Shown here: piece by piece, positions 1 to 64,000 of the stretch | Layout: each line of letters starts with the position of its first letter | Position numbering within the stretch: the stretch's first letter is position 1 | Notes under the pieces: model-generated | The model's database searches: none | Seen by the model: only the letters and a program-made list of their open reading frames with translations | Told to the model about the DNA's origin: nothing | Assembly: GCA_028718635.1 (NCBI GenBank) | Contig: JAQULK010000001.1 | Location: 479,755 to 543,754 of the forward strand | Reading direction: 5' to 3' | Source: Minisyncoccota bacterium | GTDB lineage: Bacteria; Patescibacteriota; Minisyncoccia; Phycocordibacterales; UBA9973 | Length of the DNA stretch: 64,000 nucleotides | Program-made: the position numbers and the translations under genes

Positions 1-1640
1 CCTGATTTGATGGCGAGGATGGCAGGGTCATTTTCATTTTTTGTTTGGATAATAATTTTTTCTTCAGTGTTTTCGATTATGGAAAGTATGATTTGAATGA
101 TTTTTTCTCCCATTTTAAAATTTGGAATGCTCCAAAGTGAATCAAAAGAAGCCACGATAGAAAGCGGAATCTTGTCTTTGAGATAAAAAAATGCCATTTC
201 TGTGCCCATGAGAATTGCTCCTCCGCTTTCAGCAGAAAATTCCCTTATAATTTTTTTCGCTCCAGCTGCTGTTTTTGCTGATTCTTTATCCAGCTTAAAA
301 ATTTTTATTTTCGGCTCGCCCGTAGGGCTATGCCCGAGGTGAAAAGTCTTCTCTATTTCTTCAAATACAGTATCGGTGCCGATGCCGAGAGGCAGCAGAT
401 TCCAGCTTCCACAAGAAACGCAAGCTACGTCTCCCTCTTTGTTCATCTCACATCTATTGCATATAAACATTCTTTTTTTGTTTTGGTGAGAACTATAAAG
501 GACTAGGGGTGCTTTGCATTTTTCACAACTTACTATTTCATTGCAGTCTTTGCACAGAGTCATGGTTGCCAAACCTTTTCGGAGAGTAAAAATGAAGATC
601 TTCTTTTTATTTTCAAGCGTAGATTTTATTTCTTTTATACTTTCGTCATTAAATATTTGGAATTTTTTATTATCTTTTTTTTCCCCGCCTGCCAATTGGC
701 GAGCGGGTTTTCCTAAAACCTCTATTTTTCCATTAAAATCAATTCTAAAAGACAATGGATATAAGGAATTAAAATTACCAATATCTTTTCTCCCTATTGT
801 CTCGTAACGTAGGATCTTATCAGCCATTACAAATCTTGCATTTATTTTTGAAGCATAAATTTCTACAAAAACTCTTAAATCAATATGAGTCTTATTCATC
901 ATCCTATAAGCATTCGAATTTTCATGTTCTAAAATTATAGTGCCAATGTCTTTTTTAGGAATAGATAGAAATATCGGAGTACAAATGATCAGGACCGGAT
1001 GAGTTGAGTTCACAATTTTCTCATAAGTTGCTAAATTTTTTTTAGCACTTATTCCGCCGTGCAAAGAAAAAGTGAATTGTTCAATTCCTTTTGATAATTG
1101 ATCAGTAAATTTTTCTATATCTGTCTCTGTTGGCAGAATCATAAAGATAGATTTATTTCTAGCAAAGGATTCACGAACCAGAGTTTTATATATAGAGATG
1201 CGGTCTCTTAATGGATATTGAAACAATAACTTCTCTGCTTTCAACTTTAATGTTGATCTTTGTGCAGGCTCGGCTCGTACATTTTGCAACCTGGCAATCT
1301 TGTCGTATTCTTCTATAAAAATATTTGGAATTAATGAAGAAATAGTGCTGTTTTTATTTTGAGCAAAATATTTACTTGTATCAAAAATCGTATCTAAAAA
1401 TTCTTTTAAAAAAACTGAACTCCCTTTATCTTTTGAGACTTTTCTAAGATTAAAATTCATTTTTCGTACATTGCTTTTTTCTGCTTTTAATTCTTCACTC
1501 GCGGTAACCAATGCCAAGGTTTCTTTATTTCTTATTGAAACAGACACAATGTTTCCAACATTTATATTTGAATTGGTAAAATAAGTTAAATCACCACTCG
1601 GGACACTTTTTTTAAGCGGTATTATAGATATTATTTTCAT
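1..1640 (-). CDS. priA: primosomal protein N' (PriA), 5' portion; gene runs off left window edge
   Basis: Hand translation of minus strand from ATG (plus 1638-1640) gives MKIISIIPLKKSVPSGDLTYF... open to position 1. Contains PriA-type Cys-rich zinc-binding insert (CKDCNEIVSCEKCKAPL...CNRCE...CVSCGS) followed by GIGTDTVFEEIEK. Absent from ORF track because no in-window stop. Confidence 0.5.
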   Translation of the reverse strand, partial: MKIISIIPLKKSVPSGDLTYFTNSNINVGNIVSVSIRNKETLALVTASEELKAEKSNVRKMNFNLRKVSKDKGSSVFLKEFLDTIFDTSKYFAQNKNSTISSLIPNIFIEEYDKIARLQNVRAEPAQRSTLKLKAEKLLFQYPLRDRISIYKTLVRESFARNKSIFMILPTETDIEKFTDQLSKGIEQFTFSLHGGISAKKNLATYEKIVNSTHPVLIICTPIFLSIPKKDIGTIILEHENSNAYRMMNKTHIDLRVFVEIYASKINARFVMADKILRYETIGRKDIGNFNSLYPLSFRIDFNGKIEVLGKPARQLAGGEKKDNKKFQIFNDESIKEIKSTLENKKKIFIFTLRKGLATMTLCKDCNEIVSCEKCKAPLVLYSSHQNKKRMFICNRCEMNKEGDVACVSCGSWNLLPLGIGTDTVFEEIEKTFHLGHSPTGEPKIKIFKLDKESAKTAAGAKKIIREFSAESGGAILMGTEMAFFYLKDKIPLSIVASFDSLWSIPNFKMGEKIIQIILSIIENTEEKIIIQTKNENDPAILAIKS

Positions 1641-1679
1641 ATAATTTATGTTTCATTCTAGCATAAAAATGTGTTATAC

Positions 1680-1718
1680 CCCCACACCTATTTCCTTGAT
1701 TTTAAATAGGTGTGGGGG
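1680..1718. other. 12-bp-stem hairpin (cccacacctatt / aataggtgtggg) in priA-mreB divergent intergenic region
   Basis: Perfect inverted repeat read directly from sequence; no T-run typical of terminator on either side. Confidence 0.3.
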
Positions 1719-1736
1719 TATATTGCTTCTATGGGT

Positions 1737-1818
1737 CCTGTTAGAAACCGCGGTCGCAATTTAATAGAAATAATCAAAACTAGTCACGGCTTTTTGACCG
1801 CGACCTGTTTCTAACGGG
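1737..1818. mobile_element. MITE-like inverted-repeat element (TIR CCTGTTAGAAAC / GTTTCTAACGGG) abutting mreB start codon
   Basis: Arms CCTGTTAGAAACcgcGGTCGC and GACCgcGACCtGTTTCTAACGGG are complementary over ~18 bp. The right arm ends immediately before ATG of mreB. Same TIR core as element at 3557-3687. Confidence 0.3.
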
Positions 1819-2832
1819 ATGGCATTCTTTTCAAATAAATTAGGGATAGATTTAGGAACGGCTAATACGCTGGTATTTATGCCTGGTAAAGGCATCGTTT
1901 TAAACGAGCCTTCAGTTGTGGCAGTTTCTGAACAAGATAATAAAATTATAGCGATTGGTTTTGAAGCAAAAGACATGATAGGTAAAACCCCGGAATCTAT
2001 TATTACTTATTGTCCAATGAAAGATGGAGTTATAGCAGACTATCGAGTTACTGAAGCAATGCTCCGTTATTTTATTGGGAAAGCGATGGGTAAATTTAAT
2101 TTTTTTAAACCCGATGTAATGATTTCTGTTCCTGCTGGGGTGACTTCTACTGAAAGAAGAGCTGTGATTGAAGCAGCGATACGTGCCGGAGCTAAAAATG
2201 CTTATGTGGTTAAAGAGCCGATATTGGCGGCGATTGGCGCAGGGATTCCAATTTATGAATCTAAAGGCTATATGGTTGTAGACATTGGCGGAGGCACGAC
2301 AGATGTGGCAGTAATTTCACTTGGGGGAATTGTATCTTCTACTTCAGTAAAGTGCGCCGGAAATAAAATAGATCAAGCCATAGCAGATTATATTAAAAAG
2401 ACTTTTAACTTAGCGATCGGTGATAGAACCGCCGAAGAGGTAAAAATTAAAATTGGTGCGGCTGTTCTTTTAGAAGAAGAGCTTCGTGTTACCATAAAAG
2501 GCAGAGATTTTATCCAAGGATTGCCGAGAAGCGCCCAGGTGGGGACTAATGAAATTGCCAAGGCAATAAATGATGAATTGAAACAAATAATAAAAGCTAT
2601 TAAAGATGTCCTTCAAGAAACTCCTCCAGAGCTCGCTTCAGATATTATTGACCATGGGATCATTATGACCGGCGGTTCTTCTCAATTAAGAAATCTTACA
2701 GATTTGGTTTATAGAAAAACCGGAGTCAAAGCTACCCTGGCTGAAGATGCTCTTTTTTGTGTGGTGAAAGGCACAGGCATAGCTCTCGAGCATTTAGATG
2801 TTTATAAAAAAACAGTTTTAAGTAAAAAGTAG
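1819..2832 (+). CDS. mreB: rod shape-determining protein MreB (actin-like ATPase)
   Basis: LGIDLGTANTLV N-terminus, DIGGGTTDVAV phosphate-2 motif, full-length MreB/Mbl similarity. Confidence 0.9.
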   Translation: MAFFSNKLGIDLGTANTLVFMPGKGIVLNEPSVVAVSEQDNKIIAIGFEAKDMIGKTPESIITYCPMKDGVIADYRVTEAMLRYFIGKAMGKFNFFKPDVMISVPAGVTSTERRAVIEAAIRAGAKNAYVVKEPILAAIGAGIPIYESKGYMVVDIGGGTTDVAVISLGGIVSSTSVKCAGNKIDQAIADYIKKTFNLAIGDRTAEEVKIKIGAAVLLEEELRVTIKGRDFIQGLPRSAQVGTNEIAKAINDELKQIIKAIKDVLQETPPELASDIIDHGIIMTGGSSQLRNLTDLVYRKTGVKATLAEDALFCVVKGTGIALEHLDVYKKTVLSKK

Positions 2833-2834
2833 AA

Positions 2835-3548
2835 ATGAATATTTTAGAGCACTTAGATAAAAATAATTTACACCACGCATATTTGATAGAAGGCGCGCGG
2901 GAAGAAATTTTTTTAGAAATTAAGGAATTTTTAAAAAAAATTGACGTAGATACTGTCGGTAATCCTGATTTTGTCAATATTTCAATTGATAATTTCAAAA
3001 TCGATGACGCTTTTGCTTTACGTTCAATGTCGGCTGGTAAAAGTTTTTCTTCTGTAAAAAAAATATTTTTAATTTATGCTAATACTATGTCTATAGATGC
3101 TCAAAATGTTTTACTTAAAATGTTTGAAGAACCGATAGAAAATACACACTTTTTTCTAATAGTGCCGGATGCCAACTTTCTATTGAAAACTTTCATTTCT
3201 AGATTTTATTTAATTTCAGCTAGGCCTTGCCTAGATGAAGAAGAGGCGAAAGAGATAGAAAAATTTATTAAGATGCCATTAAAAAATAGAATCGATTATA
3301 TTAAAGAATTACTTGCCGTGCCTGAGGAAAAAGAGGAGGACATCGCTCCACTTGATTCTGCCCGTTCCAAAGCTTTAAGATTTTTAGATGCATTAGAATT
3401 TGTTTTACATAAAAAAATGTCAAAGGCGGCCTTTGACATTAATCCATTTCTTCATTTTTTCAAAGTCCGAGAATTTCTTCGTATGCCAGGAAGTTCCACA
3501 AAAAGTTTGATGGAATCTGTAGCTTTAATTACACCAAATATGTTATAA
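2835..3548 (+). CDS. holB: DNA polymerase III delta-prime subunit-like (clamp loader AAA+)
   Basis: HAYLIEG motif near N-terminus typical of HolB/delta-prime; size ~237 aa; 3 bp downstream of mreB. Confidence 0.65.
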   Translation: MNILEHLDKNNLHHAYLIEGAREEIFLEIKEFLKKIDVDTVGNPDFVNISIDNFKIDDAFALRSMSAGKSFSSVKKIFLIYANTMSIDAQNVLLKMFEEPIENTHFFLIVPDANFLLKTFISRFYLISARPCLDEEEAKEIEKFIKMPLKNRIDYIKELLAVPEEKEEDIAPLDSARSKALRFLDALEFVLHKKMSKAAFDINPFLHFFKVREFLRMPGSSTKSLMESVALITPNML

Positions 3549-3556
3549 TAGGAGTA

Positions 3557-3687
3557 TGCAATCCCGTTAGAGATCGAATAGTTAAAAAATCAATCGGGTT
3601 GTAAATAAAAATATCAGCGAGTTTTGTCGAATTATTAACTTAAATTACGAGAATCTAAAGATTCTCTATCTCTAACGGGATGCAATA
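3557..3687. mobile_element. MITE-like element with 12-14 bp perfect TIRs (ATCCCGTTAGAGAT / ATCTCTAACGGGAT) flanked by direct repeat ATGCAAT; right duplicate carries frr start codon
   Basis: Left: tATGCAAT|CCCGTTAGAGAT...; right: ATCTCTAACGGG|ATGCAATata; internal ~95 nt AT-rich with secondary hairpin gagaatctaaagattctc. Confidence 0.45.
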
Positions 3688-4231
3688 TAATTTTTCAAAT
3701 TTCAAAATGGAGTTAAAAAAAGTGGGAGGATTTTTGAGTAAAGAATACAACCAACTTAACATAGGACGTGCATCACCAATGGTGCTTGATGGTATATCTG
3801 TTGAATCATACGGAACATTTCTCCCTATAAAGAATGTGGCTTCTGTGTCTATCGAGGATCCGAAAACACTTCGCATAGCTCCTTTTGATAAAACTCAAAT
3901 AAAAGGGATAGAAAAGGCGATCATCGCTTCAAATTTAGGTTTGTCGGTGGCGACTGACGACATGGGCATCAGAGTTATTTTCCCGCAACTAACGACTGAC
4001 ACCAGAAAGACTCTCGTAAAAGTTTTAAAGGAAAAACTAGAAGAACAGAGGATCGCTGTGCGCAGGGAACGCGAAACTATTTTGAGTGATATAGAGGCGA
4101 AGGAAAAAGGCGGTTCGATGACTGAGGATGAAAAGTTTCGAGCCAAGGAAGAATTGCAAAAAATTGTCAACGAAACAAATAGCAACCTGGAAGCAATTTT
4201 TGAGAAAAAAGAGCGTGAAGTAATGGGGTAG
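3680..4231 (+). CDS. frr: ribosome recycling factor
   Basis: Full-length RRF similarity (LDGISVESYG, RIAPFDK, RRERE motifs), 183 aa. Confidence 0.9.
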   Translation: MQYNFSNFKMELKKVGGFLSKEYNQLNIGRASPMVLDGISVESYGTFLPIKNVASVSIEDPKTLRIAPFDKTQIKGIEKAIIASNLGLSVATDDMGIRVIFPQLTTDTRKTLVKVLKEKLEEQRIAVRRERETILSDIEAKEKGGSMTEDEKFRAKEELQKIVNETNSNLEAIFEKKEREVMG

Positions 4232-4258
4232 AAGTCAATTACGAATTAAGAATTACGA

Positions 4259-5392
4259 ATGAGCATAATTATTTTTATAATCATCCTTCTAGTACTAGTA
4301 CTAGTTCATGAAGCTGGGCATTTTTTTACTGCGAAAGGATTCGGCATCAGGGTGGACGAATTTGGCTTTGGTTTTCCGCCGAAATTATTCAGTTTTAAAA
4401 AAGGGGAGACAGAATACAGTTTCAATTTATTGCCCTTGGGCGGTTTTGTTAGAATTTTCGGAGAGAATGTTGATGAGGCTAATTTACTGGAAGTTGGATT
4501 TTTAGATAAAGAAAATACTCCTGAAAAGATTGAATTGGAAAAAAGAAGTCTAGCAAATAAGCCAAAATGGCAGCAAGCTTCAGTGCTTTTCGCCGGAATT
4601 TTGGCTAATTTTTTATTAGCTTGGATTTTATTTTCTATTGGTTTTATGTCTGGGCTTCCGACATCGGCCGGCAGTGAACTTGCTGGTTATAAATTGCAAG
4701 ATGTGAATTTGGTAATCGTTTCCATTCTGCCGAAATCTCCTGCTGAAAATGCGGAGCTCAAAATAGGAGATAAAATCGTAAATATAAAAAATGATAATAA
4801 TTTTTCAGCCTCTATAAGTCCTGAAATTATAAAATCTTTTGTGGTTGATGGCGGAGGTAAGGAAATTGACATTGGATACACCCGAGGCAAAAATCCCGAA
4901 GTAAACATTGCCAAAATAACTCCAAAAGAAACCAACGGAGAATTTACCATCGGTATTTCGATGGATGAAATCGGTACGGCAAAATTACCCTTTTTTAGTG
5001 CGCTTTCAGAAGGGATGAAGCTAACCTGGTTTATGACCAAAAATACAGCTATAGGTCTTTTTACGCTTATTGTTGACGGGTTACGAGGGCAGGGGAGCTT
5101 TGCTTCAGTGACCGGCCCTGTCGGCATGGTTGGAATTGTGGGAGATGCTTATCAATTTGGCTTCGTCTATCTTTTATCCTTCACTGCCTTAATTTCAATA
5201 AATCTTGCAATCATAAATTTGATTCCATTTCCAGCTCTCGATGGCGGGCGGCTTTTCTTTTTATTAATTGAAAAAATAAAAGGTTCGCGCATCAATCCAA
5301 AAATTGCGAACACTTTAAATATGGTTGGTTTTAGTATTTTGATATTGCTTATGATTGTCATTACTTATCACGATGTAGTTAAATTGTTTTAA
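4259..5392 (+). CDS. rseP: RIP site-2 zinc metalloprotease RseP (M50) with PDZ domain
   Basis: HEAGHF zinc motif in first TM, PDZ-like middle, C-terminal LDGG motif. Confidence 0.85.
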   Translation: MSIIIFIIILLVLVLVHEAGHFFTAKGFGIRVDEFGFGFPPKLFSFKKGETEYSFNLLPLGGFVRIFGENVDEANLLEVGFLDKENTPEKIELEKRSLANKPKWQQASVLFAGILANFLLAWILFSIGFMSGLPTSAGSELAGYKLQDVNLVIVSILPKSPAENAELKIGDKIVNIKNDNNFSASISPEIIKSFVVDGGGKEIDIGYTRGKNPEVNIAKITPKETNGEFTIGISMDEIGTAKLPFFSALSEGMKLTWFMTKNTAIGLFTLIVDGLRGQGSFASVTGPVGMVGIVGDAYQFGFVYLLSFTALISINLAIINLIPFPALDGGRLFFLLIEKIKGSRINPKIANTLNMVGFSILILLMIVITYHDVVKLF

Positions 5393-5449
5393 CCTCTCCC
5401 CAACCCCTCTCCATATTAATGGAGAGGGGAAAGCAAGGGGTGAGGAGAA
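5393..5449. repeat. palindromic GGAGAGGGG-family element, copy a (cccctctccatattaatggagagggg + ggggtgagg tail)
   Basis: Shares stem cccctctcc/ggagagggg and 3' flank gggg(t/a)gagg with copies at 39790-39850 and 42760-42802. Confidence 0.5.
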
Positions 5450-5454
5450 TTTTT

Positions 5455-6189
5455 ATGCAAAAAACGAAATTGATTCATGAAGTCAGGGCGGTAAAAAGCA
5501 AAAAAGAACTTGCAAATATTATTAAAGCGCAAAGAATCAGCGAAAAAGTTTTGCAAGATGTTTTGAAAATTCTAAAGACTGGAGTGAGCGAAATTGAAAT
5601 CGCTAATTTTATGAAAAGATCTTTTATAAAATACAGCGCACCCATTTTATCTTTTGCACCAATTGTTTCTTTTGGTAAAAATACTGCTGATATTCATCAT
5701 GAACCCGGAAGCGCAAGGTTAAAAGAAGGTGATATGATAATGCTGGATTTTGGATGTACGGTAAACCATTATTGCTCGGATATGACGAGAACTTATTTTT
5801 GGGGAGAGCCTAATAATCGACAAAAGAAAATTTATGAAAGTGTTTTAAAAGCTCAAAATCTCGCTCTAGAAAAAATACGAAAAGGGGAGAGAAGAGGAAA
5901 AATGATAGATAAGGCAGCCAGAGATTTCTTAAATAAAAAATATGGCGCGAAGAAGTTTGCTCATGGTCTTGGTCACGGAGTCGGCACAGTTATCCACGAA
6001 TGGCCGAATTTCAAACCGAAGAGCAAAGACGTAATTCCCACAGGTTGCGTGATGACTGTAGAACCAGGGCTTTATTTTAAAGGTTTTGGCGGAGTACGTA
6101 TAGAAGATATGGTTTTAATAACCAAAAATGGTTATAAGAATCTAACAAATGTGCCGAAAGATTTTAAAAGTGTTATATTAAAATCATGA
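5455..6189 (+). CDS. M24-family metallopeptidase (methionine aminopeptidase / Xaa-Pro peptidase-like)
   Basis: DFGCTVNHYCSDMTRT and HGLGHGVGTVIHEWP metal-ligand motifs of pita-bread fold. Start set at ATG 5455 (MQKTK) because upstream part of track ORF is the palindromic element. Confidence 0.7.
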   Translation: MQKTKLIHEVRAVKSKKELANIIKAQRISEKVLQDVLKILKTGVSEIEIANFMKRSFIKYSAPILSFAPIVSFGKNTADIHHEPGSARLKEGDMIMLDFGCTVNHYCSDMTRTYFWGEPNNRQKKIYESVLKAQNLALEKIRKGERRGKMIDKAARDFLNKKYGAKKFAHGLGHGVGTVIHEWPNFKPKSKDVIPTGCVMTVEPGLYFKGFGGVRIEDMVLITKNGYKNLTNVPKDFKSVILKS

Positions 6190-7151
6190 AGAAGAAATTA
6201 AAAATCGGGGTGTTAATGGGAGGAAAATCAGCGGAGCATGAAGTGTCGCTCAAGTCAGCCAACAATGTGATTAAAGCGTTGGATGAAACAAAGTATCACA
6301 TTACTCCGATAAAAATAAACAAAGACGGAAAATTCGATTTCAACAATCTTAAAAATTTTGATGTTATTTTTCCAGTAATGCATGGACCTTTCGGTGAGGA
6401 CGGCAGTATGCAGGGTCTTTTAAAACTCGCCAGTGTTCCTTTTGTGGGGCCAGGAGTGCTCGGTTCGGCTGTCGGAATGGACAAAGATGTTACCAAAAGA
6501 CTCTTGCGAGATGCTGGTATTCCTATTGGAAAATTTATCACTGTTAAATTTGGCGACAAAATAAATTTTAGTAAAATAAAAAAAGAACTTGGTTTGCCAC
6601 TTTTTATTAAGCCAGCCAATATGGGCTCATCGGTCGGAGTTAGTAAAGTGCGAAATGAAAAAGAATTCAAAAAAGCTCTTGGTGAGGCGTTTAAGTTTGA
6701 CACTAAGGTAATTATTGAAGAATTTATCGATGGACGGGAGATAGAGTGTGCGTTGCTTGGAAATGACATGCCTATGGCATCTATCCCAGGCGAAATTATT
6801 GCCAATCAGGATTTCTATTCTTATGATGCAAAATATATTGATGAAGGATCAGTGGCAGTCATACCAGCAAAAATCGATAAAAAGACCACAAAAAGAATTC
6901 AAGAATTAGCCATCAAAACATTTCAGGCGCTTAATTGCGAAGGAATGAGCAGGGTAGATTTTTTTCTTAAAAAAAATGGGGATATTTTAGTAAATGAGAT
7001 AAATACGATTCCAGGATTTACTGATATCAGCATGTATCCTAAATTATGGGAAGCGAGCGGTGTTCCTGCCTTGAAACTTTTAGACAAGTTGCTCGAGCTT
7101 GCAATAGAAAGATTTGAAAAAGAGCAGAAATTACAAACAACAGTCAAATAA
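6186..7151 (+). CDS. ddl: D-alanine--D-alanine ligase
   Basis: IGVLMGGKSAEHEVSL N-terminus, ATP-grasp body; adjacent to alr. Confidence 0.9.
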   Translation: MKKKLKIGVLMGGKSAEHEVSLKSANNVIKALDETKYHITPIKINKDGKFDFNNLKNFDVIFPVMHGPFGEDGSMQGLLKLASVPFVGPGVLGSAVGMDKDVTKRLLRDAGIPIGKFITVKFGDKINFSKIKKELGLPLFIKPANMGSSVGVSKVRNEKEFKKALGEAFKFDTKVIIEEFIDGREIECALLGNDMPMASIPGEIIANQDFYSYDAKYIDEGSVAVIPAKIDKKTTKRIQELAIKTFQALNCEGMSRVDFFLKKNGDILVNEINTIPGFTDISMYPKLWEASGVPALKLLDKLLELAIERFEKEQKLQTTVK

Positions 7152-7153
7152 TT

Positions 7154-8302
7154 GTGAAAAAGAATTTACCCCTCTCATATACAGAGCTTTCGAAAAGAAA
7201 TTTAATTCACAATATTAAACAATTTAAAAATTTAGCCAAAAAAGGGACCCAATTCTCCGTTGCTATCAAGGGAAACGCTTATGGTCATGGACAGAATGAA
7301 GTGGCTCAAATTCTTGAGCCGTATGTGGATTATTTCCAGGTTGATAGTTTTGAAGAGTTAAGATTGTTGCGAAAAGTAAGCAAGAAAAAAGTTTTAGTTT
7401 TAGGATATATACAAAAGCTAAATTTATTAGAAGCCGTTAAACTCAGTTGTATTTTGACTGTTTTTTCAATACAGCAAATAAAGCATATATCAGCCATGGC
7501 TGATATATTAAAAATAAAACAAGAAATACATTTACCCGTAGACGCATATCTAGGACGAGAAGGATTTTTATTAGACGAATTGCCAAAAGTTTTTGGAGAA
7601 ATAAAAAAGTGCAAATTTATAAAACTCACTGGCATTTATGCGCATTTTGCAAACATTGAAGATACTTCTAATTTTACTCATGCGCAAAAGCAAATAAAAG
7701 AATATCAAAAAGCTTTAAAATTGGCAGAAAAATTTAATTTTAAAAACCTACAAACACACATATCAGCGACTTCTGGACTTTTAGCTTATGAAACAGGAAA
7801 GGGGATTCATCCAATTATACGCTTAGGTATTGGCGTTTATGGAATGTGGCCTTCTGAAAATTTGAAATTATTATACAAGAATAAAATTAATTTAAAACCA
7901 GTGTTCACTTGGAAAACAAAAATAGCGCAAATTAAAATAATGCCCTCGGGGAGAACTATCGGCTATGGATTGACCTATAAAACAAAAAAAGAAACCAAGA
8001 TTGCCATTATTCCTCAAGGCTACGCAGACGGATTTGATCGAGGTTTTTCCAATAATGGCGTAGTGCTGATCAAGGGTACTCGATGCAAAATTTTAGGCAG
8101 AGTGTCTATGAATATGTTTACAGTAGATGTGAGCCATCTGAAGGGTGTTAGAATGGAAGATGAAGTGGTACTTTTGGGAAAACAGGGTAAAAGTGAAATT
8201 ACTGCAGAAGAAATGGCAAAAAGAATTAATACTATTAATTATGAGATGACCACGCGGATAAGTGCATTGCTACCAAGAATTATTGTGAATTACGAAACAT
8301 AA
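7154..8302 (+). CDS. alr: alanine racemase (GTG start)
   Basis: AIKGNAYGHG PLP-lysine motif; last five codons and stop lie inside 112-bp repeat copy 1. Confidence 0.85.
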   Translation: MKKNLPLSYTELSKRNLIHNIKQFKNLAKKGTQFSVAIKGNAYGHGQNEVAQILEPYVDYFQVDSFEELRLLRKVSKKKVLVLGYIQKLNLLEAVKLSCILTVFSIQQIKHISAMADILKIKQEIHLPVDAYLGREGFLLDELPKVFGEIKKCKFIKLTGIYAHFANIEDTSNFTHAQKQIKEYQKALKLAEKFNFKNLQTHISATSGLLAYETGKGIHPIIRLGIGVYGMWPSENLKLLYKNKINLKPVFTWKTKIAQIKIMPSGRTIGYGLTYKTKKETKIAIIPQGYADGFDRGFSNNGVVLIKGTRCKILGRVSMNMFTVDVSHLKGVRMEDEVVLLGKQGKSEITAEEMAKRINTINYEMTTRISALLPRIIVNYET

Positions 8303-8397
8303 ACTTTTCTCCGGTACGGATTTTTCGAAGCTTGAAAAATCCTGAAGTTCTCGCGCCGCCGCGCTCGAAACCCTTGCGAAAAGTTATGTTTCGTAAT
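8286..8397. repeat. ~112-bp palindromic intergenic repeat, copy 1 (orientation A)
   Basis: gaattacgaaacataaacttttc...ggatttttcgaagcttgaaaaatcc...cgcgccgccgcgctcgaaac...gaaaagttatgtttcgtaattc; six copies in window. Confidence 0.75.
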
Positions 8398-8438
8398 TCA
8401 AGCTTGCTTTTTAAGCTTTTTTATATTAATCTATAAGT

Positions 8439-8597
8439 ATGTCACAAGATAGACTTATAAAACTTGCTTGCGGAACTTGCAAACGCATAAATTACTGGTC
8501 CAGCAAGAACAAAAAACTCGTTACTAAAAAAATCGAGCTTAAAAAATATTGCAAATGGTGCAAAAAGCAGACGAAGCATAAGGAGGTTAAAAAGTAG
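8439..8597 (+). CDS. rpmG: 50S ribosomal protein L33
   Basis: Hand-translated 52 aa MSQDRLIKLACGTCKRINYWSSKNKKLVTKKIELKKYCKWCKKQTKHKEVKK; Cys4 zinc ribbon; too short for ORF track; canonical position upstream of tRNA-Trp. Confidence 0.8.
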   Translation: MSQDRLIKLACGTCKRINYWSSKNKKLVTKKIELKKYCKWCKKQTKHKEVKK

Positions 8598-8667
8598 ATT
8601 TCAGATAGATTTTTTACTTATTTATGTTACACTTTAAACGACCTTACAAAGGATCGTTTTGTTTATT

Positions 8668-8738
8668 GGGTCTATAGTTCAGTGGTAGAATAGCGGTCTC
8701 CAAAACCGTTGACCGAGGTTCGAATCCTCGTGGACCCG
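8668..8738 (+). tRNA. tRNA-Trp (anticodon CCA)
   Basis: Cloverleaf folded by hand: acceptor GGGTCTA/TGGACCC, D arm GTTC..GAAT, anticodon stem GCGGT/ACCGT with loop CTCCAAA, T arm CGAGG TTCGAAT CCTCG; CCA not encoded. Confidence 0.85.
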
Positions 8739-8739
8739 C

Positions 8740-9006
8740 ATGGAAGAAAGGATTCAAAAACTAGAGAAAGAAATTGAAGAAATAAAACAAAGGAATTTAA
8801 GGGTGGAAGGGGATAAGGCTTGGGAAACTAGCTATTTTCGAGTACTTTTAATTTCAGGAATCATTTATGTAGTGGCAGTGAAAGTTTTGTATTTTATTGG
8901 AAATAATAATTATTTTTTAAATGCCCTTGTTCCGCCGATAGGGTATTTTATTTCTGTGCAATCTTTGCCTTTTGTTAAAAAATGGTGGATTAAATCAAAG
9001 TCTTAG
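8740..9006 (+). CDS. small membrane protein (coiled N-terminus + 2 TM), unknown function
   Basis: ORF begins directly after tRNA-Trp; hydrophobic segments; no recognisable SecE motifs despite secE-like position. Confidence 0.3.
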   Translation: MEERIQKLEKEIEEIKQRNLRVEGDKAWETSYFRVLLISGIIYVVAVKVLYFIGNNNYFLNALVPPIGYFISVQSLPFVKKWWIKSKS

Positions 9007-10624
9007 CTGTATTTATAGCATCACGGGGATTGCTATTTTCGGAGGATTATTCATAATAATGAACATGGCGCGTTTGTGGAGAAAAACATTTTCGAAAATA
9101 AAAGAAATTTTAGCTACAATATGGCAATACATTTTTGCGCTTGATTATGTCAAATCGCACAAATTAGAAATGTCCGAAAGCGAGCAAAAATTCCGCCTTA
9201 TTGCCGAATCGGTAAACAATGCAATCATTACATTCGATGATGCCGGACTCGTGGTGTATTGGAACAAGAGCGCCAAACGCATTTTCGGCTATGATGAGAG
9301 GGAAGTCCTTGGAAAGTCATTTATTTTAGGTAAGAACGAAAAAGAGAACAACTGGAACGTAGAAAAAAATACCTCTGTCGAGATAATTGGTGTGCGGAAA
9401 AACGGTGAAGAATTTCCCCTGAAAGTTTCATATTCGTCGTGGAAAATCGGCGTGAAGATTTTTCATACAGCAATAGCCCGCGATGTCGGACGTTACCGTG
9501 AATCAGAACAGAAACTTCGGGATTATGCTCAAAAAATGGAGGAAGGCAAAGCATTCGATGATGCGCTTCTTTTGAGTATTGCCGACGGTATTCTGGTAAC
9601 CGATACAATCGGCAGAATTACTTACATCAACAAAGCGCTCGAGGGGCTCTGTGGTATGAAGTCTTCTGAGTTATTACACCATGATCTGGATGAAAGTATC
9701 CCTTTTTTTGATGAGTTTAAGAGAAGAGTGCCACGGGACAAACGGCCTATATATATAGCGCTCGATGCAGAAAAAAGAAAAGAATTCTCGTCAGTCGCAA
9801 AATCTGCTACCTTTTATTTGGCTAATAAAAAAAGTAAACGCCTAATTCCTTTATCTATTAGTTCTGCACCGCTCGTAATAGATGGCAGTGTCAGGGGAGC
9901 GATCGGAGTTTGGCGCGACATCACCAATGAAAAAGAGATAAATAAAGCGAAAGATGAATTTTTATCTTTAGCAGCACATCAATTACGAACCCCGCTCACT
10001 ACTATTTCTTTAACCACAGAAATGCTGATGAAAAATGTGGTAGGGGATATAAATAAGGAGAATAGAAAATATTTGAAAAGCATTTTTAAAGAGGTGAAAA
10101 ATATGACAGAGATGGTTCAAACATTCTTAAATATTTCCCGTATAGAAATGGGTAAATTTGAAATAAAGCCGAAACCGGTAAAATTATTCGAGGAGATAGA
10201 AGAAATAGCCGAAGCAGTATTGCCTCAAATTAATCACAAGAAAGTCCGTTTTAAGAAGAAATATGATAAAAATCTTCCTACTCTAAACTTAGACAGAAGA
10301 GTTTTTAGAATAATTCTTGAAAATCTTCTTTCAAATGCTATTAAATATTCGAGACTAAACGGTCAGATAACTCTACTTGCAAAAGAAACTAGTAATAATG
10401 CTATAATACAAGTTACGGATAATGGTATTGGTATTCCGAAAAAAGATCAAGACAAAATATTTACAAAAATGTTTCGAGCAAAAAATGTTTCTGAAATCAA
10501 AAGCAATGGTTCAGGATTGGGTCTTTATTTGGTAAAAAATCTTGCAGAACAAAATGGTTATAAGGTCTCTGTCAAATCAAAAGAAGGCAAAGGCACTACT
10601 TTTTCAATTTCTTTGCCTCTCTAA
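8972..10624 (+). CDS. PAS-domain sensor histidine kinase (start uncertain)
   Basis: HisKA box EFLSLAAHQLRTPLT, HATPase_c G-boxes DNGIGIP and GSGLGLYLV; two PAS-like segments; N-terminal TM. Confidence 0.8.
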   Translation: MLKNGGLNQSLSCIYSITGIAIFGGLFIIMNMARLWRKTFSKIKEILATIWQYIFALDYVKSHKLEMSESEQKFRLIAESVNNAIITFDDAGLVVYWNKSAKRIFGYDEREVLGKSFILGKNEKENNWNVEKNTSVEIIGVRKNGEEFPLKVSYSSWKIGVKIFHTAIARDVGRYRESEQKLRDYAQKMEEGKAFDDALLLSIADGILVTDTIGRITYINKALEGLCGMKSSELLHHDLDESIPFFDEFKRRVPRDKRPIYIALDAEKRKEFSSVAKSATFYLANKKSKRLIPLSISSAPLVIDGSVRGAIGVWRDITNEKEINKAKDEFLSLAAHQLRTPLTTISLTTEMLMKNVVGDINKENRKYLKSIFKEVKNMTEMVQTFLNISRIEMGKFEIKPKPVKLFEEIEEIAEAVLPQINHKKVRFKKKYDKNLPTLNLDRRVFRIILENLLSNAIKYSRLNGQITLLAKETSNNAIIQVTDNGIGIPKKDQDKIFTKMFRAKNVSEIKSNGSGLGLYLVKNLAEQNGYKVSVKSKEGKGTTFSISLPL

Positions 10625-10628
10625 TTTT

Positions 10629-11306
10629 ATGCAAACAAATCAAAAAAATTATAAATATCTTGGAGTGATCAGTGTTTTCTTTGTTTCTATTTTATTAATT
10701 TCTAATGTTGCTTCGACAAAGATTTTAGATTTTGGTTTGTTTACTTTTGATGGGGGAACTTTGCTTTTTCCTCTTTCTTATATCTTTGGAGATATATTAA
10801 CCGAAGTTTATGGTTATAAAAAAGGGAGAAGCGTTATTTGGCTTGGATTTTTTATGGCTTTATTGATGTCAGTTATTTTTATAATAGTGGGCAAACTTCC
10901 TCCTGCAGTAGGTTGGGATAATCAAGCTGCGTATGATGCCATTTTAGGGTTAACACCGAGAATTGTGATAGCAAGTTTAATAGCCTACCTCTGTGGGGAA
11001 TTTTCTAATTCGTATGTTTTAGCCAAAATGAAAATATGGACTAATGGTAAATGGCTCTGGACTAGAACAATAGGATCAACTCTCATCGGAGAGCTGATAG
11101 ACAGCACTCTTTTTATTTCGATAGCTTTCCTTGGCGTCCTTCCTAATTCTTTGCTTTTTACCTTAATAATTTCCAATTATATATTCAAAACTGCAGTGGA
11201 GGTGCTGTTTACGCCGGCTACTTATAAAGTTGTGAAATTCCTAAAGAGGGAAGAGGGCGAAGATTATTACGACAAAGACACAGATTTTAATCCGTTTAGA
11301 GTTTAA
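10629..11306 (+). CDS. queuosine-precursor transporter family (YhhQ/DUF165) membrane protein
   Basis: Start set at ATG 10629 (MQTNQ); multi-TM protein with YhhQ-like conserved stretches (GGTLLFPLSYIFGDILTEVYGY). Confidence 0.6.
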   Translation: MQTNQKNYKYLGVISVFFVSILLISNVASTKILDFGLFTFDGGTLLFPLSYIFGDILTEVYGYKKGRSVIWLGFFMALLMSVIFIIVGKLPPAVGWDNQAAYDAILGLTPRIVIASLIAYLCGEFSNSYVLAKMKIWTNGKWLWTRTIGSTLIGELIDSTLFISIAFLGVLPNSLLFTLIISNYIFKTAVEVLFTPATYKVVKFLKREEGEDYYDKDTDFNPFRV

Positions 11307-11313
11307 GAATCGT

Positions 11314-11425
11314 GAATTACGAAACATAAACTTTTCTTAGGTACGGATTTTTCGAAGCTTGAAAAATCCTGAAGTTCTCGCGCCGTCGCGCTCGAAACCC
11401 CTGCGAAAAGTTATGTTTCGTAATT
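11314..11425. repeat. ~112-bp palindromic repeat, copy 2 (orientation A)
   Basis: Near-identical to copy 1 (cgcgccgTcgcgc variant); its 3' end supplies the stop codon of 11424-11765 gene. Confidence 0.75.
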
Positions 11426-11765
11426 ATTCTCTTTTCTCAAATACTTGCAAGACCCAGCCTATGATTGCAAGGACAATACCGAATAAAAACGCAGACCAGA
11501 AACTGTCCACTGTAAACCCTGGGACGATGTAGCTTGCCAGCATGACCAACAATCCATTTATAACTAAAACAAAAAGACCGAGGGTGAAGATTGTGATAGG
11601 CAAAGTTAAAAATATAAGTATCGGACGCAAGATAAGATTAATGGCTCCAAGAACGACAGCTAGAACAAAGGCTGCCAATAATCCGCTGACATGCACTCCG
11701 GGCAAGATATAAGCTGTTATTAATATTGCTATCGTCGAAACGATAAAATGTATAAATGTTTTCAT
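11424..11765 (-). CDS. DUF360 / phage-holin-4_2 family 4-TM membrane protein
   Basis: ILPGVHVSGLLAAFVLAVVLGAINLILRPIL... pattern typical of PF04020 family. Confidence 0.55.
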   Translation of the reverse strand: MKTFIHFIVSTIAILITAYILPGVHVSGLLAAFVLAVVLGAINLILRPILIFLTLPITIFTLGLFVLVINGLLVMLASYIVPGFTVDSFWSAFLFGIVLAIIGWVLQVFEKRE

Positions 11766-11805
11766 ATATGTTTATTATAACAATCAACTATGATAAAATA
11801 CAAGT

Positions 11806-12009
11806 ATGAAAAATATTTCAAAAAATAAACAGGGCGGTTTTTTACAAATAATTATTCTTCTTATTATAGTTTTGCTTTTAATGAATTATTTTCATCTCAC
11901 TGTATCTGATATTTTGAATTATTTTAATCTTACTTGGGCTGAAATCATAAATTGGCTAAAGGGAGCTTTTGATTGGTTTAAATCATTATTTCAAAGCGTA
12001 GTAAGATAA
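11806..12009 (+). CDS. small hypothetical membrane protein
   Basis: 67-aa ORF with one hydrophobic helix; no homology recognised. Confidence 0.25.
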   Translation: MKNISKNKQGGFLQIIILLIIVLLLMNYFHLTVSDILNYFNLTWAEIINWLKGAFDWFKSLFQSVVR

Positions 12010-12048
12010 GTTAAATACAACATATATTTATTATTATGTGGATAAGTT

Positions 12049-12083
12049 CGCTTTACATATATTGTGCGAACTAGTATACTATT
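12049..12083 (+). promoter_or_regulatory. candidate sigma70-type promoter (TTTACA-17-TATACT) upstream of xer gene
   Basis: Hexamers read from sequence with 17-nt spacer, ~5 nt before ATG 12088. Confidence 0.3.
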
Positions 12084-12087
12084 GTTT

Positions 12088-13068
12088 ATGAACAGCAAAA
12101 ATGTCACTCAACCAATATCCCAATATATTCTCCCCTTTCTTGATTACTGTGAAATTGAAAAAGGATTATCTAATAATACACAACGCAATTATGAGCAGTA
12201 TCTTAAATTATTTACTGATTGGCTAAAGAAAAATAATAATGAAGACTTGAAGCCACATGAATTAACCGCAAACCATATTTGGGATTATAGGTTATATTTA
12301 GCTCGAAGCTATAAAACGCGTTCTGGCGAATATTTGGGTAAGAAATCTCAAAATTATTATCTTATAGCGGTACGCGCTCTCCTTGATTTTCTTGCTGATC
12401 GTGATATAGAAACACTTTCCTCTTCTAAGGTTAAATTAGCTAAACAAAAAACAGATGAAACTATTTCTTTTCTTGAAGTTCGCGACATTGAAGAAATGCT
12501 AAAAACATCTGATATAAAAACTTCTATTGGTCTTCGCGATCGCACAATCATGGAACTATTCTTTTCGTCTGGTATGCGTATTTCTGAATTAGTAGCATTA
12601 AATGTTGATCAGATGTCATTTTTGAAAGATAAGGATACAAAACGTACATTTGAGCTTTCTATTGTTGGAAAAGGGAAACACATACGAACTATATTTATTT
12701 CTCCTCGCGCGGCTCTATGGCTTAGGATTTACCTAGCGTCAAGAAAAGATGTTCAGAAGAAGCCCTTATTCATAAATCATCGCGGAAAAGATATAGATGA
12801 TGATCACAGACTTACTCCCCGCTCAATACAGAAAATGATTTCAAGATGTGCAATACTTGCAGGAATTTCAAAAAAAGTTACGCCACATACGCTTCGCCAT
12901 AGCTATGCTACCGATCTTTTGAGCCATGGGGCTGACTTACGAAGTGTGCAAGAGCTTCTAGGCCATAAGAATGTTGCTACGACGCAGATTTATACCCACG
13001 TAACAAACAAGGGGCTTAGAGATATACATGAAAAGTTTCATGGAGGAAAGGAGCTTGATAATAAATAA
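12088..13068 (+). CDS. tyrosine site-specific recombinase XerC/XerD family
   Basis: C-terminal HTLRHSYATDLL...LGHKNVATTQIYTHV catalytic box with Tyr; N-terminal SAM-like domain; start at ATG 12088 (MNSKNV). Confidence 0.85.
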   Translation: MNSKNVTQPISQYILPFLDYCEIEKGLSNNTQRNYEQYLKLFTDWLKKNNNEDLKPHELTANHIWDYRLYLARSYKTRSGEYLGKKSQNYYLIAVRALLDFLADRDIETLSSSKVKLAKQKTDETISFLEVRDIEEMLKTSDIKTSIGLRDRTIMELFFSSGMRISELVALNVDQMSFLKDKDTKRTFELSIVGKGKHIRTIFISPRAALWLRIYLASRKDVQKKPLFINHRGKDIDDDHRLTPRSIQKMISRCAILAGISKKVTPHTLRHSYATDLLSHGADLRSVQELLGHKNVATTQIYTHVTNKGLRDIHEKFHGGKELDNK

Positions 13069-13102
13069 CATATTATTATGACCAGATATTGTATAACTTT
13101 TA

Positions 13103-13564
13103 TTACCTACACGAGGTAGAAAGCGTATATCCGGCCGCTTGCGCCTCTTCCCCTGTTGTAAAGTAAACTCTGTTTTCTTGTTTGATAGTTTTCCCAGCAG
13201 AACAACCTAGAGAATAATATTTACTTCCCTTGCTTGAAGCAAAGAAATTTTTTCCTGAATTATTTGTATTATTTTCAGCTGGTGCCCTATTTTCGCTATT
13301 TATGAACGCAGATAGAACATTAGCCGTTTTGCCCGTAATTGGGTTCGTATATTCGATTTTTAGGCCTTTCTGGCTGTTTTTCTTTGATAGTCTACCTAGC
13401 TCAAATGACCCTATGCCCACTAGAATTACAATAACAACTACTAAAATATCCTTCCCCTTTTCGCTTTCTATGAATTGCTTGACCCCGTTAAAGACAGAGG
13501 GTCGCTGCGAGCCCTCGCGGTCTTTAACGGGGTTGATTTTTTCTTGGGAATTGTGTAGACTCAT
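13103..13564 (-). CDS. membrane-anchored protein with C-terminal Ada-like metal-binding domain
   Basis: Single TM (ILVVVIVILVGIG) then C-terminus ...KYYSLGCSAGKTIKQENRVYFTTGEEAQAAGYTLSTSCR resembling Ada_Zn_binding (YFxxxxEAxAAGYRPC). Start set at MSLHN to avoid overlap with rpmA. Confidence 0.4.
   Translation of the reverse strand: MSLHNSQEKINPVKDREGSQRPSVFNGVKQFIESEKGKDILVVVIVILVGIGSFELGRLSKKNSQKGLKIEYTNPITGKTANVLSAFINSENRAPAENNTNNSGKNFFASSKGSKYYSLGCSAGKTIKQENRVYFTTGEEAQAAGYTLSTSCR
13493..13532. mobile_element. 40-bp MITE-like palindrome (CCCCGTTAAAGAC ... GTCTTTAACGGGG) with flanking TTGA direct repeat, inside CDS 13103-13564
   Basis: 13-bp perfect TIRs related to CCYGTTAGARAY core of elements at 1737 and 3557; GC-rich loop; reading frame stays open through it. 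Confidence 0.35.
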
Positions 13565-13596
13565 ATTATTACTTATAAAGTATAACATAAAACAAC

Positions 13597-13872
13597 ATGG
13601 CACATAGAAAGGCGGGCGGAACCGCGAAAAACTTAAGAGATTCAAATCCACAATACCTTGGCATAAAGCTTACAGATGGCCAAAAGGCTCAATCTGGGTC
13701 TATTATCGTTCGTCAACGAGGTACAGCTATAATGGCTGGTGTAAACGTATCTACAGGCAAAGATCATACCCTTTTCGCTATTAAAGACGGGATAGTAAAA
13801 TTTGGCACTAAACGCAAAACATCTTTCAACGGCAAAACTGCGGTTAAAAAATTAGTAAACGTAGTATCTTAA
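13597..13872 (+). CDS. rpmA: 50S ribosomal protein L27
   Basis: [24 protein letters not shown]... canonical L27. Confidence 0.9.
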
Positions 13873-14312
13873 GCTTTCTCTACTTTTAGTTTAAAATAAG
13901 ACTTTTTATCTTTTACAGAAATTGGGATTTCAAACTCCCCTATTTCTTTAATCGGTTTTTCTAACACAATGGATTCTTCGCTGATCTCAGCTCCGTGTTG
14001 AGCTTTCATTTCTTTTATGATTTCCTTATTTTTTATTCCGGAAAATAAATGCCCTTTTTCATCCGCTTTAGATTTTATGGTGACGATTTTCCCTTTTATT
14101 TCTTCCAAATTTTTCAAGAGAAGGCTTTCCTGAGTTTCTCTTTCTATTCTGATATTTTTCATTTTCTTTTCCAGTTGAGCGATCGCGTTTGGAGTCGCCA
14201 TTTCTGCTAGCTTTCTTGGAATCAAAAAATTCAAAGCGTATCCGTCATTGACGTCCTTAATGACATATTTTTTTCCTACTCTCGGTACGTCTTTTAAAAA
14301 TATTACTTTCAT
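13869..14312 (-). CDS. rplI: 50S ribosomal protein L9
   Basis: [32 protein letters not shown] canonical L9 N-domain. Confidence 0.9.
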
Positions 14313-15592
14313 GATTTTAACAATAATTCTACTGCCTTATCCATTTGTGGATCTATTTTTGTATCTAAATCTTTTTGAGTTATTTCCACAGGGTAATCCG
14401 GCGTTAAACCCTTTTCAGAGATGGAAGTTCCATTAGGAGTCAGCCATTTTGCCACGGTAATTTTTAAAATCGTATCTGGAGTCACGTCGACGACTTCTTG
14501 TACTGATCCCTTGCCGAAACTTTGACTTCCTACTAATTTTGCCCTTTTGTTATCTTGCATAGCCCCAGCCAGAATTTCAGAAGCCGAAGCTGAACCGCCG
14601 TCTATCAAAATTACAAATTTCAATTTGTCATTAAAAATATTATAACCCTTGCTTCTAAAGATCTCCGCCTTTCTATTATTGCCGTAGTCTTCAGTCACGA
14701 CGGTTTTTCCGCTTGGCAAGAACCAGCTTGCCATATCCACAGCGGCATCCAAATATCCACCAGGATTTCCTCGCAAATCAAGCAAAAGTTTGTCTGAACC
14801 AGATTCTGAAAATTTCTTCATGGCATTGCGGAAAAGATTGGCGGAATTGGCAGAAAAACTATAAAGTTTTATTACGAAAATCCCATCGGTTCTTTTTTCC
14901 GTATCCAAGGTTGGTATGTTTATAGTATCTCGCACAATTTTTATTTCTTCCGGTTTGTCGCTTCCCTCTCTCAAAATTGTGAGCGTAACTGCCGTTCCTT
15001 TTGGCCCTCTTATTAATTTAATTGCTTCGTCAATACTTAAGCTAGAAGTCATAGTTGAGTCAATTTTAAGAATTTTATCGCCGGATTTTATATTTGCCTG
15101 ATAAGCGGGAGTATTTTTGAGCGGAGCGATAACCGTGAGTATTTTATCTTTTAATCCTACTTCAATGCCAATACCATCAAAATTACCGGCAATTTCTTCC
15201 TCAAAAGACTTTGTCTCGTCTGGATTAAAAAATACGCTGTATGGGTCGTTTAACGAGCTTACAAGCCCTCCAATAGCTCCGTAGACCTTGTCTTGGTCAG
15301 TAGTTTTACCTACAGACGGACTCTTTTCATTAATGATATTCCAAACTTTCCAAAATGGGGCAAAGTCTGTTTTTGTTATGACCTGGGTTTCTTTATTGGA
15401 AATACCTATGACCTTATCTATCTCCGGTCTGTTTGAGTCGCCGACATACACGCCTCCGATGAAAGTAATCATAAACAAAAAAACTATTAAAATAGTGAAA
15501 GCGACACGTCTTGTTTTTAAAAAATCAGCGAATTTTTGCATTATATTATATATTTTCTTCTTTTCTGAAATCGTTTTCTTTAAAATTGTCAA
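14309..15592 (-). CDS. ctpA: carboxyl-terminal processing protease (S41, with PDZ)
   Basis: [15 protein letters not shown] and [18 protein letters not shown]41 catalytic motifs; N-terminal TM anchor. Confidence 0.85.
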
Positions 15593-15776
15593 AAGTTTTT
15601 TCCATTTTTATTTCTTTAATTTTTGGTTCTTTACACAGAATATAACCTAAATAAACTAGCCCAAGCCCAGAAAGAGTAGTTAAAACATCTTTCCATGAAT
15701 ATGGAAAACCTAAATATGGCAATATCGTTATCCAAATACCTAAAAACAAAAATATGCGCACTTTTTTCATAAGCAT
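15546..15776 (-). CDS. small hypothetical membrane protein
   Basis: 76-aa ORF, two hydrophobic helices; overlaps ctpA 5' end so one of the two starts is probably shorter. Confidence 0.2.
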   Translation of the reverse strand: MLMKKVRIFLFLGIWITILPYLGFPYSWKDVLTTLSGLGLVYLGYILCKEPKIKEIKMEKTFDNFKENDFRKEENI

Positions 15777-15811
15777 ATTGTATCAGTAAAAGACGAATAT
15801 ATGCAAGCCCA

Positions 15812-16585
15812 TTATTTCAAAAAAGCATCTATATTTTTTTTGTGCTGTTCGTAAGTTGCCGCGCAGTGGATTTTTCTATTTTTATCGTGCAAGTAAAAAA
15901 GACAATTGGTTTTTTGCGGATTGTAGGCAGCATTGATGGCAGCCAGGCCTGGGTTTGCGATAGGTCCGGGCGGTAGTCCAGCATAGAGGTAAGTATTGTA
16001 TGAAGAGTTTATTTTTTTATCCTCAGAGGTTACATTTTGCCACCATCCATCTTCTTCGCTACCCTTGGCATATTGCAAAGTCGCGTCTACTTGCAGTTTC
16101 ATTCCATTGAAAATACGATTCCAAATTATTCCGGAAATCAAAGCCATATCATCTTTACTCCCCGCTTCCCGCTGGATGATAGAAGCGATTTTGATGACAG
16201 TGTCTTCATTGGTTATTTGTTTGGATTTTGGTTTTTTAACGGTACTTACTTGTTTATTAAATTCGTCAAGCATCGTTGTTTTGACCGTAGAAGGATCGTC
16301 ATCCTTGTAGATTAAATAAGTTTTTGGGAAATAATAGCCCTCCACGCTTGCATTAATAAAATCCTCTTTTTCCTGCGTGTTCCAATTGAGCTTGTCTGCC
16401 ACCACCTGCGCCACTTGTTCTTTGCGCAGACCCTCCTCCACCCTGACTATGCGCATAGAAGGGTTCGCCAGGCTCAAATAAAAAGAAATCCTAGTGAGCA
16501 GAGACGGATCGAATTTATAGTAAAAAACCAAAGTGGATATCAGTACAACGAAAAGAAAAATTAATGTAATAATATATTTCTTCAT
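15812..16585 (-). CDS. mltG: endolytic murein transglycosylase MltG (YceG family)
   Basis: N-terminal TM, YceG-like core with GLPPGPIANPG and C-terminal ...YLHDKNRKIHCAATYEQH. Confidence 0.8.
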   Translation of the reverse strand: MKKYIITLIFLFVVLISTLVFYYKFDPSLLTRISFYLSLANPSMRIVRVEEGLRKEQVAQVVADKLNWNTQEKEDFINASVEGYYFPKTYLIYKDDDPSTVKTTMLDEFNKQVSTVKKPKSKQITNEDTVIKIASIIQREAGSKDDMALISGIIWNRIFNGMKLQVDATLQYAKGSEEDGWWQNVTSEDKKINSSYNTYLYAGLPPGPIANPGLAAINAAYNPQKTNCLFYLHDKNRKIHCAATYEQHKKNIDAFLK

Positions 16586-16610
16586 TAATATAATTGTAAC
16601 ACAAAAAAGT

Positions 16611-17603
16611 CTAGTTCTGAATTGAATAATCTAAACTTTGAGTGATTATCATATTGTGATGGCTTAAATAATAGTTTATAGAAAAAATTGCCCCGATAAT
16701 AGCCAGAACGATTAAGCCATTTGTTATTAAATCAATATGATGATTTTTCATTTTTAGAATAATATATAAAAGCAATGCAATAAAAATTATTCCAAAAATA
16801 ACGTAAAGAATTATATTGGTAGTGTTGCGAGGCGAAGCCAATAATTTTTGCCAGAAAGTAGGATTTTGAATTGGATTTGTTGTGGTATTTAGAATAGCGT
16901 TGTTAGGGGTATTTTCTACATTTTCTACGGTCTCTGTTCCGAGAACATTTGCTGGTTCTTTTGTGTTTGCAACCTTAGGTGTTGTTACTGTTATTTTTGT
17001 AGTTGTTTTTTGGGGCTGGTTTTGAGTTACTGTTTCTGGTAAAGGATTTGCATATACTTGTGCCACGAATATTGTTTCTCTGCCTTGATAAATGCCTTTT
17101 GCGATTCCTGTGCCTATCTCTGTGTAGTTCCCTTTTACGATATTTGCTCTGTGGGTAGGGCTCGCCATCCACGCATTCGTAACATCTCTGGAGTCGCTAA
17201 AATTAATAGCGAGGTTTTCACCCGCGTATTGGTATTTGTAACCGACTTGCATGAGCCAATACCAAGGGGTTTTTCCTTCAGGACTGGTGTGGGAGAAATA
17301 GCTTTTTGTCGCCATGTCATTTGCTTTCATTTCGGCTGCCTTGTTTAAAATCGGACTCACGGTTAAAGTCGGAAGATTTTGAGATTGTCGTTCAATATTT
17401 GTAAGATCATCCAAAACTGCGGGCAAGACAGTGGCCATGCCCCCTTTGGTGTTTAGATGCGTGAGTGTCGGGATTAAGAAAGTGAAGAGCTCAAATAAAA
17501 TAATAATCGCGACGATATTGCGAGTGCTCACATCCCGCAAGATATGCGGGCGATGATTATTTCCTTCGTGTGGAATAAAATGTTTTTTAAGCCAAGAAAA
17601 CAT
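16611..17603 (-). CDS. CAP/SCP (PR-1-like) domain protein with TM segments
   Basis: CAP-domain signature stretch ...YTEIGTGIA...VAQVYA; hydrophobic N-terminal and C-terminal helices. Confidence 0.55.
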   Translation of the reverse strand: MFSWLKKHFIPHEGNNHRPHILRDVSTRNIVAIIILFELFTFLIPTLTHLNTKGGMATVLPAVLDDLTNIERQSQNLPTLTVSPILNKAAEMKANDMATKSYFSHTSPEGKTPWYWLMQVGYKYQYAGENLAINFSDSRDVTNAWMASPTHRANIVKGNYTEIGTGIAKGIYQGRETIFVAQVYANPLPETVTQNQPQKTTTKITVTTPKVANTKEPANVLGTETVENVENTPNNAILNTTTNPIQNPTFWQKLLASPRNTTNIILYVIFGIIFIALLLYIILKMKNHHIDLITNGLIVLAIIGAIFSINYYLSHHNMIITQSLDYSIQN

Positions 17604-17623
17604 TTGTATATTATATATAACAA

Positions 17624-17651
17624 AACCCTATCTGTAAAGATAGGGTTTTGT
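17624..17651. terminator. bidirectional rho-independent terminator (aaaaccctatctgtaaagatagggtttt)
   Basis: 10-bp stem, 6-nt loop, flanked by A/T runs, between CAP-domain gene and PBP2 gene. Confidence 0.5.
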
Positions 17652-17669
17652 TTGTTAGATTTAAAATGT

Positions 17670-19400
17670 TTATTTAAAATATTCTGGGGTATTTACAGAC
17701 ATCCAGTTTAGAAGCTGGCCCATAATAGATGCAGCGGCGCCACTGCCTGTTGAAGATGGCCCATTCTCCATCATTATTGCAAAAGCGTATTTGGGATTGT
17801 CGTAAGGGAAAAAGCCGATGACCCAGGAGTTCACTTTATTTTTTGCGAGGCCGACTTGCGCGGTACCGGTTTTTGCAGCGACTTGGGTAAAATTAACGTT
17901 GAGTGATTTTGCAGTTCCAGATGTAACAGCAAGCCTCATTCCTTGGTGGATGGTGTCAAAATAATTTTTGTTTAAATTTAGCAAAGTTTTTTGATTTTCC
18001 TTTTCTGTGTCTCCGAGAATTAAATGCGGAGTCAGCATTGTCCCCCCGTTTCCTATAGCGGCTACGGCGCGAACCATTTCCATCGGAGTCACTTGGAAAC
18101 CATATTGTCCGATGGCGGTGTGATAAGTGTCTCCAATGCGCCAAGGGTCATTTTTGAAATTCAAAGCTTTCCATTGCGGACTCGGGATTGTCCCCTTTTT
18201 TTCATCTGGCAAGTCGATTCCAGACCTGTCTCCAAAGCCAAAAAGCTTGGCATATTTTTCAATATTTGCTATTCCAAGCCCTTTTTGATCTTGAAATCCT
18301 CCCCCAATTTCATAAAAATATACATCCGAAGATACTGCCAAGGCTTCCATCATATTAGTCCAGCCGTTTACTTGCCAGTCCTTAAAAACAGTCTTTTGGT
18401 CAGGAAAATAAGGATTTGGAATAGAAATAGAACCCGTAGAAAGAATTTTTTTATATGGATCAATCACTCCTTCAGTCAGAGCTCCTAAGGCAAAAAATGG
18501 CTTCACGATAGACCCAGGGGTATAGAGTCCTGAGATATTTTTATCCAGAAAAACTTTCCTTTTATCCGTTAAGTAACTATTTATCGTCTGTACATCTTTT
18601 CCAAGAGATAAAATCTCAGAATTATACTCAGGAAAACTGGTAGTGGTTAGGATCTCTCCGTTTGTAGCATCCATTATCACCCCTGATCCGCCTGAAAAGG
18701 TTCTATTAGCTGAAAGATTTTTAATAAGATTAAATAGTTCTCCTTGAATTCGAGCGTCGATCGTAGTTACTAAATCTTTTCCTTGTTTGGGAGTATTTAC
18801 AATATTTTCTGAATAAATTTTACCGAAAGCATCAGTTTCCACTATTGTTGCTCCATTTTCGCCCTCAAGAGTATCGTTGTATTCTTTTTCCAATCCATCT
18901 TTTCCTATAAATTTACTTTGCCAAAAATTCCCAGTGTTGTCTTGCGAAGGATAGCTCACATATCCTAAAAGATGCGAAAATCCAGGAGATAAATATGCGC
19001 GAGCAGGAGGATTTGCGATTTTGTTTTCTTCAAGAGGTGGATTGATTCCAAGATCTCCTTTTTCGTTCCAGGCCAACTCCTTTTTATTTCGATCATAAAT
19101 TATCCCCCTGTCGGCAAAAATAAGAGTCTTTTCAAACATATTGTTTTGACTTCGGTTAAAATACGACTCACCTTTTTGTATTTGCAGATAGACTAGGCGA
19201 GCTCCAAAAATCCCAGAAAAAAATAAAAACAAAATACCCAGCACTAAAATAGTTTTTTTGGAGATCGGGCGCTCTATTCGCCCCTCAAATTGCTGGCGAT
19301 CAAAATTCTGCAAATTTTTTGAGTCTAGGAAAATTTCATCTGGCTCTACGAAGGAATTTTTATTTTTTAATTTATTTTTTTTAATTATTCTGGTGATCAT
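17670..19400 (-). CDS. penicillin-binding protein 2 / class B transpeptidase
   Basis: N-terminal TM, dimerisation domain, transpeptidase SIVKP (SxxK), SSD, KTGTA motifs. Confidence 0.85.
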   Translation of the reverse strand: MITRIIKKNKLKNKNSFVEPDEIFLDSKNLQNFDRQQFEGRIERPISKKTILVLGILFLFFSGIFGARLVYLQIQKGESYFNRSQNNMFEKTLIFADRGIIYDRNKKELAWNEKGDLGINPPLEENKIANPPARAYLSPGFSHLLGYVSYPSQDNTGNFWQSKFIGKDGLEKEYNDTLEGENGATIVETDAFGKIYSENIVNTPKQGKDLVTTIDARIQGELFNLIKNLSANRTFSGGSGVIMDATNGEILTTTSFPEYNSEILSLGKDVQTINSYLTDKRKVFLDKNISGLYTPGSIVKPFFALGALTEGVIDPYKKILSTGSISIPNPYFPDQKTVFKDWQVNGWTNMMEALAVSSDVYFYEIGGGFQDQKGLGIANIEKYAKLFGFGDRSGIDLPDEKKGTIPSPQWKALNFKNDPWRIGDTYHTAIGQYGFQVTPMEMVRAVAAIGNGGTMLTPHLILGDTEKENQKTLLNLNKNYFDTIHQGMRLAVTSGTAKSLNVNFTQVAAKTGTAQVGLAKNKVNSWVIGFFPYDNPKYAFAIMMENGPSSTGSGAAASIMGQLLNWMSVNTPEYFK

Positions 19401-19408
19401 GTTCGGTT

Positions 19409-19675
19409 TTATGCGGGGTAAAACTTTAACTTCTTTTTCATAATTTCTACGATTATGAAAATAATTACTGTCATAATAAAAGAAACAAAAATCATATTGT
19501 TGAATTTCGCTTCTTTTGCTCCAAAAAGCAAATCTGATAAAAGAAATAGAACAGCTGCTTCGAAGAATTTATTAAAATAAATCATGCCTCCTAATGCCAA
19601 AATTGCAGATACCCACCAAGGCATGAAAAGTATTGAAAGCAAAAGCAAAAAAAAAGCCAAAACTCTAAGTAACAT
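19409..19675 (-). CDS. small 2-TM membrane protein upstream of PBP2
   Basis: 88-aa hydrophobic ORF 9 bp from PBP2 start; no homology recognised. Confidence 0.3.
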   Translation of the reverse strand: MLLRVLAFFLLLLSILFMPWWVSAILALGGMIYFNKFFEAAVLFLLSDLLFGAKEAKFNNMIFVSFIMTVIIFIIVEIMKKKLKFYPA

Positions 19676-19713
19676 AATCTTATATTACACGCTTTATTTC
19701 AAAATACAAAATA

Positions 19714-19744
19714 TGCAAAAACGACTAGGTCTGACCTAGTCGTT
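19714..19744. terminator. rho-independent terminator (aaaaacgactaggtctgacctagtcgttttt) after cysteine-rich gene / pur operon
   Basis: 12-bp perfect stem with T-run. Confidence 0.55.
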
Positions 19745-19745
19745 T

Positions 19746-21473
19746 TTAATACACTTCCTGCTGATAACATTTTTCACAATACACTATTTCAGGCCGATCT
19801 GGGGCATAACTGGTTTCAAATTCAACTTCACATTTACCAGTATGGATATGATCTTCCTTATCACACATACATTGTCTATGCCAGAGCTTAAATGGGTTTC
19901 TTTGAGCGATACGTTGATAATGTCTGCAATTTGGACAAAGTTTCGGGATAGGTAAATTCATTCTTTTGTAAAAAGAAAATTCCTCGGCTATAACCTTAAA
20001 GGCTTCAGTGCATTGATCATTGCATTTCCCTTTGTGCTCGCATTCTATAACCTTACCGATTATTTCTTCTTTTGTGTCGGCAAAATTATCCGGAAGATCT
20101 TTGTTGTTGATTTCGATTTTATAGTTTCTTTCTTCGGTGTCTTTCCATTTGTAACCTTGTTTTAAAGCTTCTTCTTTAGTTAAAGGAAAGTATTCTTGAG
20201 CAATGGTTTCGTTGTAGCAGAAAGGACTTAATTCTGTTGGAAAGAACTCTCCGTATTTGTATATTCTACCTTTACTATCTATGTAGGGCATAGTGTTCAT
20301 ATGCTCTATAATTTTAGGGACTAATTCTTCGTATTGTTCTTTGGTGTATTGTTTGTTTAGGATGCAGTAGGATTTGTTGCGGAGACCGACGCAGGCGAAA
20401 CAATTTGAACATACATAACAAAAATCACAATAAGAAAGTTCATCAGATTCACCGCAAGTATTTGAAAATTTTGTATTAGTATTTTTCCAAAATGATATGT
20501 ATTCATAAGTAAGCTCCATAAATTCACAATAATTTGTATCGTAAACATTGCGACCATCAATCATTCGCATACAATATTTTTCATCTTCACATTTTTTAAC
20601 GTCGAAACAATTGTGAACATTTTTTGATTGAACGATGTTGTTTCCAGTCACGTTTTTGCACTGTATTTCTATGGCAAATTTATGCGGAACATTTCCTTTG
20701 ATTTTTAGAAATTCTTTTTGAATGTTTCTTAGTCCTTCTCTTCCATTTTTAAGCAACTCATTTTTCTTTTCAAGATATTGTTCCTTAGAATATGCTTTAT
20801 TGAAAATGTGATATTTTTGACTGCGCAGTCCTGTACAACCAATACAATCTTGGCAATTTTTGCAGTCAAAACAATAAATAAGGTCAAAAGAATTGGAACA
20901 TTCTTGAGCAAATATAGAATTTGATAATTTTTCGCAATCTATGCATTGGTAACAAAATTGACATTCTCGCGCTAGATGAGTATCAACGCAATTTTTTGAT
21001 TCATAGGGAGACCCATACATACAGTCCTCAATAGCGATGGATCCGAAACAAAGATAAGAATTTTTAACATCGCCAACATAATTGCAATAATCACTATTGT
21101 GAACAAAGTTAGCATTTAAATTTATCCTAGGAACTTTCTCTTGTAATTCCTTGAATTGGATAAAAAAATTCTTAGAGAAATCGTATTGTCTTCCATAAAA
21201 TAAAGCATCCCAATTATCAGACCAATAATAGTCGCGTTCATAAACTTTAAAGGGTTTATCTAAAGAATAAACAGAAATAATATTTTTACCGCTTCCGTCG
21301 CAAGTCCTTTTGTAAAGGGTTCTCTCGTTTCGAAAAACAAAACGACGCTGTAAACGGCAATCTGGGCAAAAAGTCGGAGGAGGTACTTTTATTTTTTGGT
21401 AAAATTTAAAATCCTCCGATTCTATCGTAAAATCTTTTTTACAATTTTGACAGATTTTTGTTTCACTTTGCAT
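19746..21473 (-). CDS. cysteine-rich zinc-ribbon-flanked protein, paralog 1 of 3 (function unknown)
   Basis: 575 aa, ~50 Cys. N-terminal CQNCKKDF...FCPDCRLQRRFVFRNER and C-terminal LCPNCRHYQRIAQRNP...CEKCYQQEVY ribbons. Internal repeats C-x2-C-x2-C-x2-C-x2-C...YCILNKQYTKEQYE. Paralogs at 27689-29458 and 39851-41617. Confidence 0.6.
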   Translation of the reverse strand: MQSETKICQNCKKDFTIESEDFKFYQKIKVPPPTFCPDCRLQRRFVFRNERTLYKRTCDGSGKNIISVYSLDKPFKVYERDYYWSDNWDALFYGRQYDFSKNFFIQFKELQEKVPRINLNANFVHNSDYCNYVGDVKNSYLCFGSIAIEDCMYGSPYESKNCVDTHLARECQFCYQCIDCEKLSNSIFAQECSNSFDLIYCFDCKNCQDCIGCTGLRSQKYHIFNKAYSKEQYLEKKNELLKNGREGLRNIQKEFLKIKGNVPHKFAIEIQCKNVTGNNIVQSKNVHNCFDVKKCEDEKYCMRMIDGRNVYDTNYCEFMELTYEYISFWKNTNTKFSNTCGESDELSYCDFCYVCSNCFACVGLRNKSYCILNKQYTKEQYEELVPKIIEHMNTMPYIDSKGRIYKYGEFFPTELSPFCYNETIAQEYFPLTKEEALKQGYKWKDTEERNYKIEINNKDLPDNFADTKEEIIGKVIECEHKGKCNDQCTEAFKVIAEEFSFYKRMNLPIPKLCPNCRHYQRIAQRNPFKLWHRQCMCDKEDHIHTGKCEVEFETSYAPDRPEIVYCEKCYQQEVY

Positions 21474-21478
21474 TTTTA

Positions 21479-22852
21479 TTACTTTGAAGCGAGTTTGGAA
21501 GCAAGACCGGTGTAATTTTCCGGAGTGATTGTTAAAAGTTCCTTTTTGATCTTTTCATTTACATCTAGGGATTTTATAAATTCGTGAATATCTGCGAGGG
21601 TTATTTGTTTACCACGAGTCAGTTCTTTTAATTTTTCATACGGCATAGCCACACCTTCACGTCGCAGAATAGTTTGGATCGCCTCAGTAATTACTTCCGG
21701 ATGATTGTTAAGATCTTCTTTTATTTTAATTTCGTTTATAGTAATTTTACTAAGTCCCTTAAGGAGTGAAGTATAAGCTACATATGAATGTCCAAAAGCC
21801 GTACCAAAAGCGCGTTCCACAGTAGAGTCCGAAAGATCCCGTTGTAGACGAGAAATAGGCAATTTTCTAGCAAAAAATTCAAAAAGCGCATTGGCTAAGC
21901 CGAGATTCCCCTCGCTATTTTCAAAATCGATAGGATTTATTTTATGGGGCATAGTTGAAGAGCCGACTTCCCCTCCCTTCACTTTTTGAGTTATCCAATT
22001 GTCGGAAATATATCTCCACATATCTTGATTGAGATCGATAAGCATGTTGTTCATTCTCTTGAAACGATCAAACAGCTCAATATAAGAATCATGAGGTTCG
22101 ATTTGGGTTGTGACTGAATTTAATTCAAGTTTGAATGTTAAATCTTTATTTAAATCTTTGATGAAATCTTCGGAAAATTTTACCCAATCGATTTTTGGAA
22201 AAGCTACTGCATGCGCATTATAATTTCCGGAAGCACCGCTCATTTTTACCATTATTTTTTGCCCGAGCAAATGATCCAAACCTCGTCCGAGCCTGGAAGC
22301 AAACACATTTATTTCTTTGCCGAAAGTGGTGGGGCTTGCCGGCTGACCATGAGTACGCGCAAGCATAGGTAAATATTTATGATTCTTAGCCAAAAGCTCG
22401 AGTTCCTTATTTATTTCTTTTAACGCAGGCATCAAGACATTTGCGACAGATTCGCTCAATATTAATCCATAAGCAAGATTGTTTGTATCATCGGAAGTAA
22501 GGGCAAAATGCACCCATTCTATGCTGTCTTTTAAAGACGTCTTTGAAAGTTCATTTTTTATAAAATATTCAACTGCTTTTACATCATGATTGGTCGCCCT
22601 TTCTATTTCTTTTATTTTTTTATATGAAATCTCATCAAATTTTTCGTAAAGATTTTTAACTATTTTTATTTCGTTTGGCAAAAACTTACGAAATATTTTA
22701 TTCTCTGATAAAGCAATTAAATATTCTGCTTCTATTTTTACTCGGTACTTCATCAATGCTTCCTCAGAAAAATACTGTACCAGTGCGCGAGTCTTTTCAA
22801 AATATCTTCCATCAAGTGGGTTTATGGAATTTTCTATTGTTTTATATTTCAT
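21479..22852 (-). CDS. purB: adenylosuccinate lyase
   Basis: Full-length PurB similarity (NPLDGRYFEKT..., fumarate-lyase signature region). Confidence 0.9.
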   Translation of the reverse strand: MKYKTIENSINPLDGRYFEKTRALVQYFSEEALMKYRVKIEAEYLIALSENKIFRKFLPNEIKIVKNLYEKFDEISYKKIKEIERATNHDVKAVEYFIKNELSKTSLKDSIEWVHFALTSDDTNNLAYGLILSESVANVLMPALKEINKELELLAKNHKYLPMLARTHGQPASPTTFGKEINVFASRLGRGLDHLLGQKIMVKMSGASGNYNAHAVAFPKIDWVKFSEDFIKDLNKDLTFKLELNSVTTQIEPHDSYIELFDRFKRMNNMLIDLNQDMWRYISDNWITQKVKGGEVGSSTMPHKINPIDFENSEGNLGLANALFEFFARKLPISRLQRDLSDSTVERAFGTAFGHSYVAYTSLLKGLSKITINEIKIKEDLNNHPEVITEAIQTILRREGVAMPYEKLKELTRGKQITLADIHEFIKSLDVNEKIKKELLTITPENYTGLASKLASK

Positions 22853-23786
22853 TTTTTATTTCGTATTTTTTTAAATTACTTGCAATTCTTTTTGCAATAT
22901 CCCCTATTTCGACTTTAAAAGGAATACCGGTAATTTGTTCGCAAATTCGGATGTATCGGCTGGATAATTCTTTTACCATTTCGATCGGTGCTTCCGGCAA
23001 AATTTTGTCTTTATAAGGGTCGGAATTATTTTTAAACCATAAACGCAAAAATTCTTTATCAAAATTTTCCGGTTCTAAGCCTTGGTCTATCTTGCCTTGG
23101 TATGAATTTGCTTGCCAATATCTAGAAGAATCCGGAGTGTGAATTTCATCCACCAATACTATTTCATTATTTTCATCCAAGCCGAATTCGTATTTCGTAT
23201 CTACTAAAATCAAACCGTGAGCTAATGCAATTTCTTCTCCGCGTTTGAATAATTTTAAAGAAATATCAGCAATTTTTTCCCATTGCTCTTTTGTCATATA
23301 CCCGCCATCGATTATATCTCTACTTGAAAGCGGTCGGTCGTGCTCTTCGTGTTTGGTGGTAGGCGTCAAGACGACTTTATCCAATCTCTGATTTTTCTTC
23401 ATACCATCAGGTAAAACAAAATCTCCGAAATCTCTTTGACCTCTTTGATATAAAGTCCAAAGGGAGGTTCCTGTAACTCCGGTAATGAACGCTCTCGGTA
23501 CGACTTCTACAGGAAAAACTTTACACTTTTTGCCTACCACTACATTCGGGTCTGGAAAATCTATTACATGATTTTTCACGATATCCTTTGTGTTTTCAAA
23601 CCAAAAACGGCTAACCTGGGTCAGCACCTGTCCTTTGCAAGGTATCAACGCAAGGTTGCGGTCAAAAGCGGAATACCTATCTGTAGAAATTAAAATTACT
23701 TTATCATCCTGGGTATACACGTCTCTCACCTTACCGACATATTTTTCTCCCAAGTTTTTGAAATCCGTTTTTTCTAAAATATTCAT
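22842..23786 (-). CDS. purC: SAICAR synthetase
   Basis: GKVRDVY...STDRYSAFD motifs. Confidence 0.9.
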   Translation of the reverse strand: MNILEKTDFKNLGEKYVGKVRDVYTQDDKVILISTDRYSAFDRNLALIPCKGQVLTQVSRFWFENTKDIVKNHVIDFPDPNVVVGKKCKVFPVEVVPRAFITGVTGTSLWTLYQRGQRDFGDFVLPDGMKKNQRLDKVVLTPTTKHEEHDRPLSSRDIIDGGYMTKEQWEKIADISLKLFKRGEEIALAHGLILVDTKYEFGLDENNEIVLVDEIHTPDSSRYWQANSYQGKIDQGLEPENFDKEFLRLWFKNNSDPYKDKILPEAPIEMVKELSSRYIRICEQITGIPFKVEIGDIAKRIASNLKKYEIKNEI

Positions 23787-23790
23787 TTAT

Positions 23791-24831
23791 TTATATTAAA
23801 ATTACTTTTCCTTCTCCTTTAATAATTTTACCAATTTCATATATTTTAAAATTCGGATATTTTTTAAAAATTTCTGTAATTTTTGTTTTTTCTGATAGTT
23901 CCGAAACCAGAACCATTCCAATTCCCATATTGAAGGCGGTATACATTTCTTGTTCACTAACATTACCAATTTTTTGTAAGAAAGGAAAAATGGGAAGAAC
24001 TGGCCATGAACCTTTTTGGATTTCTGCATCAAGATTTTTAGGAAGGATGCGAGGAATATTTTCCATAAATCCTCCGCCAGTTATATGCGCGATTCCTTTT
24101 ATCTCAACTCCGGAATCCAGAATTTCCAATATCGGTCTGGTGTAATTAGTGTGTACTTGTAAAAGCGCTTCGCCCACAGTCATACCAAGTTCGGGAATTT
24201 TTTCATTGACGTTGTGCTTAGCAATTTCAAAAATTAATTTTCTTGCCAAAGAAAATCCATTTGTGTGCAATCCAGAAGAAGCGAGCCCAAAGACGACATC
24301 TCCTTCTTTAATTTTTTCTCCAGTTATTATATTATCTTTTTCTACTATGCCAGTGATGCATCCAGCGATGTCATGTTCTCCTTTTATGTATACTCCGGGC
24401 ATTTCAGCGGTTTCACCGCCGATGATAGAAACTCCTGCTTCCCTGCAAGACTTTGCCATACCTGAGACCATCTGCTCCATTTCTTCTGGAACAAGTGTTT
24501 CATTTGCTACATAGTCTAAAAATGTGACCGGTCGAGCTCCCATTGCGAGGATGTCTCCACAACTATGCCCAACTATATCTTCACCTACGGAATCATATTT
24601 GTTTACCATTCTAGCCACTAATAGTTTTGTCCCTACACCATCAATACTTTGGACTAAGATTGGATGTTTGTAAGATTTTAAAATTTCTCCCAGATCATAC
24701 AGTCCGCCAAAGTGTCCTATGTTTGTAAGTACAGCATTAGTGTGAGTGCTCGCCACGCTTTCTTTTATTCGTTTTACGACTTCATTTCCAGCTTCAATAT
24801 TTACACCAGCTTGTTTGTACAAGTCACTCAT
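23791..24831 (-). CDS. purM: AIR synthetase (phosphoribosylformylglycinamidine cyclo-ligase)
   Basis: YKQAGVNIEAGNEVV N-terminus, PurM N/C domains. Confidence 0.9.
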   Translation of the reverse strand: MSDLYKQAGVNIEAGNEVVKRIKESVASTHTNAVLTNIGHFGGLYDLGEILKSYKHPILVQSIDGVGTKLLVARMVNKYDSVGEDIVGHSCGDILAMGARPVTFLDYVANETLVPEEMEQMVSGMAKSCREAGVSIIGGETAEMPGVYIKGEHDIAGCITGIVEKDNIITGEKIKEGDVVFGLASSGLHTNGFSLARKLIFEIAKHNVNEKIPELGMTVGEALLQVHTNYTRPILEILDSGVEIKGIAHITGGGFMENIPRILPKNLDAEIQKGSWPVLPIFPFLQKIGNVSEQEMYTAFNMGIGMVLVSELSEKTKITEIFKKYPNFKIYEIGKIIKGEGKVILI

Positions 24832-24832
24832 T

Positions 24833-25351
24833 TTATTTTTTTAGGTATTTTTTATATCCAACTTTTAAAAGTTTCTCACCTTTTATTTTAACTGCAATCT
24901 TCATTTTATCTTTATAAGCAATCAATTTCTTTTCTAAATTTTTATCATTTATTGCAAGCATGGCAATCGCCAGCAACCCTGCATTTTTTGCAGAGTTAAT
25001 GCCGACAGTCGCTACAGGTATTCCCGAAGGCATATTTATCGTAGAAAGAATTGAATCAAGGCCGTATAAATTTTTAGTTTTAATAGGCACGCCGATGACA
25101 GGCAGAGTCGTGAGAGAGGCGATCACTCCTGCCAAATGCGCTGCTCCGCCTGCGCCTGCAATGATGATTTTTAATCCGCGAGCTTTTGCGCTCACTGTAT
25201 ATTTATGAACCAAATCAGGGCTTCGGTGCGCAGAAGCCACTGTCATCTCAAAAGGCACATTAAATTCTCCGAGTATTTTCCCTGCTTCTGCCATTACCTC
25301 CAAATCTGAATCCGAACCCATAACTATGCCGACAATAGGTTTTTTACTCAT
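24833..25351 (-). CDS. purE: N5-CAIR mutase / PurE
   Basis: VGIVMGSDSD and AGGAAHLAGV motifs. Confidence 0.9.
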   Translation of the reverse strand: MSKKPIVGIVMGSDSDLEVMAEAGKILGEFNVPFEMTVASAHRSPDLVHKYTVSAKARGLKIIIAGAGGAAHLAGVIASLTTLPVIGVPIKTKNLYGLDSILSTINMPSGIPVATVGINSAKNAGLLAIAMLAINDKNLEKKLIAYKDKMKIAVKIKGEKLLKVGYKKYLKK

Positions 25352-25375
25352 GAAATTATCTTATCACATTTTTCA

Positions 25376-25488
25376 AAATTACGAAATATAACTTTTCGAA
25401 GGGGTTTCGAGGCTGACGAGCCGAGAACTTCAGGAATTTTTAAGCTTCAAAAATTCCGTACCGAAGAAAAGTTTATATTTCGTAATTT
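25376..25488. repeat. ~112-bp palindromic repeat, copy 3 (orientation B, subtype ggctgacgagcc)
   Basis: Reverse-complement orientation of copy 1; between purE start and purH stop. Confidence 0.75.
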
Positions 25489-25502
25489 ATTAGAACTAAT
25501 TT

Positions 25503-27020
25503 TTAATGTTTAAAATGTCGAAAGCCAGTCGTTACCATCGCCATATTATATTTATTCGCCATATCAATCGATGCTTGATCATTTTTCGAGCCTCCAGGAT
25601 GAATTACCGCGCTTACACCCTCTTCTCCTGCTAACTCTACGCAATCAGGAAATGGAAAGAATGCTTCAGAGGACATCACTGCGCCTTTGAGAGAAAAATT
25701 AAATTTTTTAGCTTTATCGACAGCTTGCTTTAAGGCATCAATGCGAGAAGTTTGCCCGCAACCCATCGCTAAAAGCGTCCCATCTTTTACTAAAGCAATA
25801 GAATTAGATTTTAAATGTTTTGTAATTACTGCAGCTACAAGCAAGTCTTTTTTTTCTTGATCCGTCGGTTCACGTTTTGTTGTTACTTTTAAATCTTCTT
25901 CAGTTTCAATATGCGTGTCTCGATCTTGAGAAAGAATTCCGGTAAAACAAGTTCGGTTTTGTTTTTGTGCAAGGATTGGTTTCTGCCATTTCAAAATTCT
26001 GCAATCTTTTTTCTCCATTAATATATCGAGCGCTTCTTTAGAAAAGTCTGGCGCGATGATTACTTCTACGAAAAGTTTTTGTTCTTTGATAAGCTTAGTA
26101 ATGTCTTCTTCTATGGTTCTGTTGGATGCCAAAATTCCACCAAAAGCTGAAAGCGGATCTGCGTTATAAGCTGCTTGATATGCTTCAAATAAATGCCCTT
26201 CTTCTCTAACTGCTAGACCGCAAGTATTCATATGTTTTACGATAGCAAAAGCAGGATCTTTAAAATCATAAACAGCCATAATGGCAGCCTCTGTATCTAT
26301 AAGATTGTTATAGGAAAGTTCTTTTCCGTGAAGTTGGATAAAACTTTTTTCTAGATTCCCGATAAATTCAGCTTTCTGGTGCGGATTTTCTCCATAACGC
26401 AATTTTTTTCCTTGAAAATATGCACGAATAGCATTGTCGTAAGCGCTCGTCACCTCAAAAGCATCACCTGCAAATTTTTTACGTTCTTCTAAAGTTGTTT
26501 CTGTGCCTTTTTTAAGTATCTCTGCTAATTCCTGATACTGATTTTTAGAAGGAATAACTACAACATCATTAAAGTTCTTCGCCGCTGCACGAATTAGAGA
26601 TATTCCGCCGATATCTATTTTTTCTATTATTTCTTCCTCGCCCGTCGAAGCATTGGCGAAGGAGGGCTCGTTTTCATATCTTTCTAAAGTTTCTTCGAAT
26701 GGATACAGATCCACGATTACTAAATCAATATTCTCTATGTTGTGTTCTTTCTTTTCTTTCTGATCGTCAACGTTATCTCGGCGATTCAAAATTCCGCCGA
26801 AAATTTGTGGTTGTAGTGTTTTTACTCTACCACCAAATAAAGCAGGATAATTGGTGATTTCTTCCACTTCAGTCACTGGCACGCCAAGCTTGCGAATAAA
26901 TTCTGCAGTCCCGCCGGTCGAAATAATTTTTACATTATGCTTGGCCAGAAGCTTAACAATTTCTTCTAGTCCATCTTTATTAAAAACTGAAATAAGCGCC
27001 GTTGTAATTTTTTTATTCAT
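25503..27020 (-). CDS. purH: bifunctional AICAR transformylase / IMP cyclohydrolase
   Basis: MGS-like N-domain (ALISVFNKDGL...STGGTA) and AICARFT domain. Confidence 0.9.
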   Translation of the reverse strand: MNKKITTALISVFNKDGLEEIVKLLAKHNVKIISTGGTAEFIRKLGVPVTEVEEITNYPALFGGRVKTLQPQIFGGILNRRDNVDDQKEKKEHNIENIDLVIVDLYPFEETLERYENEPSFANASTGEEEIIEKIDIGGISLIRAAAKNFNDVVVIPSKNQYQELAEILKKGTETTLEERKKFAGDAFEVTSAYDNAIRAYFQGKKLRYGENPHQKAEFIGNLEKSFIQLHGKELSYNNLIDTEAAIMAVYDFKDPAFAIVKHMNTCGLAVREEGHLFEAYQAAYNADPLSAFGGILASNRTIEEDITKLIKEQKLFVEVIIAPDFSKEALDILMEKKDCRILKWQKPILAQKQNRTCFTGILSQDRDTHIETEEDLKVTTKREPTDQEKKDLLVAAVITKHLKSNSIALVKDGTLLAMGCGQTSRIDALKQAVDKAKKFNFSLKGAVMSSEAFFPFPDCVELAGEEGVSAVIHPGGSKNDQASIDMANKYNMAMVTTGFRHFKH

Positions 27021-27064
27021 TTTTTTTATTTTCTTTTATTACTGTTTTTATAATTTTATTTACT

Positions 27065-27343
27065 TTATTTGAAAATAATTTCCCCACCAAATTTTTTTAT
27101 TGCTTCAGAAACCGAATTAAATCTTTCAGAACTTATCGGACGAACCGGAACTTTCGAATCATAAGTTTCTCCCGTTTGTTCTGTTGTAGTTAAATCAAAA
27201 CTATCACTAGGAACTTTATAAATACAAACACGAGGTTCAAATTCCTCTATATTTAAAACAGTAGATCCGTGATACAGAACTGGTGGCCTTTCCTGTTTTC
27301 CTTCAGGTGTTGTTTTTTTGATTTGTACTTGACTTTTTTCCAT
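27065..27343 (-). CDS. hypothetical protein
   Basis: 92-aa ORF, hydrophilic, no motif recognised. Confidence 0.35.
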   Translation of the reverse strand: MEKSQVQIKKTTPEGKQERPPVLYHGSTVLNIEEFEPRVCIYKVPSDSFDLTTTEQTGETYDSKVPVRPISSERFNSVSEAIKKFGGEIIFK

Positions 27344-27360
27344 ATATTTTTATATAATTA

Positions 27361-27420
27361 GGTTACTTTTGGGGTTACCCACTGATCCCCGCTTCGGCGG
27401 GGTGACAATTACGAAGAAAG
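27361..27420. other. structured element with C(UUCG)G tetraloop hairpin (ccccgCTTCGGcgggg) and ggttac...ggggttaccc repeat
   Basis: Read from sequence; supplies the last ~12 codons and stop of the MazF-like ORF. Confidence 0.3.
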
Positions 27421-27650
27421 CTACCGATTTTCTTTTTTGAGGTCAATGGTAATCCGATGAAACTATCACTAGATAATTTTCTTAATATAAGTACAGGTCT
27501 TCTGAAGATAATTCCCTTACCACAAGACTCTTTAGCAACATTTAAGCCTACGGACATCCACCAAATTTCACCTTCTTTAAAGAAGAATTTTTGTTCCTTG
27601 ACATCCAATTCTTTTTTAATTTCATTCCATTTATCAAAATCTTTTTCCAT
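27375..27650 (-). CDS. MazF/PemK-like toxin, apparently truncated (possible pseudogene)
   Basis: GEIWWMSVGLNVAKESCGKGIIFRRPVLILRK matches MazF core G-[DE]-I-W...G.E....RP.[VL][VI][LS]; C-terminal third replaced by read-through into hairpin element; no adjacent antitoxin ORF. Confidence 0.4.
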   Translation of the reverse strand: MEKDFDKWNEIKKELDVKEQKFFFKEGEIWWMSVGLNVAKESCGKGIIFRRPVLILRKLSSDSFIGLPLTSKKKIGSFLRNCHPAEAGISG

Positions 27651-27688
27651 ATTTTCTCTATTTTTTCTACTTTAGTTAAGTAAAGTAA

Positions 27689-29458
27689 TTAATAAACTTC
27701 TTGTTGGTAACACTTTTCGCAGTAAACTATTTCCGGTCTGCCAGGCGCATAGGAAGTTTCGAATTCATTTGGACAAGAATCATTTCCGTGAAAATGCTTC
27801 GCAGAATTTTGGTAAATATTATTTTCTGAAGCCCTACCCTTGCACATACATTTTCGATGCCAGAGTTTCAGCGGATTCCTTAAATTAATGCGTTGATAAT
27901 GTCGACAATTCGGACACAATCTAGGCAAAGGCAAATTCATTCTTTTATAAAATTTAAATTCTTCTGGAACTATTTTGAACGCCTCTGTGCATTGCTCTTT
28001 GCATTTACCGCCATGTTCGCAAGCAATAACTTTTCCCACTATATCATCTTTTACCTCATTAATATCGTCTGGAATATTTTTATTTTCTATGTCAACTTTG
28101 TAATTTCTTTCTTCCGTATCCTGCCAAGAATATCCTTTATCTAGAGCTTCTTCCTTTACTAGTGGAAAATACTCTTGCGCGATTGTTTCATTATAAGCAA
28201 AGGGAGATAATTCTGAAGGAAAAAATTCTCCGTATTTGTAAATAATTCCCTTTTTATCTTTATAAGGCATTTTCTCCATATGCTCTATAATTTTTGGCAG
28301 GAGTTTTTCATATTCTTCCTTTGTGTATTGTTTGTTTAAAATGCAATATTGTTTTTTGCGCAAACCCTCGCATCCGAAAATATTTAAACAATTATGACAT
28401 TCCTCACTGTAATAAGTATTTTGATTGCTTAAATTTCTAATACTAAAGGCTGTATTTGATCCGGCAAAACCGTGGGCAACTTCATATATAAGTTCTGCTT
28501 TAAAACCTTGAAAAGAAGTGTCATAACTATCTTTTGTTCCCCGTCTGCAAAAAAATAAATATTTTGAATCCTCTGCTTGGCCGGAAGTGAAAGACATGTG
28601 GACATTTCTAGCTTCCTTTAAATCATCCCCGTCTGAATTAACTGATTTATAAATCCGAGCATATCTATGGGGAAGTTTTGATTCTAACTCCTTTAGCTTT
28701 TGAATATTTTCCAAATGTTTTTTATAACTCCCAATATTTTCTTTTATAAATTTCTCATAATTTTCTTTTGAATATGGTTCATTGAATACGTGACATTGTT
28801 TATTTATGAGCCCGATACAGCCAAAACAATACATACAGTTTCTGCAGTCTATTAAATAATAACTTTCAATGCATTCTTGCGAGTAACGGCTAAAAAATAC
28901 TTTATTCAAACGCGTTGATTCAAAAATCTCATAACTAAATTCTATTTTTGATGAAAAAGCGACGTCCAAGGAATCCTGTGATTCCACCACTTGATTGCCA
29001 AAATATACTCTTTCATTATCTTTTCCTCCGAATAATAAATAGCATTCTTTGAAATCCAAACCGTAATTGCAATAATCGCTCAAAACAAAATTATCCCTGT
29101 AAAGATTTACTCTCGGAACAGATTTTTGAAGTGAATGAAATTGATCAAAAAAAGGAATCGAAAAATCATAATCACGGCCAAAAGTTATCGGATCCCATTT
29201 ATCAGAAAGCCAGCAATCACGACAATAAATTGTATAAGGTCTATCCTTGTGGTATATAGTCAATAATGATTTTTTACATAAAGCGCATTCACGCTTGTAA
29301 AAAACACGATTGTTTCTAAAAAGCAGTCTTCTTTGAAACCTGCAATCAGGGCAAAAAGTTGGCGCCAGCACTTTCATCTTCTCATAAAAATTGAAATCTT
29401 CTTTTTCTACAACAAACTTATTATTGCAATTTTGGCAAATTTTTGTTTCTGATTTCAT
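27689..29458 (-). CDS. cysteine-rich zinc-ribbon-flanked protein, paralog 2 of 3
   Basis: 589 aa; same terminal ribbons (ICQNCNNKF...FCPDCRFQRRLLFRNNR; ...LCPNCRHYQRINLRNP...CEKCYQQEVY) and internal Cys clusters; start overlaps fic stop by 4 bp. Confidence 0.6.
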   Translation of the reverse strand: MKSETKICQNCNNKFVVEKEDFNFYEKMKVLAPTFCPDCRFQRRLLFRNNRVFYKRECALCKKSLLTIYHKDRPYTIYCRDCWLSDKWDPITFGRDYDFSIPFFDQFHSLQKSVPRVNLYRDNFVLSDYCNYGLDFKECYLLFGGKDNERVYFGNQVVESQDSLDVAFSSKIEFSYEIFESTRLNKVFFSRYSQECIESYYLIDCRNCMYCFGCIGLINKQCHVFNEPYSKENYEKFIKENIGSYKKHLENIQKLKELESKLPHRYARIYKSVNSDGDDLKEARNVHMSFTSGQAEDSKYLFFCRRGTKDSYDTSFQGFKAELIYEVAHGFAGSNTAFSIRNLSNQNTYYSEECHNCLNIFGCEGLRKKQYCILNKQYTKEEYEKLLPKIIEHMEKMPYKDKKGIIYKYGEFFPSELSPFAYNETIAQEYFPLVKEEALDKGYSWQDTEERNYKVDIENKNIPDDINEVKDDIVGKVIACEHGGKCKEQCTEAFKIVPEEFKFYKRMNLPLPRLCPNCRHYQRINLRNPLKLWHRKCMCKGRASENNIYQNSAKHFHGNDSCPNEFETSYAPGRPEIVYCEKCYQQEVY

Positions 29459-30114
29459 TTAATTTTTCTTAATCTTTTAAGAATAAAATTTATCATAGGC
29501 TTATGATTTCCAATAGAACCAAAAATACAAGCTTTTATGTAGTCATTTTTTGATTTTGGGCTCCAATCTATCATTTCATAACCAATACTTGAAACCAATA
29601 AATCTAAAAACAATCGAATGGTTCGCCCATTGCCTTCTCGAAAAGGATGTACTGCGTTGTATTCGTTATGAATAAATGCAATTTTATACGCTATGTCATT
29701 TTTTTTATCTTGCTTTTTGGGAATATCTTCCTTCAAGATTTTATCTAAATATTTTAAAGATGAATCTAGGTGGTTAACCGAAGCAAACATCATTTTTCCC
29801 TTTGATATATCGACTTCTCTTTTGCGCCCTGCCCAATCATACAATGTGCTAAGAAAATATTTATGTATAGAAAACAAAAATTTAACATCAAATGTCGCAA
29901 TATCGCGATTCTCTTTTGAAAGAAAAAACTCATAAGCATCTACTAGTAATATAGTTTCAGCATCTTCTAGCTCTTTTTGACTGGAAATACCAAGCTTATT
30001 TTTCAAAACTCCTCCTTCTAGACCAGCACTCTTGTTTGTAATATTATAACGAGAATGCCCTGCCATACTTTTGCAATTTTTTAATGATAAGGTTGTTTTT
30101 TTGGGCGCGAGCAA
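29455..30114 (-). CDS. fic: Fic/Doc (Fido) domain protein
   Basis: Canonical Fic motif HPFREGNGRTIR; 4-bp overlap with downstream cysteine-rich paralog 2. Confidence 0.8.
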   Translation of the reverse strand: MLAPKKTTLSLKNCKSMAGHSRYNITNKSAGLEGGVLKNKLGISSQKELEDAETILLVDAYEFFLSKENRDIATFDVKFLFSIHKYFLSTLYDWAGRKREVDISKGKMMFASVNHLDSSLKYLDKILKEDIPKKQDKKNDIAYKIAFIHNEYNAVHPFREGNGRTIRLFLDLLVSSIGYEMIDWSPKSKNDYIKACIFGSIGNHKPMINFILKRLRKIK

Positions 30115-30228
30115 ATCTAATCCCCTCTATTTTTGAAGAGGCTGAAACAGCATTTTTAATTTGTTTTTTACTAACAAACTTAGATAATATATGATTTTTC
30201 ATATATATATTATAGCATAAAATTTCTC

Positions 30229-31779
30229 TTATTCAAATTCCGTTGTGGCTGGAGGTTTTGGGGTCATATCAAAAAATACACGGACAATACCTTTATGTTT
30301 TGTGAGAGCATTTGTGATTTCATTTACAATTTCTTCCGAGAAGTAATAGCCTTTAGCTGTCATAAAATCCACAGTCTGCACGGCACGGATAGCAAGAGAA
30401 TGTCCGTAAACTCTTTCATCGCCTTTTACGCCAACGGAATTAACCCCAAGAAGAGCGACAATGAGTTGGGAAATATCTTTTGTAACATCGTATTTTTTTA
30501 AAATATCATTTACTGTTTTGTCTGCTTCTCGCACAAGGTCAAGCTTTTCTTTTGAAACTGGCGTACCGACAATTCTTAAAAATAAACCGGGACCAGGGAA
30601 AGGATTACGTTCAGAAATACTTTTTGGAAGTTTAAGTGCGCGAGCAAGTTCTCGAACTTCATATTTAAATAAATTTCTAAAAGGATGCAAGTCTTCCACT
30701 TTCCAATTAAGGCCTACATTGTGATGAGTCTTTATCATTGCTGACTTCCCTGCTTTCCCACTTTCAATAATATCTGTAGCTAAAGTTCCTTGAATTATAT
30801 ACTTTGCGCCGGTTTTTTTAATTTGTTCTTCAAAAATTCTTTGATATACAGTGCGAAACTCAGCTCTTTTTCTCTCTCCATCAATAGTTTTCCCGATATT
30901 TTTTATAAATTCTTTCTCAGTAGAAATTACCTTAAGGTTTTTTATGCCAGCATTTTTAGTATTACTTTTTAATTCTAAAATTTCGTTTTTTCTCAATCCT
31001 CCAGTATCTATGGCGACACAGATGAGCCTACTCCCTAAAACTGGAGCGAGGACGGCAGCTAAAGTAGTGGAATCTACTCCTCCCGAAACTCCCAGGATAA
31101 CTTTTTCATTCCCGCCACGGCGGGCAGGCTTTTTTACAATATTTAAAACTTCTTTTTGAATTTCATGGATTAGATTTGAAGGATTCCAATCTTTCTTACA
31201 GTCAGCAATATCTAAGAAATTCTGCAATATTTTTTTACCTTCTTTTGTATCGGCCACTTCCGGATGAAATTGAATTCCGAGCACCCGATTATTTTTATTG
31301 CTCATGGCGTTTATTCCGCCTGAAGTGGCAATAGAGATAAAACCTTTTGGAAGTTTAGTAACAGTATCTCCGTGGCTTGCCCAGACTTGCGTCTTTTTAG
31401 GAACTCCATTGAAAAGCGGATGAGTTGTGTTTAAGGTAACTAGAGTTGGTCCATATTCACGATGAGCAAGAGGCCTTTCGACTTTTCCGCCATTTTGATG
31501 AGCTAAAAGTTGCATACCATAACAGATTCCTAAAATTAAATATTTATCATTTTTTTCGCTAGTGTTTAGATTTTTTGGCAATCCTGGCGCTCCTTCATTG
31601 TGAACACTCCAATTACTACCTGAGAGAATGACTGCTTTTGGGGTGTTGTTTTTGAGCCATCTGTCTGCTTTATTTGGAGGTAATATAATGCTTCGCACTC
31701 CGAGTTCGCGTAAAGTTCTGCCGATCACTAAAGTGTATTGCGACCCGTAGTCCACAATCAAGATTTGTATATCATTCAT
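30229..31779 (-). CDS. guaA: GMP synthase (glutamine-hydrolysing)
   Basis: GATase1 N-domain (ILGICYGMQL), PP-loop GVSGGVDSTTLA, C-terminal dimerisation. Confidence 0.9.
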   Translation of the reverse strand: MNDIQILIVDYGSQYTLVIGRTLRELGVRSIILPPNKADRWLKNNTPKAVILSGSNWSVHNEGAPGLPKNLNTSEKNDKYLILGICYGMQLLAHQNGGKVERPLAHREYGPTLVTLNTTHPLFNGVPKKTQVWASHGDTVTKLPKGFISIATSGGINAMSNKNNRVLGIQFHPEVADTKEGKKILQNFLDIADCKKDWNPSNLIHEIQKEVLNIVKKPARRGGNEKVILGVSGGVDSTTLAAVLAPVLGSRLICVAIDTGGLRKNEILELKSNTKNAGIKNLKVISTEKEFIKNIGKTIDGERKRAEFRTVYQRIFEEQIKKTGAKYIIQGTLATDIIESGKAGKSAMIKTHHNVGLNWKVEDLHPFRNLFKYEVRELARALKLPKSISERNPFPGPGLFLRIVGTPVSKEKLDLVREADKTVNDILKKYDVTKDISQLIVALLGVNSVGVKGDERVYGHSLAIRAVQTVDFMTAKGYYFSEEIVNEITNALTKHKGIVRVFFDMTPKPPATTEFE

Positions 31780-31804
31780 AGTATGGTATTATACACGATA
31801 TATT

Positions 31805-33331
31805 ATGGCTTTGAAAGCGAAAAAAATTATAACCGAAATTAAAACAAAAATTGGAAAAAACATCCAAAGAGAAAATTTTAAAGAAGGCCTCACGTATGAC
31901 GATGTTTTGCTCGTGCCTCAATACTCGGAAGTCTTGCCTCGGAATGTTGATATTTCTTCTAAGCTTACAAAAAAAATTACGCTTAGCGTTCCGATTGTTT
32001 CTGCTGCCATGGATATGGTGACTGAAGCCGCTATGGCCATAGCTATGGCTCAAGAAGGAGGCATAGGAATTATCCATAAAAATATGGATATAGAAAAACA
32101 AGCAAAAGAGGTTCGTAAAGTTAAGCGTTCTGAAAGCGGTATGATCCATGACCCTATAACTTTGACAGAAGATTCATTATTGAGTGAAGCTCTAGCTATT
32201 ATGAAGGAACATAAAATCGGCGGTATCCCAATAATTAATGAAAATAAAGAATTAAAAGGAATTTTAACCAATCGCGATTTGCGATTTCAGGAAAATCTAG
32301 AGCTTCGAGTGAGCGCAGTTATGACCAAGGAAAACTTGATTACTGGAAGTATGGGTATGAATTTAAAAGATGCTGAAAAAATACTGACAGAACACAAAGT
32401 TGAAAAACTGCCATTGATTGATGGTAAAAACAGACTCATTGGTCTTATCACTTACAAAGATATAATGAAAGTAAAATCTCGACCGAAATCTTCTCGGGAC
32501 AATTTAGGCCGCTTGCGTGTCGGCGCGGCAGTCGGAGTGTCAGATGACACACCCGAGCGAGTAAAAGCGCTTCTGCAAAATGGAGTAGACGTAATTGTCA
32601 TTGATACGGCTCACGGCCACTCAAAAGGAGTGATCGAGATGCTGAAGAAAATTAAAAAAGAGTTTCCTAAATTGGAAGTCATTGTTGGAAATATTGCTAC
32701 CAAGGAAGCAGCTTTGGATTTAGTAAAAGCCGGAGCAGATGCGATAAAAGTCGGCATTGGACCAGGTTCGATTTGCACTACTCGAATAATCGCAGGAGTG
32801 GGTTTTCCCCAATTTTCTGCCGTGTATGAAATAGCCGAGGCTATCAAGGGTTCGGGTATACCCATAATCGCCGATGGGGGTATAAAACACACTGGAGACC
32901 TCACAAAGGCGATCGCAGCTGGGGCAAGCTCAGTGATGGCTGGTTCACTATTTGCTGGAGTTGAAGAATCCCCCGGCGAAGTAATTATTTTTGAATCCAG
33001 AAAATATAAAGCATATCGCGGGATGGGTTCTATTGAAGCTATGCAACTCGGATCAAAAGACAGGTATTTCCAAGATATGGAAAATGACATAAAAAAACTT
33101 GTACCGGAAGGAATCGTGGGTAGAGTTTCTTTCAAAGGATCGTTGTCGGAAGTAATTTATCAGCTCGTGGGAGGGCTAAGAGCTGGTATGGGATATTGCG
33201 GAGCACCCAATATAAAAACTCTTCAAGATAAAGCTAGATTTGTTAAAATTACTTATGCTGGTATAAAAGAAAGTCATCCTCATGACGTCGTAATTACAAA
33301 AGAATCTCCTAACTATAGTATCGGACAGTAA
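31805..33331 (+). CDS. guaB: IMP dehydrogenase
   Basis: GLTYDDVLLVPQYSEVLP, CBS pair, catalytic GIGPGSICTTR loop. Confidence 0.9.
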   Translation: MALKAKKIITEIKTKIGKNIQRENFKEGLTYDDVLLVPQYSEVLPRNVDISSKLTKKITLSVPIVSAAMDMVTEAAMAIAMAQEGGIGIIHKNMDIEKQAKEVRKVKRSESGMIHDPITLTEDSLLSEALAIMKEHKIGGIPIINENKELKGILTNRDLRFQENLELRVSAVMTKENLITGSMGMNLKDAEKILTEHKVEKLPLIDGKNRLIGLITYKDIMKVKSRPKSSRDNLGRLRVGAAVGVSDDTPERVKALLQNGVDVIVIDTAHGHSKGVIEMLKKIKKEFPKLEVIVGNIATKEAALDLVKAGADAIKVGIGPGSICTTRIIAGVGFPQFSAVYEIAEAIKGSGIPIIADGGIKHTGDLTKAIAAGASSVMAGSLFAGVEESPGEVIIFESRKYKAYRGMGSIEAMQLGSKDRYFQDMENDIKKLVPEGIVGRVSFKGSLSEVIYQLVGGLRAGMGYCGAPNIKTLQDKARFVKITYAGIKESHPHDVVITKESPNYSIGQ

Positions 33332-33350
33332 ATAATTTTAAATTAATTTA

Positions 33351-34739
33351 ATGTCTAGAAAAAAAGAATCTAAAAATATAAAACCCCACTTGACTTCCCA
33401 TATCGGAAGCAAGCGAGGTTTTATAGATGTAGTCGTAGGTCTTCAATGGGGCGATGAAGGAAAAGGTAAAAATATTGATCAACTTTTATCTAGTGGTATT
33501 TATGGGGCTGTCGCTCGTTTCCAAGGCGGAGCTAATGCAGGGCATACTCTCAAATTAGGCAAAACCACTTTCATTGGCCATATTGTTCCGTCCGGATGTC
33601 TTCACAAGAAAGTAGAATTGTATATTGGCAATGGCGTGGTGGTTGATGCTCTGTCTTTAGTCACAGAAATTTCTCAATTGAAAAGTTTAGGTTTCGATGT
33701 TGCTCCCCGTCTTTATATTTCCAATCGCGCAAAATTGGTCTCATATCTGCATCCTTTTTTAGACCAGGCGGAAGAGCATCGTCGAGGTAAATTAAAACAA
33801 AAACTAGGAACAAGAATAGGCACTACAGCGAGAGGCATAGGGCCAGTTTACAGTGATGCGCGAGCAAGAAGAGCGCTCTCCGTCGGCGACATATTATTGC
33901 CGGATTTTGAAAATAAAGAATTAATTTTGTCAGAATTCCATATGAATCTTTTGAATATGTATAAAGAAAAATATGGTTTTGAAATTGACCTTAAAAAAAT
34001 TAAAGAGGCTAAAAAGAAATGGCTCGAAGCTGTGAAAAAAATCAAAAAACTTAAGATTTGCGATCTGTCATCTTTTATACAAAAAAGACTTAAAGAAGGG
34101 AAAAATATTTTAGCTGAAGGCGCGCAGGCGGTGATGCTAGATATTAATTTTGGAGATTATCCGAATGTAACAAGCAGTAATACCCTACCAGCGAGCGTTT
34201 GCTTGGGTTTGGGCATTCCTCACACTTATCTGCGGAATGTATATGGTGTGATAAAAGCTTATACGACCAAAGTGGGCGGTGGGAGCTTCCCTGCTAGAAT
34301 TAAAGATCCTGAATTAGAAAAGCTTTTCCAAAATGCGGGCTGTGAATTCGGATCGACGACTGGACGGCCTAGAATGTGCGGTTGGCTTGATTTATTTGCC
34401 TTGCGTTATGCCATAGAACTTTCTGGAGCTAATAAGATTTTTATTAATAAGGCTGATATTTGTCCAAGTGATAAAATAAAAGTTGTCAACGGGTATAAAA
34501 GCAGCAATAAAGTTTTGAAAGATTTTCCACTTTACCTAAATAAGGTGACCGATGTAATTACAGAAGAAATATCTGGCTGGGGCAATGCCAACTTTGGTGT
34601 TAATGATAAAAAAAGAGTATCCAAAGAGCTCGTTTCTTATTTAAAATATATAAAAAGTAAACTCTCCGACCTAGATCTAAAAATTATCTCCGTCGGCACA
34701 GGCCCAGACCGAGATCAATTTTTCAAATGGGATAATTAA
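33351..34739 (+). CDS. purA: adenylosuccinate synthetase
   Basis: VVVGLQWGDEGKGKNID P-loop, GIGP, full-length. Confidence 0.9.
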   Translation: MSRKKESKNIKPHLTSHIGSKRGFIDVVVGLQWGDEGKGKNIDQLLSSGIYGAVARFQGGANAGHTLKLGKTTFIGHIVPSGCLHKKVELYIGNGVVVDALSLVTEISQLKSLGFDVAPRLYISNRAKLVSYLHPFLDQAEEHRRGKLKQKLGTRIGTTARGIGPVYSDARARRALSVGDILLPDFENKELILSEFHMNLLNMYKEKYGFEIDLKKIKEAKKKWLEAVKKIKKLKICDLSSFIQKRLKEGKNILAEGAQAVMLDINFGDYPNVTSSNTLPASVCLGLGIPHTYLRNVYGVIKAYTTKVGGGSFPARIKDPELEKLFQNAGCEFGSTTGRPRMCGWLDLFALRYAIELSGANKIFINKADICPSDKIKVVNGYKSSNKVLKDFPLYLNKVTDVITEEISGWGNANFGVNDKKRVSKELVSYLKYIKSKLSDLDLKIISVGTGPDRDQFFKWDN

Positions 34740-34777
34740 TTTGTGCGAGGTCTTGCTTTGCACAATACCAGAAAATA

Positions 34778-34806
34778 TTGACAAAACAGTCAATATATGT
34801 TATCTT
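34778..34806 (+). promoter_or_regulatory. candidate promoter TTGACA-17-TATCTT with overlapping palindromes (ttgtgc..gcacaa; ttgac..gtcaa), followed by GGAGG SD
   Basis: Hexamers and spacing read from sequence; GGAGG 5 nt before ATG 34865. Confidence 0.35.
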
Positions 34807-34864
34807 ATATGCGGATAATGTCAGGTGGTGCGGATAGTACTACCTATAAAAAATTGGAGGGATT

Positions 34865-35311
34865 ATGAAATACTTTTTTGGTGGTGGTTCAGAAAAACTG
34901 TCTGAAAGGAAGATAGGAGAAGATGTGGGAGAATTCATTGATTTTATGTTACTCATTCAACATGCTGGCGAAGATATTTTGTTGACCAGTAATCTGTACC
35001 TAATTGAAACAAATCTTCAACTTTTAATTTCATATTTTTGCCACGTTGAACCTATCAATGTTGCTGATATTAATGTTTTGAAAATAATCAACGAAAGGTA
35101 TCAACACATTATCAAAAGAAATGGTTATAAAAAGGCGCAAAAAGAAGAAGAACTGGCAAATCTTCGAAGGGAAATCAGTGAAATCCTTCAAAAAAATTCT
35201 GTTACAATAATTGACATGTGGGATTTTGGATGTAATCCCTTACACTACCATTCTCTCAGAGATTTCCCTCACAACAAAGGAAATGCTTACCTTGCCTATA
35301 TAGGTAAGTAA
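34865..35311 (+). CDS. hypothetical protein (own promoter, strong SD)
   Basis: 148-aa ORF, no motif recognised; unlike neighbouring genes has canonical -35/-10 and GGAGG RBS. Confidence 0.45.
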   Translation: MKYFFGGGSEKLSERKIGEDVGEFIDFMLLIQHAGEDILLTSNLYLIETNLQLLISYFCHVEPINVADINVLKIINERYQHIIKRNGYKKAQKEEELANLRREISEILQKNSVTIIDMWDFGCNPLHYHSLRDFPHNKGNAYLAYIGK

Positions 35312-35321
35312 TCGCTATCAA

Positions 35322-35370
35322 GCCGTTCTAGAGCTGCGCCGAAAAGCCGCCTGAGGAACGGCTTTTCATT
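35322..35370. terminator. hairpin terminator between convergent 34865-35311 gene and purD
   Basis: gccgttc...aaagccgcctgaggaacggctttt + T-rich tail. Confidence 0.4.
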
Positions 35371-35416
35371 TGGGAAAATAATTTTCTTAGATTATCATAT
35401 ATGATATATTAAGAAA

Positions 35417-36736
35417 TTAAATTTTTTCTGTTTTTAAAGCAGATTGGCCGATGTCTTTGCGGTATTGCATGCCCCTAAATGAAATTTTTTCGATGGCTTT
35501 ATAAGCTTTTGCAAGGGCTTCTTCAAGAGAATTGCCTATAGCTGAAACTCCAAGCACTCGCCCGCCACTCGTAACAAGTTTGCCATTTTCCATTTTAGAG
35601 CCCGCATGAAAGACGACGATGTCGGGTTGCATTTCCGCTTCATCAATACCGGTGATTATTTTCCCCTTTTCATAATTTTCCGGATATCCGCCGGAAGCGA
35701 GCGCAATATTACAAGCGGACACATTTTTCCATTTTATTTCTTGTTCATTTAATTTTTTATCAACACAGGCATTCAAAATTGCTAATAAGTCCGTGTCGAG
35801 CAGTCTCATGTAAACTTGGCATTCTGGATCACCAAAACGGGTATTGAATTCAATAATTTTAGGACCGTCCTTAGTCAGCATTAGGCTCGGATATAAAATT
35901 CCTTCAAAAGGAACTCCATCATCCATCATGCCTTTCAGTGTGGGAGCTATCACTTCCTTTTCTATCCTTTCCATCATCTCCCCGCTCACAAACGGAAGCG
36001 GTCCTATTACCCCCATTCCGCCAGTATTGGGTCCTTTGTCCCCTTCAAAAATTCTTTTGTGATCCTGCGAGCTTGGGAAGATCTTATAATTACTGCCGTC
36101 TGATAAAGCATGAATTGAAATTTCATGGCCGATTAAAAATTCTTCTATCACTACTTCATTGCCGGAATCCCCGAATATTTTCTTTACCATGATTTCCTCA
36201 AGTGCAGTATTTGCCTCTTCAATATTTTGAGCGATGATTACACCCTTACCGAAAGCTAGACCGTCTGCCTTGATAACGATCGGAAATGACTGCCTGCTAA
36301 TGTAATCTTTTGCTTCTTCAAATTTATTGAATATTTTAAATTTGGCTGTCGGTAGATTATGCTTATACATGAAATCTTTTGAAAAAGTTTTAGACCATTC
36401 CAAATGCGCCGCAGCCTTGGTCGGCCCCCAGATCCGCAAATTTGCCTTTCTAAATTCTTCCACTAGGTCAGTAGCCAATACCCCATCCGAAGCAGCGAGG
36501 GTTAAGTCAATATTTTCTTTTTTAGCGAACTCTATCAACTTTGGAATATCCACAGTCTTAATGTCTACATTTATTCCCAATTTCAAAGTACCGGCATTTC
36601 CAGGGGCAAAGAAAATCTGTCCGCACTGCGGTGATTGGGCGATCTTCCATCCCAAGGCATGTTCTCGTCCGCCACCTGCACCGATAATTAAAATTTTTTG
36701 CCTCGCCCCAAGGGCTACGGCCGAGGGTTTTTGCAT
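35417..36736 (-). CDS. purD: phosphoribosylamine--glycine ligase
   Basis: ILIIGAGGREHALGWK N-terminus, ATP-grasp. Confidence 0.9.
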   Translation of the reverse strand: MQKPSAVALGARQKILIIGAGGGREHALGWKIAQSPQCGQIFFAPGNAGTLKLGINVDIKTVDIPKLIEFAKKENIDLTLAASDGVLATDLVEEFRKANLRIWGPTKAAAHLEWSKTFSKDFMYKHNLPTAKFKIFNKFEEAKDYISRQSFPIVIKADGLAFGKGVIIAQNIEEANTALEEIMVKKIFGDSGNEVVIEEFLIGHEISIHALSDGSNYKIFPSSQDHKRIFEGDKGPNTGGMGVIGPLPFVSGEMMERIEKEVIAPTLKGMMDDGVPFEGILYPSLMLTKDGPKIIEFNTRFGDPECQVYMRLLDTDLLAILNACVDKKLNEQEIKWKNVSACNIALASGGYPENYEKGKIITGIDEAEMQPDIVVFHAGSKMENGKLVTSGGRVLGVSAIGNSLEEALAKAYKAIEKISFRGMQYRKDIGQSALKTEKI

Positions 36737-36744
36737 ATTATTTT

Positions 36745-36856
36745 GAATTATGAAACATAACTTTTCGAAGGGGTTTCGAGCGCGACGGCGCGAGAACTTC
36801 AGGATTTTTCAAGTTTCGAAAAATCCGTACCGAAGAAAAGTTTATGTTTTGTAATT
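36745..36856. repeat. ~112-bp palindromic repeat, copy 4 (orientation B)
   Basis: Between purD start and purN stop; cgcgacggcgcg core. Confidence 0.75.
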
Positions 36857-36861
36857 AATGA

Positions 36862-37491
36862 TTATTGTGTTAATTCTTGTAATACTTCGACATACAATGC
36901 ATTTTCTTTGATTTTTAATCGCCCATACAAGGACTCAACATTGTCACCTTCCTTGATTTTTTCAAAAGTTCTCCCTAAAACTGGACCAAAATCAAAATTC
37001 AAGGTTAAAAAATGAACCGATGATCCAGCGAAAGTGGCCTTTTTGTCCAAGAAATTAGCAATCGCTTTATCAGTCATCATGCCTTTGTTCCAAAGAGCTT
37101 CTGTTCCGTCTGGATTTTTAAAACTTTCATTAACTGTATCTGGAATTAATCCAGGGTGTAGATTTAAGATCTTATTTGGAAACGCAAGGATTACTTCATC
37201 TAAAATAATTTGTTTCCAGCCAGCCAAACAAATATACGTTGGATCAATTTTTCTTAGAAGCGCGAGCAAATTTTCTTTAGATTCGCAAATCTCAATTTTT
37301 AAATTATTTTTTCGAGCATGCTCTAGGCCTTGAGCCTTTTCAGTATCTGAAACTACTGCACAAATTTCAGCCTTAATTATCCCAGAATTGACTCCATCAA
37401 TTATCGCCTTGAGGTTTGTGCCAGTACCGGCATTAGAAATTAATACGACTAATTTTATTTTATCTGATGTTTTATTTGGTTGAGACATCAT
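36862..37491 (-). CDS. purN: phosphoribosylglycinamide formyltransferase
   Basis: KLVVLISNAGTGTNL N-terminus, formyl-transferase fold. Confidence 0.85.
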   Translation of the reverse strand: MMSQPNKTSDKIKLVVLISNAGTGTNLKAIIDGVNSGIIKAEICAVVSDTEKAQGLEHARKNNLKIEICESKENLLALLRKIDPTYICLAGWKQIILDEVILAFPNKILNLHPGLIPDTVNESFKNPDGTEALWNKGMMTDKAIANFLDKKATFAGSSVHFLTLNFDFGPVLGRTFEKIKEGDNVESLYGRLKIKENALYVEVLQELTQ

Positions 37492-38872
37492 ATCTTACAT
37501 CTTTTTTGCGTTCTTTTAAATCAATAGGGTAAATACCAGTAAAGCATGAAGTGGATAATTTATCTTTTGGTAGTCCAATAGCTTTTATTAATCCATCGAG
37601 CGAGAGATAGTGTAGCGACGTAGCTCCCATAAATTTACGAACTTCTTCTACGCTCTTATAAGCTGCTATTAATTCATCTTGGTAGGGAGTATCCATGCCA
37701 TAAAAATCCGGATAGCGGATGGCGGGAGAAGAAATCAAAAGATGCACTTCTTTGGCTCCCGCTTTAAATAAAGTTTTGACTATTTTTTTACAGGTGTGTC
37801 CTCTGACGATAGAATCATCGATGACTATTATTTTTTTTCCTTTCAAGACCTGCGGAAGCGGTATGAGCTTGAGCGCTACGCTGTTTCGCCTGGATTGCTG
37901 ATCAGGTTCGATGAAAGTTCTATGAACATAGCGATTTTTTACTAAAGCCATCTCCATTGGAATACCAGAAGCTTGGCTGAAGCCCATAGCCACCGGTGTT
38001 GCCGTGTCTGGCACAGGTACGACAAGATCAACTTTTTTCTTAAATTCATGGGCTAAAGCTTTTCCGAAGTTTTCTCTAACCTGGTAAACTAATTTACCTG
38101 AGAGTACGCTATCGGGTCGGGCAAAATAAACATATTCAAATATATCGTGTTTTGGATTGGATGGCGCCAATTGGATGCTCTTTAGTCCTTTTTCATTAAT
38201 GACAACCATTTCTCCAGGTTTCACTTCTCTAAAAAATGTCGCCCCGATAGTTTGAAGCGCGCATGATTCTGAAGCAATAACATAACTCCGGCCAAGTTTT
38301 CCTATAGAGAGCGGACGCATTCCATAAGCATCGCGCAGAGCAACTAGAGTATCCTTGGTCATCATCACTAAAGAAAAAGCCCCAGTAAATAACGGGAAGG
38401 CTTTTTTTACAGACTCTGAAATTGAATTCCCCTCTTTAATATAAAAATCGATGGCATCCGCCATCAGCTCTGAATCATTGCGATCTTTTTTTAATGCTTT
38501 TTTTGAAGAAAGAAAATTCTCTAATGCTTTTGTGCTTGGGAGATTTCCATTATGCGCTAGCGCAAAAGATTTTTCTTTGTTTACGACGGGCTGAGCATGA
38601 TTGAGCGCGCCTCCCTTAGAGGTAGAATATCTATTGTGGCCGATAGCAATATTCCCTGTTAGTAATTTTTTTATTATTTTTTCCGTGTAAATTTGGGACA
38701 CGAGTCCTGCACCTTTGTGGGTTTTAAATTTTACTCCATTATTGGTGGTAATTCCGGAAGCTTCTTGACCCCTGTGTTGTAAGGCAAATAAAGCAAAAAA
38801 TGCCAGTCTGGAAATAGGCAAATCCTTACCGTATATCCCTACGATTCCGCACTTTTCTTTTAGTTCACTCAT
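37472..38872 (-). CDS. purF: amidophosphoribosyltransferase
   Basis: MCGIVGIYG Ntn-Cys start (after MSELKEK), PRTase domain DDSIVRG. Confidence 0.9.
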   Translation of the reverse strand: MSELKEKCGIVGIYGKDLPISRLAFFALFALQHRGQEASGITTNNGVKFKTHKGAGLVSQIYTEKIIKKLLTGNIAIGHNRYSTSKGGALNHAQPVVNKEKSFALAHNGNLPSTKALENFLSSKKALKKDRNDSELMADAIDFYIKEGNSISESVKKAFPLFTGAFSLVMMTKDTLVALRDAYGMRPLSIGKLGRSYVIASESCALQTIGATFFREVKPGEMVVINEKGLKSIQLAPSNPKHDIFEYVYFARPDSVLSGKLVYQVRENFGKALAHEFKKKVDLVVPVPDTATPVAMGFSQASGIPMEMALVKNRYVHRTFIEPDQQSRRNSVALKLIPLPQVLKGKKIIVIDDSIVRGHTCKKIVKTLFKAGAKEVHLLISSPAIRYPDFYGMDTPYQDELIAAYKSVEEVRKFMGATSLHYLSLDGLIKAIGLPKDKLSTSCFTGIYPIDLKERKKDVRYDVSTK

Positions 38873-38883
38873 AATTTTGTTTT

Positions 38884-38992
38884 AGTTATTTTACATCAAC
38901 TTTTTCCGGTACGGATTTTTTGAAGCTTAAAAAATCCTGAAGTTCTCGCGCCGTCGCGCTCGAAACCCCTCCAAAAGTTATGTAAAATAACT
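38884..38992. repeat. ~110-bp palindromic repeat, copy 5 (orientation A, degenerate ends agttattttacat...atgtaaaataact)
   Basis: Conserved core ccggtacggattttttgaagcttaaaaaatcctgaagttctcgcgccgtcgcgctcgaaacccct; 3' end encodes last 3 codons + stop of purQ. Confidence 0.7.
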
Positions 38993-39778
38993 AACTGCAT
39001 TTTTAAAAATTTGTAATCCTGCCCCTTCCCTCGGCCATAGCCCTACGGGCGAGGCCTTGGAAACCTTTTTATTAAATTGCCACATTGGATTTTGGTGCGC
39101 AAACATTGCCCTCTCCGGATGTGGCATCATGCCTAGTACTCTGCCATTATATGCTAAAACTCCCGCAATGTCATGTTCCGATCCATTTGGGTTTTTTTCT
39201 AGGTTTTGAAACTCGCAAATTTCTCCATTTGCATATACAAAAGCAATTTCCCCACTTTTTTTCATTTTTAGGTATTCTTTTTGAGAGATTTTATAACGTC
39301 CTTCACCATGAGCTATCGGTAATGATATCTTTCTGATATTTTTTAACCAAGGACTACTTGCCCCGCCATGGCGTGGGGTTCCTTTAGCCTCTAGGTCCAC
39401 CCACCTATCCAAATATTTTCCATTTTTATTATAGGTGAGCGCGCCGGGTAAGATTCCTAAATTTGTCATTATCTGAAACCCATTACAAATGCCTATAGCA
39501 AGAGTATTGCCTGATAAAAATTCTATTAACTCCTTCGCTAAATGATTTTTAAATTTATTTGCGTAAGCTTTCCCGCTTCCTGTGTCGTCTCCATAAGAGA
39601 ATCCCCCAGGGAAAACCAAAATTTGATAACCAGAGAGCATTTTCGGCTTTTTTATCAGATCATTAATATGCACAATATCCACGGCTCCGCCCACTCTCTC
39701 AAAAGCGAATTTTGTTTCTTCTTCGCAATTCAATCCGTATCCAGACATTATTATTATTTTTGGTTTTTTGTTTTTCAT
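38978..39778 (-). CDS. purQ: FGAM synthase I, glutamine amidotransferase subunit
   Basis: KIIIMSGYGLNCEEET..., catalytic GICNGFQ, HGEGR. Confidence 0.9.
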   Translation of the reverse strand: MKNKKPKIIIMSGYGLNCEEETKFAFERVGGAVDIVHINDLIKKPKMLSGYQILVFPGGFSYGDDTGSGKAYANKFKNHLAKELIEFLSGNTLAIGICNGFQIMTNLGILPGALTYNKNGKYLDRWVDLEAKGTPRHGGASSPWLKNIRKISLPIAHGEGRYKISQKEYLKMKKSGEIAFVYANGEICEFQNLEKNPNGSEHDIAGVLAYNGRVLGMMPHPERAMFAHQNPMWQFNKKVSKASPVGLWPREGAGLQIFKNAVSYFT

Positions 39779-39789
39779 GATTTTAAATT

Positions 39790-39850
39790 CTCCTCACCCC
39801 TTTCTTTCCCCTCTCCATTATTGATGTAATGGAGAGGGGCTGGGGAGAGG
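39790..39850. repeat. palindromic GGAGAGGGG-family element, copy b
   Basis: cccctctccattattgatgtaatggagagggg + ctggggagagg; between purQ start and paralog-3 stop. Confidence 0.5.
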
Positions 39851-41617
39851 TCAATATACTTCACTTTGATAGCATCGTTCACAATAAACTATCTCTTTCT
39901 TTGCTGAAATATGTCCGGTCTTAAATTCTTCTTTGCATGGTTCGTCTCCATGAAAGTGTTTTATGGTATTTTTGTATATATTAGTTTTATCACTTGAACC
40001 AGCACACATACAAGATCTTTTTTCTAATTTTAATTTCAACCTATCTTCTATTCTTCTTTCAAATCTACATTCATGACACAAGGTCGGAAGCGGAAGATTT
40101 TCTTTTTTATAAAACAAAAACTCATTTTCTAGAATTTTATATGGATTTTTACATTTTTCACATTCTATAACTTCTTTTAGGATTTCATCATCAATTTCAG
40201 TTATTGATTCTGTAAGTTCTGATGCTTTTTTTGTTATTTTATATTCTCCCCTAGGTACATCTATCCATAAATACCCTTTATTTTTTGCCTCAGCCTCAGT
40301 AAGTGGAAAATGTTGTATAGCGACAGTATTATTGTAGCCAAGTGGAGAAAGTTCTATAGGAAAAAATTCTCCGTATTTATATACAAGACCTTGTGAATCC
40401 ACATAGGGCATATCTTCCATGTGTTTTTTTATTTGAGGAATAAGTTTTTCATATTCTTCTTTAGAATATTGCTTATTTAAAATACAATATTGTTTCTTTT
40501 TTAACCCAACACAACCAAAACAATCAGACGAACTAAAAAGATGATGACAGTATTCATTATTTCTTGATGAAGGCCAACAACTACGTGAAAATTTATTATT
40601 ATAGGAATTTTCACCACATTCTAAAGTTTCATAATTTAATTCAGTATGCTCTCCCCAGTTGCAAGAATCATAGTTATCCTTATTTCCTGGTACTTGCATA
40701 TACTGACAATAACGCATATTTTCACTTTCTCTTATTAAATAGCTATCATTTACATTTTTACAATTCGTCACATGAGAACCACTTGAATTTAAATTTTTAA
40801 GACCGTGTTGATATTTTGTCGGCTGAGTTAGCCAAAATAAACGTGCTTTTTTTCTTGCCTCTAAAATTCCAGAAGTAGAATTCAAATTCATTTTCTTTAT
40901 TTCTTTTTCATATTCTTCTTTTGTATATTTTTTATTAAAAATACAATAAGATAATTTACGCAAATTTGCACAACCAAAACAATCATTACATCCTAAGCAA
41001 TTACGACAAAAATAAAGATTATATGATTCTGCGCACATTATAGAAAAATAGCACTGATAACAATTTTCCAACCAAAAACATTCATAACAACGTTCGCAAT
41101 TTTTAATATGAGAATTATCAACACAATTCTTGCAGGAATCTACGCCATTTCCATACATACAATCCTCAGAATAATTTGAATTCACAATCAAATAACTGTT
41201 TTTTATATAAGACGCATTAAAAACATACGGACTATTATTAATAAAAGTATTATTAAAATTATATACAGGTACAACCTTACTTAATTCTTCTATTTGTTGA
41301 AAAAATGGCTTAGTAAAGTCAATATCTAAAGCATGCTCCATTGGATCCCAATTATCTCCAAACCATTCTTCTCGAGTCATTATTTTTCTTCCACTTTCTG
41401 CAGGGTAAGTAGAGAACATATTTTCACCCGTTAAAAAATTTTTTACTTTGAATAATTTTCTTTCATTTCTCCAAGCTAACCGTCTTTGTGCGCGACACAT
41501 AGGACAAAAAGTTGGAGGTGGAACCTTCATTTTTTCATAGAAATTAAAATCCTCCGGTTCTATTGGGAAATTTTCCTTGCAGTTTTGACATATTCTATTT
41601 TCTGTAATATACGCCAT
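39851..41617 (-). CDS. cysteine-rich zinc-ribbon-flanked protein, paralog 3 of 3
   Basis: 588 aa; RICQNCKENF...FCPMCRAQRRLAWRNER N-ribbon; LCHECRFERRIEDR...CERCYQSEVY C-ribbon; C-x2-C clusters and YCILNKQYSKEEYEKL repeat. Confidence 0.6.
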   Translation of the reverse strand: MAYITENRICQNCKENFPIEPEDFNFYEKMKVPPPTFCPMCRAQRRLAWRNERKLFKVKNFLTGENMFSTYPAESGRKIMTREEWFGDNWDPMEHALDIDFTKPFFQQIEELSKVVPVYNFNNTFINNSPYVFNASYIKNSYLIVNSNYSEDCMYGNGVDSCKNCVDNSHIKNCERCYECFWLENCYQCYFSIMCAESYNLYFCRNCLGCNDCFGCANLRKLSYCIFNKKYTKEEYEKEIKKMNLNSTSGILEARKKARLFWLTQPTKYQHGLKNLNSSGSHVTNCKNVNDSYLIRESENMRYCQYMQVPGNKDNYDSCNWGEHTELNYETLECGENSYNNKFSRSCWPSSRNNEYCHHLFSSSDCFGCVGLKKKQYCILNKQYSKEEYEKLIPQIKKHMEDMPYVDSQGLVYKYGEFFPIELSPLGYNNTVAIQHFPLTEAEAKNKGYLWIDVPRGEYKITKKASELTESITEIDDEILKEVIECEKCKNPYKILENEFLFYKKENLPLPTLCHECRFERRIEDRLKLKLEKRSCMCAGSSDKTNIYKNTIKHFHGDEPCKEEFKTGHISAKKEIVYCERCYQSEVY

Positions 41618-41628
41618 AGCTGATATGT

Positions 41629-44600
41629 TTATTTCATTTTATTTGAAAAATTATGATAAGCATCATATAACTTTCTCACACTCGTTTCCACTACCTTATT
41701 CCCGACACGGCGGGCAAGTTTTCCATCTGCAATAATAAATTTATTATCTTTAGTCGTTTTACCCAGTTTAGTGCAAGGGATATCCTTCATCATTTTTTCA
41801 AAAGCGGAGACATTTCTCGGCGACACAGAAACTAAAATTCTCCCATGGCTCTCTGAAAATAACTTTATATCTGTGGGTAAAAAGGAAGCCTTGCTTCCTT
41901 CTTGAGGATTACTTAGAGAAATATCGCATCCAATCATTCCTCCCACGCAGGATTTGGCGAGCGCTATTCCTAGCCCGCCAGAATTTACAGGCATAGCCGA
42001 GGCTATTAATTCTTTTTGAATTGCTTTTTCCAAAGCGCAATAAATTTTTATATTTTTCTTTAAATCTACGTTAGGCACGTTTCCTAAATTCCCCTCTTGA
42101 GGGGTGCCTTTGGCGGGGTGGATCATTTTTAAATATTCTCCCCCACCAAGTTCATCTTTCGTTTCTCCAAGTAAATAAATTATATCGCCAACATTTTTGA
42201 ATTCTGGAGAAACAGTTTTATTCAAATCAGGCATAATGCTGATGGCTGAAATAAGAAGAGTCGGCGGAATGGAAACGGCCACAGGATTCCCTTTCTCATC
42301 GTAACCTTTGAAATCATTAAACATACTATCTTTGCCGGATATGAACGGCGTACCATAGCCCACAGCATAGTCATAACAAGCCTTAACGGAGGCCACGAGC
42401 TGAGCCAAGCGTTTTGGATCGTTGGAAGAACACCAACAGAAATTATCTAGAATTGCCATATGTGAAAGCGTTCCTCCTGCTGAAATAGCATTTCTAATAG
42501 CAGTATCTATAGCGCAGGAAGCCATATGGTAAGTACTAATGTCTCCATATGAAGGATATGTACTTGAAGATAAGACGACACCTTTATTTGAATTTAAAAC
42601 TGGCCGAAAAACTTGCGCCTCAGTATTTATGCGACCTCTTCCAGAAAGCGGTTTTAAAACAGAAGATCCTTGGACTTCGTGGTCATACTGCTCTGAAATA
42701 AAAGAAAATCCGCTAATATTTTTATTAACTAGTAAATTTTCTAGGACTTTGGTATATGTTTCCCCCCTCTCCTTATTAAGGAGAGGGGCTGGGGGTGAGG
42801 TGAATTTAATCGGTTCTGTATGCAAATGCTGTTTCGGTAAGCCATCATGCAAGAAATCCATAGGGATATCCATAATCTTTCTTGTCCGTCCTTTGGCGGA
42901 TTGCTTCCAATTAACAATACATTTTCCGGAATTTGTGAATTCACCTATCACTGTCGCTTCTACTCCCCGACTTTCCATCAATTTTTCAAATATTTTCCAA
43001 TTTTTCTTTGGCACAGATAAAGTCATACGTTCTTGTGATTCTGAGATCCAGATTTCCCATGGGCGAAGACTCGGATATTTCAAAGGAACTTTTTCGAGAG
43101 TAACTTTCGCCCCGCCGCACTCTTTTGCCATTTCAGCCACCGAACAAGAAATTCCTCCAGCGCCATTATCCGTGATGCTATTATATAAATTCATATCTCG
43201 CGCTTCTTTTATTATTGCATCACTTAATTTTTTCTGAGTTATTGGGTCACCGATCTGCACCGCAGTTGCCGGAGAACTGGAATCCATCACAACCGAAGAA
43301 AAAGTCGCTCCGTGAATGCCATCGAGCCCTACTTTTCCGCCGATCATCACAATATAATCTCCTGCCTGTGCCTTTTTAATATGAGAAGGTCGGGTTTTTG
43401 TTCCTGACTTAGGTAGGTTCCTTGGGATTAATCCCACTGTCCCAGCAAAAACTAAAGGCTTGCCTCTATATCTGTCGTCATAATGTACGAAACCGTTTAA
43501 AGTCGGTATACCGGAACAATTTCCTCCTACATTTATTCCTTTTACTACTCCTTCCATGATGCGTTTAGGTGACAACATTTTATTTTTCAAATCTTTATCA
43601 CGGAAAAGAGGTCTTTTATCCTCAGGATTGCCAAAACAAAAACCATAAATATTTGCTACGGGCTTTGCGCCTAGACCAAAGCCAATCGTGTCTCGATTTA
43701 CTCCCACGATACCCGTGATAGCTCCGCCAAATGGATCTAAGGCTGAAGGACTGTTGTGGGTTTCTACTTTATGCGTTATCAAATAATCTTTATCAAAAAT
43801 TATTCCACCAGAATTATCAGAAAACACAGAAACGCAAAAATCATTTTTACCTTTTTGTTTACGAATTATGCTTGTTGCGCCTTTTATGTAAGTTTTATAC
43901 AAACCATCCTTAATATCATCGATCGGATTTGCAAAAATAGTGTGTTTGCAATGCTCAGACCATGTTTGTGCGAGAGATTCCAATTCGATATCCGTCGGAT
44001 CTCGTTTAAGTTTTCTGAAATGTGCTTGAATTACTTTCATTGAGGCCAGATCGAGAGCCAAAGGACCTCGTCTTGCGCCTGTTCCGTCCAATATTCCTTC
44101 TTTGCCGATTTTTATAAGTTCTTCGTCGGGCACTTTTAAAGAAACATTAATTACCGGAGTAGTCTTTTTTAAAACAACCTTAGGCACCTCTAAGGGCAAA
44201 CCTTTCTTTTTTAGGTCAACAAAACTTATTATGTGTGAACGTTCGATCAGTGGATTGTGAAGTGACAAAGCAATTTTTTCTACCTCTTTCAACTTAGAAT
44301 TTGAAACTAAATAAATTTTAGAAGTATAGACAGCGAGATCATTTTTATTTTTTAGATGCAACAAGTCTAAAATAGTTTCCTCTACAGTATGCCCGACGTT
44401 ATCTGTGACTCCGGGCTTGAAACCTATTTCAATGGCATAGGTAAACTTATGTGTTGTTGGCTTCACCCGTAGGTCTATAGCCGAGGGAAATTTGTTTATT
44501 GAAAATTCTTCGAGGATGGGATTAGTGAGAGCTTGGGCTATCTTGAGAATTTTATCTCTTGAGTCACTTGCTAATTTGTGTGAAATTAAATAAGAGCTTA

Positions 44601-44646
44601 TAAAGCCAATCTTTTCTTTTGGCGTCACATATATTCGGGAAATCAT
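41629..44646 (-). CDS. purL: FGAM synthase II (PurL), likely with fused N-terminal PurS-like segment; carries in-frame palindromic insert
   Basis: PurM-like N/C repeat domains (GAAHDVSDGG-like motifs), 1005 aa; residues ...FTSPPAPLLNKERGETY... are encoded by palindromic element 42760-42802. Confidence 0.85.
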   Translation of the reverse strand: MISRIYVTPKEKIGFISSYLISHKLASDSRDKILKIAQALTNPILEEFSINKFPSAIDLRVKPTTHKFTYAIEIGFKPGVTDNVGHTVEETILDLLHLKNKNDLAVYTSKIYLVSNSKLKEVEKIALSLHNPLIERSHIISFVDLKKKGLPLEVPKVVLKKTTPVINVSLKVPDEELIKIGKEGILDGTGARRGPLALDLASMKVIQAHFRKLKRDPTDIELESLAQTWSEHCKHTIFANPIDDIKDGLYKTYIKGATSIIRKQKGKNDFCVSVFSDNSGGIIFDKDYLITHKVETHNSPSALDPFGGAITGIVGVNRDTIGFGLGAKPVANIYGFCFGNPEDKRPLFRDKDLKNKMLSPKRIMEGVVKGINVGGNCSGIPTLNGFVHYDDRYRGKPLVFAGTVGLIPRNLPKSGTKTRPSHIKKAQAGDYIVMIGGKVGLDGIHGATFSSVVMDSSSPATAVQIGDPITQKKLSDAIIKEARDMNLYNSITDNGAGGISCSVAEMAKECGGAKVTLEKVPLKYPSLRPWEIWISESQERMTLSVPKKNWKIFEKLMESRGVEATVIGEFTNSGKCIVNWKQSAKGRTRKIMDIPMDFLHDGLPKQHLHTEPIKFTSPPAPLLNKERGETYTKVLENLLVNKNISGFSFISEQYDHEVQGSSVLKPLSGRGRINTEAQVFRPVLNSNKGVVLSSSTYPSYGDISTYHMASCAIDTAIRNAISAGGTLSHMAILDNFCWCSSNDPKRLAQLVASVKACYDYAVGYGTPFISGKDSMFNDFKGYDEKGNPVAVSIPPTLLISAISIMPDLNKTVSPEFKNVGDIIYLLGETKDELGGGEYLKMIHPAKGTPQEGNLGNVPNVDLKKNIKIYCALEKAIQKELIASAMPVNSGGLGIALAKSCVGGMIGCDISLSNPQEGSKASFLPTDIKLFSESHGRILVSVSPRNVSAFEKMMKDIPCTKLGKTTKDNKFIIADGKLARRVGNKVVETSVRKLYDAYHNFSNKMK
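42760..42802. repeat. palindromic GGAGAGGGG-family element, copy c, inside purL reading frame
   Basis: cccccctctccttattaaggagaggggctgggggtgagg; perfect 12-bp stem; ORF stays open through it. Confidence 0.55.
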
Positions 44647-44745
44647 ATAAGTATATATTATAATATGTGAGAATTAAAGACAAATATTTGTTTTTTACTA
44701 TTAGTTATTGTATGGTATAAAAAATTGAAAGGAGGTTATGTTCTT

Positions 44746-44961
44746 ATGAAAAATAATTTTTTGAGATTAGGGCCTATTACTAAAAAGGCAATGAATCTGC
44801 CTGGGGCAAAATTAATCAGAAGTACAGAGGGGGTAAGAATTTCCTTCGTTGTACCTGAAACAGGTAAGGTTTCAAGAGGATGCTTTTATTCCTCAGGTGA
44901 AGCAGCCGCACGAAGAGCACTTTCTAGGTGGGAGAGATTGCAAAAAAAGAAGAAGAAGTAG
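44746..44961 (+). CDS. small basic hypothetical protein with canonical AGGAGG RBS
   Basis: ATG 44746 preceded by aaaggaggtt; 71 aa ending in K-rich tail. Confidence 0.35.
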   Translation: MKNNFLRLGPITKKAMNLPGAKLIRSTEGVRISFVVPETGKVSRGCFYSSGEAAARRALSRWERLQKKKKK

Positions 44962-44972
44962 GAAAAAGAATT

Positions 44973-45016
44973 TATGCGTTAGAGAGAGTAAAGCTCTCTC
45001 TAACGCATTTTTATTT
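44973..45016. terminator. bidirectional rho-independent terminator (tatgcgttagagagag taaag ctctctctaacgcat + T-run)
   Basis: 15-bp stem, 5-nt loop, T-tract; between convergent small ORF and trmB-like gene. Confidence 0.65.
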
Positions 45017-45785
45017 ATAAATTTTTCCAATTATATTCAAAGATCAATTTTTGAGTGTGATAAATCTCTTGATTCTCTATCACTACGCCGACAGGATTCT
45101 CTGCATTATCTAGACTAATATGCGCTACTTTATTTCCACCATAAATTATTTCATAAGTGGAACGCAAATCCTCCTGCCCTTTACTACTTTTACTGCTTGA
45201 TAATTGCATCCATTTTCTTTCATCTAGGCCTACGGTATTACCCCCTTCACCAAGTGCGATTGTTTTAACTTTAATTTTTCTTCGAATTCTTTTATTACTA
45301 AAATCCCTCATTGCCTGATACACATTTTTCCTGACTGTGGCAGAAGAATAGACATAATAAGTTTTATCTTTGACCTTATCCATACTTTTCAAAACATCTT
45401 CGAGGATGTGCCTAATGCCTATCACTCCCTCATATAATTTTACTACTGGTTTCCCTCCTTGTTTTTCAAAGATAGTTTTAAAAAGTGGCAAGCTTTCCTC
45501 GATATTTTCTTTCACTTCCTTGAGCTCTTCTTGTTTTTTGTCTATCACTGCGAGTAAGGTTTCCGGTCGTTCGGCTATAAAATATTGTTTTGATTCTTTG
45601 TTGTAATAGGAAATGATTCCCAGATTGATCAAGGATTTTAAAATATCATAAGTAGTACCGCGATTTATTTTTGCTTTTTGGGATATTGTCCGCACAGAGG
45701 AAGACCCGAGCTCGATCAAAGCCAAATATACAGCTATTTCTTTTTCTGAAAGACCAAAATTTTTTAAAGCAACTTGAACCTGCAT
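45015..45785 (-). CDS. TrmB-family transcriptional regulator
   Basis: N-terminal wHTH LSEKEIAVYLALIELGSSSVRTISQKAKINRGTTYDILKSL typical of TrmB. Confidence 0.7.
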   Translation of the reverse strand: MQVQVALKNFGLSEKEIAVYLALIELGSSSVRTISQKAKINRGTTYDILKSLINLGIISYYNKESKQYFIAERPETLLAVIDKKQEELKEVKENIEESLPLFKTIFEKQGGKPVVKLYEGVIGIRHILEDVLKSMDKVKDKTYYVYSSATVRKNVYQAMRDFSNKRIRRKIKVKTIALGEGGNTVGLDERKWMQLSSSKSSKGQEDLRSTYEIIYGGNKVAHISLDNAENPVGVVIENQEIYHTQKLIFEYNWKNL

Positions 45786-46000
45786 ATATGTATATTATAT
45801 TTTTATGACTAATTTGTCAACTTTTCTCCTGCAGTTTATTGATATTTTGCTAAAACCCTTTGTTTATTAGATTTTTATATAAAAAACTAAAGTAAATTTT
45901 CTACACATTTGACACAGTTATTACTTTTTTACTATTCTAGAGATAGATAAAAATCGCAAATCGAAAATAAAATAAAAATAAAAAAGGATAAGGAGGATTT

Positions 46001-46954
46001 ATGAAAAGACCTAGAGTTGCTGTTCCTTTTGATGCTGTAGTAGGAGTATCAGTTAACTCCGAATTTGAATTAGTAGTCAAAGATACACCAGGGCCGAAGA
46101 AAGAATTGGATATAAGCCTTTGTTCGTGTCCATCAGGTTCCTCAGGCAATGCAGATGGAGCGATCAGAAATTTAGGAGGACATTCAAGCCTTGTGGGTCT
46201 GGTTGAAGTCAACTATGACAAAGAAGAAGAAACTCTTGAGAGTTTACTTCTCAAGAGAGTAGTTAAGCAGAGCGGAGTATCATTTACACCAGTCCCCGTC
46301 CTTTCTAAAACCAACATCGCCGCAATTCCGATTATTAAGGGTAGTAATGGCCAGGTGTGGGGAAAGAAGGGTGAGATCATTCACTCTGAAGTGTCTCAAG
46401 CACTACAGATTCTTTCAGGACCAGAAGTCGGCATTGGCCCAAAAACCTTTGTTGTAATTACCGGTCTTCGTGCTGTAGAATTGCCGTTCGCTAAGGCACT
46501 TCTTTCTCAAGCACAAAAAGGTTATAGCGTATTAAACGCGAAAGAATCTTTTTGTAAAAGCAGAGAATTCAAGAAGATATTACCTTTAGTGGACCTTCTT
46601 GTGCTTAACCAGCGCGAATTCTTTAGCACGGGTATGTGTTTTTCAGAGATTTATGATTGTGGTCCAACACACATGGTGATGACTGACTCAGACAAAGGAG
46701 GGATGCTTTATTTTGGTCGCGGATACTATGAAAAATTTGCTCCTGTTAAATTTCCTAACAATAATTATGAAACAGGAGCGGGAGATTGGTTTTTAGGAGC
46801 ATTGGTTTCTGAATTGATAAGGCGTAAAATATCAACAGAAACCATGACTCTCAATAAGTTCAGAAATGTGGTTGCTTTCGCGGCACGTGTCGCAGGAAAG
46901 AAAATCACCATGACGGGCGGAGGGAATGGCCCTTCGCGGCACCAACTCCGTTAG
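46001..46954 (+). CDS. PfkB-family carbohydrate kinase (ribokinase-like)
   Basis: C-terminal ETGAGDWFLGALV anion-hole motif (DTxGAGD); AGGAGG RBS 6 nt upstream; locally higher GC than neighbours. Confidence 0.7.
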   Translation: MKRPRVAVPFDAVVGVSVNSEFELVVKDTPGPKKELDISLCSCPSGSSGNADGAIRNLGGHSSLVGLVEVNYDKEEETLESLLLKRVVKQSGVSFTPVPVLSKTNIAAIPIIKGSNGQVWGKKGEIIHSEVSQALQILSGPEVGIGPKTFVVITGLRAVELPFAKALLSQAQKGYSVLNAKESFCKSREFKKILPLVDLLVLNQREFFSTGMCFSEIYDCGPTHMVMTDSDKGGMLYFGRGYYEKFAPVKFPNNNYETGAGDWFLGALVSELIRRKISTETMTLNKFRNVVAFAARVAGKKITMTGGGNGPSRHQLR

Positions 46955-47045
46955 TAGTTGGAATATCGAAGTATTATCACAAGCCTGCTTTGCGACACTA
47001 TGTGTTTGCGAAGTGGGCTTGTTTATTTTATGCTATATTATATTT

Positions 47046-47618
47046 ATGAAATTTATTTTTGATTTTGATGATGTGTTGTTTTACAATAGCGATAAGCTAA
47101 AAAAACGTATATATTTTTGTTTAGATAAAGCGGGTATTCCTTATGGTACCGCCGAAGCTTATTATAAAAAAGTTCGAGGGGGAGAATTTTCTTTAAAGGA
47201 TTTTTTATCTGAACTAGTAGATCTTGAAAATAAAAAGGATATCGAAGCAGAAGAATTACATGAAGAAATAATGAGTGAATGCCCTAATTTTATCAATACT
47301 GAATTAGTGAATCTTGTACAAAAATTCGGAAAAGAAAATTGTTATCTAGTAACTTATGGTGGATATGAACATAATAAAAATAAAGTGGAAAGAAGTGGAC
47401 TCGCTCCTTTATTTTCTGAAATTCATATAGTGTCAAAAAGTAAAAAGGAAGCTGTAGAGAAAATATGCGCCAAACATAAAGATGAAAAAGTAATATTTAT
47501 AGACGATAAAATAAAACATTTTGAAAATTTAGATTTTAAAAAATATCCCAATTTACAAACGATACTTTTTGATGACAATGGTTTTGAGAAATTTCTTTCT
47601 ATTTTACCCCCTCTGTAA
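47046..47618 (+). CDS. HAD-superfamily hydrolase (putative phosphatase)
   Basis: Motif I FIFDFDDVLF at N-terminus, motif IV-like FIDDKIKHF near C-terminus; start at ATG 47046. Confidence 0.5.
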   Translation: MKFIFDFDDVLFYNSDKLKKRIYFCLDKAGIPYGTAEAYYKKVRGGEFSLKDFLSELVDLENKKDIEAEELHEEIMSECPNFINTELVNLVQKFGKENCYLVTYGGYEHNKNKVERSGLAPLFSEIHIVSKSKKEAVEKICAKHKDEKVIFIDDKIKHFENLDFKKYPNLQTILFDDNGFEKFLSILPPL

Positions 47619-48774
47619 GCGCAGGTTCTGTGTCTGTTTGAATTATATTAAATCGCAAAACCCCGATGGTCTGGCCTTGCTTCGTCTTTACATTTACTCG
47701 CCATTTACCCTCGGCTAAATTGTAGCGCATAGAATACGTGCGGAAACCGCCATCTCGCCCGCCTACTACAGGTAAATTTATCGTACTTCCAGTTACCCAT
47801 TTCTTCTGTATTTCATCATAATATTGCCATTCGTGAACAATAGTAAGGTTTAGATTTTTAGGAGAAAAAATAGCACTAAAAGCATAGATGGGTTCCCCGG
47901 AAACCTGATTGAAATTTTGATATAAATTGAAATAACCTCTCCAACCATAATCCTCAAAAGTCACATCATAATTCCCTTCTGAATTTTTTTGTATCGAATG
48001 ATACACTCCGGCATCTTTTAAGGATAAAGGAATCGGGGGAATCAGATTCGTAAAATACAAAAAATTGATTAGAATAGAAATTCCTAAAATTAGGAATAAT
48101 AAATCACGAAACATAAACTTTTCTTCGGTACGGATTTTTTGAAGCTTAAAAAATCCTGAAGTTCTCGGCTCGTCAGCCTCGAAACCCCTTCGAAAAGTTA
48201 TGTTTCGTGATTTAAGGTTAATAAAATAAAATAAAATTAAAAGGAATACGGTAATAAAAAGTAAACTAAGAAATCCGGAAAGTAAAAATACCCAAGCACC
48301 TATTCTATGTAAAATCACCGGCACGATAAAAATGGCAAAGGAATAGATCGAAAGAAAAAATAAGCTTATTTGGAAACTAAGGCGAATATAATGACGTTTA
48401 AGTGATTCATTCGCTATAAAAGCAAGAGCAAGAAGGACAATAAAAGGCCAAGTTACAAATATATCTGCGCTTCTGAAATAAAACACCAAGTAGGTAGACA
48501 AAATTCCTCCAAAGAAAAATTGCAGTATGTTCACATACCAAAAATGCGCTTTTTGAGGATTTTTCTCAGCCCCTCTTTCGTTTTCTTGGAGGTGAATAAG
48601 GGTGATAAAGATGCCCACAATGAGCAAATGTCCTAAAACCCATAAATTCTCCCATAATGTGTCTACCCTATGAAGCGTGAGCGCATCAAAAACGAAACCT
48701 CCAACTAGGGATAAAGATGAGATAGGTCGTTCAAATCTTCCATAGAAATTGCGAATTGGATCTAGAAAAAACAT
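47599..48774 (-). CDS. polytopic membrane protein with C-terminal extracytoplasmic domain; carries in-frame copy of 112-bp repeat
   Basis: 5-6 TM helices N-terminally, then residues NLKSRNITFRRGFEADEPRTSGFFKLQKIRTEEKFMFRDLLF encoded by repeat copy 6, then a further TM and soluble domain. Confidence 0.5.
   Translation of the reverse strand: MFFLDPIRNFYGRFERPISSLSLVGGFVFDALTLHRVDTLWENLWVLGHLLIVGIFITLIHLQENERGAEKNPQKAHFWYVNILQFFFGGILSTYLVFYFRSADIFVTWPFIVLLALAFIANESLKRHYIRLSFQISLFFLSIYSFAIFIVPVILHRIGAWVFLLSGFLSLLFITVFLLILFYFINLKSRNITFRRGFEADEPRTSGFFKLQKIRTEEKFMFRDLLFLILGISILINFLYFTNLIPPIPLSLKDAGVYHSIQKNSEGNYDVTFEDYGWRGYFNLYQNFNQVSGEPIYAFSAIFSPKNLNLTIVHEWQYYDEIQKKWVTGSTINLPVVGGRDGGFRTYSMRYNLAEGKWRVNVKTKQGQTIGVLRFNIIQTDTEPALTEGVK
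48101..48213. repeat. ~112-bp palindromic repeat, copy 6 (orientation A, subtype ggctcgtcagcc), inside CDS 47599-48774 in frame
   Basis: aaatcacgaaacataaacttttcttcggtacggattttttgaagcttaaaaaatcctgaagttctcggctcgtcagcctcgaaaccccttcgaaaagttatgtttcgtgattt. Confidence 0.75.
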
Positions 48775-48780
48775 TAAATA

Positions 48781-49380
48781 TTAAAGTAAATTATTTCTAG
48801 CATTTTTAAGCATACTCGCCCACCATATAAGCTGGGTTATCATAGTTTTAGCTTTTTCTGTGTAATTCAAAAAAAGTTCTTCGGGAGTAGACTTGCCAAA
48901 ACTTACCGGAAAATATTTTTCTCCATTTATTTGTATTGCTTCGCGAATGGGAACCATTTTTAACTCGATGGATGTCAGGCGCAAATGTTCGACCGAACGT
49001 GCACCGCCAGCTGTTCCATAACTCACAAAAGCTATCGGTTTATTGTGCCATTCAGAATAGACCCAATCAAGAGCATTTTTTAAAACCGCTGGAACTCCAT
49101 GATTGTATTCCGGAGTAGCCACCACGAAAGCATCCGCTTCAGCAATTTTCGCTGTAAATCTGGCAACTGCTTCATTCTTATAAGGTTCTTTCTTAGCAGA
49201 AGGAGTTATCGCTTCATTAAAAAAAGGCATTGCATAATCTCGCAGATCGAGCACTTCCACCGCCACACCCTCATGCTTTTTAATTTCTTCATTTATCCAA
49301 AAAGCAGCTTTATCACTAAAACGTCCTTCCCTAGTACTGCCCATGATCACTTTTATGTTTAATTTTGTATTTTCTTTCAT
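48781..49380 (-). CDS. NAD(P)H-dependent FMN reductase (flavodoxin-like)
   Basis: IKVIMGSTREGRFSDKAAFW N-terminus and NALDW motif typical of NADPH-FMN reductase family. Confidence 0.7.
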   Translation of the reverse strand: MKENTKLNIKVIMGSTREGRFSDKAAFWINEEIKKHEGVAVEVLDLRDYAMPFFNEAITPSAKKEPYKNEAVARFTAKIAEADAFVVATPEYNHGVPAVLKNALDWVYSEWHNKPIAFVSYGTAGGARSVEHLRLTSIELKMVPIREAIQINGEKYFPVSFGKSTPEELFLNYTEKAKTMITQLIWWASMLKNARNNLL

Positions 49381-49409
49381 AGTATTTTTTTATAAAAATG
49401 GAGTAAAAA

Positions 49410-49745
49410 CTAATATAACCTTCCGCCCACAACTGCATTTTCTTTATCTGGAACCAATAGAACAACTTTTCCTTCATTATCCGGCACACCGAGGGTCAGC
49501 ACCTCTGATTCAAAAGAACCGATTTTTCTAATAGGAAAATTCAAAACACCTAGCACGAGTTTTCCAACCAATTCTTCTTTACTATAATAAATAGCTATTT
49601 GAGAAAAAGAGTTTTTGATCCCGACCTCAGGGCCAAAATCAATTTTTAATTTATATCCAGGTTTTCGAGCTTCTGGATGATCGTTTACTTCCATGATTTT
49701 TCCAACTCTGATATCTAATTTTTCAAAATCTTCAATAGTTGCCAT
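49410..49745 (-). CDS. csaA: tRNA-binding protein (CsaA/Trbp111, EMAP-II-like OB fold)
   Basis: DFEKLDIRVGKI...E.HP.A.K...L.ID.G hallmark. Confidence 0.75.
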   Translation of the reverse strand: MATIEDFEKLDIRVGKIMEVNDHPEARKPGYKLKIDFGPEVGIKNSFSQIAIYYSKEELVGKLVLGVLNFPIRKIGSFESEVLTLGVPDNEGKVVLLVPDKENAVVGGRLY

Positions 49746-49748
49746 TAT

Positions 49749-50345
49749 TTATTCTAAAATTTTAAGAGCTTCCTTAAAAGCTACATCAATATTTGTAAAT
49801 ACAGGATAATTATATTTTTCAGCTTCCGCTTTAAAGTATGGCTGGTCTCCCAAGAAAAAAGCGGCAGACTGCAATTCAAGTTCGGTGTTTTCCCAAATAG
49901 GTTTGTCCTTATTTTTCTCCACTACCTCCTCGAGCGTTGACCCGGCTATCACGATGCAAGGAATATTTAAATCCTTATGTACCAGATGCGGTAAAAAGCT
50001 TACTCCTTCGAAAATAACGGGCTTCTCTTCTTCCGCAAAACTATTTATCTTGGCGAGCATCCCCTCCCATAATTTTTCGGATTGAGAAACAATATTTTTC
50101 CATTGTTGAGCATAGGATGTTTTTATATAATAAGTTCTCTTGTTTTTATTTTTCCAAAAATTTGTCGCATCGGTAAATTTCGGATCTGGACGAAGCTCAT
50201 GGCGAATATCGTCAGCGGATACATAAATTCCTCCAACTGTTTCGGCAAGCCTTTTAGCTAAGCTAGTTTTACCAATAGTGGGAATTCCAGTTATAACTAA
50301 TCTTTTTCCTTTATGTGGTAAAACTTTTTTTGATTCCATAAACAA
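49749..50345 (-). CDS. P-loop NTPase, kinase-like (AAA_33/zeta-like fold), unknown substrate
   Basis: Walker A GIPTIGKTSLAKRLA; no other motif recognised. Confidence 0.4.
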   Translation of the reverse strand: MFMESKKVLPHKGKRLVITGIPTIGKTSLAKRLAETVGGIYVSADDIRHELRPDPKFTDATNFWKNKNKRTYYIKTSYAQQWKNIVSQSEKLWEGMLAKINSFAEEEKPVIFEGVSFLPHLVHKDLNIPCIVIAGSTLEEVVEKNKDKPIWENTELELQSAAFFLGDQPYFKAEAEKYNYPVFTNIDVAFKEALKILE

Positions 50346-50389
50346 ATTTTAGTACAATAATGCGAATATATCAAATACCACTTTGAGAT

Positions 50390-50629
50390 TTAATTTTTCC
50401 CCCAGCCTATATTATCCCAGAATCTTTCATGGAAAAAATAGACGAGCGTGGTGTAAATATTGCTCAAAATCATAAAGCCAATAGCTACTTCTACTTTTTT
50501 TGTAAAAATAAAGATAATAGAAAAATCAAGCACAATGATGACCAATCTGTAAGTAATGGCTTTTATAATAGATCTGCGTAGCGTCTCTCCTGGATGATGA
50601 TGTGTATGAGGGAAAAATTTTTCAATCAT
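50390..50629 (-). CDS. DUF2061-family small membrane protein
   Basis: KAITYRL...FHERFWDNIGWG pattern. Confidence 0.5.
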   Translation of the reverse strand: MIEKFFPHTHHHPGETLRRSIIKAITYRLVIIVLDFSIIFIFTKKVEVAIGFMILSNIYTTLVYFFHERFWDNIGWGKN

Positions 50630-50696
50630 AAATCGCTTGTTATTGTTTGAGTCATTGGGAAATTATATCATTAATAAATTATAAAAGCCATGAAAC

Positions 50697-51323
50697 TTAT
50701 GATTTATTTGCTAGTAGAACTTTGCCAAGCCTTATTCCCCCGTAGACTATCAACAGCAACCCCACTATAAGATTTAATGCCTGAATCAAAATCATAGGAA
50801 TAGTTCCTTTTATAAAGGAAAAAACAATCACAAAGGTCCCGATAAATACAAAAGTCGCCAGACCTGTTGAAAATCCAAAAACAAGCAATTCTTTTTTTGA
50901 ATAATTATATTCCATAGCTTTGGCTGTAAACAAACTCGTCCAAAGAAATATAGTTAAAGGACTTGAGAGAGTGAGAAAAAAGGTATAAATAAAACTCGAC
51001 AAAAGACTTATTGAATTTATGTTCGGGTTGATTGAGACACTTTCCGTAAAAATATTTTTGATTATAAAAATACCAAATATTATCAAAACAAAAGAACTAA
51101 TAATTCCGAAAATTCTTTTTACTTTTTCTTTTTCTAATAATTTCCCGATCCCGAATATTGCGAGTGTAATGTAAATATAATCAGCGAAAGTGGCTCCCAA
51201 GGTGGCGACTAATCCATCGAGAGCGGTTTTCTGCAGAGTCAAATTGATAATGAAAATGAAAACAGGACCTATCGCCAACTGGAGGACTAGCCCTGTAAAT
51301 AAGCCATTTTTGAAAATTTTCAT
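50697..51323 (-). CDS. LysE/RhtB-family amino-acid exporter
   Basis: N-terminal LQLAIGPVFIFII (GP motif), 6 TM, ~208 aa. Confidence 0.65.
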   Translation of the reverse strand: MKIFKNGLFTGLVLQLAIGPVFIFIINLTLQKTALDGLVATLGATFADYIYITLAIFGIGKLLEKEKVKRIFGIISSFVLIIFGIFIIKNIFTESVSINPNINSISLLSSFIYTFFLTLSSPLTIFLWTSLFTAKAMEYNYSKKELLVFGFSTGLATFVFIGTFVIVFSFIKGTIPMILIQALNLIVGLLLIVYGGIRLGKVLLANKS

Positions 51324-51356
51324 ATTTTAATATTAACACAAAACACTTTTCACTTT

Positions 51357-51593
51357 TTAGGTATTTTTGTTTTGAGGTTTAAGTAAAGACGTGCTTATAA
51401 CAACAACAATTGTAGTGATAATAATTGCGTAGAGAAATTTGACCAAAAGACCAGAGTTGTCTAAAGGGAAAAAGAAAGCAATAAGAGCTTTAATCGCGTC
51501 ACTCCAAGCAAGCCCAGCCACCAAGGAAAGCGCAGCTACGATATACCCCGAAGTCTGATTCCTGATTTGTGTTTTAAGTTCATCCTTTAGCAT
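51357..51593 (-). CDS. small membrane protein
   Basis: 78-aa, two TM helices; no homology recognised. Confidence 0.3.
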   Translation of the reverse strand: MLKDELKTQIRNQTSGYIVAALSLVAGLAWSDAIKALIAFFFPLDNSGLLVKFLYAIIITTIVVVISTSLLKPQNKNT

Positions 51594-51657
51594 GGAATAA
51601 TTATAGCAAACTTATCAACTAAAAACGATCTTTCGTTACAATTAAATGCAGGTGAAA

Positions 51658-52869
51658 TTAATTATTTTTTATTTTTCTTGGTTCTAATAGCAATACCAAC
51701 TCTTCTGATTTGACTCTCGACTTTTTTGTAAGCTTATTTTTATTTAACTTATTATTACCACCCAAAGTACTAAATTTTCCTGTAATTGCATGTGTATGAA
51801 TGCGACTGTTTTTTTTATCTAAATTAAAATATTTTTTAGCAGATTCAAGTACTTGGTCCCCTGATAAACCATTACTGCATTTACCTTTAGGAAAAGTAAA
51901 AATAACCTTCACTTCTCTTTTTGATAAACCTGAAAGAAGTTCATCTAATGCTTTGAGTGATTGTCCTGCATTACTAAATTTGGACTGTGGACGTTCAGAA
52001 ATATCTGGATATCTTCCAACACCAGTTACCGGCCCACATTTTCCCCGGGCAATAGTTTCAAGTACATGATAGAAACGACTATACTGTACTCCGGAGTATG
52101 GTGGGTCGAGAAGAACTAAGTCACCCTTTTTTAATTTAGATATAAGTTTTTTTGCATCAGATATCACTGCTTTTCCCTTAACTAAAGAATGAAGAGGGGT
52201 GATTTCCTCCAAAGCTTTTTCACAAGATTTAAACACATCTATGTGCCAAGCAATTTTAATAAATTTTCCAGCACCAGTTGTCGGTTGAAAAGGTTGAGCA
52301 GTATGTCCAGGAGCAGCAGCAGCTCTTGAAGCAGCAATAATTATTGCAGCCAAGCAAACATTTCTGTATTTAGTTTTTTTTGGTAACGTCTTTAGAAGAT
52401 AATCAAGAATTAATGCTTGTTTGGGGCTGAAATAGTGACCGCCATAAGCATTCCAAATTGGACCTATTTTTGGAAGGGTTTCGCAAAGTTTTCTAGCTTT
52501 ATTTACTCTAATTTTAATACTTTTCTTGTAATTTTTATCAATCTCTTCTGCCTGATTTAAAAGTTTTGAATCTTTTATTTCTTTTTTAGTCTTTTCTATC
52601 CAAATCTCTTTTAAATATTCAGGATTAAGAATATTAGTCCGCTCTATAACTGCTTTTGAAAGAACAACTGCATATTTTTGTAGATCACCTGCAATAATTT
52701 CTCCTTTAAAATTTTGATTTGTGGCAACAAAGTTAACTACGCCTCCAGAACCACAAAATGGGTCTATGAATCTTTTTGCACTGGGAAGTTGCTCTCGAAG
52801 TAATTCTCCAAGACCATTCGCCAACATATATCTTTTTGATCCCATGTATTTCATATGCCAAGTCCCCAA
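51658..52869 (-). CDS. Dam-like (D12 class) N6-adenine DNA methyltransferase
   Basis: N-terminal KYMGSKRYML (motif X), FIDPFCGSGGV (motif I, FxGxG), LVLLDPPY (motif IV, DPPY); start overlaps stop of upstream gene. Confidence 0.8.
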   Translation of the reverse strand: MGTWHMKYMGSKRYMLANGLGELLREQLPSAKRFIDPFCGSGGVVNFVATNQNFKGEIIAGDLQKYAVVLSKAVIERTNILNPEYLKEIWIEKTKKEIKDSKLLNQAEEIDKNYKKSIKIRVNKARKLCETLPKIGPIWNAYGGHYFSPKQALILDYLLKTLPKKTKYRNVCLAAIIIAASRAAAAPGHTAQPFQPTTGAGKFIKIAWHIDVFKSCEKALEEITPLHSLVKGKAVISDAKKLISKLKKGDLVLLDPPYSGVQYSRFYHVLETIARGKCGPVTGVGRYPDISERPQSKFSNAGQSLKALDELLSGLSKREVKVIFTFPKGKCSNGLSGDQVLESAKKYFNLDKKNSRIHTHAITGKFSTLGGNNKLNKNKLTKKSRVKSEELVLLLEPRKIKNN

Positions 52870-54227
52870 AGGGATATTCTTTCACACTCACTTAAACTAA
52901 ACATTTGTTGAGAAATACCCCTTATTAAATCATTATAAGAATAAGTTGTTCCCTGTGCATTCTCCCACGTTTTTATATCTTGAAGTGCTGCATCAATATC
53001 GGTCCAAAGGTCAAGAAAGTCAGCAATAGTTGTACCGTCTTTGATTAGTCCATAATCAGTTGCATATGGTTGCCACCAAAATTCTAGATCTGCTTTTGTA
53101 AAACCAGCCTCTCGAATCAGGCTTCCATTTATGCCGGTCGAAATTCTCAATAGAAGAGTGGCTCTCGCTAAAACCTGTAAATGGTGATTTGGGTGATCAG
53201 TAGAAGTAACCTTAGAAGCTTCTTCGATAATTCTCGATTCATTGGGTTGCGTCTGCCATGTAAGAAAATCTACCCAACCATTTTGTATCGGTAGGGCAAA
53301 GCCGAGAGCCGGAATATGTTTCATAACCCAAGCTCGATAATTCGCCAAGTGAGTAGGTAAACGAGGGTCTACACCATGAACAGCTCGGTATGACTGCGCC
53401 AAGCCTATTCTTAAAAGGTGTTTGTCAATCTCATCAAATCTGGATGAGGGATTTGGTTCGCACATACGCCATAATTCATTCAAAAAAGAAAGCGAGTCTG
53501 GTGCAGGAGCATTGGTTTTAGGAAGAATTCTAGATGGTCTATAACTAGAATGGTTTCGTAGTATTTGGTCATCACCAAATTGTTTTATATCTATTCCCCA
53601 AGATTTTAACCAAGAACGACCAATAGGATGGAGATTTACATTGAAGGCACCTAACCAAACAGAAAGAGCTATTGACCCAGGCGTAATAATTTCGGAAAGT
53701 GTTTCTGCAGATGGTTTTCTATCAGCCCAATGCTCAAGAGCTTCCCATGTAAATTTATGTGTTCCCTTTTGACTAGATGTCGTGACCGACCTTCTTGTTG
53801 TATTTGTTACAATTACATGTGTTCTATTAAATACCCCAACCCCGATGGATCCAAGAATGGACATTGCAGCACGCAACTCAGCATAGTAAGCAAGATGAAC
53901 AGAGCTACTTGAATCTCCTTTTATATGAAGATTGAGTGCTCTACCCAGTAGACTCCAACCATCACTACAGTGATTAAAAATTGAGGCAGCTATATAATTT
54001 TCAATCTGCCTCTGATATAAGGATCTTCCTCGAGCAATTACCTCTGTAGGATTTCCTCTATTTGCTGGATTTCTTTGGTAAGATTTGGAATATCTATTTT
54101 GTGGATTAATCCATCGCCTAACAGAGATGTGAGAACGAAGATTTTTTACCCCCTCCTTAATCGCATCAGGAGAAGCATTTCTTAACTGTTTTTTTAGTGA
54201 GTTTGCTGGCATGAATTTTTTTATCAA
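52851..54227 (-). CDS. 458-aa protein of unknown function, middle gene of DGQHR-MTase operon
   Basis: No recognisable motif by eye; overlaps both neighbours by 4-19 bp (translational coupling). Confidence 0.5.
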   Translation of the reverse strand: MIKKFMPANSLKKQLRNASPDAIKEGVKNLRSHISVRRWINPQNRYSKSYQRNPANRGNPTEVIARGRSLYQRQIENYIAASIFNHCSDGWSLLGRALNLHIKGDSSSSVHLAYYAELRAAMSILGSIGVGVFNRTHVIVTNTTRRSVTTSSQKGTHKFTWEALEHWADRKPSAETLSEIITPGSIALSVWLGAFNVNLHPIGRSWLKSWGIDIKQFGDDQILRNHSSYRPSRILPKTNAPAPDSLSFLNELWRMCEPNPSSRFDEIDKHLLRIGLAQSYRAVHGVDPRLPTHLANYRAWVMKHIPALGFALPIQNGWVDFLTWQTQPNESRIIEEASKVTSTDHPNHHLQVLARATLLLRISTGINGSLIREAGFTKADLEFWWQPYATDYGLIKDGTTIADFLDLWTDIDAALQDIKTWENAQGTTYSYNDLIRGISQQMFSLSECERISLWGLGI

Positions 54228-55750
54228 ACAACATCTCCATCAAATCCGAGGTTTTTATAAATTGCTTTAGCATCTTTTCCTAATTTATTATCTTTAGATA
54301 AATGTTTAAGTAGCAAGCGTCTAAATTCTCTGTAACCACTACCACCTCTAAATGAAAGTTTGAGCGTTCTCTCTATTTCAGAGAGATTTTCAGCAGCCGA
54401 TGATCTCCAATCAAATGTTGAAAGTGCAATTGTAAGCTGGTCTATAAACACAGTAATCTGTTGTTGTTTCTTTAATAAATTATCAAGAGCTTCTGATACA
54501 GTCACTTCTGGATTCAGTTTCCATTTCTTCAAATTTAATTTATCCGTATTTCTGAATAGTATATCGTTGGTAATATTTAAAACGACAGAAATGCCTTGAT
54601 CATTATTCAGGAGTGTATGTGGTCCATAAAAAGCAGGATCTTTCTTGATCTTCCGCTTATAGTCAGTTTCTCTTAGTTTTTTTGCCCAATCAACTTTAAG
54701 TTCTTTAATAGATTTTTCTAGTGAGTTCCAAAGGTAAATTAAGAGAGCCGCTTGCTGGCTGCGATTCCAAGGAATCGTCATTTCATCATGCCCTGCTGGT
54801 GCTCCAAATAAACCCCCAATTGTTACTCCCTTACCTTCTGATGTTTTAATATATGTTTTTAATAAAGCTCTTATCCAAGCGGCTTGGGTAACAGAACTAT
54901 CTCCACTTTCACCAAGCATATTTATACGCTGATACCAAGAACTTGTTGGCTCAGACCAAAGTAATTCAACTATTTCTTGTGCTCTCGCTTCTCGGTATAC
55001 TTTGTGGCCCTCGAATCGATCTAACCAATCCTCAGTACGCAAAAGAGGATAAAGATCAAAAGCAAGACTTGGATTGATCCTCTTTGGCTTAATGTTTATT
55101 GTCCAGAATAAATAAGCCTGCCAGCTTAGATCTAAACCATAAAAAGCAACTACCGGTAACTCGTAATCCTCGTTAATATTTTCATCAAAGGCCAATAATC
55201 TATGTTGGCCATCAATTACTTCCAATGGATGAACTTGTTCTGGTTTCCATTTTTTTGTTTCTTTAGAAAAAGGAAGTTTTATTTCAGTGATGACAGCATT
55301 CTGGTCTATTGTTATTAAATCCTTAAATGCTACGAACCCCCCATTTCGTTTATCTTCTTTTGTTAAAATATTCACAACAATTGCTGTAGGTAGCCACCCT
55401 GGTTTACGAAGATCATCAAACCTACCATCTTGTCGTTGAGATTTTGTTAAATCTGACCATGGGTAACCATACTTAACATACTCCGCAATATTTTTTGAAC
55501 GAGATTGTTCGTAGGCACGTTGGATCCCCATGTCGCCAGACCTTTTTTTGCCATCTTTTGCATCTCTGCGATTTACACCAGACAAAAAACGCAGCTGGCG
55601 AGCAGACAATGAAAATATATAGAAACACTTTTCTGGTTCTCTTCGATGATTCTTTTTAATAAACTCAACTGATCCCCATTCTTTTAACCATTGATTTACC
55701 TTTAAGGCATTAATGGTTACATTTTTATTTGACTTAGATTTATTTTTCAT
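54224..55750 (-). CDS. DGQHR-domain protein (DndB-like, ParB/Srx-fold superfamily)
   Basis: Contains VIDGQHRLLAF (DGQHR signature) and upstream GIQRAYEQ box, typical of TIGR03187/DndB-like family. Confidence 0.65.
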   Translation of the reverse strand: MKNKSKSNKNVTINALKVNQWLKEWGSVEFIKKNHRREPEKCFYIFSLSARQLRFLSGVNRRDAKDGKKRSGDMGIQRAYEQSRSKNIAEYVKYGYPWSDLTKSQRQDGRFDDLRKPGWLPTAIVVNILTKEDKRNGGFVAFKDLITIDQNAVITEIKLPFSKETKKWKPEQVHPLEVIDGQHRLLAFDENINEDYELPVVAFYGLDLSWQAYLFWTINIKPKRINPSLAFDLYPLLRTEDWLDRFEGHKVYREARAQEIVELLWSEPTSSWYQRINMLGESGDSSVTQAAWIRALLKTYIKTSEGKGVTIGGLFGAPAGHDEMTIPWNRSQQAALLIYLWNSLEKSIKELKVDWAKKLRETDYKRKIKKDPAFYGPHTLLNNDQGISVVLNITNDILFRNTDKLNLKKWKLNPEVTVSEALDNLLKKQQQITVFIDQLTIALSTFDWRSSAAENLSEIERTLKLSFRGGSGYREFRRLLLKHLSKDNKLGKDAKAIYKNLGFDGDVV

Positions 55751-56156
55751 ATTTAAAATAATGCTTAAATTAGTACTTACTATTGTACCAAATTAGGATC
55801 CACAAAGCACGCAATTTAAGGTATGAAATAGTTAGTAATCCACCTTTATATATTTATCTTTTGACGCCGTTAACGCTAAAATAGTTTTTGCCCACGGGCT
55901 CACAAAATCAGAATCCAAGGATTCGATAAGTGAGTTCGTTTTGCGTTTAAGAGCAAAATATTTTAGATGATTATTAATTAATTTTGTTTAAAAAAACATA
56001 TGAATAAAATAAAAAGTTTGGTTTGGCACACAGAGAAGCGTATCGTATCTCAGTAGGTATGCTATGACGAATAGTTCTTGAGTAAGTTTCAACGCATCTC
56101 GTGCGGGATAACTGCGCTCAAACTGGCTGGGTGTCTGGTGCGAAGTTGGAACATTT

Positions 56157-56864
56157 TTAACGTTTGAATAAAGTTTTAATATTCTTTTCAAGATAGTATA
56201 TCCAAGAAAATAAAGTACAATCCAAGAAAATACCTGTAATTGTTAGGCATGTAATCCCAAAAAATACATATGGTAAATAACCATATTCTGTGGCACTGTT
56301 ATAAGCCCATTTTCCACTAACAACTATAAAGATTATGAGTGCAAGTACATTTAGAAGAGCGTCAGAGTGAATATTCTTACTTGTACTTTCTACTGCTTCC
56401 TCTTCCCATTCATGACTATAAGTACCATTACTCTCACTTTTTGTAATACTAGTTTTAAAGTAATCCTTATTTATAGGAAGAAAGTCGTAATGCCATTTAC
56501 GTCTGCTTTTATAGCCATGATTATCGTATTTCCATATCACCCTATCCATGAGTATGCTTAAAGGAGCAATTAATATAATTAATCCACATATCATATAAAG
56601 CCACCTGTATTCTGGAAGAAACGGTAAATAACTATTTAAACCATCAAGGCCATGGAGCAAAACTACGAGCAGAGAAAGAGTAAGAAATGTGCGATTCACT
56701 TTTGATGCATGTTCTTGAGGTTTAAAGTATATGTAACGACCAAGGGCTTTGTATACGACATACATTAAAACATAAACTATTGCCACATGAAATATCGTTA
56801 ATTCGTGAAGTAAAAGATTTTTTAGTTCATCAAAAGAAGATAGAAATAAAGATTCATTTAACAT
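56157..56864 (-). CDS. hypothetical polytopic membrane protein
   Basis: 235 aa, ~5 hydrophobic helices. Confidence 0.4.
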   Translation of the reverse strand: MLNESLFLSSFDELKNLLLHELTIFHVAIVYVLMYVVYKALGRYIYFKPQEHASKVNRTFLTLSLLVVLLHGLDGLNSYLPFLPEYRWLYMICGLIILIAPLSILMDRVIWKYDNHGYKSRRKWHYDFLPINKDYFKTSITKSESNGTYSHEWEEEAVESTSKNIHSDALLNVLALIIFIVVSGKWAYNSATEYGYLPYVFFGITCLTITGIFLDCTLFSWIYYLEKNIKTLFKR

Positions 56865-56882
56865 AATATTTTTAAGTTAAGA

Positions 56883-57599
56883 TTATTTTTTCTTACTACC
56901 AAATACTATATATAAAAAGATTTTATAGTAGAAAATAATAATCCCTGCAAAGAGCAAAAAGGAAAATACCAAAACGACAGGAATCATTTCTAGAAAGTAC
57001 ATTATAGTTTTACCAACAGATTTTTCATAAAAGAACCAGTTATCTTGGTACGATTTATCGGGTTGCAAAAAAGTAACCTTTGTATTATTAAAAGATGTGT
57101 AAGCATCAACAATTAAACATTTTATATCATTTTGTTTTATGTAATTTGAAAATGCTTCCGATGAGATTTTATTTCTGTAATTATTCTCCATTATAAATAA
57201 TTCATACAATATATCCGTATTTTTATTATCCTTAATTTTTTCATAATTATTGGCAAGTTCAGTAGAACAATAAACGTTATTTAAAGTACCCATATAATAA
57301 TCGTCTGGAGGACTATTTAATACATAAGTTCTATTACTGTCTCCTATCTTTTCCCCCATCTTAATAAGTGCACTTATTGGTTTAATCTCAGAAGTTATTC
57401 TTTCAGATATAGTTGCAACTTTTTTCCATTCTTGAACTCCAATATCACCCTTAAACAGATTAGAATTACTATAAACTATTAAATTATAAATAAAAAATAG
57501 AATAAAGGAAAAAATAAAAATAATTGATAGAAGTCTATGCCACCATTTATTTTTAAGATTCAAATCTTCTCTAGATAACCAATTTAATATTTTTTTCAT
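56883..57599 (-). CDS. hypothetical membrane-anchored protein
   Basis: 238 aa, N-terminal and C-terminal hydrophobic helices flanking soluble domain. Confidence 0.4.
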   Translation of the reverse strand: MKKILNWLSREDLNLKNKWWHRLLSIIFIFSFILFFIYNLIVYSNSNLFKGDIGVQEWKKVATISERITSEIKPISALIKMGEKIGDSNRTYVLNSPPDDYYMGTLNNVYCSTELANNYEKIKDNKNTDILYELFIMENNYRNKISSEAFSNYIKQNDIKCLIVDAYTSFNNTKVTFLQPDKSYQDNWFFYEKSVGKTIMYFLEMIPVVLVFSFLLFAGIIIFYYKIFLYIVFGSKKK

Positions 57600-57602
57600 A
57601 AA

Positions 57603-57977
57603 TTATTTTTTTAATACTCTTTTAAAAATCTCAGGGTCTCTTTTTGCTGAACTTAAAATAACATCAAAATTAAAACGACCATACCCAAATGTTTCCTCTT
57701 CATAATCTTCATCCTCTTTGTCTTTTTCTTGGTCAAAATAATTAACAAAGTCTAATATGGCATTTATTAAAGTACCCATTATCATAATCGGTTTTTCAAG
57801 TTTCTTTGCATTATCAGAACCAGAAGTTTCATCACTTTTAATAAAAACAGCCATCATGTCTGCTTTCTGATAAATCTGTTTCCATAAGTACTCAACAATA
57901 GTTTTCCAATGGAAGGTATTACGATTAACCCACCAAATAATAACCCCTACGACAACTATTATTAGTAAATATCCCAT
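57603..57977 (-). CDS. hypothetical protein with N-terminal TM and acidic tail
   Basis: 124 aa; EDEDYEEE acidic stretch. Confidence 0.35.
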   Translation of the reverse strand: MGYLLIIVVVGVIIWWVNRNTFHWKTIVEYLWKQIYQKADMMAVFIKSDETSGSDNAKKLEKPIMIMGTLINAILDFVNYFDQEKDKEDEDYEEETFGYGRFNFDVILSSAKRDPEIFKRVLKK

Positions 57978-58552
57978 ATGATTTTAATCATACAACTCTC
58001 GCTAAAAAAATCAATGGTTGTTTGACATTCCTTTTTTAAAGGCATATACTAATAGCGAGTACGGAACTGCACCTTGATTTATAAAGCACGCAAAAAATAA
58101 AAAAATAACAACACTCTCGCCTAAAAAAATTAAACCCTTTGTGGCTAGCATAAAATATATAAAAAATTAAAACACAGCTAGAAATATAAAATAAAAAAAA
58201 ATAAAGAGAGCCTAAATAATAAAAAAAATTAATTAGTGCCAAACAAAACAGGAACCAAAATTTGGGTTCTTTTTTCGTTTATTTCAAGCTGTTTTTCTGT
58301 ACCCGAAAAAAGGGTATGGAATTAAAATATAGCCAAATTCTAATAACTCGTACTATAAACCACTTTAAGAAAAAGTATGGTTTAGACATTTCTGCCGAAA
58401 CAGCAGATGTCTATTTGGCTTCGTTCGCGGTGGTGTTCCGTTCGTTCGTCCGCCCGTCCTCTGTGGACGGCGGACGAACGGATACACCCGATGATTATTA
58501 ACACTCGTTCTGCGGGTGGTAGTAACACCCGCAGAACATTGCAGATTGCAAT
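57978..58552. other. AT-rich non-coding region with direct repeats (ctcgc(c)taaaaaaat) and two GC-rich hairpins (58438-58483, 58509-58537): candidate replication origin / regulatory region of the integrated element
   Basis: 575 bp without credible ORF; poly-A tracts; hairpins ccgttcgttcgtccgcc...ggcggacgaacgg and ttctgcgggtg gtagtaa cacccgcagaa immediately upstream of Rep-like gene. Confidence 0.3.
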
Positions 58553-59608
58553 ATGATAGACACGATTAAATTTTTAATACCAATTGATAACAGTGAGGTT
58601 TTTGAGAGTATTAAAAATCAGCTTACTCGTACTCGTAGAGAAAATATGAAAACGAATGAATTAAAATTTGAATATTTTACAGAAGAAATTGAAGTAGGAA
58701 GTTATGAACGAACTGTAAGAATTTATCTGAAACAAGATAGCCCGAAAGGTGTATTCGTAGAATTTTCTTTGCCTAAACAATATTATGATAATAATGTAGA
58801 AATGATACACGCTTATGATATTGAATATGTTTTAGATAATTTTAAAAATGATGTTTGCCAATTTTTCCAAGAACGTATTCCTCCAATAGAACAATGGATT
58901 ATTTATCGTCTTGATGTTTGCTATAACTGGACTTTTGAATCAGAACAAAAATGCCAGTCCATTATGAATTTTATTCAGCGTATAGATTTCCCTAAAAAGA
59001 AAAAATATGTCTATGATACTTCTGTAATGTATAAAGGGTCTGCCTATACAATTAAATTCTATTTAAAGGGTGCAGAATTTAAGAGGCATGACTATAAAGA
59101 CATTTTTAAAAAAGATATGGATAAAGCTGATTTACTTCTTAATTGGGCAGAAAAAGTTTTACGATTTGAGGTTGAATTTAAGAAAGGATATTTAAGTAAT
59201 TTATTTCCTCATGGAAAAGTTTTAGTTTCTAGTATTGTTTACGATAAAATTATTGAGGACATATTAAAAAAATATCTTACTTTGGTTTTTCGCTACGTTA
59301 ATAAAGAAAATATGAAATATGAAAATGTTAGGCAGTTAATAGATAAAAGTTTCAAGCCAGCTAAAGCATTACGCTTGTATCAATTTTATAAGGGCTACTT
59401 TTACGAGCAAGATGAAAAGTTTCATATTAAAAAAGGACTTAACCCGTCTACGATTTGGCGATATAAAAACGATTTAAAAAATATTGGTGTTTCATTTGAG
59501 GAAAATTTAGGTGATTCCAGTTTCGTAGCGGTTGAGGAATTGATTGTACCCTCTGGAAAAGGAAAGTTTGATTTGCTTGATTATAAGCTAACTAGTGATT
59601 ATAGTTAA
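58553..59608 (+). CDS. putative rolling-circle replication initiator (Rep_trans-like)
   Basis: Blocks RLDVCYNW, YVYDTSVMYKGSAYTIKFYLKGAE, VLRFEVEFKKGYL resemble Rep_trans (PF02486) motifs including the catalytic Y-x-K region; sits next to serine recombinase. Confidence 0.4.
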   Translation: MIDTIKFLIPIDNSEVFESIKNQLTRTRRENMKTNELKFEYFTEEIEVGSYERTVRIYLKQDSPKGVFVEFSLPKQYYDNNVEMIHAYDIEYVLDNFKNDVCQFFQERIPPIEQWIIYRLDVCYNWTFESEQKCQSIMNFIQRIDFPKKKKYVYDTSVMYKGSAYTIKFYLKGAEFKRHDYKDIFKKDMDKADLLLNWAEKVLRFEVEFKKGYLSNLFPHGKVLVSSIVYDKIIEDILKKYLTLVFRYVNKENMKYENVRQLIDKSFKPAKALRLYQFYKGYFYEQDEKFHIKKGLNPSTIWRYKNDLKNIGVSFEENLGDSSFVAVEELIVPSGKGKFDLLDYKLTSDYS

Positions 59609-59612
59609 ATTT

Positions 59613-61079
59613 ATGAAATACGTTATCTATTGCAGAAAATCAACCGATACCGAGGACAGACAAGTCCAATCCCTAGAATCCCAAGAAAACGAGCTTAAAA
59701 GGCTCGCAGAGGCTCAAGGACTGCATGTTGTTGCTATCTTACATGAAAGTATGTCCGCCAAGTCAGAGGGTCGCCCTGTATTCAATAAAGTGTTAGAAAT
59801 GTTTATTAAAGGAAAAGTTGACGGTATTATTTGTTGGAAACTAGACCGCCTAGCTAGAAACTTTATTGACGGTGGACGAATTATTGATTTACTGCAAAAA
59901 TCTGTTATCAAAGAAATTCGCACTCCTGAAAGTATTTATTTACCCAATGATAATGTGTTAATGATTTCTATGCAGTTTGGAATGGCTAACCAATACAGCC
60001 GTGATTTGAGTATGAATGTTAAGCGTGGTCTTCGTACTAAACTTGAAAAGGGCGAATGGTTAAATAAGGCACCACTCGGATACTTGAATGATAAAATTGC
60101 ACACAAAATTATTATTGACCCAGTACGCAGTAAATATATTATCCGTGCTTTTGAACTTTTTACGACTGGAAAATACGGACACAAAGATATTTCTAATATT
60201 CTTTTTTCCGAGGGATTTAGAAGTAGTGGTAATTTACAAGTGCCAAAGTCGGCAATCCAAACGATTCTTTTAAATCCTTTTTATTGTGGTTTAATGAAAA
60301 CAGGCGGAAAAATTTATAACGGAAACCATACACCCATTATTTCTAAAGCTATTTATGATAAAGCCCAAGAGGTAATGCAAGAACGCCTACACCCAAGAAA
60401 GAAAACTTTACTATTTCCTGTTAGAGGTTTGATTAAATGTAGCGAGTGCGGTTGTATGTATACCGCTAGTAGAAAAAAAGGTCATGATTATTACTACTGC
60501 ACTAATGGCAAAGGCATTTGTACTTCTGATAAAAAATATTTGAGAGAAAATGATTTGTATAAAAAATTACTTCCTATTCTTGAAAAAGTTGCGTGGGATA
60601 AAGAAGAAATTGAGTTGTTATACCTTGCATCAAAAGAGGACATTAAATACGAAACTGGATACTTAAATAAAACTCTAGAAAATCTTAAACAAGAGGCAGT
60701 CGTTATTTTAGAACGCCAAGGCAAACTTCTTAATTTATATTTAGATGGCTCTATGTCTAAAGAATTATACGAGGAAAAAAATATCGCTATTGAAAATCAA
60801 AGAGTGTTATTAGCCAAGCAAATTTCTGAAATTGAGGACAAAACCCAAAAGGCAGTTTCTGCTTTGGAACCGACTAAAAAATTGTTTTTAGATTGTGTTG
60901 TATGGGCGAAAGAGTTTTTAACACTTCCACCAGAGAAAAAACAAAATATTGTCCACGAGATACTTTGGAACCTTAACATGAAAGAGAAAAATATCGTTGA
61001 TTACCAACTTAAAAGTCCGTATTCTGCTATCGCAAATTTACCTCAAAATGCTAATTTCCACGCAAGGCTGGGAGACTAG
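59613..61079 (+). CDS. large serine recombinase (integrase)
   Basis: Resolvase N-domain YCRKSTD...SLESQ...DRLARN, recombinase domain, zinc ribbon CSECGCMYTA...YYYCTNGKGIC, C-terminal coiled coil; last 4 codons overlap tRNA-Gln 3' end. Confidence 0.85.
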   Translation: MKYVIYCRKSTDTEDRQVQSLESQENELKRLAEAQGLHVVAILHESMSAKSEGRPVFNKVLEMFIKGKVDGIICWKLDRLARNFIDGGRIIDLLQKSVIKEIRTPESIYLPNDNVLMISMQFGMANQYSRDLSMNVKRGLRTKLEKGEWLNKAPLGYLNDKIAHKIIIDPVRSKYIIRAFELFTTGKYGHKDISNILFSEGFRSSGNLQVPKSAIQTILLNPFYCGLMKTGGKIYNGNHTPIISKAIYDKAQEVMQERLHPRKKTLLFPVRGLIKCSECGCMYTASRKKGHDYYYCTNGKGICTSDKKYLRENDLYKKLLPILEKVAWDKEEIELLYLASKEDIKYETGYLNKTLENLKQEAVVILERQGKLLNLYLDGSMSKELYEEKNIAIENQRVLLAKQISEIEDKTQKAVSALEPTKKLFLDCVVWAKEFLTLPPEKKQNIVHEILWNLNMKEKNIVDYQLKSPYSAIANLPQNANFHARLGD

Positions 61080-61138
61080 GAATCGGACCTAGATTAAAGG
61101 CTTCAAAGGCCTCTGTCCTACCGTTAGACGATCTCCCA
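61068..61138 (-). tRNA. tRNA-Gln (anticodon UUG)
   Basis: Hand-folded: acceptor TGGGAGA/TCTCCCA, D stem GTCT/GGAC, anticodon stem GAGGC/GCCTT loop CTTTGAA, T arm CTAGG TCCGATT CCTAG. Confidence 0.6.
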
Positions 61139-61236
61139 ATATTTTTTAAACAACTTAGTTTATAACATAAATAATGAAAAAAATCTATATTATAGATATA
61201 AAATTAGGTTAAAATTTGACATATCACCACAACCTA

Positions 61237-61272
61237 AAAACCACTTACAAAAGTAAGTGGTTTTTAGGTTTA
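61237..61272. terminator. bidirectional terminator (aaaaccacttac aaaag gtaagtggtttt)
   Basis: 12-bp perfect stem flanked by A- and T-runs. Confidence 0.55.
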
Positions 61273-61285
61273 AAAAACAAAATTC

Positions 61286-61444
61286 TTACATCATCTTATC
61301 CTTTTTCATCAAACCCCAAATTACGCCGATGACTCCAAGCACTATCAAAACCCACATCCAAGTTGAAGAGAAGCTCATCATTAAACCGATGATACCTACT
61401 ACAGCTAAAATAATACCGACTACTAACAATGTTGTTTTGTTCAT
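61286..61444 (-). CDS. 52-aa hydrophobic hairpin membrane protein
   Basis: Hand-translated MNKTTLLVVGIILAVVGIIGLMMSFSSTWMWVLIVLGVIGVIWGLMKKDKMM; followed by terminator. Confidence 0.3.
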   Translation of the reverse strand: MNKTTLLVVGIILAVVGIIGLMMSFSSTWMWVLIVLGVIGVIWGLMKKDKMM

Positions 61445-61572
61445 AATTCTTTTTTAAATAGCTACTTATAATCGACCTTTATCTTCTTTAATTTTATTAT
61501 GCACGAAAAAAATAATCAAACTAATTTTCCACATTTAATCAAAACACAAAATGATTTCAGCTTTTTCGAATT

Positions 61573-62607
61573 CTATTTTTGAATTATCTCCACTAATGCA
61601 AGCTCAAGGGGTAATTCGGAGACAAAGGCATTATCAATATTTTTATATGCTTCAAGCAACACAGCCAATGTAGAAGAATTAAATGCCTCTTTACCCACAC
61701 CTCTAATTAAATCTTTAAGAAATTCTAAATCTGTTTCTCCCAAATCCCCTATCATTTCTTTTTCTAATTTTGGCGCATAGCGCAGGATTATAGCCATGCG
61801 GAATTTCTGAATTATGAGTTTGAAATATAATTTCATATCTAAATTCGCTTCTCCGGCAATGCGCACAGCAGAGACTCCTTTCTCTAGATCCTTTTCCGCA
61901 ATGGCAAAAATAAAATCATTAACCAGAGTCGTCTTCGGCGCACCAGTTATCTTTTCCACATCTTCCCTTTTAATTTTTTTACTCTTGCTAAAATTGAGAA
62001 TCTTTTGCAATTCCCCTAAACCATCCCGAAACGATCCATCGGCTAAAATAGCCAAAAGTTCTGCTGAACCAGCATCTAATTCAAACCCCTCCAACTTCGC
62101 GACGTCCAGCAATAATTTTTTACATACCACGTCAGAAGCTTTTTTGAAAGTGAAAACCTGGCAACGAGAAATAATTGTCTCGGGAACCTTATGAAGTTCA
62201 GTCGTAGCCAAAATAAAAATAACATGTTTCGGAGGCTCTTCTAAGGTTTTTAATAGCGCACCCCAAGCATCCTTGGAAAGCATATGCACCTCATCTATAA
62301 TGTAAACTTTGTATTTCGAATCAAAAGGTAAAACTCGCACACCGTTACGAAGCTCTTTTATGTCTTCAATTCCTCTATTGGAAGCAGCATCGATTTCGTA
62401 AAGATCATTGGCGGACACTCCTATGCTCGTCGCAAAGATTCTAGCGAGAGAGGTCTTGCCAGTACCGCGTGAACCGACAAAAAGATACGCATGCGAAACT
62501 TTATTTGTCTCTACAGAACTTTCTAGTATTTTGACAATATGGTCTTGTCCTAAAACCTCTTTAAAAGTTTTGGGTCGGTATTTGCGATACAAGGCTAAAT
62601 CATGCAT
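61573..62607 (-). CDS. dnaX: DNA polymerase III subunit gamma/tau (short form)
   Basis: YRPKTFKEVLGQDHI, Walker A GSRGTGKTS, sensor motifs; 344 aa. Confidence 0.85.
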   Translation of the reverse strand: MHDLALYRKYRPKTFKEVLGQDHIVKILESSVETNKVSHAYLFVGSRGTGKTSLARIFATSIGVSANDLYEIDAASNRGIEDIKELRNGVRVLPFDSKYKVYIIDEVHMLSKDAWGALLKTLEEPPKHVIFILATTELHKVPETIISRCQVFTFKKASDVVCKKLLLDVAKLEGFELDAGSAELLAILADGSFRDGLGELQKILNFSKSKKIKREDVEKITGAPKTTLVNDFIFAIAEKDLEKGVSAVRIAGEANLDMKLYFKLIIQKFRMAIILRYAPKLEKEMIGDLGETDLEFLKDLIRGVGKEAFNSSTLAVLLEAYKNIDNAFVSELPLELALVEIIQK

Positions 62608-62647
62608 AAGCTTACTATATCAAAATTTTTCCTGCCCTGCCATAGCT

Positions 62648-63670
62648 TTAGCGAAGGCGGGTTAGAAAATCATTGATTATTTTTTCAACTTGTTTGGCGT
62701 TTTCGGTTTCCATTAATTTTACTCGGAGTTCTTTGGCTCCATGAAAATCGTTTACGTATGCCTTAAAATGCTTTTTCATAACAGCGAAACTTTTATGTTT
62801 AGGTTTTGAAAGTTCTTTTTCAAAGAGCTGAGTATGTTCTACTAAAACTCCTAGCTTCTCTTTTGAACCTATTTCTCTTCCAGAGAAAAACCACGGATTG
62901 CCGAAAACTCCACGTCCGATCATTACTCCATCACAACCATACTTCAAAGCTTTTTCTTCTCCATCTTTTATATCTTTTATGTCTCCATTGCCAATGAGCA
63001 TCATGTCTTTCCCGCTTTTTTTGATAAGCTTCTTTATTTTTTTAATGTGACTCCAATCAACCGGAACAAGCGAAAGCTCTTTGACGGTGCGCAAATGAAT
63101 AGTGAGTGCAGAGATATCTTCTTTTAATAATTCGGGAATCCATTTGTCTATTTCTTCTTTAGAAAAACCAATTCTTGTTTTGACAGACACTGGAATAGAG
63201 AGACCCGCAGATTTAATGCCTACGTGCGCTGCTTGGATAATTTTTCTTGCGAGTTGTGGATTTTTAATTAATGCAGACCCCGCTCCTTGGCTTATTACGG
63301 ATTTATCCGGACAACCCATATTTATGTCTATCCCATCAAAACCAAGGCTGGCGACATACTGACAAGCAATCTTCATATTGTCGGGATTGGCGCCGAAAAC
63401 TTGAACCACGATCGGCCTCTCGCTTTCTTTGAATTTTAAAATGTGGGCTAATTTTTTTCTGGCAAATTTATTGGCAAGACCATCTGCTGAGACAAACTCT
63501 GTCCAAAAAACAACTCTATTTTTATTTTCTCTATTTTTACCATATTTTGAGAGTACCGTTCGAAAAGCTATATCCGTAACATCAGACATTGGAGCAAGAC
63601 AGAAAAATGGTTTTTTAAGATTTTTCCAGAAGTTTTTTTTATTGGAATTTATCATAAACTTTGTTTCCAA
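62648..63670 (-). CDS. tRNA-dihydrouridine synthase
   Basis: LAPMSDVTDIAFR..., TIM-barrel Dus motifs (GFDGIDINMGCP, catalytic Cys). Confidence 0.85.
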   Translation of the reverse strand: METKFMINSNKKNFWKNLKKPFFCLAPMSDVTDIAFRTVLSKYGKNRENKNRVVFWTEFVSADGLANKFARKKLAHILKFKESERPIVVQVFGANPDNMKIACQYVASLGFDGIDINMGCPDKSVISQGAGSALIKNPQLARKIIQAAHVGIKSAGLSIPVSVKTRIGFSKEEIDKWIPELLKEDISALTIHLRTVKELSLVPVDWSHIKKIKKLIKKSGKDMMLIGNGDIKDIKDGEEKALKYGCDGVMIGRGVFGNPWFFSGREIGSKEKLGVLVEHTQLFEKELSKPKHKSFAVMKKHFKAYVNDFHGAKELRVKLMETENAKQVEKIINDFLTRLR

Positions 63671-64000
63671 ATCTCAAGTCAATATATTCCAAGGTTGAAT
63701 ATTTATTTTTGAATTTTGATTTTAAAGGTTCTGTATCTAGGGCTGCTTGCAAATTTTCTGCAACATTCTGAAAATCTGCATCTGCTTTAAGGATTATTTT
63801 TGGCTCTGTTCCAGATGAATTCTTGCCTGAAAGAAATACTTGCAGGTCTCCATCGTTTGTCGCATACATAGCTATGGGCTTCAACCCCATGCCGACCAGG
63901 ACGTCTCTAAATAAAATTAATTGCTTAAAATTTTGCTTGGAAAAATAAGATTCTGACTGGGTACCATAAAATTTAAAATAAACATTTCCAGAAAAATATG
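63639..64000 (-). CDS. phosphohexomutase (GlmM/ManB family), C-terminal part; gene continues beyond right edge
   Basis: ORF open to window end on minus strand; C-terminal domain-4 signature LSGKNSSGTEPKII (SGTEP loop). Confidence 0.5.
   Translation of the reverse strand, partial: YFSGNVYFKFYGTQSESYFSKQNFKQLILFRDVLVGMGLKPIAMYATNDGDLQVFLSGKNSSGTEPKIILKADADFQNVAENLQAALDTEPLKSKFKNKYSTLEYIDLRFGNKVYDKFQ

Follow-up and report, generated by a model that had tools for sequence, protein, structure and literature searches.

By sequence and architecture, a short palindromic element present three times in the window (the whole 64-kb stretch of DNA analyzed here) is a member of the BoxC/PIT/TM_ECO class of repeats, a known kind in a new host and with new behavior. 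Two of the copies lie between genes. The third is, as its reading frame indicates, translated in frame within purL, and the linker that carries it has been invaded recurrently across related lineages. The element is probably a BoxC/PIT/TM-class DNA repeat of ~45-65 nt that is non-coding, a structure-forming "passenger" that would act and spread at the DNA level rather than regulate purL.

Three copies of one element in the window

A preliminary description of this DNA had recognized a dispersed palindromic family of three copies, one of them in purL, and a pattern scan confirmed it, with the coordinates correct to within a few bases. Over the whole 64-kb window CCCCTCTCC-N(7-14)-GGAGAGGGG has exactly three matches (5404-5429, 39808-39839, and 42764-42788); it was not found in 100 dinucleotide-preserving shuffles (mean 0.00). 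The three copies and the blocks of the purL copy are as follows.

5393..5452, plus strand: intergenic copy 1, CCTCTCCCC-AA-CCCCTCTCC-loop-GGAGAGGGG-AAAGCAA-GGGGTGAGG-AGAATTT
39785..39850, minus strand: intergenic copy 2, with the architecture of copy 1 when read on the minus strand
42762..42807, plus strand (antisense to purL): purL copy, CCCCCCTCTCC / TTATTAA / GGAGAGGGG / CT / GGGGGTGAGG / TGAATTT
K614-E629, minus strand: coding content of the purL copy (KFTSPPAPLLNKERGE)
42764..42772, plus strand: pyrimidine block Y (CCCCTCTCC) of the purL copy, from the pattern scan
42780..42788, plus strand: purine block R (GGAGAGGGG) of the purL copy, the Watson-Crick partner of Y, from the pattern scan and folding
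42792..42800, plus strand: mirror purine block RH (GGGGTGAGG) of the purL copy, with 9/9 purine-motif triplets antiparallel to R (G*G-C, A*A-T, T*A-T; rule from PMC4666352)

The 9-mer GGGG(T/A)GAGG or its complement flanks all three copies (5393-5401 on the minus strand, 5437-5445, 39792-39800 on the minus strand, 39842-39850, and 42792-42800). The 3' flank had been described as shared, CT spacer included. The 9-mer is indeed at every copy; the spacer is not, as stem and tail are joined by AAAGCAA on the plus strand of copy 1. Folding gave stems of 11 bp for copy 1, 13-14 bp for copy 2, and 11 bp for the purL copy, with loops of 3-6 nt and DNA-fold z-scores of -3 to -5 (ViennaRNA, which models the hairpin only). 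On their left, copies 1 and 2 carry a further outer arm, CCTC(T/A)CCCC, which makes them nested, two-tier palindromes.

Architecture shared with BoxC/PIT/TM_ECO repeats

All three copies have a C-rich block of ~9 nt (CCCCTCTCC), a short loop, and the perfect complement GGAGAGGGG. The tail block 3' of the stem is the mirror image of the stem's purine arm, and GGGGTGAGG or GGGGAGAGG set against GGAGAGGGG gives 9/9 allowed triplets in every window copy, on both strands for copies 1 and 2. The second loop of the purL copy, CT(G), fits the published pattern of ~3 nt, and so does the CT or TT that copies 1 and 2 have on one of their strands. On their other strand it is AAAGCAA or AAAGAAA, at 7 nt longer than that pattern; across phyla the spacer is 2-5 nt.

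PIT elements (Hoyne & Maher 2000, 2002) are reportedly the BoxC elements of E. coli. TM_ECO was described as a class II purine-motif intrastrand triplex motif with the pattern CCCTCNCCC-N3-6-GGGNGAGGG-N3-GGGNGAGGG (Holder et al. 2015, PMC4666352). The E. coli motif formed a triplex as single-stranded DNA in vitro, as seen by CD and NMR, and the triplex was undetected in vivo by DMS footprinting (PMC4666352). The BoxC match in the E. coli yhjG/yhjE spacer is CCCCTCTCCCTTTCAGGGAGAGGGCTGGGGTGAGGG, and a 37-nt query matched 4396 of 5426 E. coli genomes.

Each unit is built from three blocks. The pyrimidine block CCCCTCTCC is joined by its purine complement GGAGAGGGG; a further purine block, either GGGGTGAGG or GGGGAGAGG, comes 2-7 nt after that. 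As the second purine block mirrors the first, a single strand can fold into a hairpin, and the third block could then occupy its major groove to give a triple helix of the purine motif. Paceibacteria units are often tailed on both sides, which provides one triplex motif per strand with one hairpin in common; alternatively, the tails may pair with each other as an outer stem.

Tail and stem covary across families: GGAGAAGGGG is found with GGGGTTGAGG or GGGGATGAGG, GGGAAGGGG with GGGGGTTAGG, AAGGAGGGGA with AGGGGAGGT, and GGGAGAAGG with GGATGAGGG. The mean score of a tail against the mirror of its own stem was 6.72 versus 6.03 +/- 0.07 for the permuted null, and 41% of the units had at least 8/9 triplets versus 15% after permutation, with 0 of 1000 permutations reaching 41%. 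This covariation supports the triplet rule for the mirror block. Certain Paceibacteria variants (L137, CCCTCCCCT hairpins) retain GGGGWGAGG tails that do not mirror their own stems, so Watson-Crick pairing of the outer arms may outweigh the triplex in that lineage. A G-quadruplex was considered and set aside: the window copies have only GG at 2 of 4 positions, and versions with four G-tracts are high in GC. For the E. coli element, NMR favored the triplex over a G-quadruplex (PMC4666352).

Repeated replacement of the PurL inter-domain linker

The purL copy lies in a gene that encodes a fused PurSL protein.

41629..44646, minus strand: purSL, PurS-like N-terminus and FGAM synthetase domains, 1005 aa, intact
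42751..42837, minus strand: coding sequence for residues 604-632, the inter-domain linker of PurL that has been invaded repeatedly

The ORF is uninterrupted across the element, where it reads ...KFTSPPAPLLNKERGETYT..., and its product matches a deposited Candidatus Pacebacteria protein (P0001) at 100% identity. The frame is thus unbroken, as had been claimed. The further claim that the copy is tolerated also stands: the gene is intact, and relatives with ~88% identical PurL carry this copy too. The element lies at this site in the independent assemblies L001 and P0002. An AlphaFold model of PurSL (82 diverse sequences as input) had a mean pLDDT of 92.6 and a TM-score of 0.80 to the Salmonella FGAM synthetase. 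In it the linker is a coil (residues 602-630, pLDDT ~80) between flanks of ~96, and thus flexible. GC-rich hairpins can disturb sequencing, but the intact ORF, the confidently modeled PurL fold, and the recurrence of the element at the same site in independent assemblies make an assembly or sequencing artifact, or a purL pseudogene, extremely improbable.

The copy had been taken for a clean insertion of ~14 residues, which the orthologue alignment contradicts. The linker of element-free orthologues is 26 aa (PKHHLxTxPVIHKNxEPxLKxKKSYT) and that of the window 29 aa; the element therefore took the place of most of the former linker and lengthened it by 3 aa net. As proposed here, it would have overwritten the middle of an unconstrained 26-aa PurSL linker and be translated as KFTSPPAPLLNKERG. 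Element-type linkers were found in 47 of 120 PurL orthologues, in many forms, frames, and positions, and Fitch parsimony placed at least 28 changes of linker state on a tree of the orthologues with an element-free root. In 1.25 Mb of related loci, 4 of 7 canonical hairpins fall in the ~80-nt purL linker. In distant homologues the linker is 43 to 72 aa. Sharing of the segment by unrelated PurL, which would have counted against the preliminary description, was not seen: at that position the T. thermophilus protein has a Pro-rich linker that is about as long but unrelated.

A Pro/Gly/Arg-rich flexible linker might itself be favored in PurL, with the palindromic DNA incidental. The site is an inter-domain linker, and P/G-rich versions occur in many lineages. 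However, the identical nucleotide sequence lies in non-coding DNA of the same genome, and the reading frames of the element differ between lineages (PLLxKERG versus LPLSLARRGARGEV). The intergenic copies and the differing frames largely refute selection on the protein. GC-rich codons are also kept in the element within a gene of 39% GC (GC3 0.33), and the majority of orthologues are element-free. We regard this explanation as very improbable. The purL copy would instead be neutral for PurL. Wherever the window and L001 have the same amino acid in the element (14 codons), they also use the same codon, compared with 67.7% gene-wide (p ~0.004), and this full conservation of synonymous sites could mean selection, not neutrality.

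Intergenic copies and a possible role in RNA

Copies 1 and 2 fill short gaps between adjacent genes of the same direction.

4259..5392, plus strand: rseP, upstream of copy 1, stop codon at 5390-5392
5455..6189, plus strand: M24 peptidase, downstream of copy 1, ATG at 5455
39851..41617, minus strand: Cys-rich 588-aa ORF, upstream of copy 2, between purL and purQ, stop codon at 39851-39853
38978..39778, minus strand: purQ, downstream of copy 2, start codon at 39778-39776

In relatives the rseP/peptidase gap is empty, with AA between TAG and ATG, versus 62 nt filled by copy 1 in the window. The gap between the 588-aa ORF and purQ is likewise empty in relatives, with AAAAAA between TAA and ATG, versus 72 nt filled by copy 2. 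Such comparisons indicate a presence/absence polymorphism of the element between relatives. The true start of the M24 peptidase is probably the ATG at 5455, the mechanical ORF start at 5419 falling inside the element. We propose that in a gene-dense genome the element would survive only where it is harmless, and two copies would thus occupy stop-to-start gaps, with a Shine-Dalgarno-like tail. The tail GGGGTGAGGAG of these intergenic copies may supply such a sequence and so have a role in translational coupling.

The copies share one orientation relative to their genes and both begin right after the stop codon, which fits an RNA-level role for those two. The element could accordingly be an mRNA hairpin whose outer stem, between genes, hides the Shine-Dalgarno-like GGGGUGAGGAG until a ribosome that ends translation at the neighboring stop codon melts it (translational coupling), or which stabilizes the transcript; in purL it would slow ribosomes at a domain boundary. 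As RNA, the folds are highly stable (-33.8 and -37.0 kcal/mol, z -5.5 and -5.9). The left outer arm of either intergenic copy starts at the base after the stop codon; next to the right arm comes AGAATTT and, 9-13 nt later, an ATG. The conserved synonymous sites of the purL copy also agree with a device of this kind. Against it, the unit has no orientation bias to transcription across genomes, and the purL copy points the other way, its T-type tail being antisense to the gene. In relatives, gaps of 2-6 nt suffice without an element, and a crude window survey did not establish Shine-Dalgarno use in the genome. The E. coli elements lacked promoter or terminator activity in published tests (PMC4666352). 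As the explanation of the element we find this unlikely; a role in RNA may be a secondary, co-opted function of copies 1 and 2 only.

Two related possibilities were discarded. The three window copies do not resemble intrinsic terminators, as their hairpins are followed by AAAGCAAGGGG or CTGGGGG and a T-run is absent. The tail as a universal anti-Shine-Dalgarno binder (GGGGGUGA with 16S UCACCUCC) was rejected because there is no orientation bias and most units have no downstream start codon.

Distribution and spread of the family

To place the window copies we surveyed ~0.94 Mb of Paceibacteria DNA, where ~13 of 18 terminus clusters were judged real elements. Eleven of these ~13 lie inside ORFs, and the only intergenic ones are the two window copies. 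The expected picture of junction copies plus one tolerated in-frame copy is therefore reversed in this lineage. In-frame copies of relatives are in PurQ, GuaA, and Dus, at linkers or loops between Pfam domains, and one copy welds PurN to PurD in a fusion. The coding insertions replace 27-36 nt. Elsewhere, in-frame copies were found in a phage terminase, a Mu-F protein, and a cyanobacterial plasmid methyltransferase.

Nor is this a second family private to one genome, as first thought, the BoxC/PIT/TM class being spread over many phyla. Among the matches listed for GTDB genomes, the exact 27-base pattern is at no fewer than 120 loci in at least 15 phyla, with GC from 0.34 to 0.73. In 313 unique instances the flanks are unrelated and the unit boundaries sharp, with ~0 bits of flank information beyond -2/+1; the only flank signal is a pyrimidine at -2/-1 and G/T at +1. 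Orientation does not follow gene direction (28 >M> versus 32 <M<, genomes among the matches listed, crude gene calls), which points to a DNA-level element. The same lack of bias was published for E. coli (PMC4666352) and archaea (PMC8044849).

Full-length matches are present in 267 plasmid records. The motif is also in at least 120 IMG/VR contigs among the matches listed, but in only 4 of 50,697 GenBank phage records, and with so weak an association phage were rejected as its vector. Copies with a period of 72 and 78 nt in L248 and L012 are tandem repeats of the whole unit, not the repeat-spacer units of a CRISPR-like array. An Rfam scan of the window returned two tRNAs only at gathering score, and Rfam held no relevant match at E<=1 for eight motif-bearing loci. 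A literature search with the element strings GGAGAGGGG, CCCCTCTCC, and GEGLGVR returned nothing relevant.

The element is short, palindromic, dispersed, and polymorphic between close relatives. Its inverted two-armed form is frequent and it may prefer A/T-rich, AAATT-like flanks, all of which would suit an ordinary non-autonomous transposon, either a REP/REPIN with its RAYT or a MITE that depends on an IS transposase from another part of the genome. REP hairpins are said to carry a conserved GTAG/GTGG tetranucleotide at the 5' foot, and REPs are lineage-specific. The flanks of the 313 unique units lack that foot, the element has no terminal inverted repeats beyond the motif, and the same 27-base core is shared by at least 15 phyla. 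No target-site duplication, as a MITE would leave, is visible in the two filled-versus-empty comparisons (rseP/peptidase and 588-aa ORF/purQ), and insertions replace short stretches (27-36 nt in coding DNA) rather than add cleanly. The authors of the E. coli study saw no link to transposons (PMC4666352). We consider a transposon of this sort quite unlikely. Our best guess is that the passenger repeat spreads through copying tied to replication or repair (template switching or patch repair), with the folded G-rich strand as the trigger, which would account for short replacements without target duplications.

AAATT beside the element looked like a terminus; at the purN/purD junction it pre-exists in the empty alleles. 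It may be an element terminus or a target preference.

Relationship to known repeat systems

The family is closest to BoxC/PIT/TM_ECO. The blocks are nearly the same (CCCTCTCC / GGAGAGGG / GGGTGAGG), as are the size and the order of pyrimidine block, loop, purine block, short loop, and mirror purine block. In both, units are dispersed with unrelated flanks and no strand bias, sometimes as inverted pairs, and are associated with local small deletions and rearrangements. Unlike those elements, whose hosts are proteobacteria or cyanobacteria, ours are in a Patescibacteria genome of 35% GC, have two motifs on one hairpin, a second loop of 7 nt on one side, and a lineage-specific terminus, A-CCTCWCCCC. 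Every E. coli copy was reported to lie between genes. Here, by contrast, ORFs contain the purL copy as well as 11 copies from relatives, most are translated in frame, and one fuses two genes.

In this last respect they recall the Rickettsia palindromic elements (RPE), which are in-frame palindromes in unrelated housekeeping genes of a reduced genome, at fold-compatible sites (PMC10969869), with the same families also between genes (Ogata et al., PMC10969869). PurL, PurQ, GuaA, Dus, and PurN-PurD all have in-frame insertions at such sites. RPE are ~100-150 bp (RPE-1 to RPE-10), are confined to Rickettsia, and are not described as having a triplex architecture (PMC10969869). The present units, at 45-65 nt and of a pan-bacterial class, are set apart by length and description.

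Like REP/BIME/REPIN sequences, the units are short GC-rich palindromes, often inverted doublets, at gene 3' ends and inside operons; unlike them, they lack the GTAG head, are not lineage-specific, and have a conserved mirror-repeat third block that REPs lack. The PQS/triplex repeats of methanogenic archaea similarly set a G-rich block beside a partly complementary C-rich block and could form a hairpin, triplex, or G-quadruplex (PMC8044849). They are intergenic, enriched between convergent genes, and oriented independently of genes (PMC8044849). They differ in having the C-rich block 3' of the G blocks, in their archaeal hosts, and in that all copies were reported as intergenic (PMC8044849).

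Implications

BoxC/PIT/TM repeats have been known for ~30 years without an established function, origin, or mode of spread, and were described as strictly intergenic. The motif now reaches the Patescibacteria and is routinely translated in frame at domain boundaries, and one 26-residue linker of an essential purine enzyme has been overwritten time after time. These dated, site-specific insertions, with their empty alleles, could be used to infer how targets are chosen and by what chemistry the element inserts. They also show a route by which, in minimal genomes, a structure-forming DNA repeat gives rise to protein linkers and gene fusions. For annotation the repeats are a hazard: starts may be called inside the element, as for the peptidase at 5419, and database peptides of the "PLLxKERGxGEV" type would be translated repeats.

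We tentatively suggest that BoxC-type triplex motifs could be an active, pan-bacterial, tiny non-autonomous mobile DNA whose insertion swaps out a few dozen bases and leaves no target duplication. It would then behave, in the gene-dense genomes of CPR bacteria, much like RPE, donating Pro/Gly/Arg-rich linkers and welding genes (PurN-PurD). If so, the PurSL linker, with dozens of apparently independent events and with filled and empty alleles, would be a natural system for reading the insertion mechanism.

A palindromic element is translated within purL

The 64-kb window contains exactly three copies of the core palindrome CCCCTCTCC-N(7-14)-GGAGAGGGG, and 100 dinucleotide-preserving shuffles of it contained none, confirming the palindromic repeat noted in the preliminary description.

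Core palindrome copies from the pattern scan of the window
5404-5429, copy 1, rseP/M24 peptidase junction
39808-39839, copy 2, junction of purQ and ORF588 (a 588-aa Cys-rich ORF between purL and purQ)
42764-42788, copy 3, inside purL

A GGGG(T/A)GAGG tail follows every copy on one or both strands, and copies 1 and 2 also have the complementary CCTC(T/A)CCCC on the opposite side. For single-stranded DNA, the predicted fold of copies 1 and 2 is a two-tier hairpin (outer stem 8 bp, inner stem 11-14 bp), and that of copy 3 an 11-bp stem closed by a 3-nt loop.

The window holds other repeats. A perfect 16-bp GC-rich palindrome at 1678-1719, ACCCCCACACCTATTT...AAATAGGTGTGGGGGT, is unrelated and not homopurine/homopyrimidine. 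A family of 117-nt direct repeats (66-100% identity), which is presumably the "112-bp family" described earlier, has one copy at the purF/purQ junction. Similar 76-nt segments lie two per region in three regions about 8-12 kb apart; these pairs mark internally duplicated paralogous ORFs, including ORF588.

Other repeats in the window
8282-8398, 11309-11425, 38877-38993, 48096-48212, 117-nt direct repeats
20325-20400 and 20769-20844, 76-nt segments
28304-28379 and 28751-28826, 76-nt segments
40445-40520 and 40904-40979, 76-nt segments

Copy 3 lies within an ORF of 1005 aa, 41629-44646 (-), that reads ...PIKFTSPPAPLLNKERGETYT... through the element uninterrupted, so the frame is indeed unbroken as first described. 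Its product matches, at 100% identity, a protein deposited from a Candidatus Pacebacteria (Paceibacterota, CPR) MAG, on a 672-kb contig, and the nearest relatives of the PurL are from Paceibacteria and Nomurabacteria. The NCBIfam match is to PurL, with a weak PurS-like match at the N-terminus, and purQ, purF and an RseP/M24-peptidase pair are neighbors. An AlphaFold model of the PurSL is of high confidence (mean pLDDT 92.6, pTM 0.94) and superposes on the Salmonella and human FGAM synthetases with TM 0.80-0.82, which points to a functional-looking PurS-PurL fusion; that purL is a pseudogene was rejected on these grounds.

In aligned PurL orthologs, the invariant motifs FLHxGLP and LExLLxxKNISG are joined by a conserved linker of 26 aa, PKHHLxTxPVIHKNxEPxLKxKKSYT. 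The window linker is 29 aa.

Linker DNA of the window and of L002, a locus from an element-free relative
L002: CCA TTT ATT TAC AAA AAT AAT GAA ATT AAA CCT GAA ACA AAA AAA TCT TTT ACT
Window: CCG ATT AAA TTC ACC TCA CCC CCA GCC CCT CTC CTT AAT AAG GAG AGG GGG GAA ACA TAT ACC

The comparison indicates that an element of 42-48 nt took the place of about 33 nt of linker, a replacement and not the insertion of about 14 residues originally proposed. L001, a locus from a relative (~88% amino acid identity), has the same purL copy. Element codons for the same residue are identical between the two in 14/14 cases, versus 569/841 (67.7%) gene-wide (p ~0.004), and the differences within the copy are confined to the loop. 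In the model, residues 602-630 form a coil flanked by helices 596-601 and 631-640, and the linker block has a pLDDT of 80 versus 96-97 on either side, consistent with the suggested loop location. The linker region of distant PurL homologs is 43 to 72 aa long with no sequence conservation. At the equivalent place Thermus thermophilus PurL has a Pro-rich stretch unrelated to the element, leaving the original proposal unrefuted by this unrelated PurL.

The repeat belongs to a known class

We scanned GTDB, one genome per species, for the exact 27-base pattern of core plus tail. It was found at no fewer than 120 loci in at least 15 phyla, at genome GC contents of 0.34-0.73: Planctomycetota, Chloroflexota, Cyanobacteriota, Bacteroidota, Ignavibacteriota, Pseudomonadota (alpha, beta and gamma), Acidobacteriota, Gemmatimonadota, Armatimonadota, Bipolaricaulota, Myxococcota, Desulfobacterota, Verrucomicrobiota, Nitrospirota, Methylomirabilota and Patescibacteria. 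Bacillota and Actinomycetota are missing among the 120 genome loci listed (L004-L123), which may not reflect a real absence. Flanks of the 313 unique units are unrelated, with information content ~0 past -2 and +1. Rfam has no model for the repeat in the window and motif-bearing loci. Two loci, L248 (1732-2829) and L012 (60-251), hold entire units with flanks in tandem with periods of 72 nt and 78 nt; as arrays of whole units including flanks, they were rejected as CRISPRs.

TM_ECO of E. coli, formerly BoxC (1990s) and PIT (Hoyne & Maher), has exactly the same architecture, with the published pattern CCCTCNCCC-N3-6-GGGNGAGGG-N3-GGGNGAGGG (Holder et al. 2015, PMC4666352). The E. coli copy that we fetched, CCCCTCTCCCTTTCAGGGAGAGGGCTGGGGTGAGGG, is essentially the same sequence as the window's. 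The window repeat, alike in architecture and nearly in sequence, is thus a member of the BoxC/PIT/TM class in a new host lineage and not a separate family of this genome. The preliminary interpretation was therefore half right: the copy is in frame and tolerated in a flexible linker, but the class was already known. In E. coli MG1655 there are 23 TM_ECO copies, always intergenic and without strand bias; 3610 were counted in 262 proteobacterial genomes, and cyanobacteria have many G/C-rich motifs (PMC4666352). The triplex forms in vitro by CD and NMR and was undetected in vivo; promoter or terminator activity is absent, and the repeat is associated with local genomic instability (PMC4666352). 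Analogous repeats are reported in methanogenic archaea (PMC8044849), and the window repeat behaves like the Rickettsia palindromic elements (PMC10969869).

Tails covary with stem arms

The tail is a mirror image of the purine arm of the stem (GGAGAGGGG and GGGGWGAGG), as a purine-motif triple helix requires, and all nine of nine triplets are allowed (G*G-C, A*A-T, T*A-T) in every window copy. In fetched loci with other purine arms, the tails match the arm.

Arm and tail pairs in fetched loci
GGAGAAGGGG with GGGGTTGAGG or GGGGATGAGG
GGGAAGGGG with GGGGGTTAGG
AAGGAGGGGA with AGGGGAGGT
AGGGGAGGG with GGGTGGGGA
GGGAGAAGG with GGATGAGGG, after a spacer hairpin of 11-14 nt

Triplet scores of 102 non-canonical hairpins (23 different purine arms) averaged 6.72 against the hairpin's own arm, versus 6.03 +/- 0.07 over 1000 arm permutations. 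Scores of at least 8/9 were reached by 41% versus 15% when permuted (0/1000 permutations reach 41%). Because copies inside one family are not independent, this covariation is supportive of the triplex reading, not conclusive. As an exception, two Paceibacteria copies in locus L137 combine CCCTCCCCT hairpins with GGGGWGAGG tails; for this lineage the structure that matters may be Watson-Crick pairing between the two outer arms.

Intergenic copies and gene orientation

In relatives the rseP/peptidase gap is TAG-AA-ATG or TAG-AAT-ATG and the ORF588/purQ gap TAA-AAAAAA-ATG, versus 62 nt and 72 nt, respectively, in the window. Neither filled gap has a target duplication relative to these near-empty gaps. 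Copies 1 and 2 begin at the first base past the stop codon and end GGGGTGAGG-AGAATTT, with ATG 2-6 nt on. Probably only the orientation giving a Shine-Dalgarno-like GAGGAG from the tail could survive at these sites, and the outer stem may link initiation at the downstream gene to termination at the upstream one. The longest M24 peptidase ORF starts inside the repeat at ATG 5419 (MERGKQGVRRIF...); the start in orthologs corresponds to ATG 5455 (MQKTKLIHEVRA...) (window 5419-5457), and gene callers would probably misplace this start. In L001 the ORF588/purQ junction has a different 49-nt insert (14773-14821), the hairpin ATGACCC...GGGTCAT followed by GGTGAGT, another hairpin-plus-GGTGAG element having filled this gap independently in that 88%-identical relative.

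Across phyla, crude gene calls gave no orientation bias (>M> 28, <M< 32, >M< 21, <M> 6), in agreement with published E. coli and archaeal data, which argues for a DNA-level element. In our working model, the folded G-rich strand would trigger patch copying linked to replication or repair, and the element would spread in this way.

Paceibacteria copies lie mostly inside ORFs

The papers cited above on such triplex repeats describe intergenic copies only. The terminus 9-mer marked 18 clusters across about 0.94 Mb of low-GC Paceibacteria DNA, of which clusters we judged about 13 to be real elements. Eleven of these lie inside ORFs and only the window's two are intergenic. Coding copies are thus the rule in this lineage, reversing the preliminary picture of mainly junction copies with one tolerated in frame.

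Confirmed in-frame copies in relatives
L126, PurQ
L137, GuaA, between the GATase and PP-loop domains
L061, Dus
L127 15930-15990 and L137 17352-17408, purN/purD junction

The junction element in L127 and L137 took the last four codons and stop of purN and the start and first codons of purD, so PurN and PurD are one ORF (Formyl_trans_N 53-182, GARS_N 207-306). The genes are separate in 14 other loci (L001, L002 and 12 more). All confirmed in-frame copies of the relatives read T-S-P-(P/Q)...G-E-V; either of the other two frames runs into a stop, the TGA of GGG-TGA-GG or a TAA within the loop. Beyond CPR, the IMG/VR locus L208 has in-frame copies in a Mu-F-like protein and a phage terminase large subunit (1895-1931 and 4396-4432), the latter in the linker separating the ATPase and nuclease domains. 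The Pseudanabaena plasmid NZ_CP112877.1 (L328) has one at 2501-2537 in an annotated DNA methyltransferase.

Other inserts were seen near these genes. A different 126-nt repeat (36734-36859 and 25365-25490, 83% identical) occupies the window's purN/purD junction, the site of the triplex-type element and fusion in L127 and L137. In the purD N-terminus, 36701-36727 (-), the GC-rich stretch CCCTCGGCCGTAGCCCTTGGGGCGAGG encodes KPSAVALGARQ where relatives have M..KQK, and could be what is left of another palindromic insert. L137 PurD (ORF 16814-18748) has an extra P/G-rich insert at residues ~545-575, SPLEEYPLGGGGLNLSTPSRKRATPQEGN, that L127 PurD lacks, possibly a further GC-rich repeat that is translated in frame.

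The PurL linker is repeatedly overwritten

A conservative signature called element-type linkers in 47 of 120 PurL orthologs with at least 67% identity, and about 10 more that it missed look element-like. On a neighbor-joining PurL tree built without the linker columns, they are interspersed with element-free sequences. Fitch parsimony gives at least 28 changes from an element-free root, a count that recombination between lineages and neighbor-joining error may inflate. Canonical hairpins number only seven in 1.25 Mb of related loci, four of them inside the ~80-nt purL linker. Subtype and number vary: the L124 linker has the full two-armed form with the AAAGCAA spacer of the window's intergenic copies, and the linkers of ortholog P0076 and of L137 have two hairpins. 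Position differs as well, with ortholog P0010 keeping the N-terminal half (...EP-TPPLVKGRGRGGV-YV; sister P0015 ...EP-APNTKLS-YV) and P0013 the C-terminal KKSYT, as does reading frame (PLLxKERG in L003 and L124 versus LPLSLARRGARGEV in L133). Despite possible inflation of the count, the differences in frame and position require several independent events. The PurL linker is a hotspot that has been overwritten many times.

What the first reader, a model, noticed from the sequence alone, without database searches (positions are those of the whole stretch)
51357..61138. Probable integrated mobile element ending at tRNA-Gln: Rep_trans-like initiator, large serine recombinase overlapping the tRNA 3' end, AT-rich ori-like region
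The large serine recombinase gene (59613-61079) ends four codons inside the 3' acceptor stem of a minus-strand tRNA-Gln(UUG), the classic signature of an element integrated at a tRNA. Immediately upstream is a 351-aa protein with Rep_trans-like blocks (RLDVCYNW; YVYD…YKG; VLRFEVEFKKG). Before that is a 575-bp AT-rich non-coding stretch with direct repeats (ctcgc(c)taaaaaaat, ~118 bp apart) and two GC-rich hairpins, plausibly a double-strand origin or nick site. The cargo to the left includes three membrane proteins and the DGQHR-unknown-MTase operon. The left boundary is undetermined. Candidates are ~51.35 kb or ~55.75-56.16 kb, where a 400-bp non-coding stretch with a GC-richer core sits.
Basis: partly seen in the sequence, partly recalled or inferred. 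Interest (0 to 1): 0.65.

Follow-up and report, generated by a model that had tools for sequence, protein, structure and literature searches.

The report
Small integrating rolling-circle plasmid at tRNA-Gln
A 4.9-kb mobile DNA circle that copies itself by rolling-circle replication is inserted at the very end of a tRNA-Gln gene in a Patescibacteria (CPR) genome, and it belongs to a widespread, apparently undescribed family whose serine integrase gene runs across its own attachment site.

Summary
It spans window 56125-61072 (4,941 bp). The DGQHR/458-aa/methylase operon (51658-55750) and the DUF5654 gene lie outside it.

Left to right it holds:
- attL: a 7-nt copy of the tRNA 3' end, then a family-wide motif TGGnnCGnnGTTGGAAC 10 nt from the tRNA-end position
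- three unrelated membrane-protein cargo genes on the minus strand
- a conserved 61-aa gene
- two strong hairpins
- a large serine recombinase (LSR) whose last four codons, stop included, come from tRNA-Gln(UUG)

Wherever related metagenomic loci extend far enough, they keep the small-gene/Rep/LSR module. There it abuts convergent tRNAs of five kinds (Gln-UUG, Gln-CUG, Ser, Ala, Val), with elements of 4.9-6.8 kb.

Rejoining the two ends keeps the LSR reading frame open into a conserved tail, (A/G)VWx(E/D)VGT. LSR homologs with that tail sit on tRNA-free circular contigs of 4.2-6.5 kb.

Cargo in relatives is often anti-phage defence. No virion or conjugation genes were found.

Verdict: an integrative rolling-circle plasmid-like element, a new variant of known kinds. 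Excision, nicking and transfer are inferred, not shown.

The parts
56125..56152 (+). attL. It holds the 7-nt core GGCTGGG (56125-56131), identical to the reverse complement of the tRNA-Gln 3' end. It also holds the conserved element-side arm TGGTGCGAAGTTGGAAC (56136-56152). In the circular form, 56127-56171 would encode the integrase tail LGVWCEVGTFLTFE*.
   Evidence: L082 joins a recombinase C-terminus directly to this arm. The motif is found at the left end of related elements, always 10 nt after the tRNA-end position. The tail is in frame.
56157..56864 (-). Cargo gene, 235 aa, about 4 predicted membrane helices, function unknown.
   Evidence: ORF list. Hydrophobicity scan. No Pfam, PHROG, PADLOC or NCBIfam family. 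No homolog in related elements.
56883..57599 (-). Cargo gene, 238 aa, N- and C-terminal membrane helices, function unknown.
57603..57977 (-). Cargo gene, 124 aa, N-terminal membrane helix, function unknown.
57978..58315 (.). Element-specific divergent intergenic region. It holds the two direct repeats (57996-58011, 58114-58130) flanking a near-consensus promoter-like site (58022-58050, + strand, 11/12), and a terminator-like hairpin at 58250-58271. Apart from its last ~50 bp (the closest relatives match from 58264), it is not conserved in related elements.
   Evidence: DNA homology to relatives starts only at 58264/58327.
58316..58501 (+). Conserved small gene, 61 aa, predicted two-helix hairpin with a variable tail. 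Function unknown; it is a candidate regulator or directionality factor.
   Evidence: A homolog lies immediately upstream of Rep in the related loci that extend far enough upstream of Rep. There are 11 database homologs. Residues 1-45 are conserved. Predicted structure has pLDDT 79. No family or fold match.
58432..58488 (+). Long GC-rich hairpin overlapping the variable 3' end of the small gene. Candidate single-strand origin or Rep-binding element.
   Evidence: DNA fold -24 kcal/mol, z -7.15. A long GC-rich hairpin of different sequence is predicted at or near this position in most related loci.
58507..58537 (+). Candidate double-strand origin (nick) hairpin GTTCTGCGGGTG-GTAGTAA-CACCCGCAGAAC, followed by the palindrome ATTGCAGATTGCAAT (58538-58552) abutting the Rep start codon.
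   Evidence: Across 16 loci the loop nTAGTAA (TCGTAA in two loci) and the GGTG/CACC stem top are invariant or nearly so. Six of 12 stem pairs show compensatory changes. 87.5% of cells pair, against 48% or less in shifted registers. z -7.7.
58553..59608 (+). Rolling-circle replication initiator, 351 aa. Pfam family Phage_CRI (gene II/X family) with a Rep_trans-type fold. Predicted catalytic Tyr170 in the motif YLKGAE.
59613..61079 (+). Large serine recombinase (integrase), 488 aa in the integrated state. Its last 4 codons, stop included, are tRNA sequence. Predicted 499 aa in the circular state.
   Evidence: PF00239, PF07508, PF13408. phrog_95 integrase E 2e-81. It follows Rep in every locus that extends far enough. 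Tail reconstruction.
61040..61090 (+). attR. The element-side arm lies inside the integrase 3' end, the core GGCTGGG is at 61066-61072, and the host arm is the tRNA acceptor/T-arm.
61066..61138 (-). Host tRNA-Gln(UUG), intact. This is the integration target.
   Evidence: The dnaX-tRNA-Gln pairing is conserved in relatives lacking the element.

Best explanation
Window 56125-61072 is an integrated copy (4,941 bp) of a small plasmid-like mobile element of Patescibacteria.

Integration. Its large serine recombinase inserted a circular form into the last few bases of the host tRNA-Gln(UUG) gene. The crossover falls within the last 4 nt of the tRNA gene. The element supplies identical bases there, so the tRNA stays intact.

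The integrase gene runs across the element's own attachment site. In the circle the protein ends ...HARLG-VWCEVGTFLTFE. After integration this conserved tail is left at the far end (attL), and the gene instead ends in tRNA-encoded ...LGD.

Replication. After excision (attL x attR) the circle is proposed to replicate by the rolling-circle route. The Rep protein (Phage_CRI family, Rep_trans fold, catalytic Tyr170) would nick in the conserved loop nTAGTAA of the hairpin 15 nt upstream of its own start codon. The neighbouring long GC-rich hairpin is a candidate lagging-strand origin.

Other genes. A conserved 61-aa two-helix protein upstream of Rep is an unassigned regulator or directionality-factor candidate. 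The three minus-strand membrane proteins are exchangeable cargo.

Shown here: anatomy, boundaries, family conservation, and the existence of free circles in the same integrase family.

Inferred: excision of this copy, the nick site, a role for the tail, and the route of cell-to-cell transfer. No transfer genes are present.
For: Host versus element. The order dus-dnaX-tRNA-Gln is conserved in relatives that lack Rep and the recombinase. The Rep-recombinase-tRNA arrangement recurs in other flanks.

Family. The recombinase follows Rep in every locus that extends far enough. It abuts a convergent tRNA: Gln-UUG, Gln-CUG, Ser-UGA, Ala-UGC or Val-CAC.

Left end.
- DNA homology to relatives covers only 58264-61141.
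- L082 joins a recombinase C-terminus to a sequence identical to window 56136-56152.
- The motif TGGnnCGnnGTTGGAAC lies left of the cargo in 7 further loci, 10 nt after a 4-10 nt copy of the cognate tRNA end.
- L108 is a complete 4.95-kb element bounded by an 8-nt core.

Tail.
- The rejoined ends are in frame in window, L092, L098 and L102.
- They are also in frame in L108 by hand reading of the junction sequences. The script run used a mis-set junction for L108.
- The join is directly observed in L082.
- The tail encodes (A/G/L)(V)Wx(E/D/A)VGT.

Free circles.
- 6 of the 120 closest recombinase homologs carry the tail.
- Their contigs have k-1 terminal repeats (L110, L114) or are 100%-identical circular permutations from separate samples (L112/L113, L114/L115).
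- None of these contigs carries a tRNA.
- 60 of the 120 homologs end in peptides read from a tRNA T-arm backwards.

Replication module.
- Pfam and PHROG hits and invariant Rep_trans-type motifs (PMC5714925, PMC4797284).
- Covarying hairpin with an invariant loop.

Cargo. It is variable and often defence-related in relatives: restriction-modification, Shedu, CBASS-like and DUF2726 genes.
Against: - No read-level or contig-level evidence shows that this particular copy excises. No empty attB from the same species was available; the closest relatives share only 76-78% DnaX identity.
- The circular contigs found carry a different Rep family (PF23343). For the Phage_CRI subgroup, the only attP-type junction is the partial contig L082.
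- The L082 recombinase C-terminal fragment is much more divergent from the window's than its N-terminal fragment is. L082 may therefore be a tandem of two elements rather than a monomer circle.
- The conserved tail motif could be conserved as a DNA-binding site rather than as protein.
- The exact crossover dinucleotide is not determined.
- The nick site is assigned by analogy only.
- No transfer mechanism is encoded.
Confidence: 0.8

Rival explanations
1. It is a filamentous (inovirus- or plectrovirus-like) prophage. The gene II-type Rep replicates a single-stranded genome, and the small membrane proteins are coat or assembly proteins, as in the Ralstonia phage phiRSM, which also integrates into a tRNA with a serine recombinase.
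For: - The Rep belongs to the filamentous-phage gene II family (PF05144, phrog_702).
- The nearest phage-database hits are replication proteins of small 7-8 kb viruses, Dulem virus 52 and 57, at 25-27% identity.
- The three cargo proteins are small membrane proteins.
- phiRSM is a precedent for a serine recombinase using a tRNA site (PMC3218068, PMC7192596).
Against: - No Zot/pI-type morphogenesis ATPase or any virion-protein family was found in the window element or in the cargo proteins of related loci that were scanned.
- The membrane-protein genes are not conserved between elements. Elsewhere they are replaced by restriction-modification, Shedu or CBASS-like genes.
- The cargo is transcribed opposite to Rep.
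- IMG/VR holds only one distant (25%) Rep relative, and the attP pattern is absent there.
- The best plasmid hit is a 3.5-kb cryptic plasmid.
Confidence: 0.06
2. The mobile unit is the larger block 51357-61072, as first proposed. It would be one island carrying the DGQHR/unknown/methylase operon as well as the membrane proteins.
For: - The DGQHR-MTase operon looks like a defence or modification system. Such systems often travel on islands next to tRNAs.
- Relatives' elements do carry defence cargo.
- None of the genes between the tRNA and purL is found at this locus in the nearest relative L002.
Against: - The element-side arm and the tRNA core copy are at 56125-56152. No second copy of the arm exists anywhere in the 64-kb window, even allowing 4 mismatches.
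- The in-frame integrase tail is at 56127-56171.
- Delimited relatives are 4.9-6.8 kb.
- The operon's upstream region would lie in the 375-bp host-side gap.
Confidence: 0.05
3. The element is of the kind described but is now a fixed, inactive resident. Integration removed the integrase tail and the copy can no longer excise.
For: - The integrated integrase lacks the conserved tail.
- No recognisable directionality factor is present.
- No circular form of this exact element was found.
- L085 shows that decay happens. There the recombinase frame runs on into the tRNA and no recombinase gene was called, although tblastn still aligns nearly full-length at 81% identity.
Against: - The small gene, Rep and the recombinase are intact and full length.
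- Both hairpins and both att arms are intact. The arm is 17/17 identical to L082.
- Most family members are found in this same integrated, tail-less state, yet the family has spread to at least five tRNA targets and also occurs as free circles.
Confidence: 0.12

Closest known systems
Dehalococcoides ssrA-specific genomic islands (integrase DsiB; McMurdie et al. 2011, PMC3146451)
   Same: - A large serine recombinase integrates an island at the 3' end of a tRNA-like gene.
- The 3' end of the integrase gene always overlaps the att site and reads into the RNA gene.
- The authors likewise suggested the integrase might be fully functional only on the circle.
- No transfer genes are encoded.
   Different: - The target there is tmRNA, with a 20-bp direct repeat and a crossover in the T-loop. 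Here the shared core is 4-10 nt at the extreme 3' end of ordinary tRNAs.
- Those islands have a six-gene integration module with a second small recombinase and no replication initiator.
- Those islands are much larger.
- No conserved in-frame tail beyond attP was reported.
Actinomycete integrative elements of the pSAM2 type (AICEs; Ghinet et al. 2011, PMC3218068)
   Same: - They are integrative elements that also replicate by rolling circle after excision.
- They usually sit at tRNA 3' ends.
- A Mycobacterium subgroup uses a serine recombinase at tRNA-Leu.
   Different: - AICEs carry an FtsK-like conjugation gene, usually a tyrosine integrase plus Xis, and RepSA/RepAM-type initiators. They are about 9-24 kb.
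- This element has no transfer gene, a Phage_CRI Rep, and is 4.9 kb.
Ralstonia filamentous phage phiRSM1/3 (Askora et al. 2011, cited in PMC3218068 and PMC7192596)
   Same: It combines a gene II-family rolling-circle Rep with a serine recombinase, and integrates at the 3' end of a tRNA (Ser).
   Different: - phiRSM uses a small resolvase-type recombinase without the Recombinase and zinc-ribbon domains.
- It encodes a full set of inovirus coat and assembly genes.
- Neither of these applies here.
Rep_trans plasmids (pT181 RepC/RepD; structures 4cwc, 4cij; Carr et al. 2016, PMC4797284) and small cryptic Phage_CRI plasmids (for example Rivularia PCC 7116, 3.5 kb, NC_019686)
   Same: - The origin hairpin lies next to rep.
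- The replicons are small.
   Different: - Those plasmids are purely extrachromosomal and have no integrase.
- Sequence identity is 28% or less.
- The Pfam Rep_trans model itself does not match.

Membership tests
Large serine recombinases (serine integrases) | N-terminal resolvase catalytic domain with the nucleophilic serine | tested here: met
   PF00239 E 1.4e-23 over residues 10-155. The sequence YCRKSTD lies near the N-terminus.
Large serine recombinases (serine integrases) | C-terminal Recombinase domain plus zinc-ribbon domain | tested here: met
   PF07508 E 2.4e-11 and PF13408 E 2e-6, both above their cutoffs. phrog_95 integrase E 2e-81.
Large serine recombinases (serine integrases) | Short att sites with only a few shared bases, and no long flanking direct repeats | tested here: met
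   No long repeat of the tRNA end exists. attL and attR share a 7-nt core, and 4-10 nt in relatives.
Large serine recombinases (serine integrases) | Catalyses attP x attB recombination; excision needs a directionality factor | not testable with these tools
   This needs biochemistry or read data. No directionality factor was recognised.
Phage_CRI / gene II-X rolling-circle initiators | Match to the family profile | tested here: met
   PF05144 43.8 bits against a cutoff of 21.7. TIGR01629 scores 26 bits, just below its cutoff of 29.
Rep_trans initiators (PF02486) | Match to the Rep_trans profile | tested here: not met
   No PF02486 hit at E <= 0.1. No PDB sequence hit with a 35-sequence profile.
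Rep_trans initiators (PF02486) | Motifs RxD, T/SxY/ExG, YxKxxE and W/LxRxE on a crescent-shaped beta-sheet fold | tested here: met
   - R119-L-D121, S157..Y160-K-G162, Y170-L-K172-G-A-E175 and L-R204-F-E206 are present. Most of these residues (D121, S157, G162, Y170, K172, E175, R204, E206) are invariant in 35 homologs and R119 is nearly so (motif definitions from PMC5714925).
- Foldseek missed this match.
Inoviridae / Plectroviridae prophage | Zot/pI-like morphogenesis ATPase and conserved coat proteins | tested here: not met
   No such family was found in the window element or in the cargo proteins of related loci that were scanned. The cargo is not conserved.
AICE (pSAM2-type integrative conjugative element) | FtsK/SpoIIIE-like transfer protein together with integration and replication modules | tested here: not met
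   Integration and replication modules are present. No transfer protein was found in the 4.9 kb.
Classical tRNA-targeting island (tyrosine integrase type) | Tyrosine integrase and a displaced tRNA 3' fragment of about 15-50 nt as a direct repeat | tested here: not met
   The integrase is of the serine type. Only 7 nt are repeated.

The most novel reading that the evidence does not exclude
Splitting the integrase gene at attP may act as a built-in directionality switch. Only the circular form would make the full-length enzyme with the conserved (A/G)VWx(E/D)VGT tail and be competent to integrate. The integrated copy makes a tail-less enzyme with different activity, either excision-prone or silent, which would partly replace a separate directionality factor.

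Alongside this, the family would be a naturally retargetable set of large serine recombinases. They read the extreme 3' end of tRNA genes and have switched among at least five tRNA species while keeping one half-site constant.
Probability: 0.2. Interest if true: 0.75.

Novelty: new variant of a known kind. Interest (0 to 1): 0.55.

Why it matters
Patescibacteria (CPR) make up a large share of bacterial diversity. Almost no plasmids, integrating elements or genetic tools have been characterised for them.

This family supplies three things:
- a compact native replicon, with a Rep and a defined origin hairpin;
- a site-specific integrase with predictable attP and attB sites at tRNA genes;
- a view of how defence genes (restriction-modification, Shedu, CBASS-like) move between these tiny genomes.

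It is also a large natural series of serine integrases that target tRNA 3' ends. The literature read here calls that rare or unproven for this enzyme class (PMC7192596, PMC3218068). The series has one conserved and one variable half-site, which is useful for understanding and engineering integrase specificity.

Tried and rejected
- Long attL repeat. A search for a long direct repeat of the tRNA 3' end found nothing. The boundary came instead from comparison with related elements.
- Remnant integrase left of attL. A test for a decayed integrase remnant (tandem array) at 55751-56124 gave no detectable similarity apart from the tail itself.
- RNA families. An Rfam scan of 55600-61600 found only the tRNA and sub-threshold noise.
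- Viral collections. IMG/VR searches with Rep alone, with a Rep alignment and with the attP pattern gave one distant relative and no attP.
- Small protein. Pfam, NCBIfam and a fold search of the 61-aa protein were uninformative, because a two-helix hairpin is too generic.
- Exact-sequence look-ups. DnaX is not on record. Rep gave only one further contig of the same sequence, and that contig ends inside the tRNA.
- Structure count. My first structure string for the hairpin was mis-registered by two columns. It was corrected.
- att half-site symmetry. A symmetric TTCCA...TGGAA reading of attP would put the crossover where the native tRNA would be mispaired, so I rejected it.
Full report
**1. What is in the window**

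ARAGORN and Rfam both find an intact tRNA-Gln(UUG) on the minus strand at 61066-61138. Three genes converge on it from the left.

- A 61-aa ORF lies at 58316-58501.
- A 351-aa ORF lies at 58553-59608.
- A 488-aa ORF runs from 59613 to 61079. Its last codons, CTG GGA GAC TAG, are the reverse complement of the tRNA acceptor end.
- The 488-aa protein has the three domains of a large serine recombinase: Resolvase, Recombinase and Zn_ribbon_recom. It matches phrog_95 'integrase' at E 2e-81.
- The 351-aa protein matches Pfam Phage_CRI (PF05144, E 3e-11), phrog_702 and, just below cutoff, TIGR01629 rep_II_X. It does not match the Rep_trans model.
- To the left lie three minus-strand genes for membrane proteins of 124, 238 and 235 aa with no family assignment.
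- Then comes a gap of about 375 bp, then a DGQHR(DndB-like)/458-aa/Dam-like methylase operon at 51658-55750, then a DUF5654 gene.
- The exact Rep protein is on record under a source name, 'Candidatus Pacebacteria bacterium', on a 672-kb contig.

**2. The tRNA belongs to the host and the module does not**

The gene order (83 aa)-dus-dnaX-tRNA-Gln is kept in Paceibacteria-type relatives. These are L002 and L009 (DnaX 76-78% identical) and L003-L008 (51-56% identical).

In most of them tRNA-Gln follows dnaX directly. None has Rep or the recombinase nearby.

Conversely, Rep followed 4 nt later by the recombinase, with its 3' end abutting a convergent tRNA-Gln, is found next to unrelated host genes in L087 and L085.

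The acceptor-stem 3' strand covaries with the host 5' strand. For example, L085 has TGGGATA paired with TATCCCA. Conserved element sequence starts immediately after the tRNA end, so the tRNA body is host DNA.

**3. It is a family**

Rep has at least 175 homologs of about 350 aa. All of the best 120 listed carry PF05144, and where sources name them the names are Patescibacteria-type.

In every related locus with enough sequence downstream, the recombinase follows Rep, down to 43% Rep identity.

Wherever the contig continues, a convergent tRNA follows:
- Gln-UUG in the window, L085, L087 and L096
- Gln-CUG in L102 and L109
- Ser-UGA in L092
- Ala-UGC in L098
- Val-CAC in L105

**4. The left boundary**

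No long repeat of the tRNA end exists in the window. That is expected for a serine recombinase.

DNA similarity to related elements covers only 58264/58327 to 61141.

One contig, L082, gave the key. A recombinase C-terminus there (...NLHARLG) runs straight into TTTGGTGCGAAGTTGGAAC. This sequence is identical over 17 nt to window 56136-56152, just downstream of the 3' end of the 235-aa cargo gene.

The motif TGGnnCGnnGTTGGAAC also lies left of the cargo in L092, L094, L098, L102, L105 (twice) and L108.

In each integrated locus it is preceded by a 4-10 nt copy of the cognate tRNA's terminal bases. The motif always starts 10 nt after the position equivalent to the tRNA end.

| Locus | tRNA target | Shared core |
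|---|---|---|
| window | Gln-UUG | GGCTGGG |
| L105 | Val-CAC | GTGGGCGGT(A) |
| L098 | Ala-UGC | CTGTGG |
| L092 | Ser-UGA | TGCGG |
| L102 | Gln-CUG | GCTG |
| L108 | not identified | TGTGCACC |

The only bases shared in all cases are the last four of the tRNA gene, so the crossover must lie there.

In the window the cores are at 56125-56131 and 61066-61072, which gives an element of 4,941 bp. Delimited relatives measure 4.9-6.8 kb. The DGQHR operon is therefore outside. No second copy of the arm exists anywhere in the window.

**5. The integrase gene spans attP**

Joining the right end to the left end keeps the recombinase frame open. This holds in window, L092, L098 and L102, and in L108 by hand reading of the junction sequences. 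It is seen directly in L082.

The joined frames give tails such as:
- HARLG-VWCEVGTFLTFE* (window)
- AVWYAVGTFIIAGE*
- LWVEVGTILFR...
- AVWDDVGTALT...
- LWDAVGTALLLEL*

Integration replaces this tail with whatever the tRNA encodes backwards. I cannot separate conservation of the tail as protein from conservation as the recombinase's DNA half-site.

**6. Free circles exist in this integrase family**

I examined the 120 closest recombinase homologs, all at least 48% identical.
- 60 end in peptides such as ...DSNPN or ...DLDSNQD..SYH. These are a tRNA T-arm read backwards.
- Many others stop within a few codons of the tRNA end, as the window copy does.
- 6 carry the AVWx(D/E/N)(V/I)GT tail.

The contigs of four of those six were fetched.
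- L110 (4,218 bp) and L114 (6,551 bp) have exact 30-nt terminal repeats, the signature of a circle in a k=31 assembly.
- L115 and L113 come from other samples. They are 100%-identical circular permutations of L114 and L112 respectively.
- None of these contigs carries a tRNA.

These circles carry a different small rolling-circle Rep (PF23343), an HTH protein and cargo.

So circular episomes with the integrase ORF running across attP are directly observed for the family. For the Phage_CRI subgroup only the partial L082 junction is available. L082's C-terminal recombinase fragment is much more divergent than its N-terminal one, so it could instead be a tandem of two elements.

**7. The replication module**

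Rep_trans initiators are defined by four motifs: RxD, T/SxY/ExG, YxKxxE (with the catalytic Tyr) and W/LxRxE. The same motifs are reported for the Phage_CRI family (PMC5714925, PMC4797284).

The window Rep has R119-L-D121, S157..Y160-K-G162, Y170-L-K172-G-A-E175 and L-R204-F-E206. Most of these residues are invariant in 35 homologs, and R119 is nearly so.

The hairpin GTTCTGCGGGTG-GTAGTAA-CACCCGCAGAAC at 58507-58537 ends 15 nt before the Rep ATG.
- In 16 loci the loop nTAGTAA (TCGTAA in two loci) and the top of the stem are invariant or nearly so.
- Six of 12 stem pairs change on both sides.
- 87.5% of cells pair, against 48% or less in shifted registers.
- The DNA fold has z -7.7.

A short palindrome, ATTGCAnnnTTGCAAT, abuts the start codon.

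A second, long GC-rich hairpin (58432-58488, z -7.15) is predicted at or near this position in most related loci, with different sequence in each. It overlaps the variable tail of the 61-aa gene.

The 61-aa protein has a conserved core (residues 1-45) predicted to form two helices. It has no family or fold match.

They lie in DNA that is not conserved between elements.

**8. Cargo, and plasmid versus virus**

The three membrane proteins have no homologs in the other elements. Relatives carry the following instead:
- a C5-methylase plus an HNH nuclease (L094)
- an Eco57I-like methylase plus DUF3800 (L098)
- Shedu SduA plus methylases (L107)
- a CD-NTase (CBASS-like) plus DUF2726 (L114/L115)
- DUF2726 (L092)
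- secreted proteins (L105)
- a 575-aa protein (L082)

The nearest annotated relatives of Rep are a 3.5-kb cyanobacterial plasmid (28% identity, E 3e-19) and two small 'Dulem' viruses (25-27% identity).

I therefore read the element as plasmid-like, not as a prophage.

**9. Comparison with what is known**

Serine-recombinase integration into t(m)RNA genes is described as rare or unproven.
- Mageeney et al. found 14 of 297 serine integrases (4.9%) at such sites, against 44.5% for tyrosine integrases. [quoted passage not shown]
- Ghinet et al. call it rare. They cite phiRSM1 (tRNA-Ser) and a group of Mycobacterium elements at tRNA-Leu (PMC3218068).
- The Dehalococcoides ssrA islands are the closest integration-module precedent. 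Their large serine recombinase gene always overlaps the att site and reads into ssrA (PMC3146451).
- Integrative elements that also replicate by rolling circle are known, namely the AICEs.

Seven full-text searches found no description of this Patescibacteria family. That covers only the library searched.

**10. Verdict**

The element interpretation is right in kind but wrong in extent.

The element is an integrative rolling-circle plasmid-like element with a tRNA-end-specific large serine recombinase. It is a new variant of known kinds and a member of a large family.

Excision of this copy, the nick site, any function of the tail and the means of transfer remain inferences.

Noticed in passing
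window 51658-55750 (minus strand): A three-gene operon lies immediately outside attL. It encodes a DGQHR/DndB-DpdB-like protein (508 aa), a 458-aa protein with no family, and a D12/Dam-like adenine methylase (403 aa). It looks like a DNA-modification or defence system of an unassigned type.
   Followed up: partly
L002 11066-11137; L085 4262-9490: The surroundings of tRNA-Gln are rearranged between relatives. In L002 the tRNA is inverted relative to dnaX. In L085 the DUF2914 gene, 65% identical to window 47599-48774, lies on the 5' side of the tRNA, whereas in the window it lies on the 3' side.
   Followed up: no
window 39851-41617 (minus strand); L082 229-1956: A 588-aa protein with no family sits between purL and purQ in the host. 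It has a full-length homolog at 41% identity as the only cargo gene of the closely related element in L082-L084.
   Followed up: partly
L105 3032-3058 and 4616-4642: Two copies of the tRNA-Val core plus the element-side arm lie 1.6 kb apart, left of one Rep/recombinase module. This suggests a remnant of an earlier element, that is, tandem accretion at the same tRNA.
   Followed up: no
L114/L115 (6.5-kb circle); L107; L094: Very small circular or integrative elements of this family carry complete-looking defence systems. These are a CD-NTase (CBASS-like) with DUF2726, Shedu SduA with methylases, and a C5-methylase with an HNH nuclease.
   Followed up: partly
L001 end (= window 61116); L088 end; L108 both ends: Several independent assemblies break inside or within about 30 nt of the tRNA/att core. 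This would fit mixed integrated, empty or circular forms in those samples, but a repeated tRNA sequence could also cause it.
   Followed up: no
window 61139-61572: The gap between tRNA-Gln and dnaX is about 430 bp, against about 10-130 bp in the relatives where the tRNA directly follows dnaX. It holds a palindromic terminator-like hairpin (about 61204-61273) and a 52-aa hydrophobic ORF (61286-61444, minus strand).
   Followed up: no
L085 514-1437, L092 1743-2666, L087 2811-3659, L096 130-975, L105 6827-7678, L095 159-836: A protein of about 280-307 aa with no family is encoded upstream of the small gene, on the same strand, in many family members. It is absent from the window element and from L082.
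   Followed up: partly

Follow-up and report, generated by a model that had tools for sequence, protein, structure and literature searches.

The three overlapping genes presented here raise the question of whether a DGQHR-domain protein, a middle protein without annotation and an adenine methyltransferase form one functional system and, if so, which component marks the DNA and which acts on it. The genes, designated A, B and C in the order of transcription, lie in a stretch of 64,000 nucleotides, referred to as the window. An earlier note made from the letters of the window had described them as a three-component operon and proposed an R-M-like or modification-dependent system.

The arrangement of three overlapping minus-strand genes was confirmed, with an overlap of 4 nt at each junction (Table 1). 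Read directly, the stop codon TGA of A shares bases with the start codon TTG of B (TTGA), and the stop codon TGA of B shares bases with the ATG of the methylase (ATGA). An in-frame ATG 15 nt inside gene B corresponds to the NCBI model, and the methylase product from 52854 begins MKYMGSKR, its maximal reading frame in the ORF list spanning 51658-52869 (403 aa). The gap upstream of A is presumed from its position to be the promoter or regulatory region of the operon; a consensus promoter scan of this gap was uninformative. Among the ten flanking ORFs scanned, no dnd genes, restriction-endonuclease domain or helicase were found, as had been claimed for dndACDE, an REase fold and a helicase. It is plausible that the operon lies inside an integrated element, as first suggested: a Rep, a serine recombinase and a tRNA-Gln gene are located nearby, although an att repeat was looked for and none was found.

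Table 1. Coordinates of the operon, its sequence motifs and neighboring features in the window.
Feature	Position	Strand	Description
Gene A	54224..55750	minus	508 aa; DGQHR/ParB-Srx protein
DGQHR motif of A	55199..55213	minus	translation reads DGQHR; invariant in orthologues
Gene B	52851..54227	minus	458 aa; 453 aa from ATG at 54212
R224-N-H-S-S-Y229 motif of B	53541..53558	minus	translation reads RNHSSY
Gene C	51658..52854	minus	398 aa; D12-class (alpha-type) N6-adenine DNA methyltransferase
DPPY catalytic motif IV of C	52096..52107	minus	translation reads DPPY; 55/56 orthologues
Intergenic region 5' of A	55751..56156	minus	406 bp; sole sizeable non-coding gap adjoining the operon
Phage_CRI rolling-circle Rep	58553-59608		
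Large serine recombinase	59595-61079		
tRNA-Gln	61066-61138		

Protein A has an N-terminal ParB/sulfiredoxin (Srx) fold (approximately residues 10-300) and a C-terminal helical domain (approximately 330-506). The DGQHR signature and GIQR box attributed to it were both seen in the translation (VIDGQHRLLAF, GIQR), and DGQHR is predicted to be the NTP/phosphate-binding motif of the fold; a DndB-like protein bound both ATP and GTP (preprint 10.1101/2025.10.10.680097). The expectation that this region aligns to DndB/DGQHR models also held, as A exceeds the curated cut-offs of TIGR03187 (79.2 bits; cut-off 58.85) and Pfam DndB (32 bits; cut-off 29.1). The DGQHR ParB/Srx domain is common to A, DndB and TIGR04172 ('DGQHR protein 1'), but of the 338 positions in the Pfam DndB profile A aligns only to 13-159, its TIGR04172 score is 59.8 bits (cut-off 450) and its C-terminal domain is a different one. 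The assignment of A as the DndB of a Dnd system was rejected, since a full-length equivalog match is lacking and dndC, dndD and dndE are not adjacent in the window; canonical dnd operons, for their part, have no B-like gene, and the window has no dndACDE. DpdB, the ATPase partner of DpdA (PMC12839542), resembles A in its setting, as a ParB-like ATPase with a DGQHR domain and a DNA-modifying enzyme as partner. The matches of A to DpdB are weak (NF041060, 26.6 bits; PADLOC DpdB, 1.9e-7), and this assignment was likewise rejected, the former score lying far under 300, the equivalog cut-off. In the window the partner is a methylase, whereas the DpdA/TGT, DpdC and DpdD-K genes of Dpd systems are absent, and no TGT-like gene was found in the window flanks or sampled loci. 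A is a DndB-family paralogue outside the Dnd and Dpd systems.

For protein C, the proposed identity as a D12-class N6-adenine methyltransferase is upheld by a match to Pfam MethyltransfD12 (PF02086; 56.3 bits, gathering score 22), by PADLOC Type II methylase models (MTase_II, 3.7e-20) and by intact motifs (MGSKR, D-P-F-C-G-S-G and DPPY), motifs I and IV being separated by a long insert. Across 54 orthologues, conservation of D36-x-F38-x-G40 and D255-P-P-Y258 reaches at least 95%, and by sequence no PDB relative was detectable. Against the Dam subfamily model TIGR00571, C scores 33.1 bits with a cut-off of 114.85, and equivalence to Dam (GATC) does not follow; among the partner methylases described below, only the D12-short type is Dam/DpnM-like.

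The Pfam, TIGRFAM and PADLOC searches suggested in the earlier note thus placed A and C in families and left B matchless, with no hit in Pfam, NCBIfam, PADLOC, PHROGs or PDB sequences; a B profile run against PDB sequences was also negative. The view that B carries no recognizable motif holds insofar as no family matches, but has to be revised with regard to its fold and conserved residues. B is nearly all alpha-helical, with what appears to be a HEPN-like four-helix bundle (approximately residues 72-255) that contains a beta-hairpin insert, and a second helical domain (approximately 265-456). Conservation reaches 95% or more at around 40 residues, among them three His, R224, D213 and D220, and within the invariant R-N-x2-S-Y, R224, S228 and Y229 are kept in 86/86 sequences and N225 in 85/86. 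This motif is a candidate HEPN active site, with Tyr replacing His; its probable helix-end position before a loop agrees with the published description of HEPN domains (PMC3710099). The catalytic Rx4-6H motif of HEPN at the end of helix 3 is not present as such: R96-x4-H101 occurs in B, yet H101 is found in only 25 of 86 sequences. Since Tyr takes the place of the canonical His, RNase activity of B is not assured. The invariant residues agree with the description of AF0298-type HEPNs (PMC3710099), in which the Arg is kept but the motif His is missing, an alternative His is supplied by the helix 2-3 insert and helix 2 carries an acidic residue, and by analogy the invariant H157 of B could be the counterpart of that alternative His. 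With DGQHR, DPPY, motif I and the B residues all conserved, each of the three proteins looks catalytically competent.

The closest precedent is a prediction from 2013 (Anantharaman et al., 2013; PMC3710099) of operons that combine HEPN families, a ParB nuclease and a DNA methylase, the same three-part architecture, with a proposed role in R-M-linked defence backed up by an RNase. B is set apart from the MAE_28990 family of these operons by both model and description: neither Pfam HEPN_MAE_28990 nor any other Pfam HEPN model matched 60 B members at E up to 10, and B has approximately 450 aa, an extra C-terminal domain and R-N-x2-S-Y instead of Rx4-6H.

The objection that B might belong to a common housekeeping family does not apply, as it is rare, patchily distributed and without annotation. 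The family is compact (approximately 1,230 clusters) and ranges over at least 166 species from many bacterial phyla, Methanoregula and plasmids; in viral contigs it is rare (3 of 2.9 million). The genes are conserved together, as the three-component proposal demands: wherever the contig extends far enough, from CPR bacteria to Methanoregula, B is immediately preceded by an A orthologue, and over approximately 85 loci most A-B gaps fall between -4 and +5 nt and most B-C gaps are -4 or -19 nt. Partners were counted over 85 non-redundant loci, of which four have contigs too short to judge. A modification gene occurs within 4 kb of A-B in 79 of the 81 assessable loci; it usually abuts the pair, and may be placed downstream, upstream or convergent. 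In 54 loci it encodes a D12-long methylase of the window type, in 17 a D12-short methylase, in four DndC/DndD, in two an MT-A70 enzyme and in one each a PF01555 and an N6_Mtase enzyme; two loci (L010 and L047) have none recognizable within 4 kb. Partners other than D12-long are scattered over the B tree, which indicates repeated swaps. As a refinement of the earlier account, the obligatory unit is A plus B, and the methylase is a replaceable partner drawn from five methylase families (two D12 clades, PF01555, MT-A70, N6_Mtase) or substituted by DndC/DndD.

Further neighbors of the homologues include type I R-M, HEPN_AbiU2, HipA, DarTG, GmrSD-HNH and PDC-S14 genes, and these surroundings are typical defence islands. 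The clustering of defence genes is known, and A-B could accordingly be a stand-alone toxin or abortive-infection pair beside an unrelated orphan methylase or R-M remnant. Partner variability, the two loci without any modification gene and the convergent methylase of L006, which is followed by an unannotated 211-aa ORF that is possibly its own endonuclease, would fit such chance proximity. We regard it as highly improbable, given that the 79 loci with a nearby modification gene come from distant phyla, that most modification genes overlap the stop codon of B, that no cognate endonuclease is conserved beside the methylases in sampled loci or the window flanks, and that the D12-long clade stood beside a DGQHR/DndB protein in 4/4 further sampled contexts.

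We consider it somewhat probable that the operon is a three-component, modification-linked immune system of R-M type with an abortive-infection flavour. Conservation, coupling and defence-island context support the proposed R-M-like or modification-dependent system, and none of the refuting conditions named in the earlier note was borne out; the defence function itself is inferred. C would place m6A at a specific motif in the DNA of its host, A would act as an NTP-binding or NTP-hydrolysing component that loads onto and scans DNA and reports the presence of the mark, and B, presumably in complex with A, would act as the effector, namely as a HEPN-like nuclease whose active site, D-x3-R-N-x2-S-Y / T-H / E, is unusual. 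A and B together would form a portable 'restriction cassette', and the repeated change of modification partner makes it probable that the pair senses modification status and brings no fixed sequence specificity itself. The operon is a member of a widespread family that resembles R-M-type immunity, in which a two-protein core is combined with interchangeable DNA-marking enzymes.

Known systems share parts of this logic. In SspE and GmrSD, modification is sensed by DUF262/ParB-fold NTPases coupled to nucleases, and in SspE the partner PT-modification genes are swappable, as are the partners of A-B. SspE, GmrSD and BrxU (DUF262 plus DUF1524/HNH) resemble the proposed A-B module in that a ParB/Srx-fold NTPase bearing DGQ[QH]R is linked to a nuclease responsive to DNA modification status; they are, however, single fused chains with an HNH nuclease, whereas here two genes are involved and the putative nuclease is HEPN-like, and GmrSD_N did not match A. 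Type II R-M systems with Dam/DpnM-class methylases (e.g., DpnII) likewise use D12-class enzymes, as do C and the D12-short partners, and their 'restriction' genes also adjoin a replaceable methylase. Here, in contrast, no PD-(D/E)xK, HNH, GIY-YIG or PLD endonuclease is present, and restriction would fall to a two-protein ParB/HEPN-like module, tolerant of differing methylase families and even of phosphorothioation. In PADLOC-DB v2, no single system was matched by all components (B no models, A weakly DpdB, C generic methylase models).

The Dnd-associated loci bear on a different reading, namely that A-B is a regulatory or cofactor module of the modifying enzyme, either exerting DndB-like negative control over the extent of DNA modification or, as a DpdB-like ATPase, helping the enzyme to act on DNA, in an epigenetic system without restriction. 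Three or four loci have A-B ahead of dndC and dndD: both adjoin it in L025, L034 and L037, where A stands in the place of dndB, and a DndD-like gene does so in L079. A is itself a member of the DndB/DGQHR family; DndB has been shown experimentally to be an ATP-modulated repressor that limits phosphorothioation, a regulator and not a nuclease (PMC4507180; PMC10853773), DpdA-mediated insertion needs the ATPase DpdB, and the D12-long clade is tied to DndB-family proteins even without B. Two large proteins, one with approximately 40 invariant catalytic-looking residues, would be excessive for repression, though, and it is not obvious why two dedicated regulators would be selected for an orphan methylase. 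Moreover, the module persists where the methylase is convergent or upstream, outside the transcription unit of A (L006, L031, L044, L058), methylases from unrelated families make a common protein-protein cofactor role unlikely, and the defence-island context and patchy horizontal distribution are better explained by immunity. We therefore hold a purely regulatory role to be rather unlikely.

For one A-B pair to read both m6A from methylases of differing specificity and phosphorothioate is mechanistically demanding, and the two loci without a modification gene and the regulatory, non-nuclease role of DndB also count against the immune reading. One bolder version of the immune reading, which we put forward as speculative and on the whole unlikely, is that A-B reads DNA modification universally and independently of sequence, with a HEPN-derived nuclease licensed on unmarked DNA. 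A ParB-like NTP-gated clamp would load on DNA, slide and be stopped or released by any dense self-mark, whether m6A from unrelated methylases or phosphorothioate, and the nuclease would be a new HEPN-derived type with Tyr for the catalytic His (D-x3-R-N-x2-S-Y). If so, A-B would be a plug-and-play restriction cassette attachable to any modification enzyme, and the founding member of a larger superfamily of DGQHR, 'RxxxxY' and methylase proteins that includes a sister family of approximately 285 aa. The latter was found in a sister triad of a DndB-family protein (approximately 455 aa), a protein of approximately 285 aa and a D12-long methylase (L094, L095, L098-L171). Its DGQHR protein aligns with A around the motif only (BLASTP E 5e-7), and hmmsearch and hhalign gave no significant similarity between the middle proteins (E 0.21-0.36); gene order and methylase clade are nevertheless those of the window operon, the methylases having 50-66% identity to C, and the middle protein keeps the motif order and spacing of B (YY...R, [TE]-H-x2-3-W, D-x3-R-x4-Y).

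Methylome data from Zymomonas mobilis are consistent with constitutive self-marking. The triad on plasmid p30.9 of the CP4 group includes a DpnM-like methylase (2dpm, E 2.5e-54), and its B likewise matches 0 PADLOC models. In CP3, a strain of this group, RGATCY is m6A-methylated genome-wide at 98.6% (PMC8088579), whereas in true ZM4 a PIN-HTH pair occupies the same plasmid slot and GATC-type methylation is not seen (PMC8432527). The agreement with self-marking by the triad methylase is a correlation between two strains, CP3 being included through its group membership, and a chromosomal Dam-like gene could also underlie the methylation. It speaks against an inverted or inducible system of the Pgl-like 'reverse R-M' or Type IV-like kind, in which a restrained methylase would mark invading or replicating phage DNA for attack by A-B, or in which a HEPN-like RNase would cause suicide when a phage protein perturbs the methylase or A, as in PrrC. 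HEPN proteins in R-M operons have indeed been proposed as latent suicide RNases that are freed upon inhibition of the R-M complex (PMC3710099), and many partner modifications would be easier to tolerate if A-B guarded the modification enzyme instead of reading a motif. GmrSD, a ParB-fold DUF262 enzyme, is modification-dependent; a nuclease of this kind co-expressed with an active methylase from overlapping genes would, however, be self-toxic, and no sensor or trigger for this reading was seen, so that we consider it quite improbable. Zymomonas mobilis CP4, with its plasmid p30.9, is a culturable host of the triad.

The three minus-strand ORFs of the operon lie exactly where the earlier note had placed them, and the short overlaps that it described can be read at the junctions: the stop codon of A, the 508-aa DGQHR protein of ParB-Srx fold, shares TTGA with the TTG start of B, the 458-aa middle protein, and the stop codon of B shares ATGA with the ATG of the methylase C. 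The assignment of A as a DGQHR protein is backed by scores that exceed the curated thresholds for both TIGR03187 DGQHR and Pfam DndB, and that of C as a D12 methylase by a score above the Pfam MethyltransfD12 threshold, with motif I and DPPY present. C is an alpha-type D12 methylase whose catalytic motifs are intact and whose target-recognition insert is long; no close relative of solved structure was found for it. B, for which the note could name no family, likewise gave no match in HMM searches, with zero matches in Pfam, NCBIfam, PADLOC, PHROGs and PDB sequences.

On balance, we lean towards the view that this triad provides immunity of an R-M-like type: the methylase would mark self DNA, and A and B would together form a restriction or abortive module. 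The B family is compact: a word-indexed search gave 778 matches, and searching 1.84 billion representatives exhaustively with a profile gave 1,230 clusters, nearly all of which are about 450 aa long and show no visible fusion. When one genome per species was scanned, relatives turned up in 166 species, distributed over Patescibacteria, Chloroflexota, Acidobacteriota, Planctomycetota, Verrucomicrobiota, Actinomycetota, Cyanobacteria, Alpha-, Gamma- and Deltaproteobacteria, and the archaeon Methanoregula. In phage genomes, B was found zero times in INPHARED and only three times in IMG/VR. At every locus with upstream sequence, an orthologue of A directly precedes B, mostly with gaps of -4 to +5 nt, and identity to the window copy is 45-78% for A but only 31-61% for B. 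It is highly improbable that the genes of the triad are neighbours by coincidence.

The earlier note asked whether the three genes are conserved together: A and B are, and the modification gene that accompanies them varies. Among 85 non-redundant A-B loci, with partner families assigned by Pfam, a methylase of the clade of C (D12-long) follows B in 54, and other partners occur elsewhere: a Dam/DpnM-like D12 methylase (D12-short) at 17 of the 85 loci, DndC/DndD phosphorothioation genes at three (L025, L034 and L037) and a DndD-like gene at one more, an MT-A70 partner at two, a PF01555 partner upstream of A at one, and an N6_Mtase fused to HSDR_N_2 at one. Of the loci with sufficient flanking sequence, only two lack a recognisable modification gene. 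Because the alternative partners are scattered across the neighbour-joining tree of B, the partner was exchanged many times. At L038, a 457-aa ORF is inserted downstream of B, and the D12-long gene that comes after it seems to be broken into two ORFs; the system may be degraded at this locus.

The three loci with DndC-like and DndD-like genes in place of the methylase are dnd cluster variants that contain A-B. Two are cyanobacterial, one of them on a Pseudanabaena plasmid, and L034 is from an uncultured bacterium; L025 additionally encodes an AAA_16 ATPase and a possible DndE of 143 aa. Such loci bear on a second reading, namely that A-B is a regulator or cofactor of modification like DndB or DpdB, which we regard as unlikely. 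The A-B core stays constant while methylases and even phosphorothioation genes change, which amounts to a natural experiment on how modification status can be read without a common specificity subunit. A-B also bears on the mechanism of ParB/DGQHR proteins, DndB and DpdB among them, which is still debated.

The immune reading, with the methylase marking self, can be compared with published methylomes of Zymomonas mobilis. Besides Rhizobium tumorigenes pRt932, a 30,952-bp Z. mobilis plasmid encodes a homologue of B, there in the order DGQHR protein, hypothetical protein and Dam-family methylase. Record NC_013788.1 bears the name 'Z. mobilis ZM4 plasmid pZZM405', and its size and content are identical to those of the 30,952-bp plasmid of CP4 / NRRL B-12526; ZM4 is not represented by the pZZM40x records (Yang et al., 2018; PMC5930841). 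The true ZM4 plasmid pZM32 shares its backbone with the CP4-group plasmid and lacks the triad, with a PIN-HTH pair in the slot. This backbone (L088, NC_013788.1; L097, NZ_CP023716.1) comprises a TonB receptor, PI-PLC, the variable slot and a macro-domain protein. The slot holds DGQHR-B-Dam and DarT on the CP4-group plasmid, and PIN and HTH on pZM32, which carries SIR2/TIR genes elsewhere; it is a natural variable defence slot.

The methylome of triad-negative ZM4 contains only CAGN4CTG, GAAGN7TCC and GANTC (PMC8432527). Strain CP3, which belongs to the CP4 group with plasmids more than 99.97% identical, has m6A in RGATCY at 98.6%, together with one type I motif and GANTC (PMC8088579). The triad methylase of the plasmid is DpnM-like (E 2.5e-54), and no Zymomonas plasmid in PLSDB has any other Dam-family gene. 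This two-strain correlation, in which plasmids only were compared, is consistent with constitutive marking of self by the triad methylase. An inverted or guard-type logic is less probable again than a regulatory role. We had initially taken the absence of a GATC-type motif from the ZM4 methylome as evidence against self-methylation, because NC_013788.1 bears the name of a ZM4 plasmid; this argument is retracted, and the wrong label can lead genotype-phenotype inference astray. Conjugation into the CP4 group is 100-200 times harder than into ZM4, a difference that many factors could cause. The copy on CP4 plasmid p30.9 provides a culturable host, with true ZM4 as a near-isogenic, triad-negative comparison.

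For B, the structure prediction and Foldseek search that the earlier note proposed gave a confident model (pLDDT 90, pTM 0.91), nearly all alpha-helical with one beta-hairpin, and no match in the PDB (best E 0.47). Profile searches of the PDB sequences with A or with B yielded nothing useful, and no HEPN sequence model matches B. In 86 sequences, H86, H111, Y114, Y115, E117, R119, H137, T156, H157, D213, D220, R224, N225, S228, Y229, W253, R273 and R355, are at least 95% conserved. [quoted passage not shown] Judged from secondary structure, E117 in helix 2, H157 in the insert and R224-N-x2-S-Y229, at a helix end and the following loop, would fit this description, although B has a tyrosine at the position expected for histidine. 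This R-N-x2-S-Y form of a HEPN-like site, if active, would represent new chemistry. A canonical HEPN RNase was rejected, since R96-x4-H101 resembles Rx4H but H101 is poorly conserved; a relationship to the C-terminal domain of A, which also has R-x4-Y, was rejected too, as hhalign found nothing. The H137...T156-H157 hairpin-helix insert was considered as a putative ββα-Me (His-Me finger) site.

In the proposed immune mechanism, A would be the NTP-dependent component, engaging DNA and reading its modification, and B a HEPN-like nuclease. SspE and GmrSD combine a ParB-fold NTPase with a nuclease, and by analogy A and B may be a split version. The triad also echoes a 2013 prediction of operons with HEPN, ParB and methylase genes (PMC3710099). 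The architecture was foreseen computationally in outline, and the logic resembles known modification-linked systems. The literature searched on DGQHR, DndB-like, PF14072 and HEPN_MAE_28990 contained no description of the triad; as a system it is not in PADLOC v2, and B is in none of the HMM libraries tested. This candidate system has the unusual property of swappable partners and, possibly, a new active-site variant. If the triad is a defence system, it is a yet unnamed one, spread across many bacterial phyla, CPR bacteria and methanogens.

Defence genes surround the homologous loci: type I R-M (L006, L096), HEPN_AbiU2 and a trypsin-like protease (L004), HipA (L001), DarT/DarG (Zymomonas plasmid), GmrSD-HNH (P0408 locus), and PLD-helicase and Schlafen (L079). 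The PADLOC candidate PDC-S14/DUF4357 flanks the triad in the closest CPR relatives of the window and at some distant loci, and is missing from the window itself; the DUF4357 protein seems to carry a GIY-YIG-like motif, 'VYVGES', which is a reading of the sequence and not an HMM match.

D12-long methylases also occur in a sister triad. In four further members sampled (50-66% identical to C), a DndB-family protein adjoins in all four, three of them with a different middle protein of about 260-290 aa and one without. A metagenome scan gave 74 loci of a DndB-family protein (about 455 aa), an unannotated protein of about 285 aa and D12-long; where the contig has room, DndB lies upstream in 43 of 50 and D12-long downstream in 42 of 48. 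The sister protein keeps YY...R, E-H-x2-Y-W and D-x3-R-x4-Y in the order of B, and hhalign picks the same motif region (E 0.21). Homology to B was rejected, as the motif order agrees but neither hmmsearch nor hhalign is significant.

Features of the window and of homologous loci (L-numbers), with positions
Feature	Position	Remark
Small ORF, predicted membrane protein (MLKDELKTQIRNQ...)	51340-51590	minus strand
Three-gene operon	51658-55750	minus strand
Three membrane ORFs	56157-57977	no family match
Phage_CRI rolling-circle replication protein	58553-59608	
Large serine recombinase	59595-61079	3' end overlaps tRNA-Gln
tRNA-Gln	61066-61138	minus strand
Element-like block	56157-61138	includes the three membrane ORFs; GC falls to 29%
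A-B with DndC-like and DndD-like genes	L025:8388-14122; L034:8350-12954; L037:8897-12564	
A-B with split D12-long	L038:8634-11127	
Sister triad	L094:2773-6149; L095:2775-6140; L098-L171	
DUF4357 protein	L008:9582-10460; L077:9515-10390; L004:5609-6466; L094:1912-2763	PDC-S14 match E 4e-82

In the window, the operon neighbours three small membrane ORFs, a Phage_CRI Rep, a large serine recombinase and tRNA-Gln. The placement of the operon inside an integrated element, as the earlier note had it, stands in part: the operon fits cargo at the edge of such an element, but a search for att direct repeats found none, and the adjoining block is best called integrated-element-like. A promoter and terminator scan gave fewer matches than shuffled sequence and is therefore uninformative. 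The small ORF for a predicted membrane protein lies between the methylase gene and a LysE-type transporter gene.
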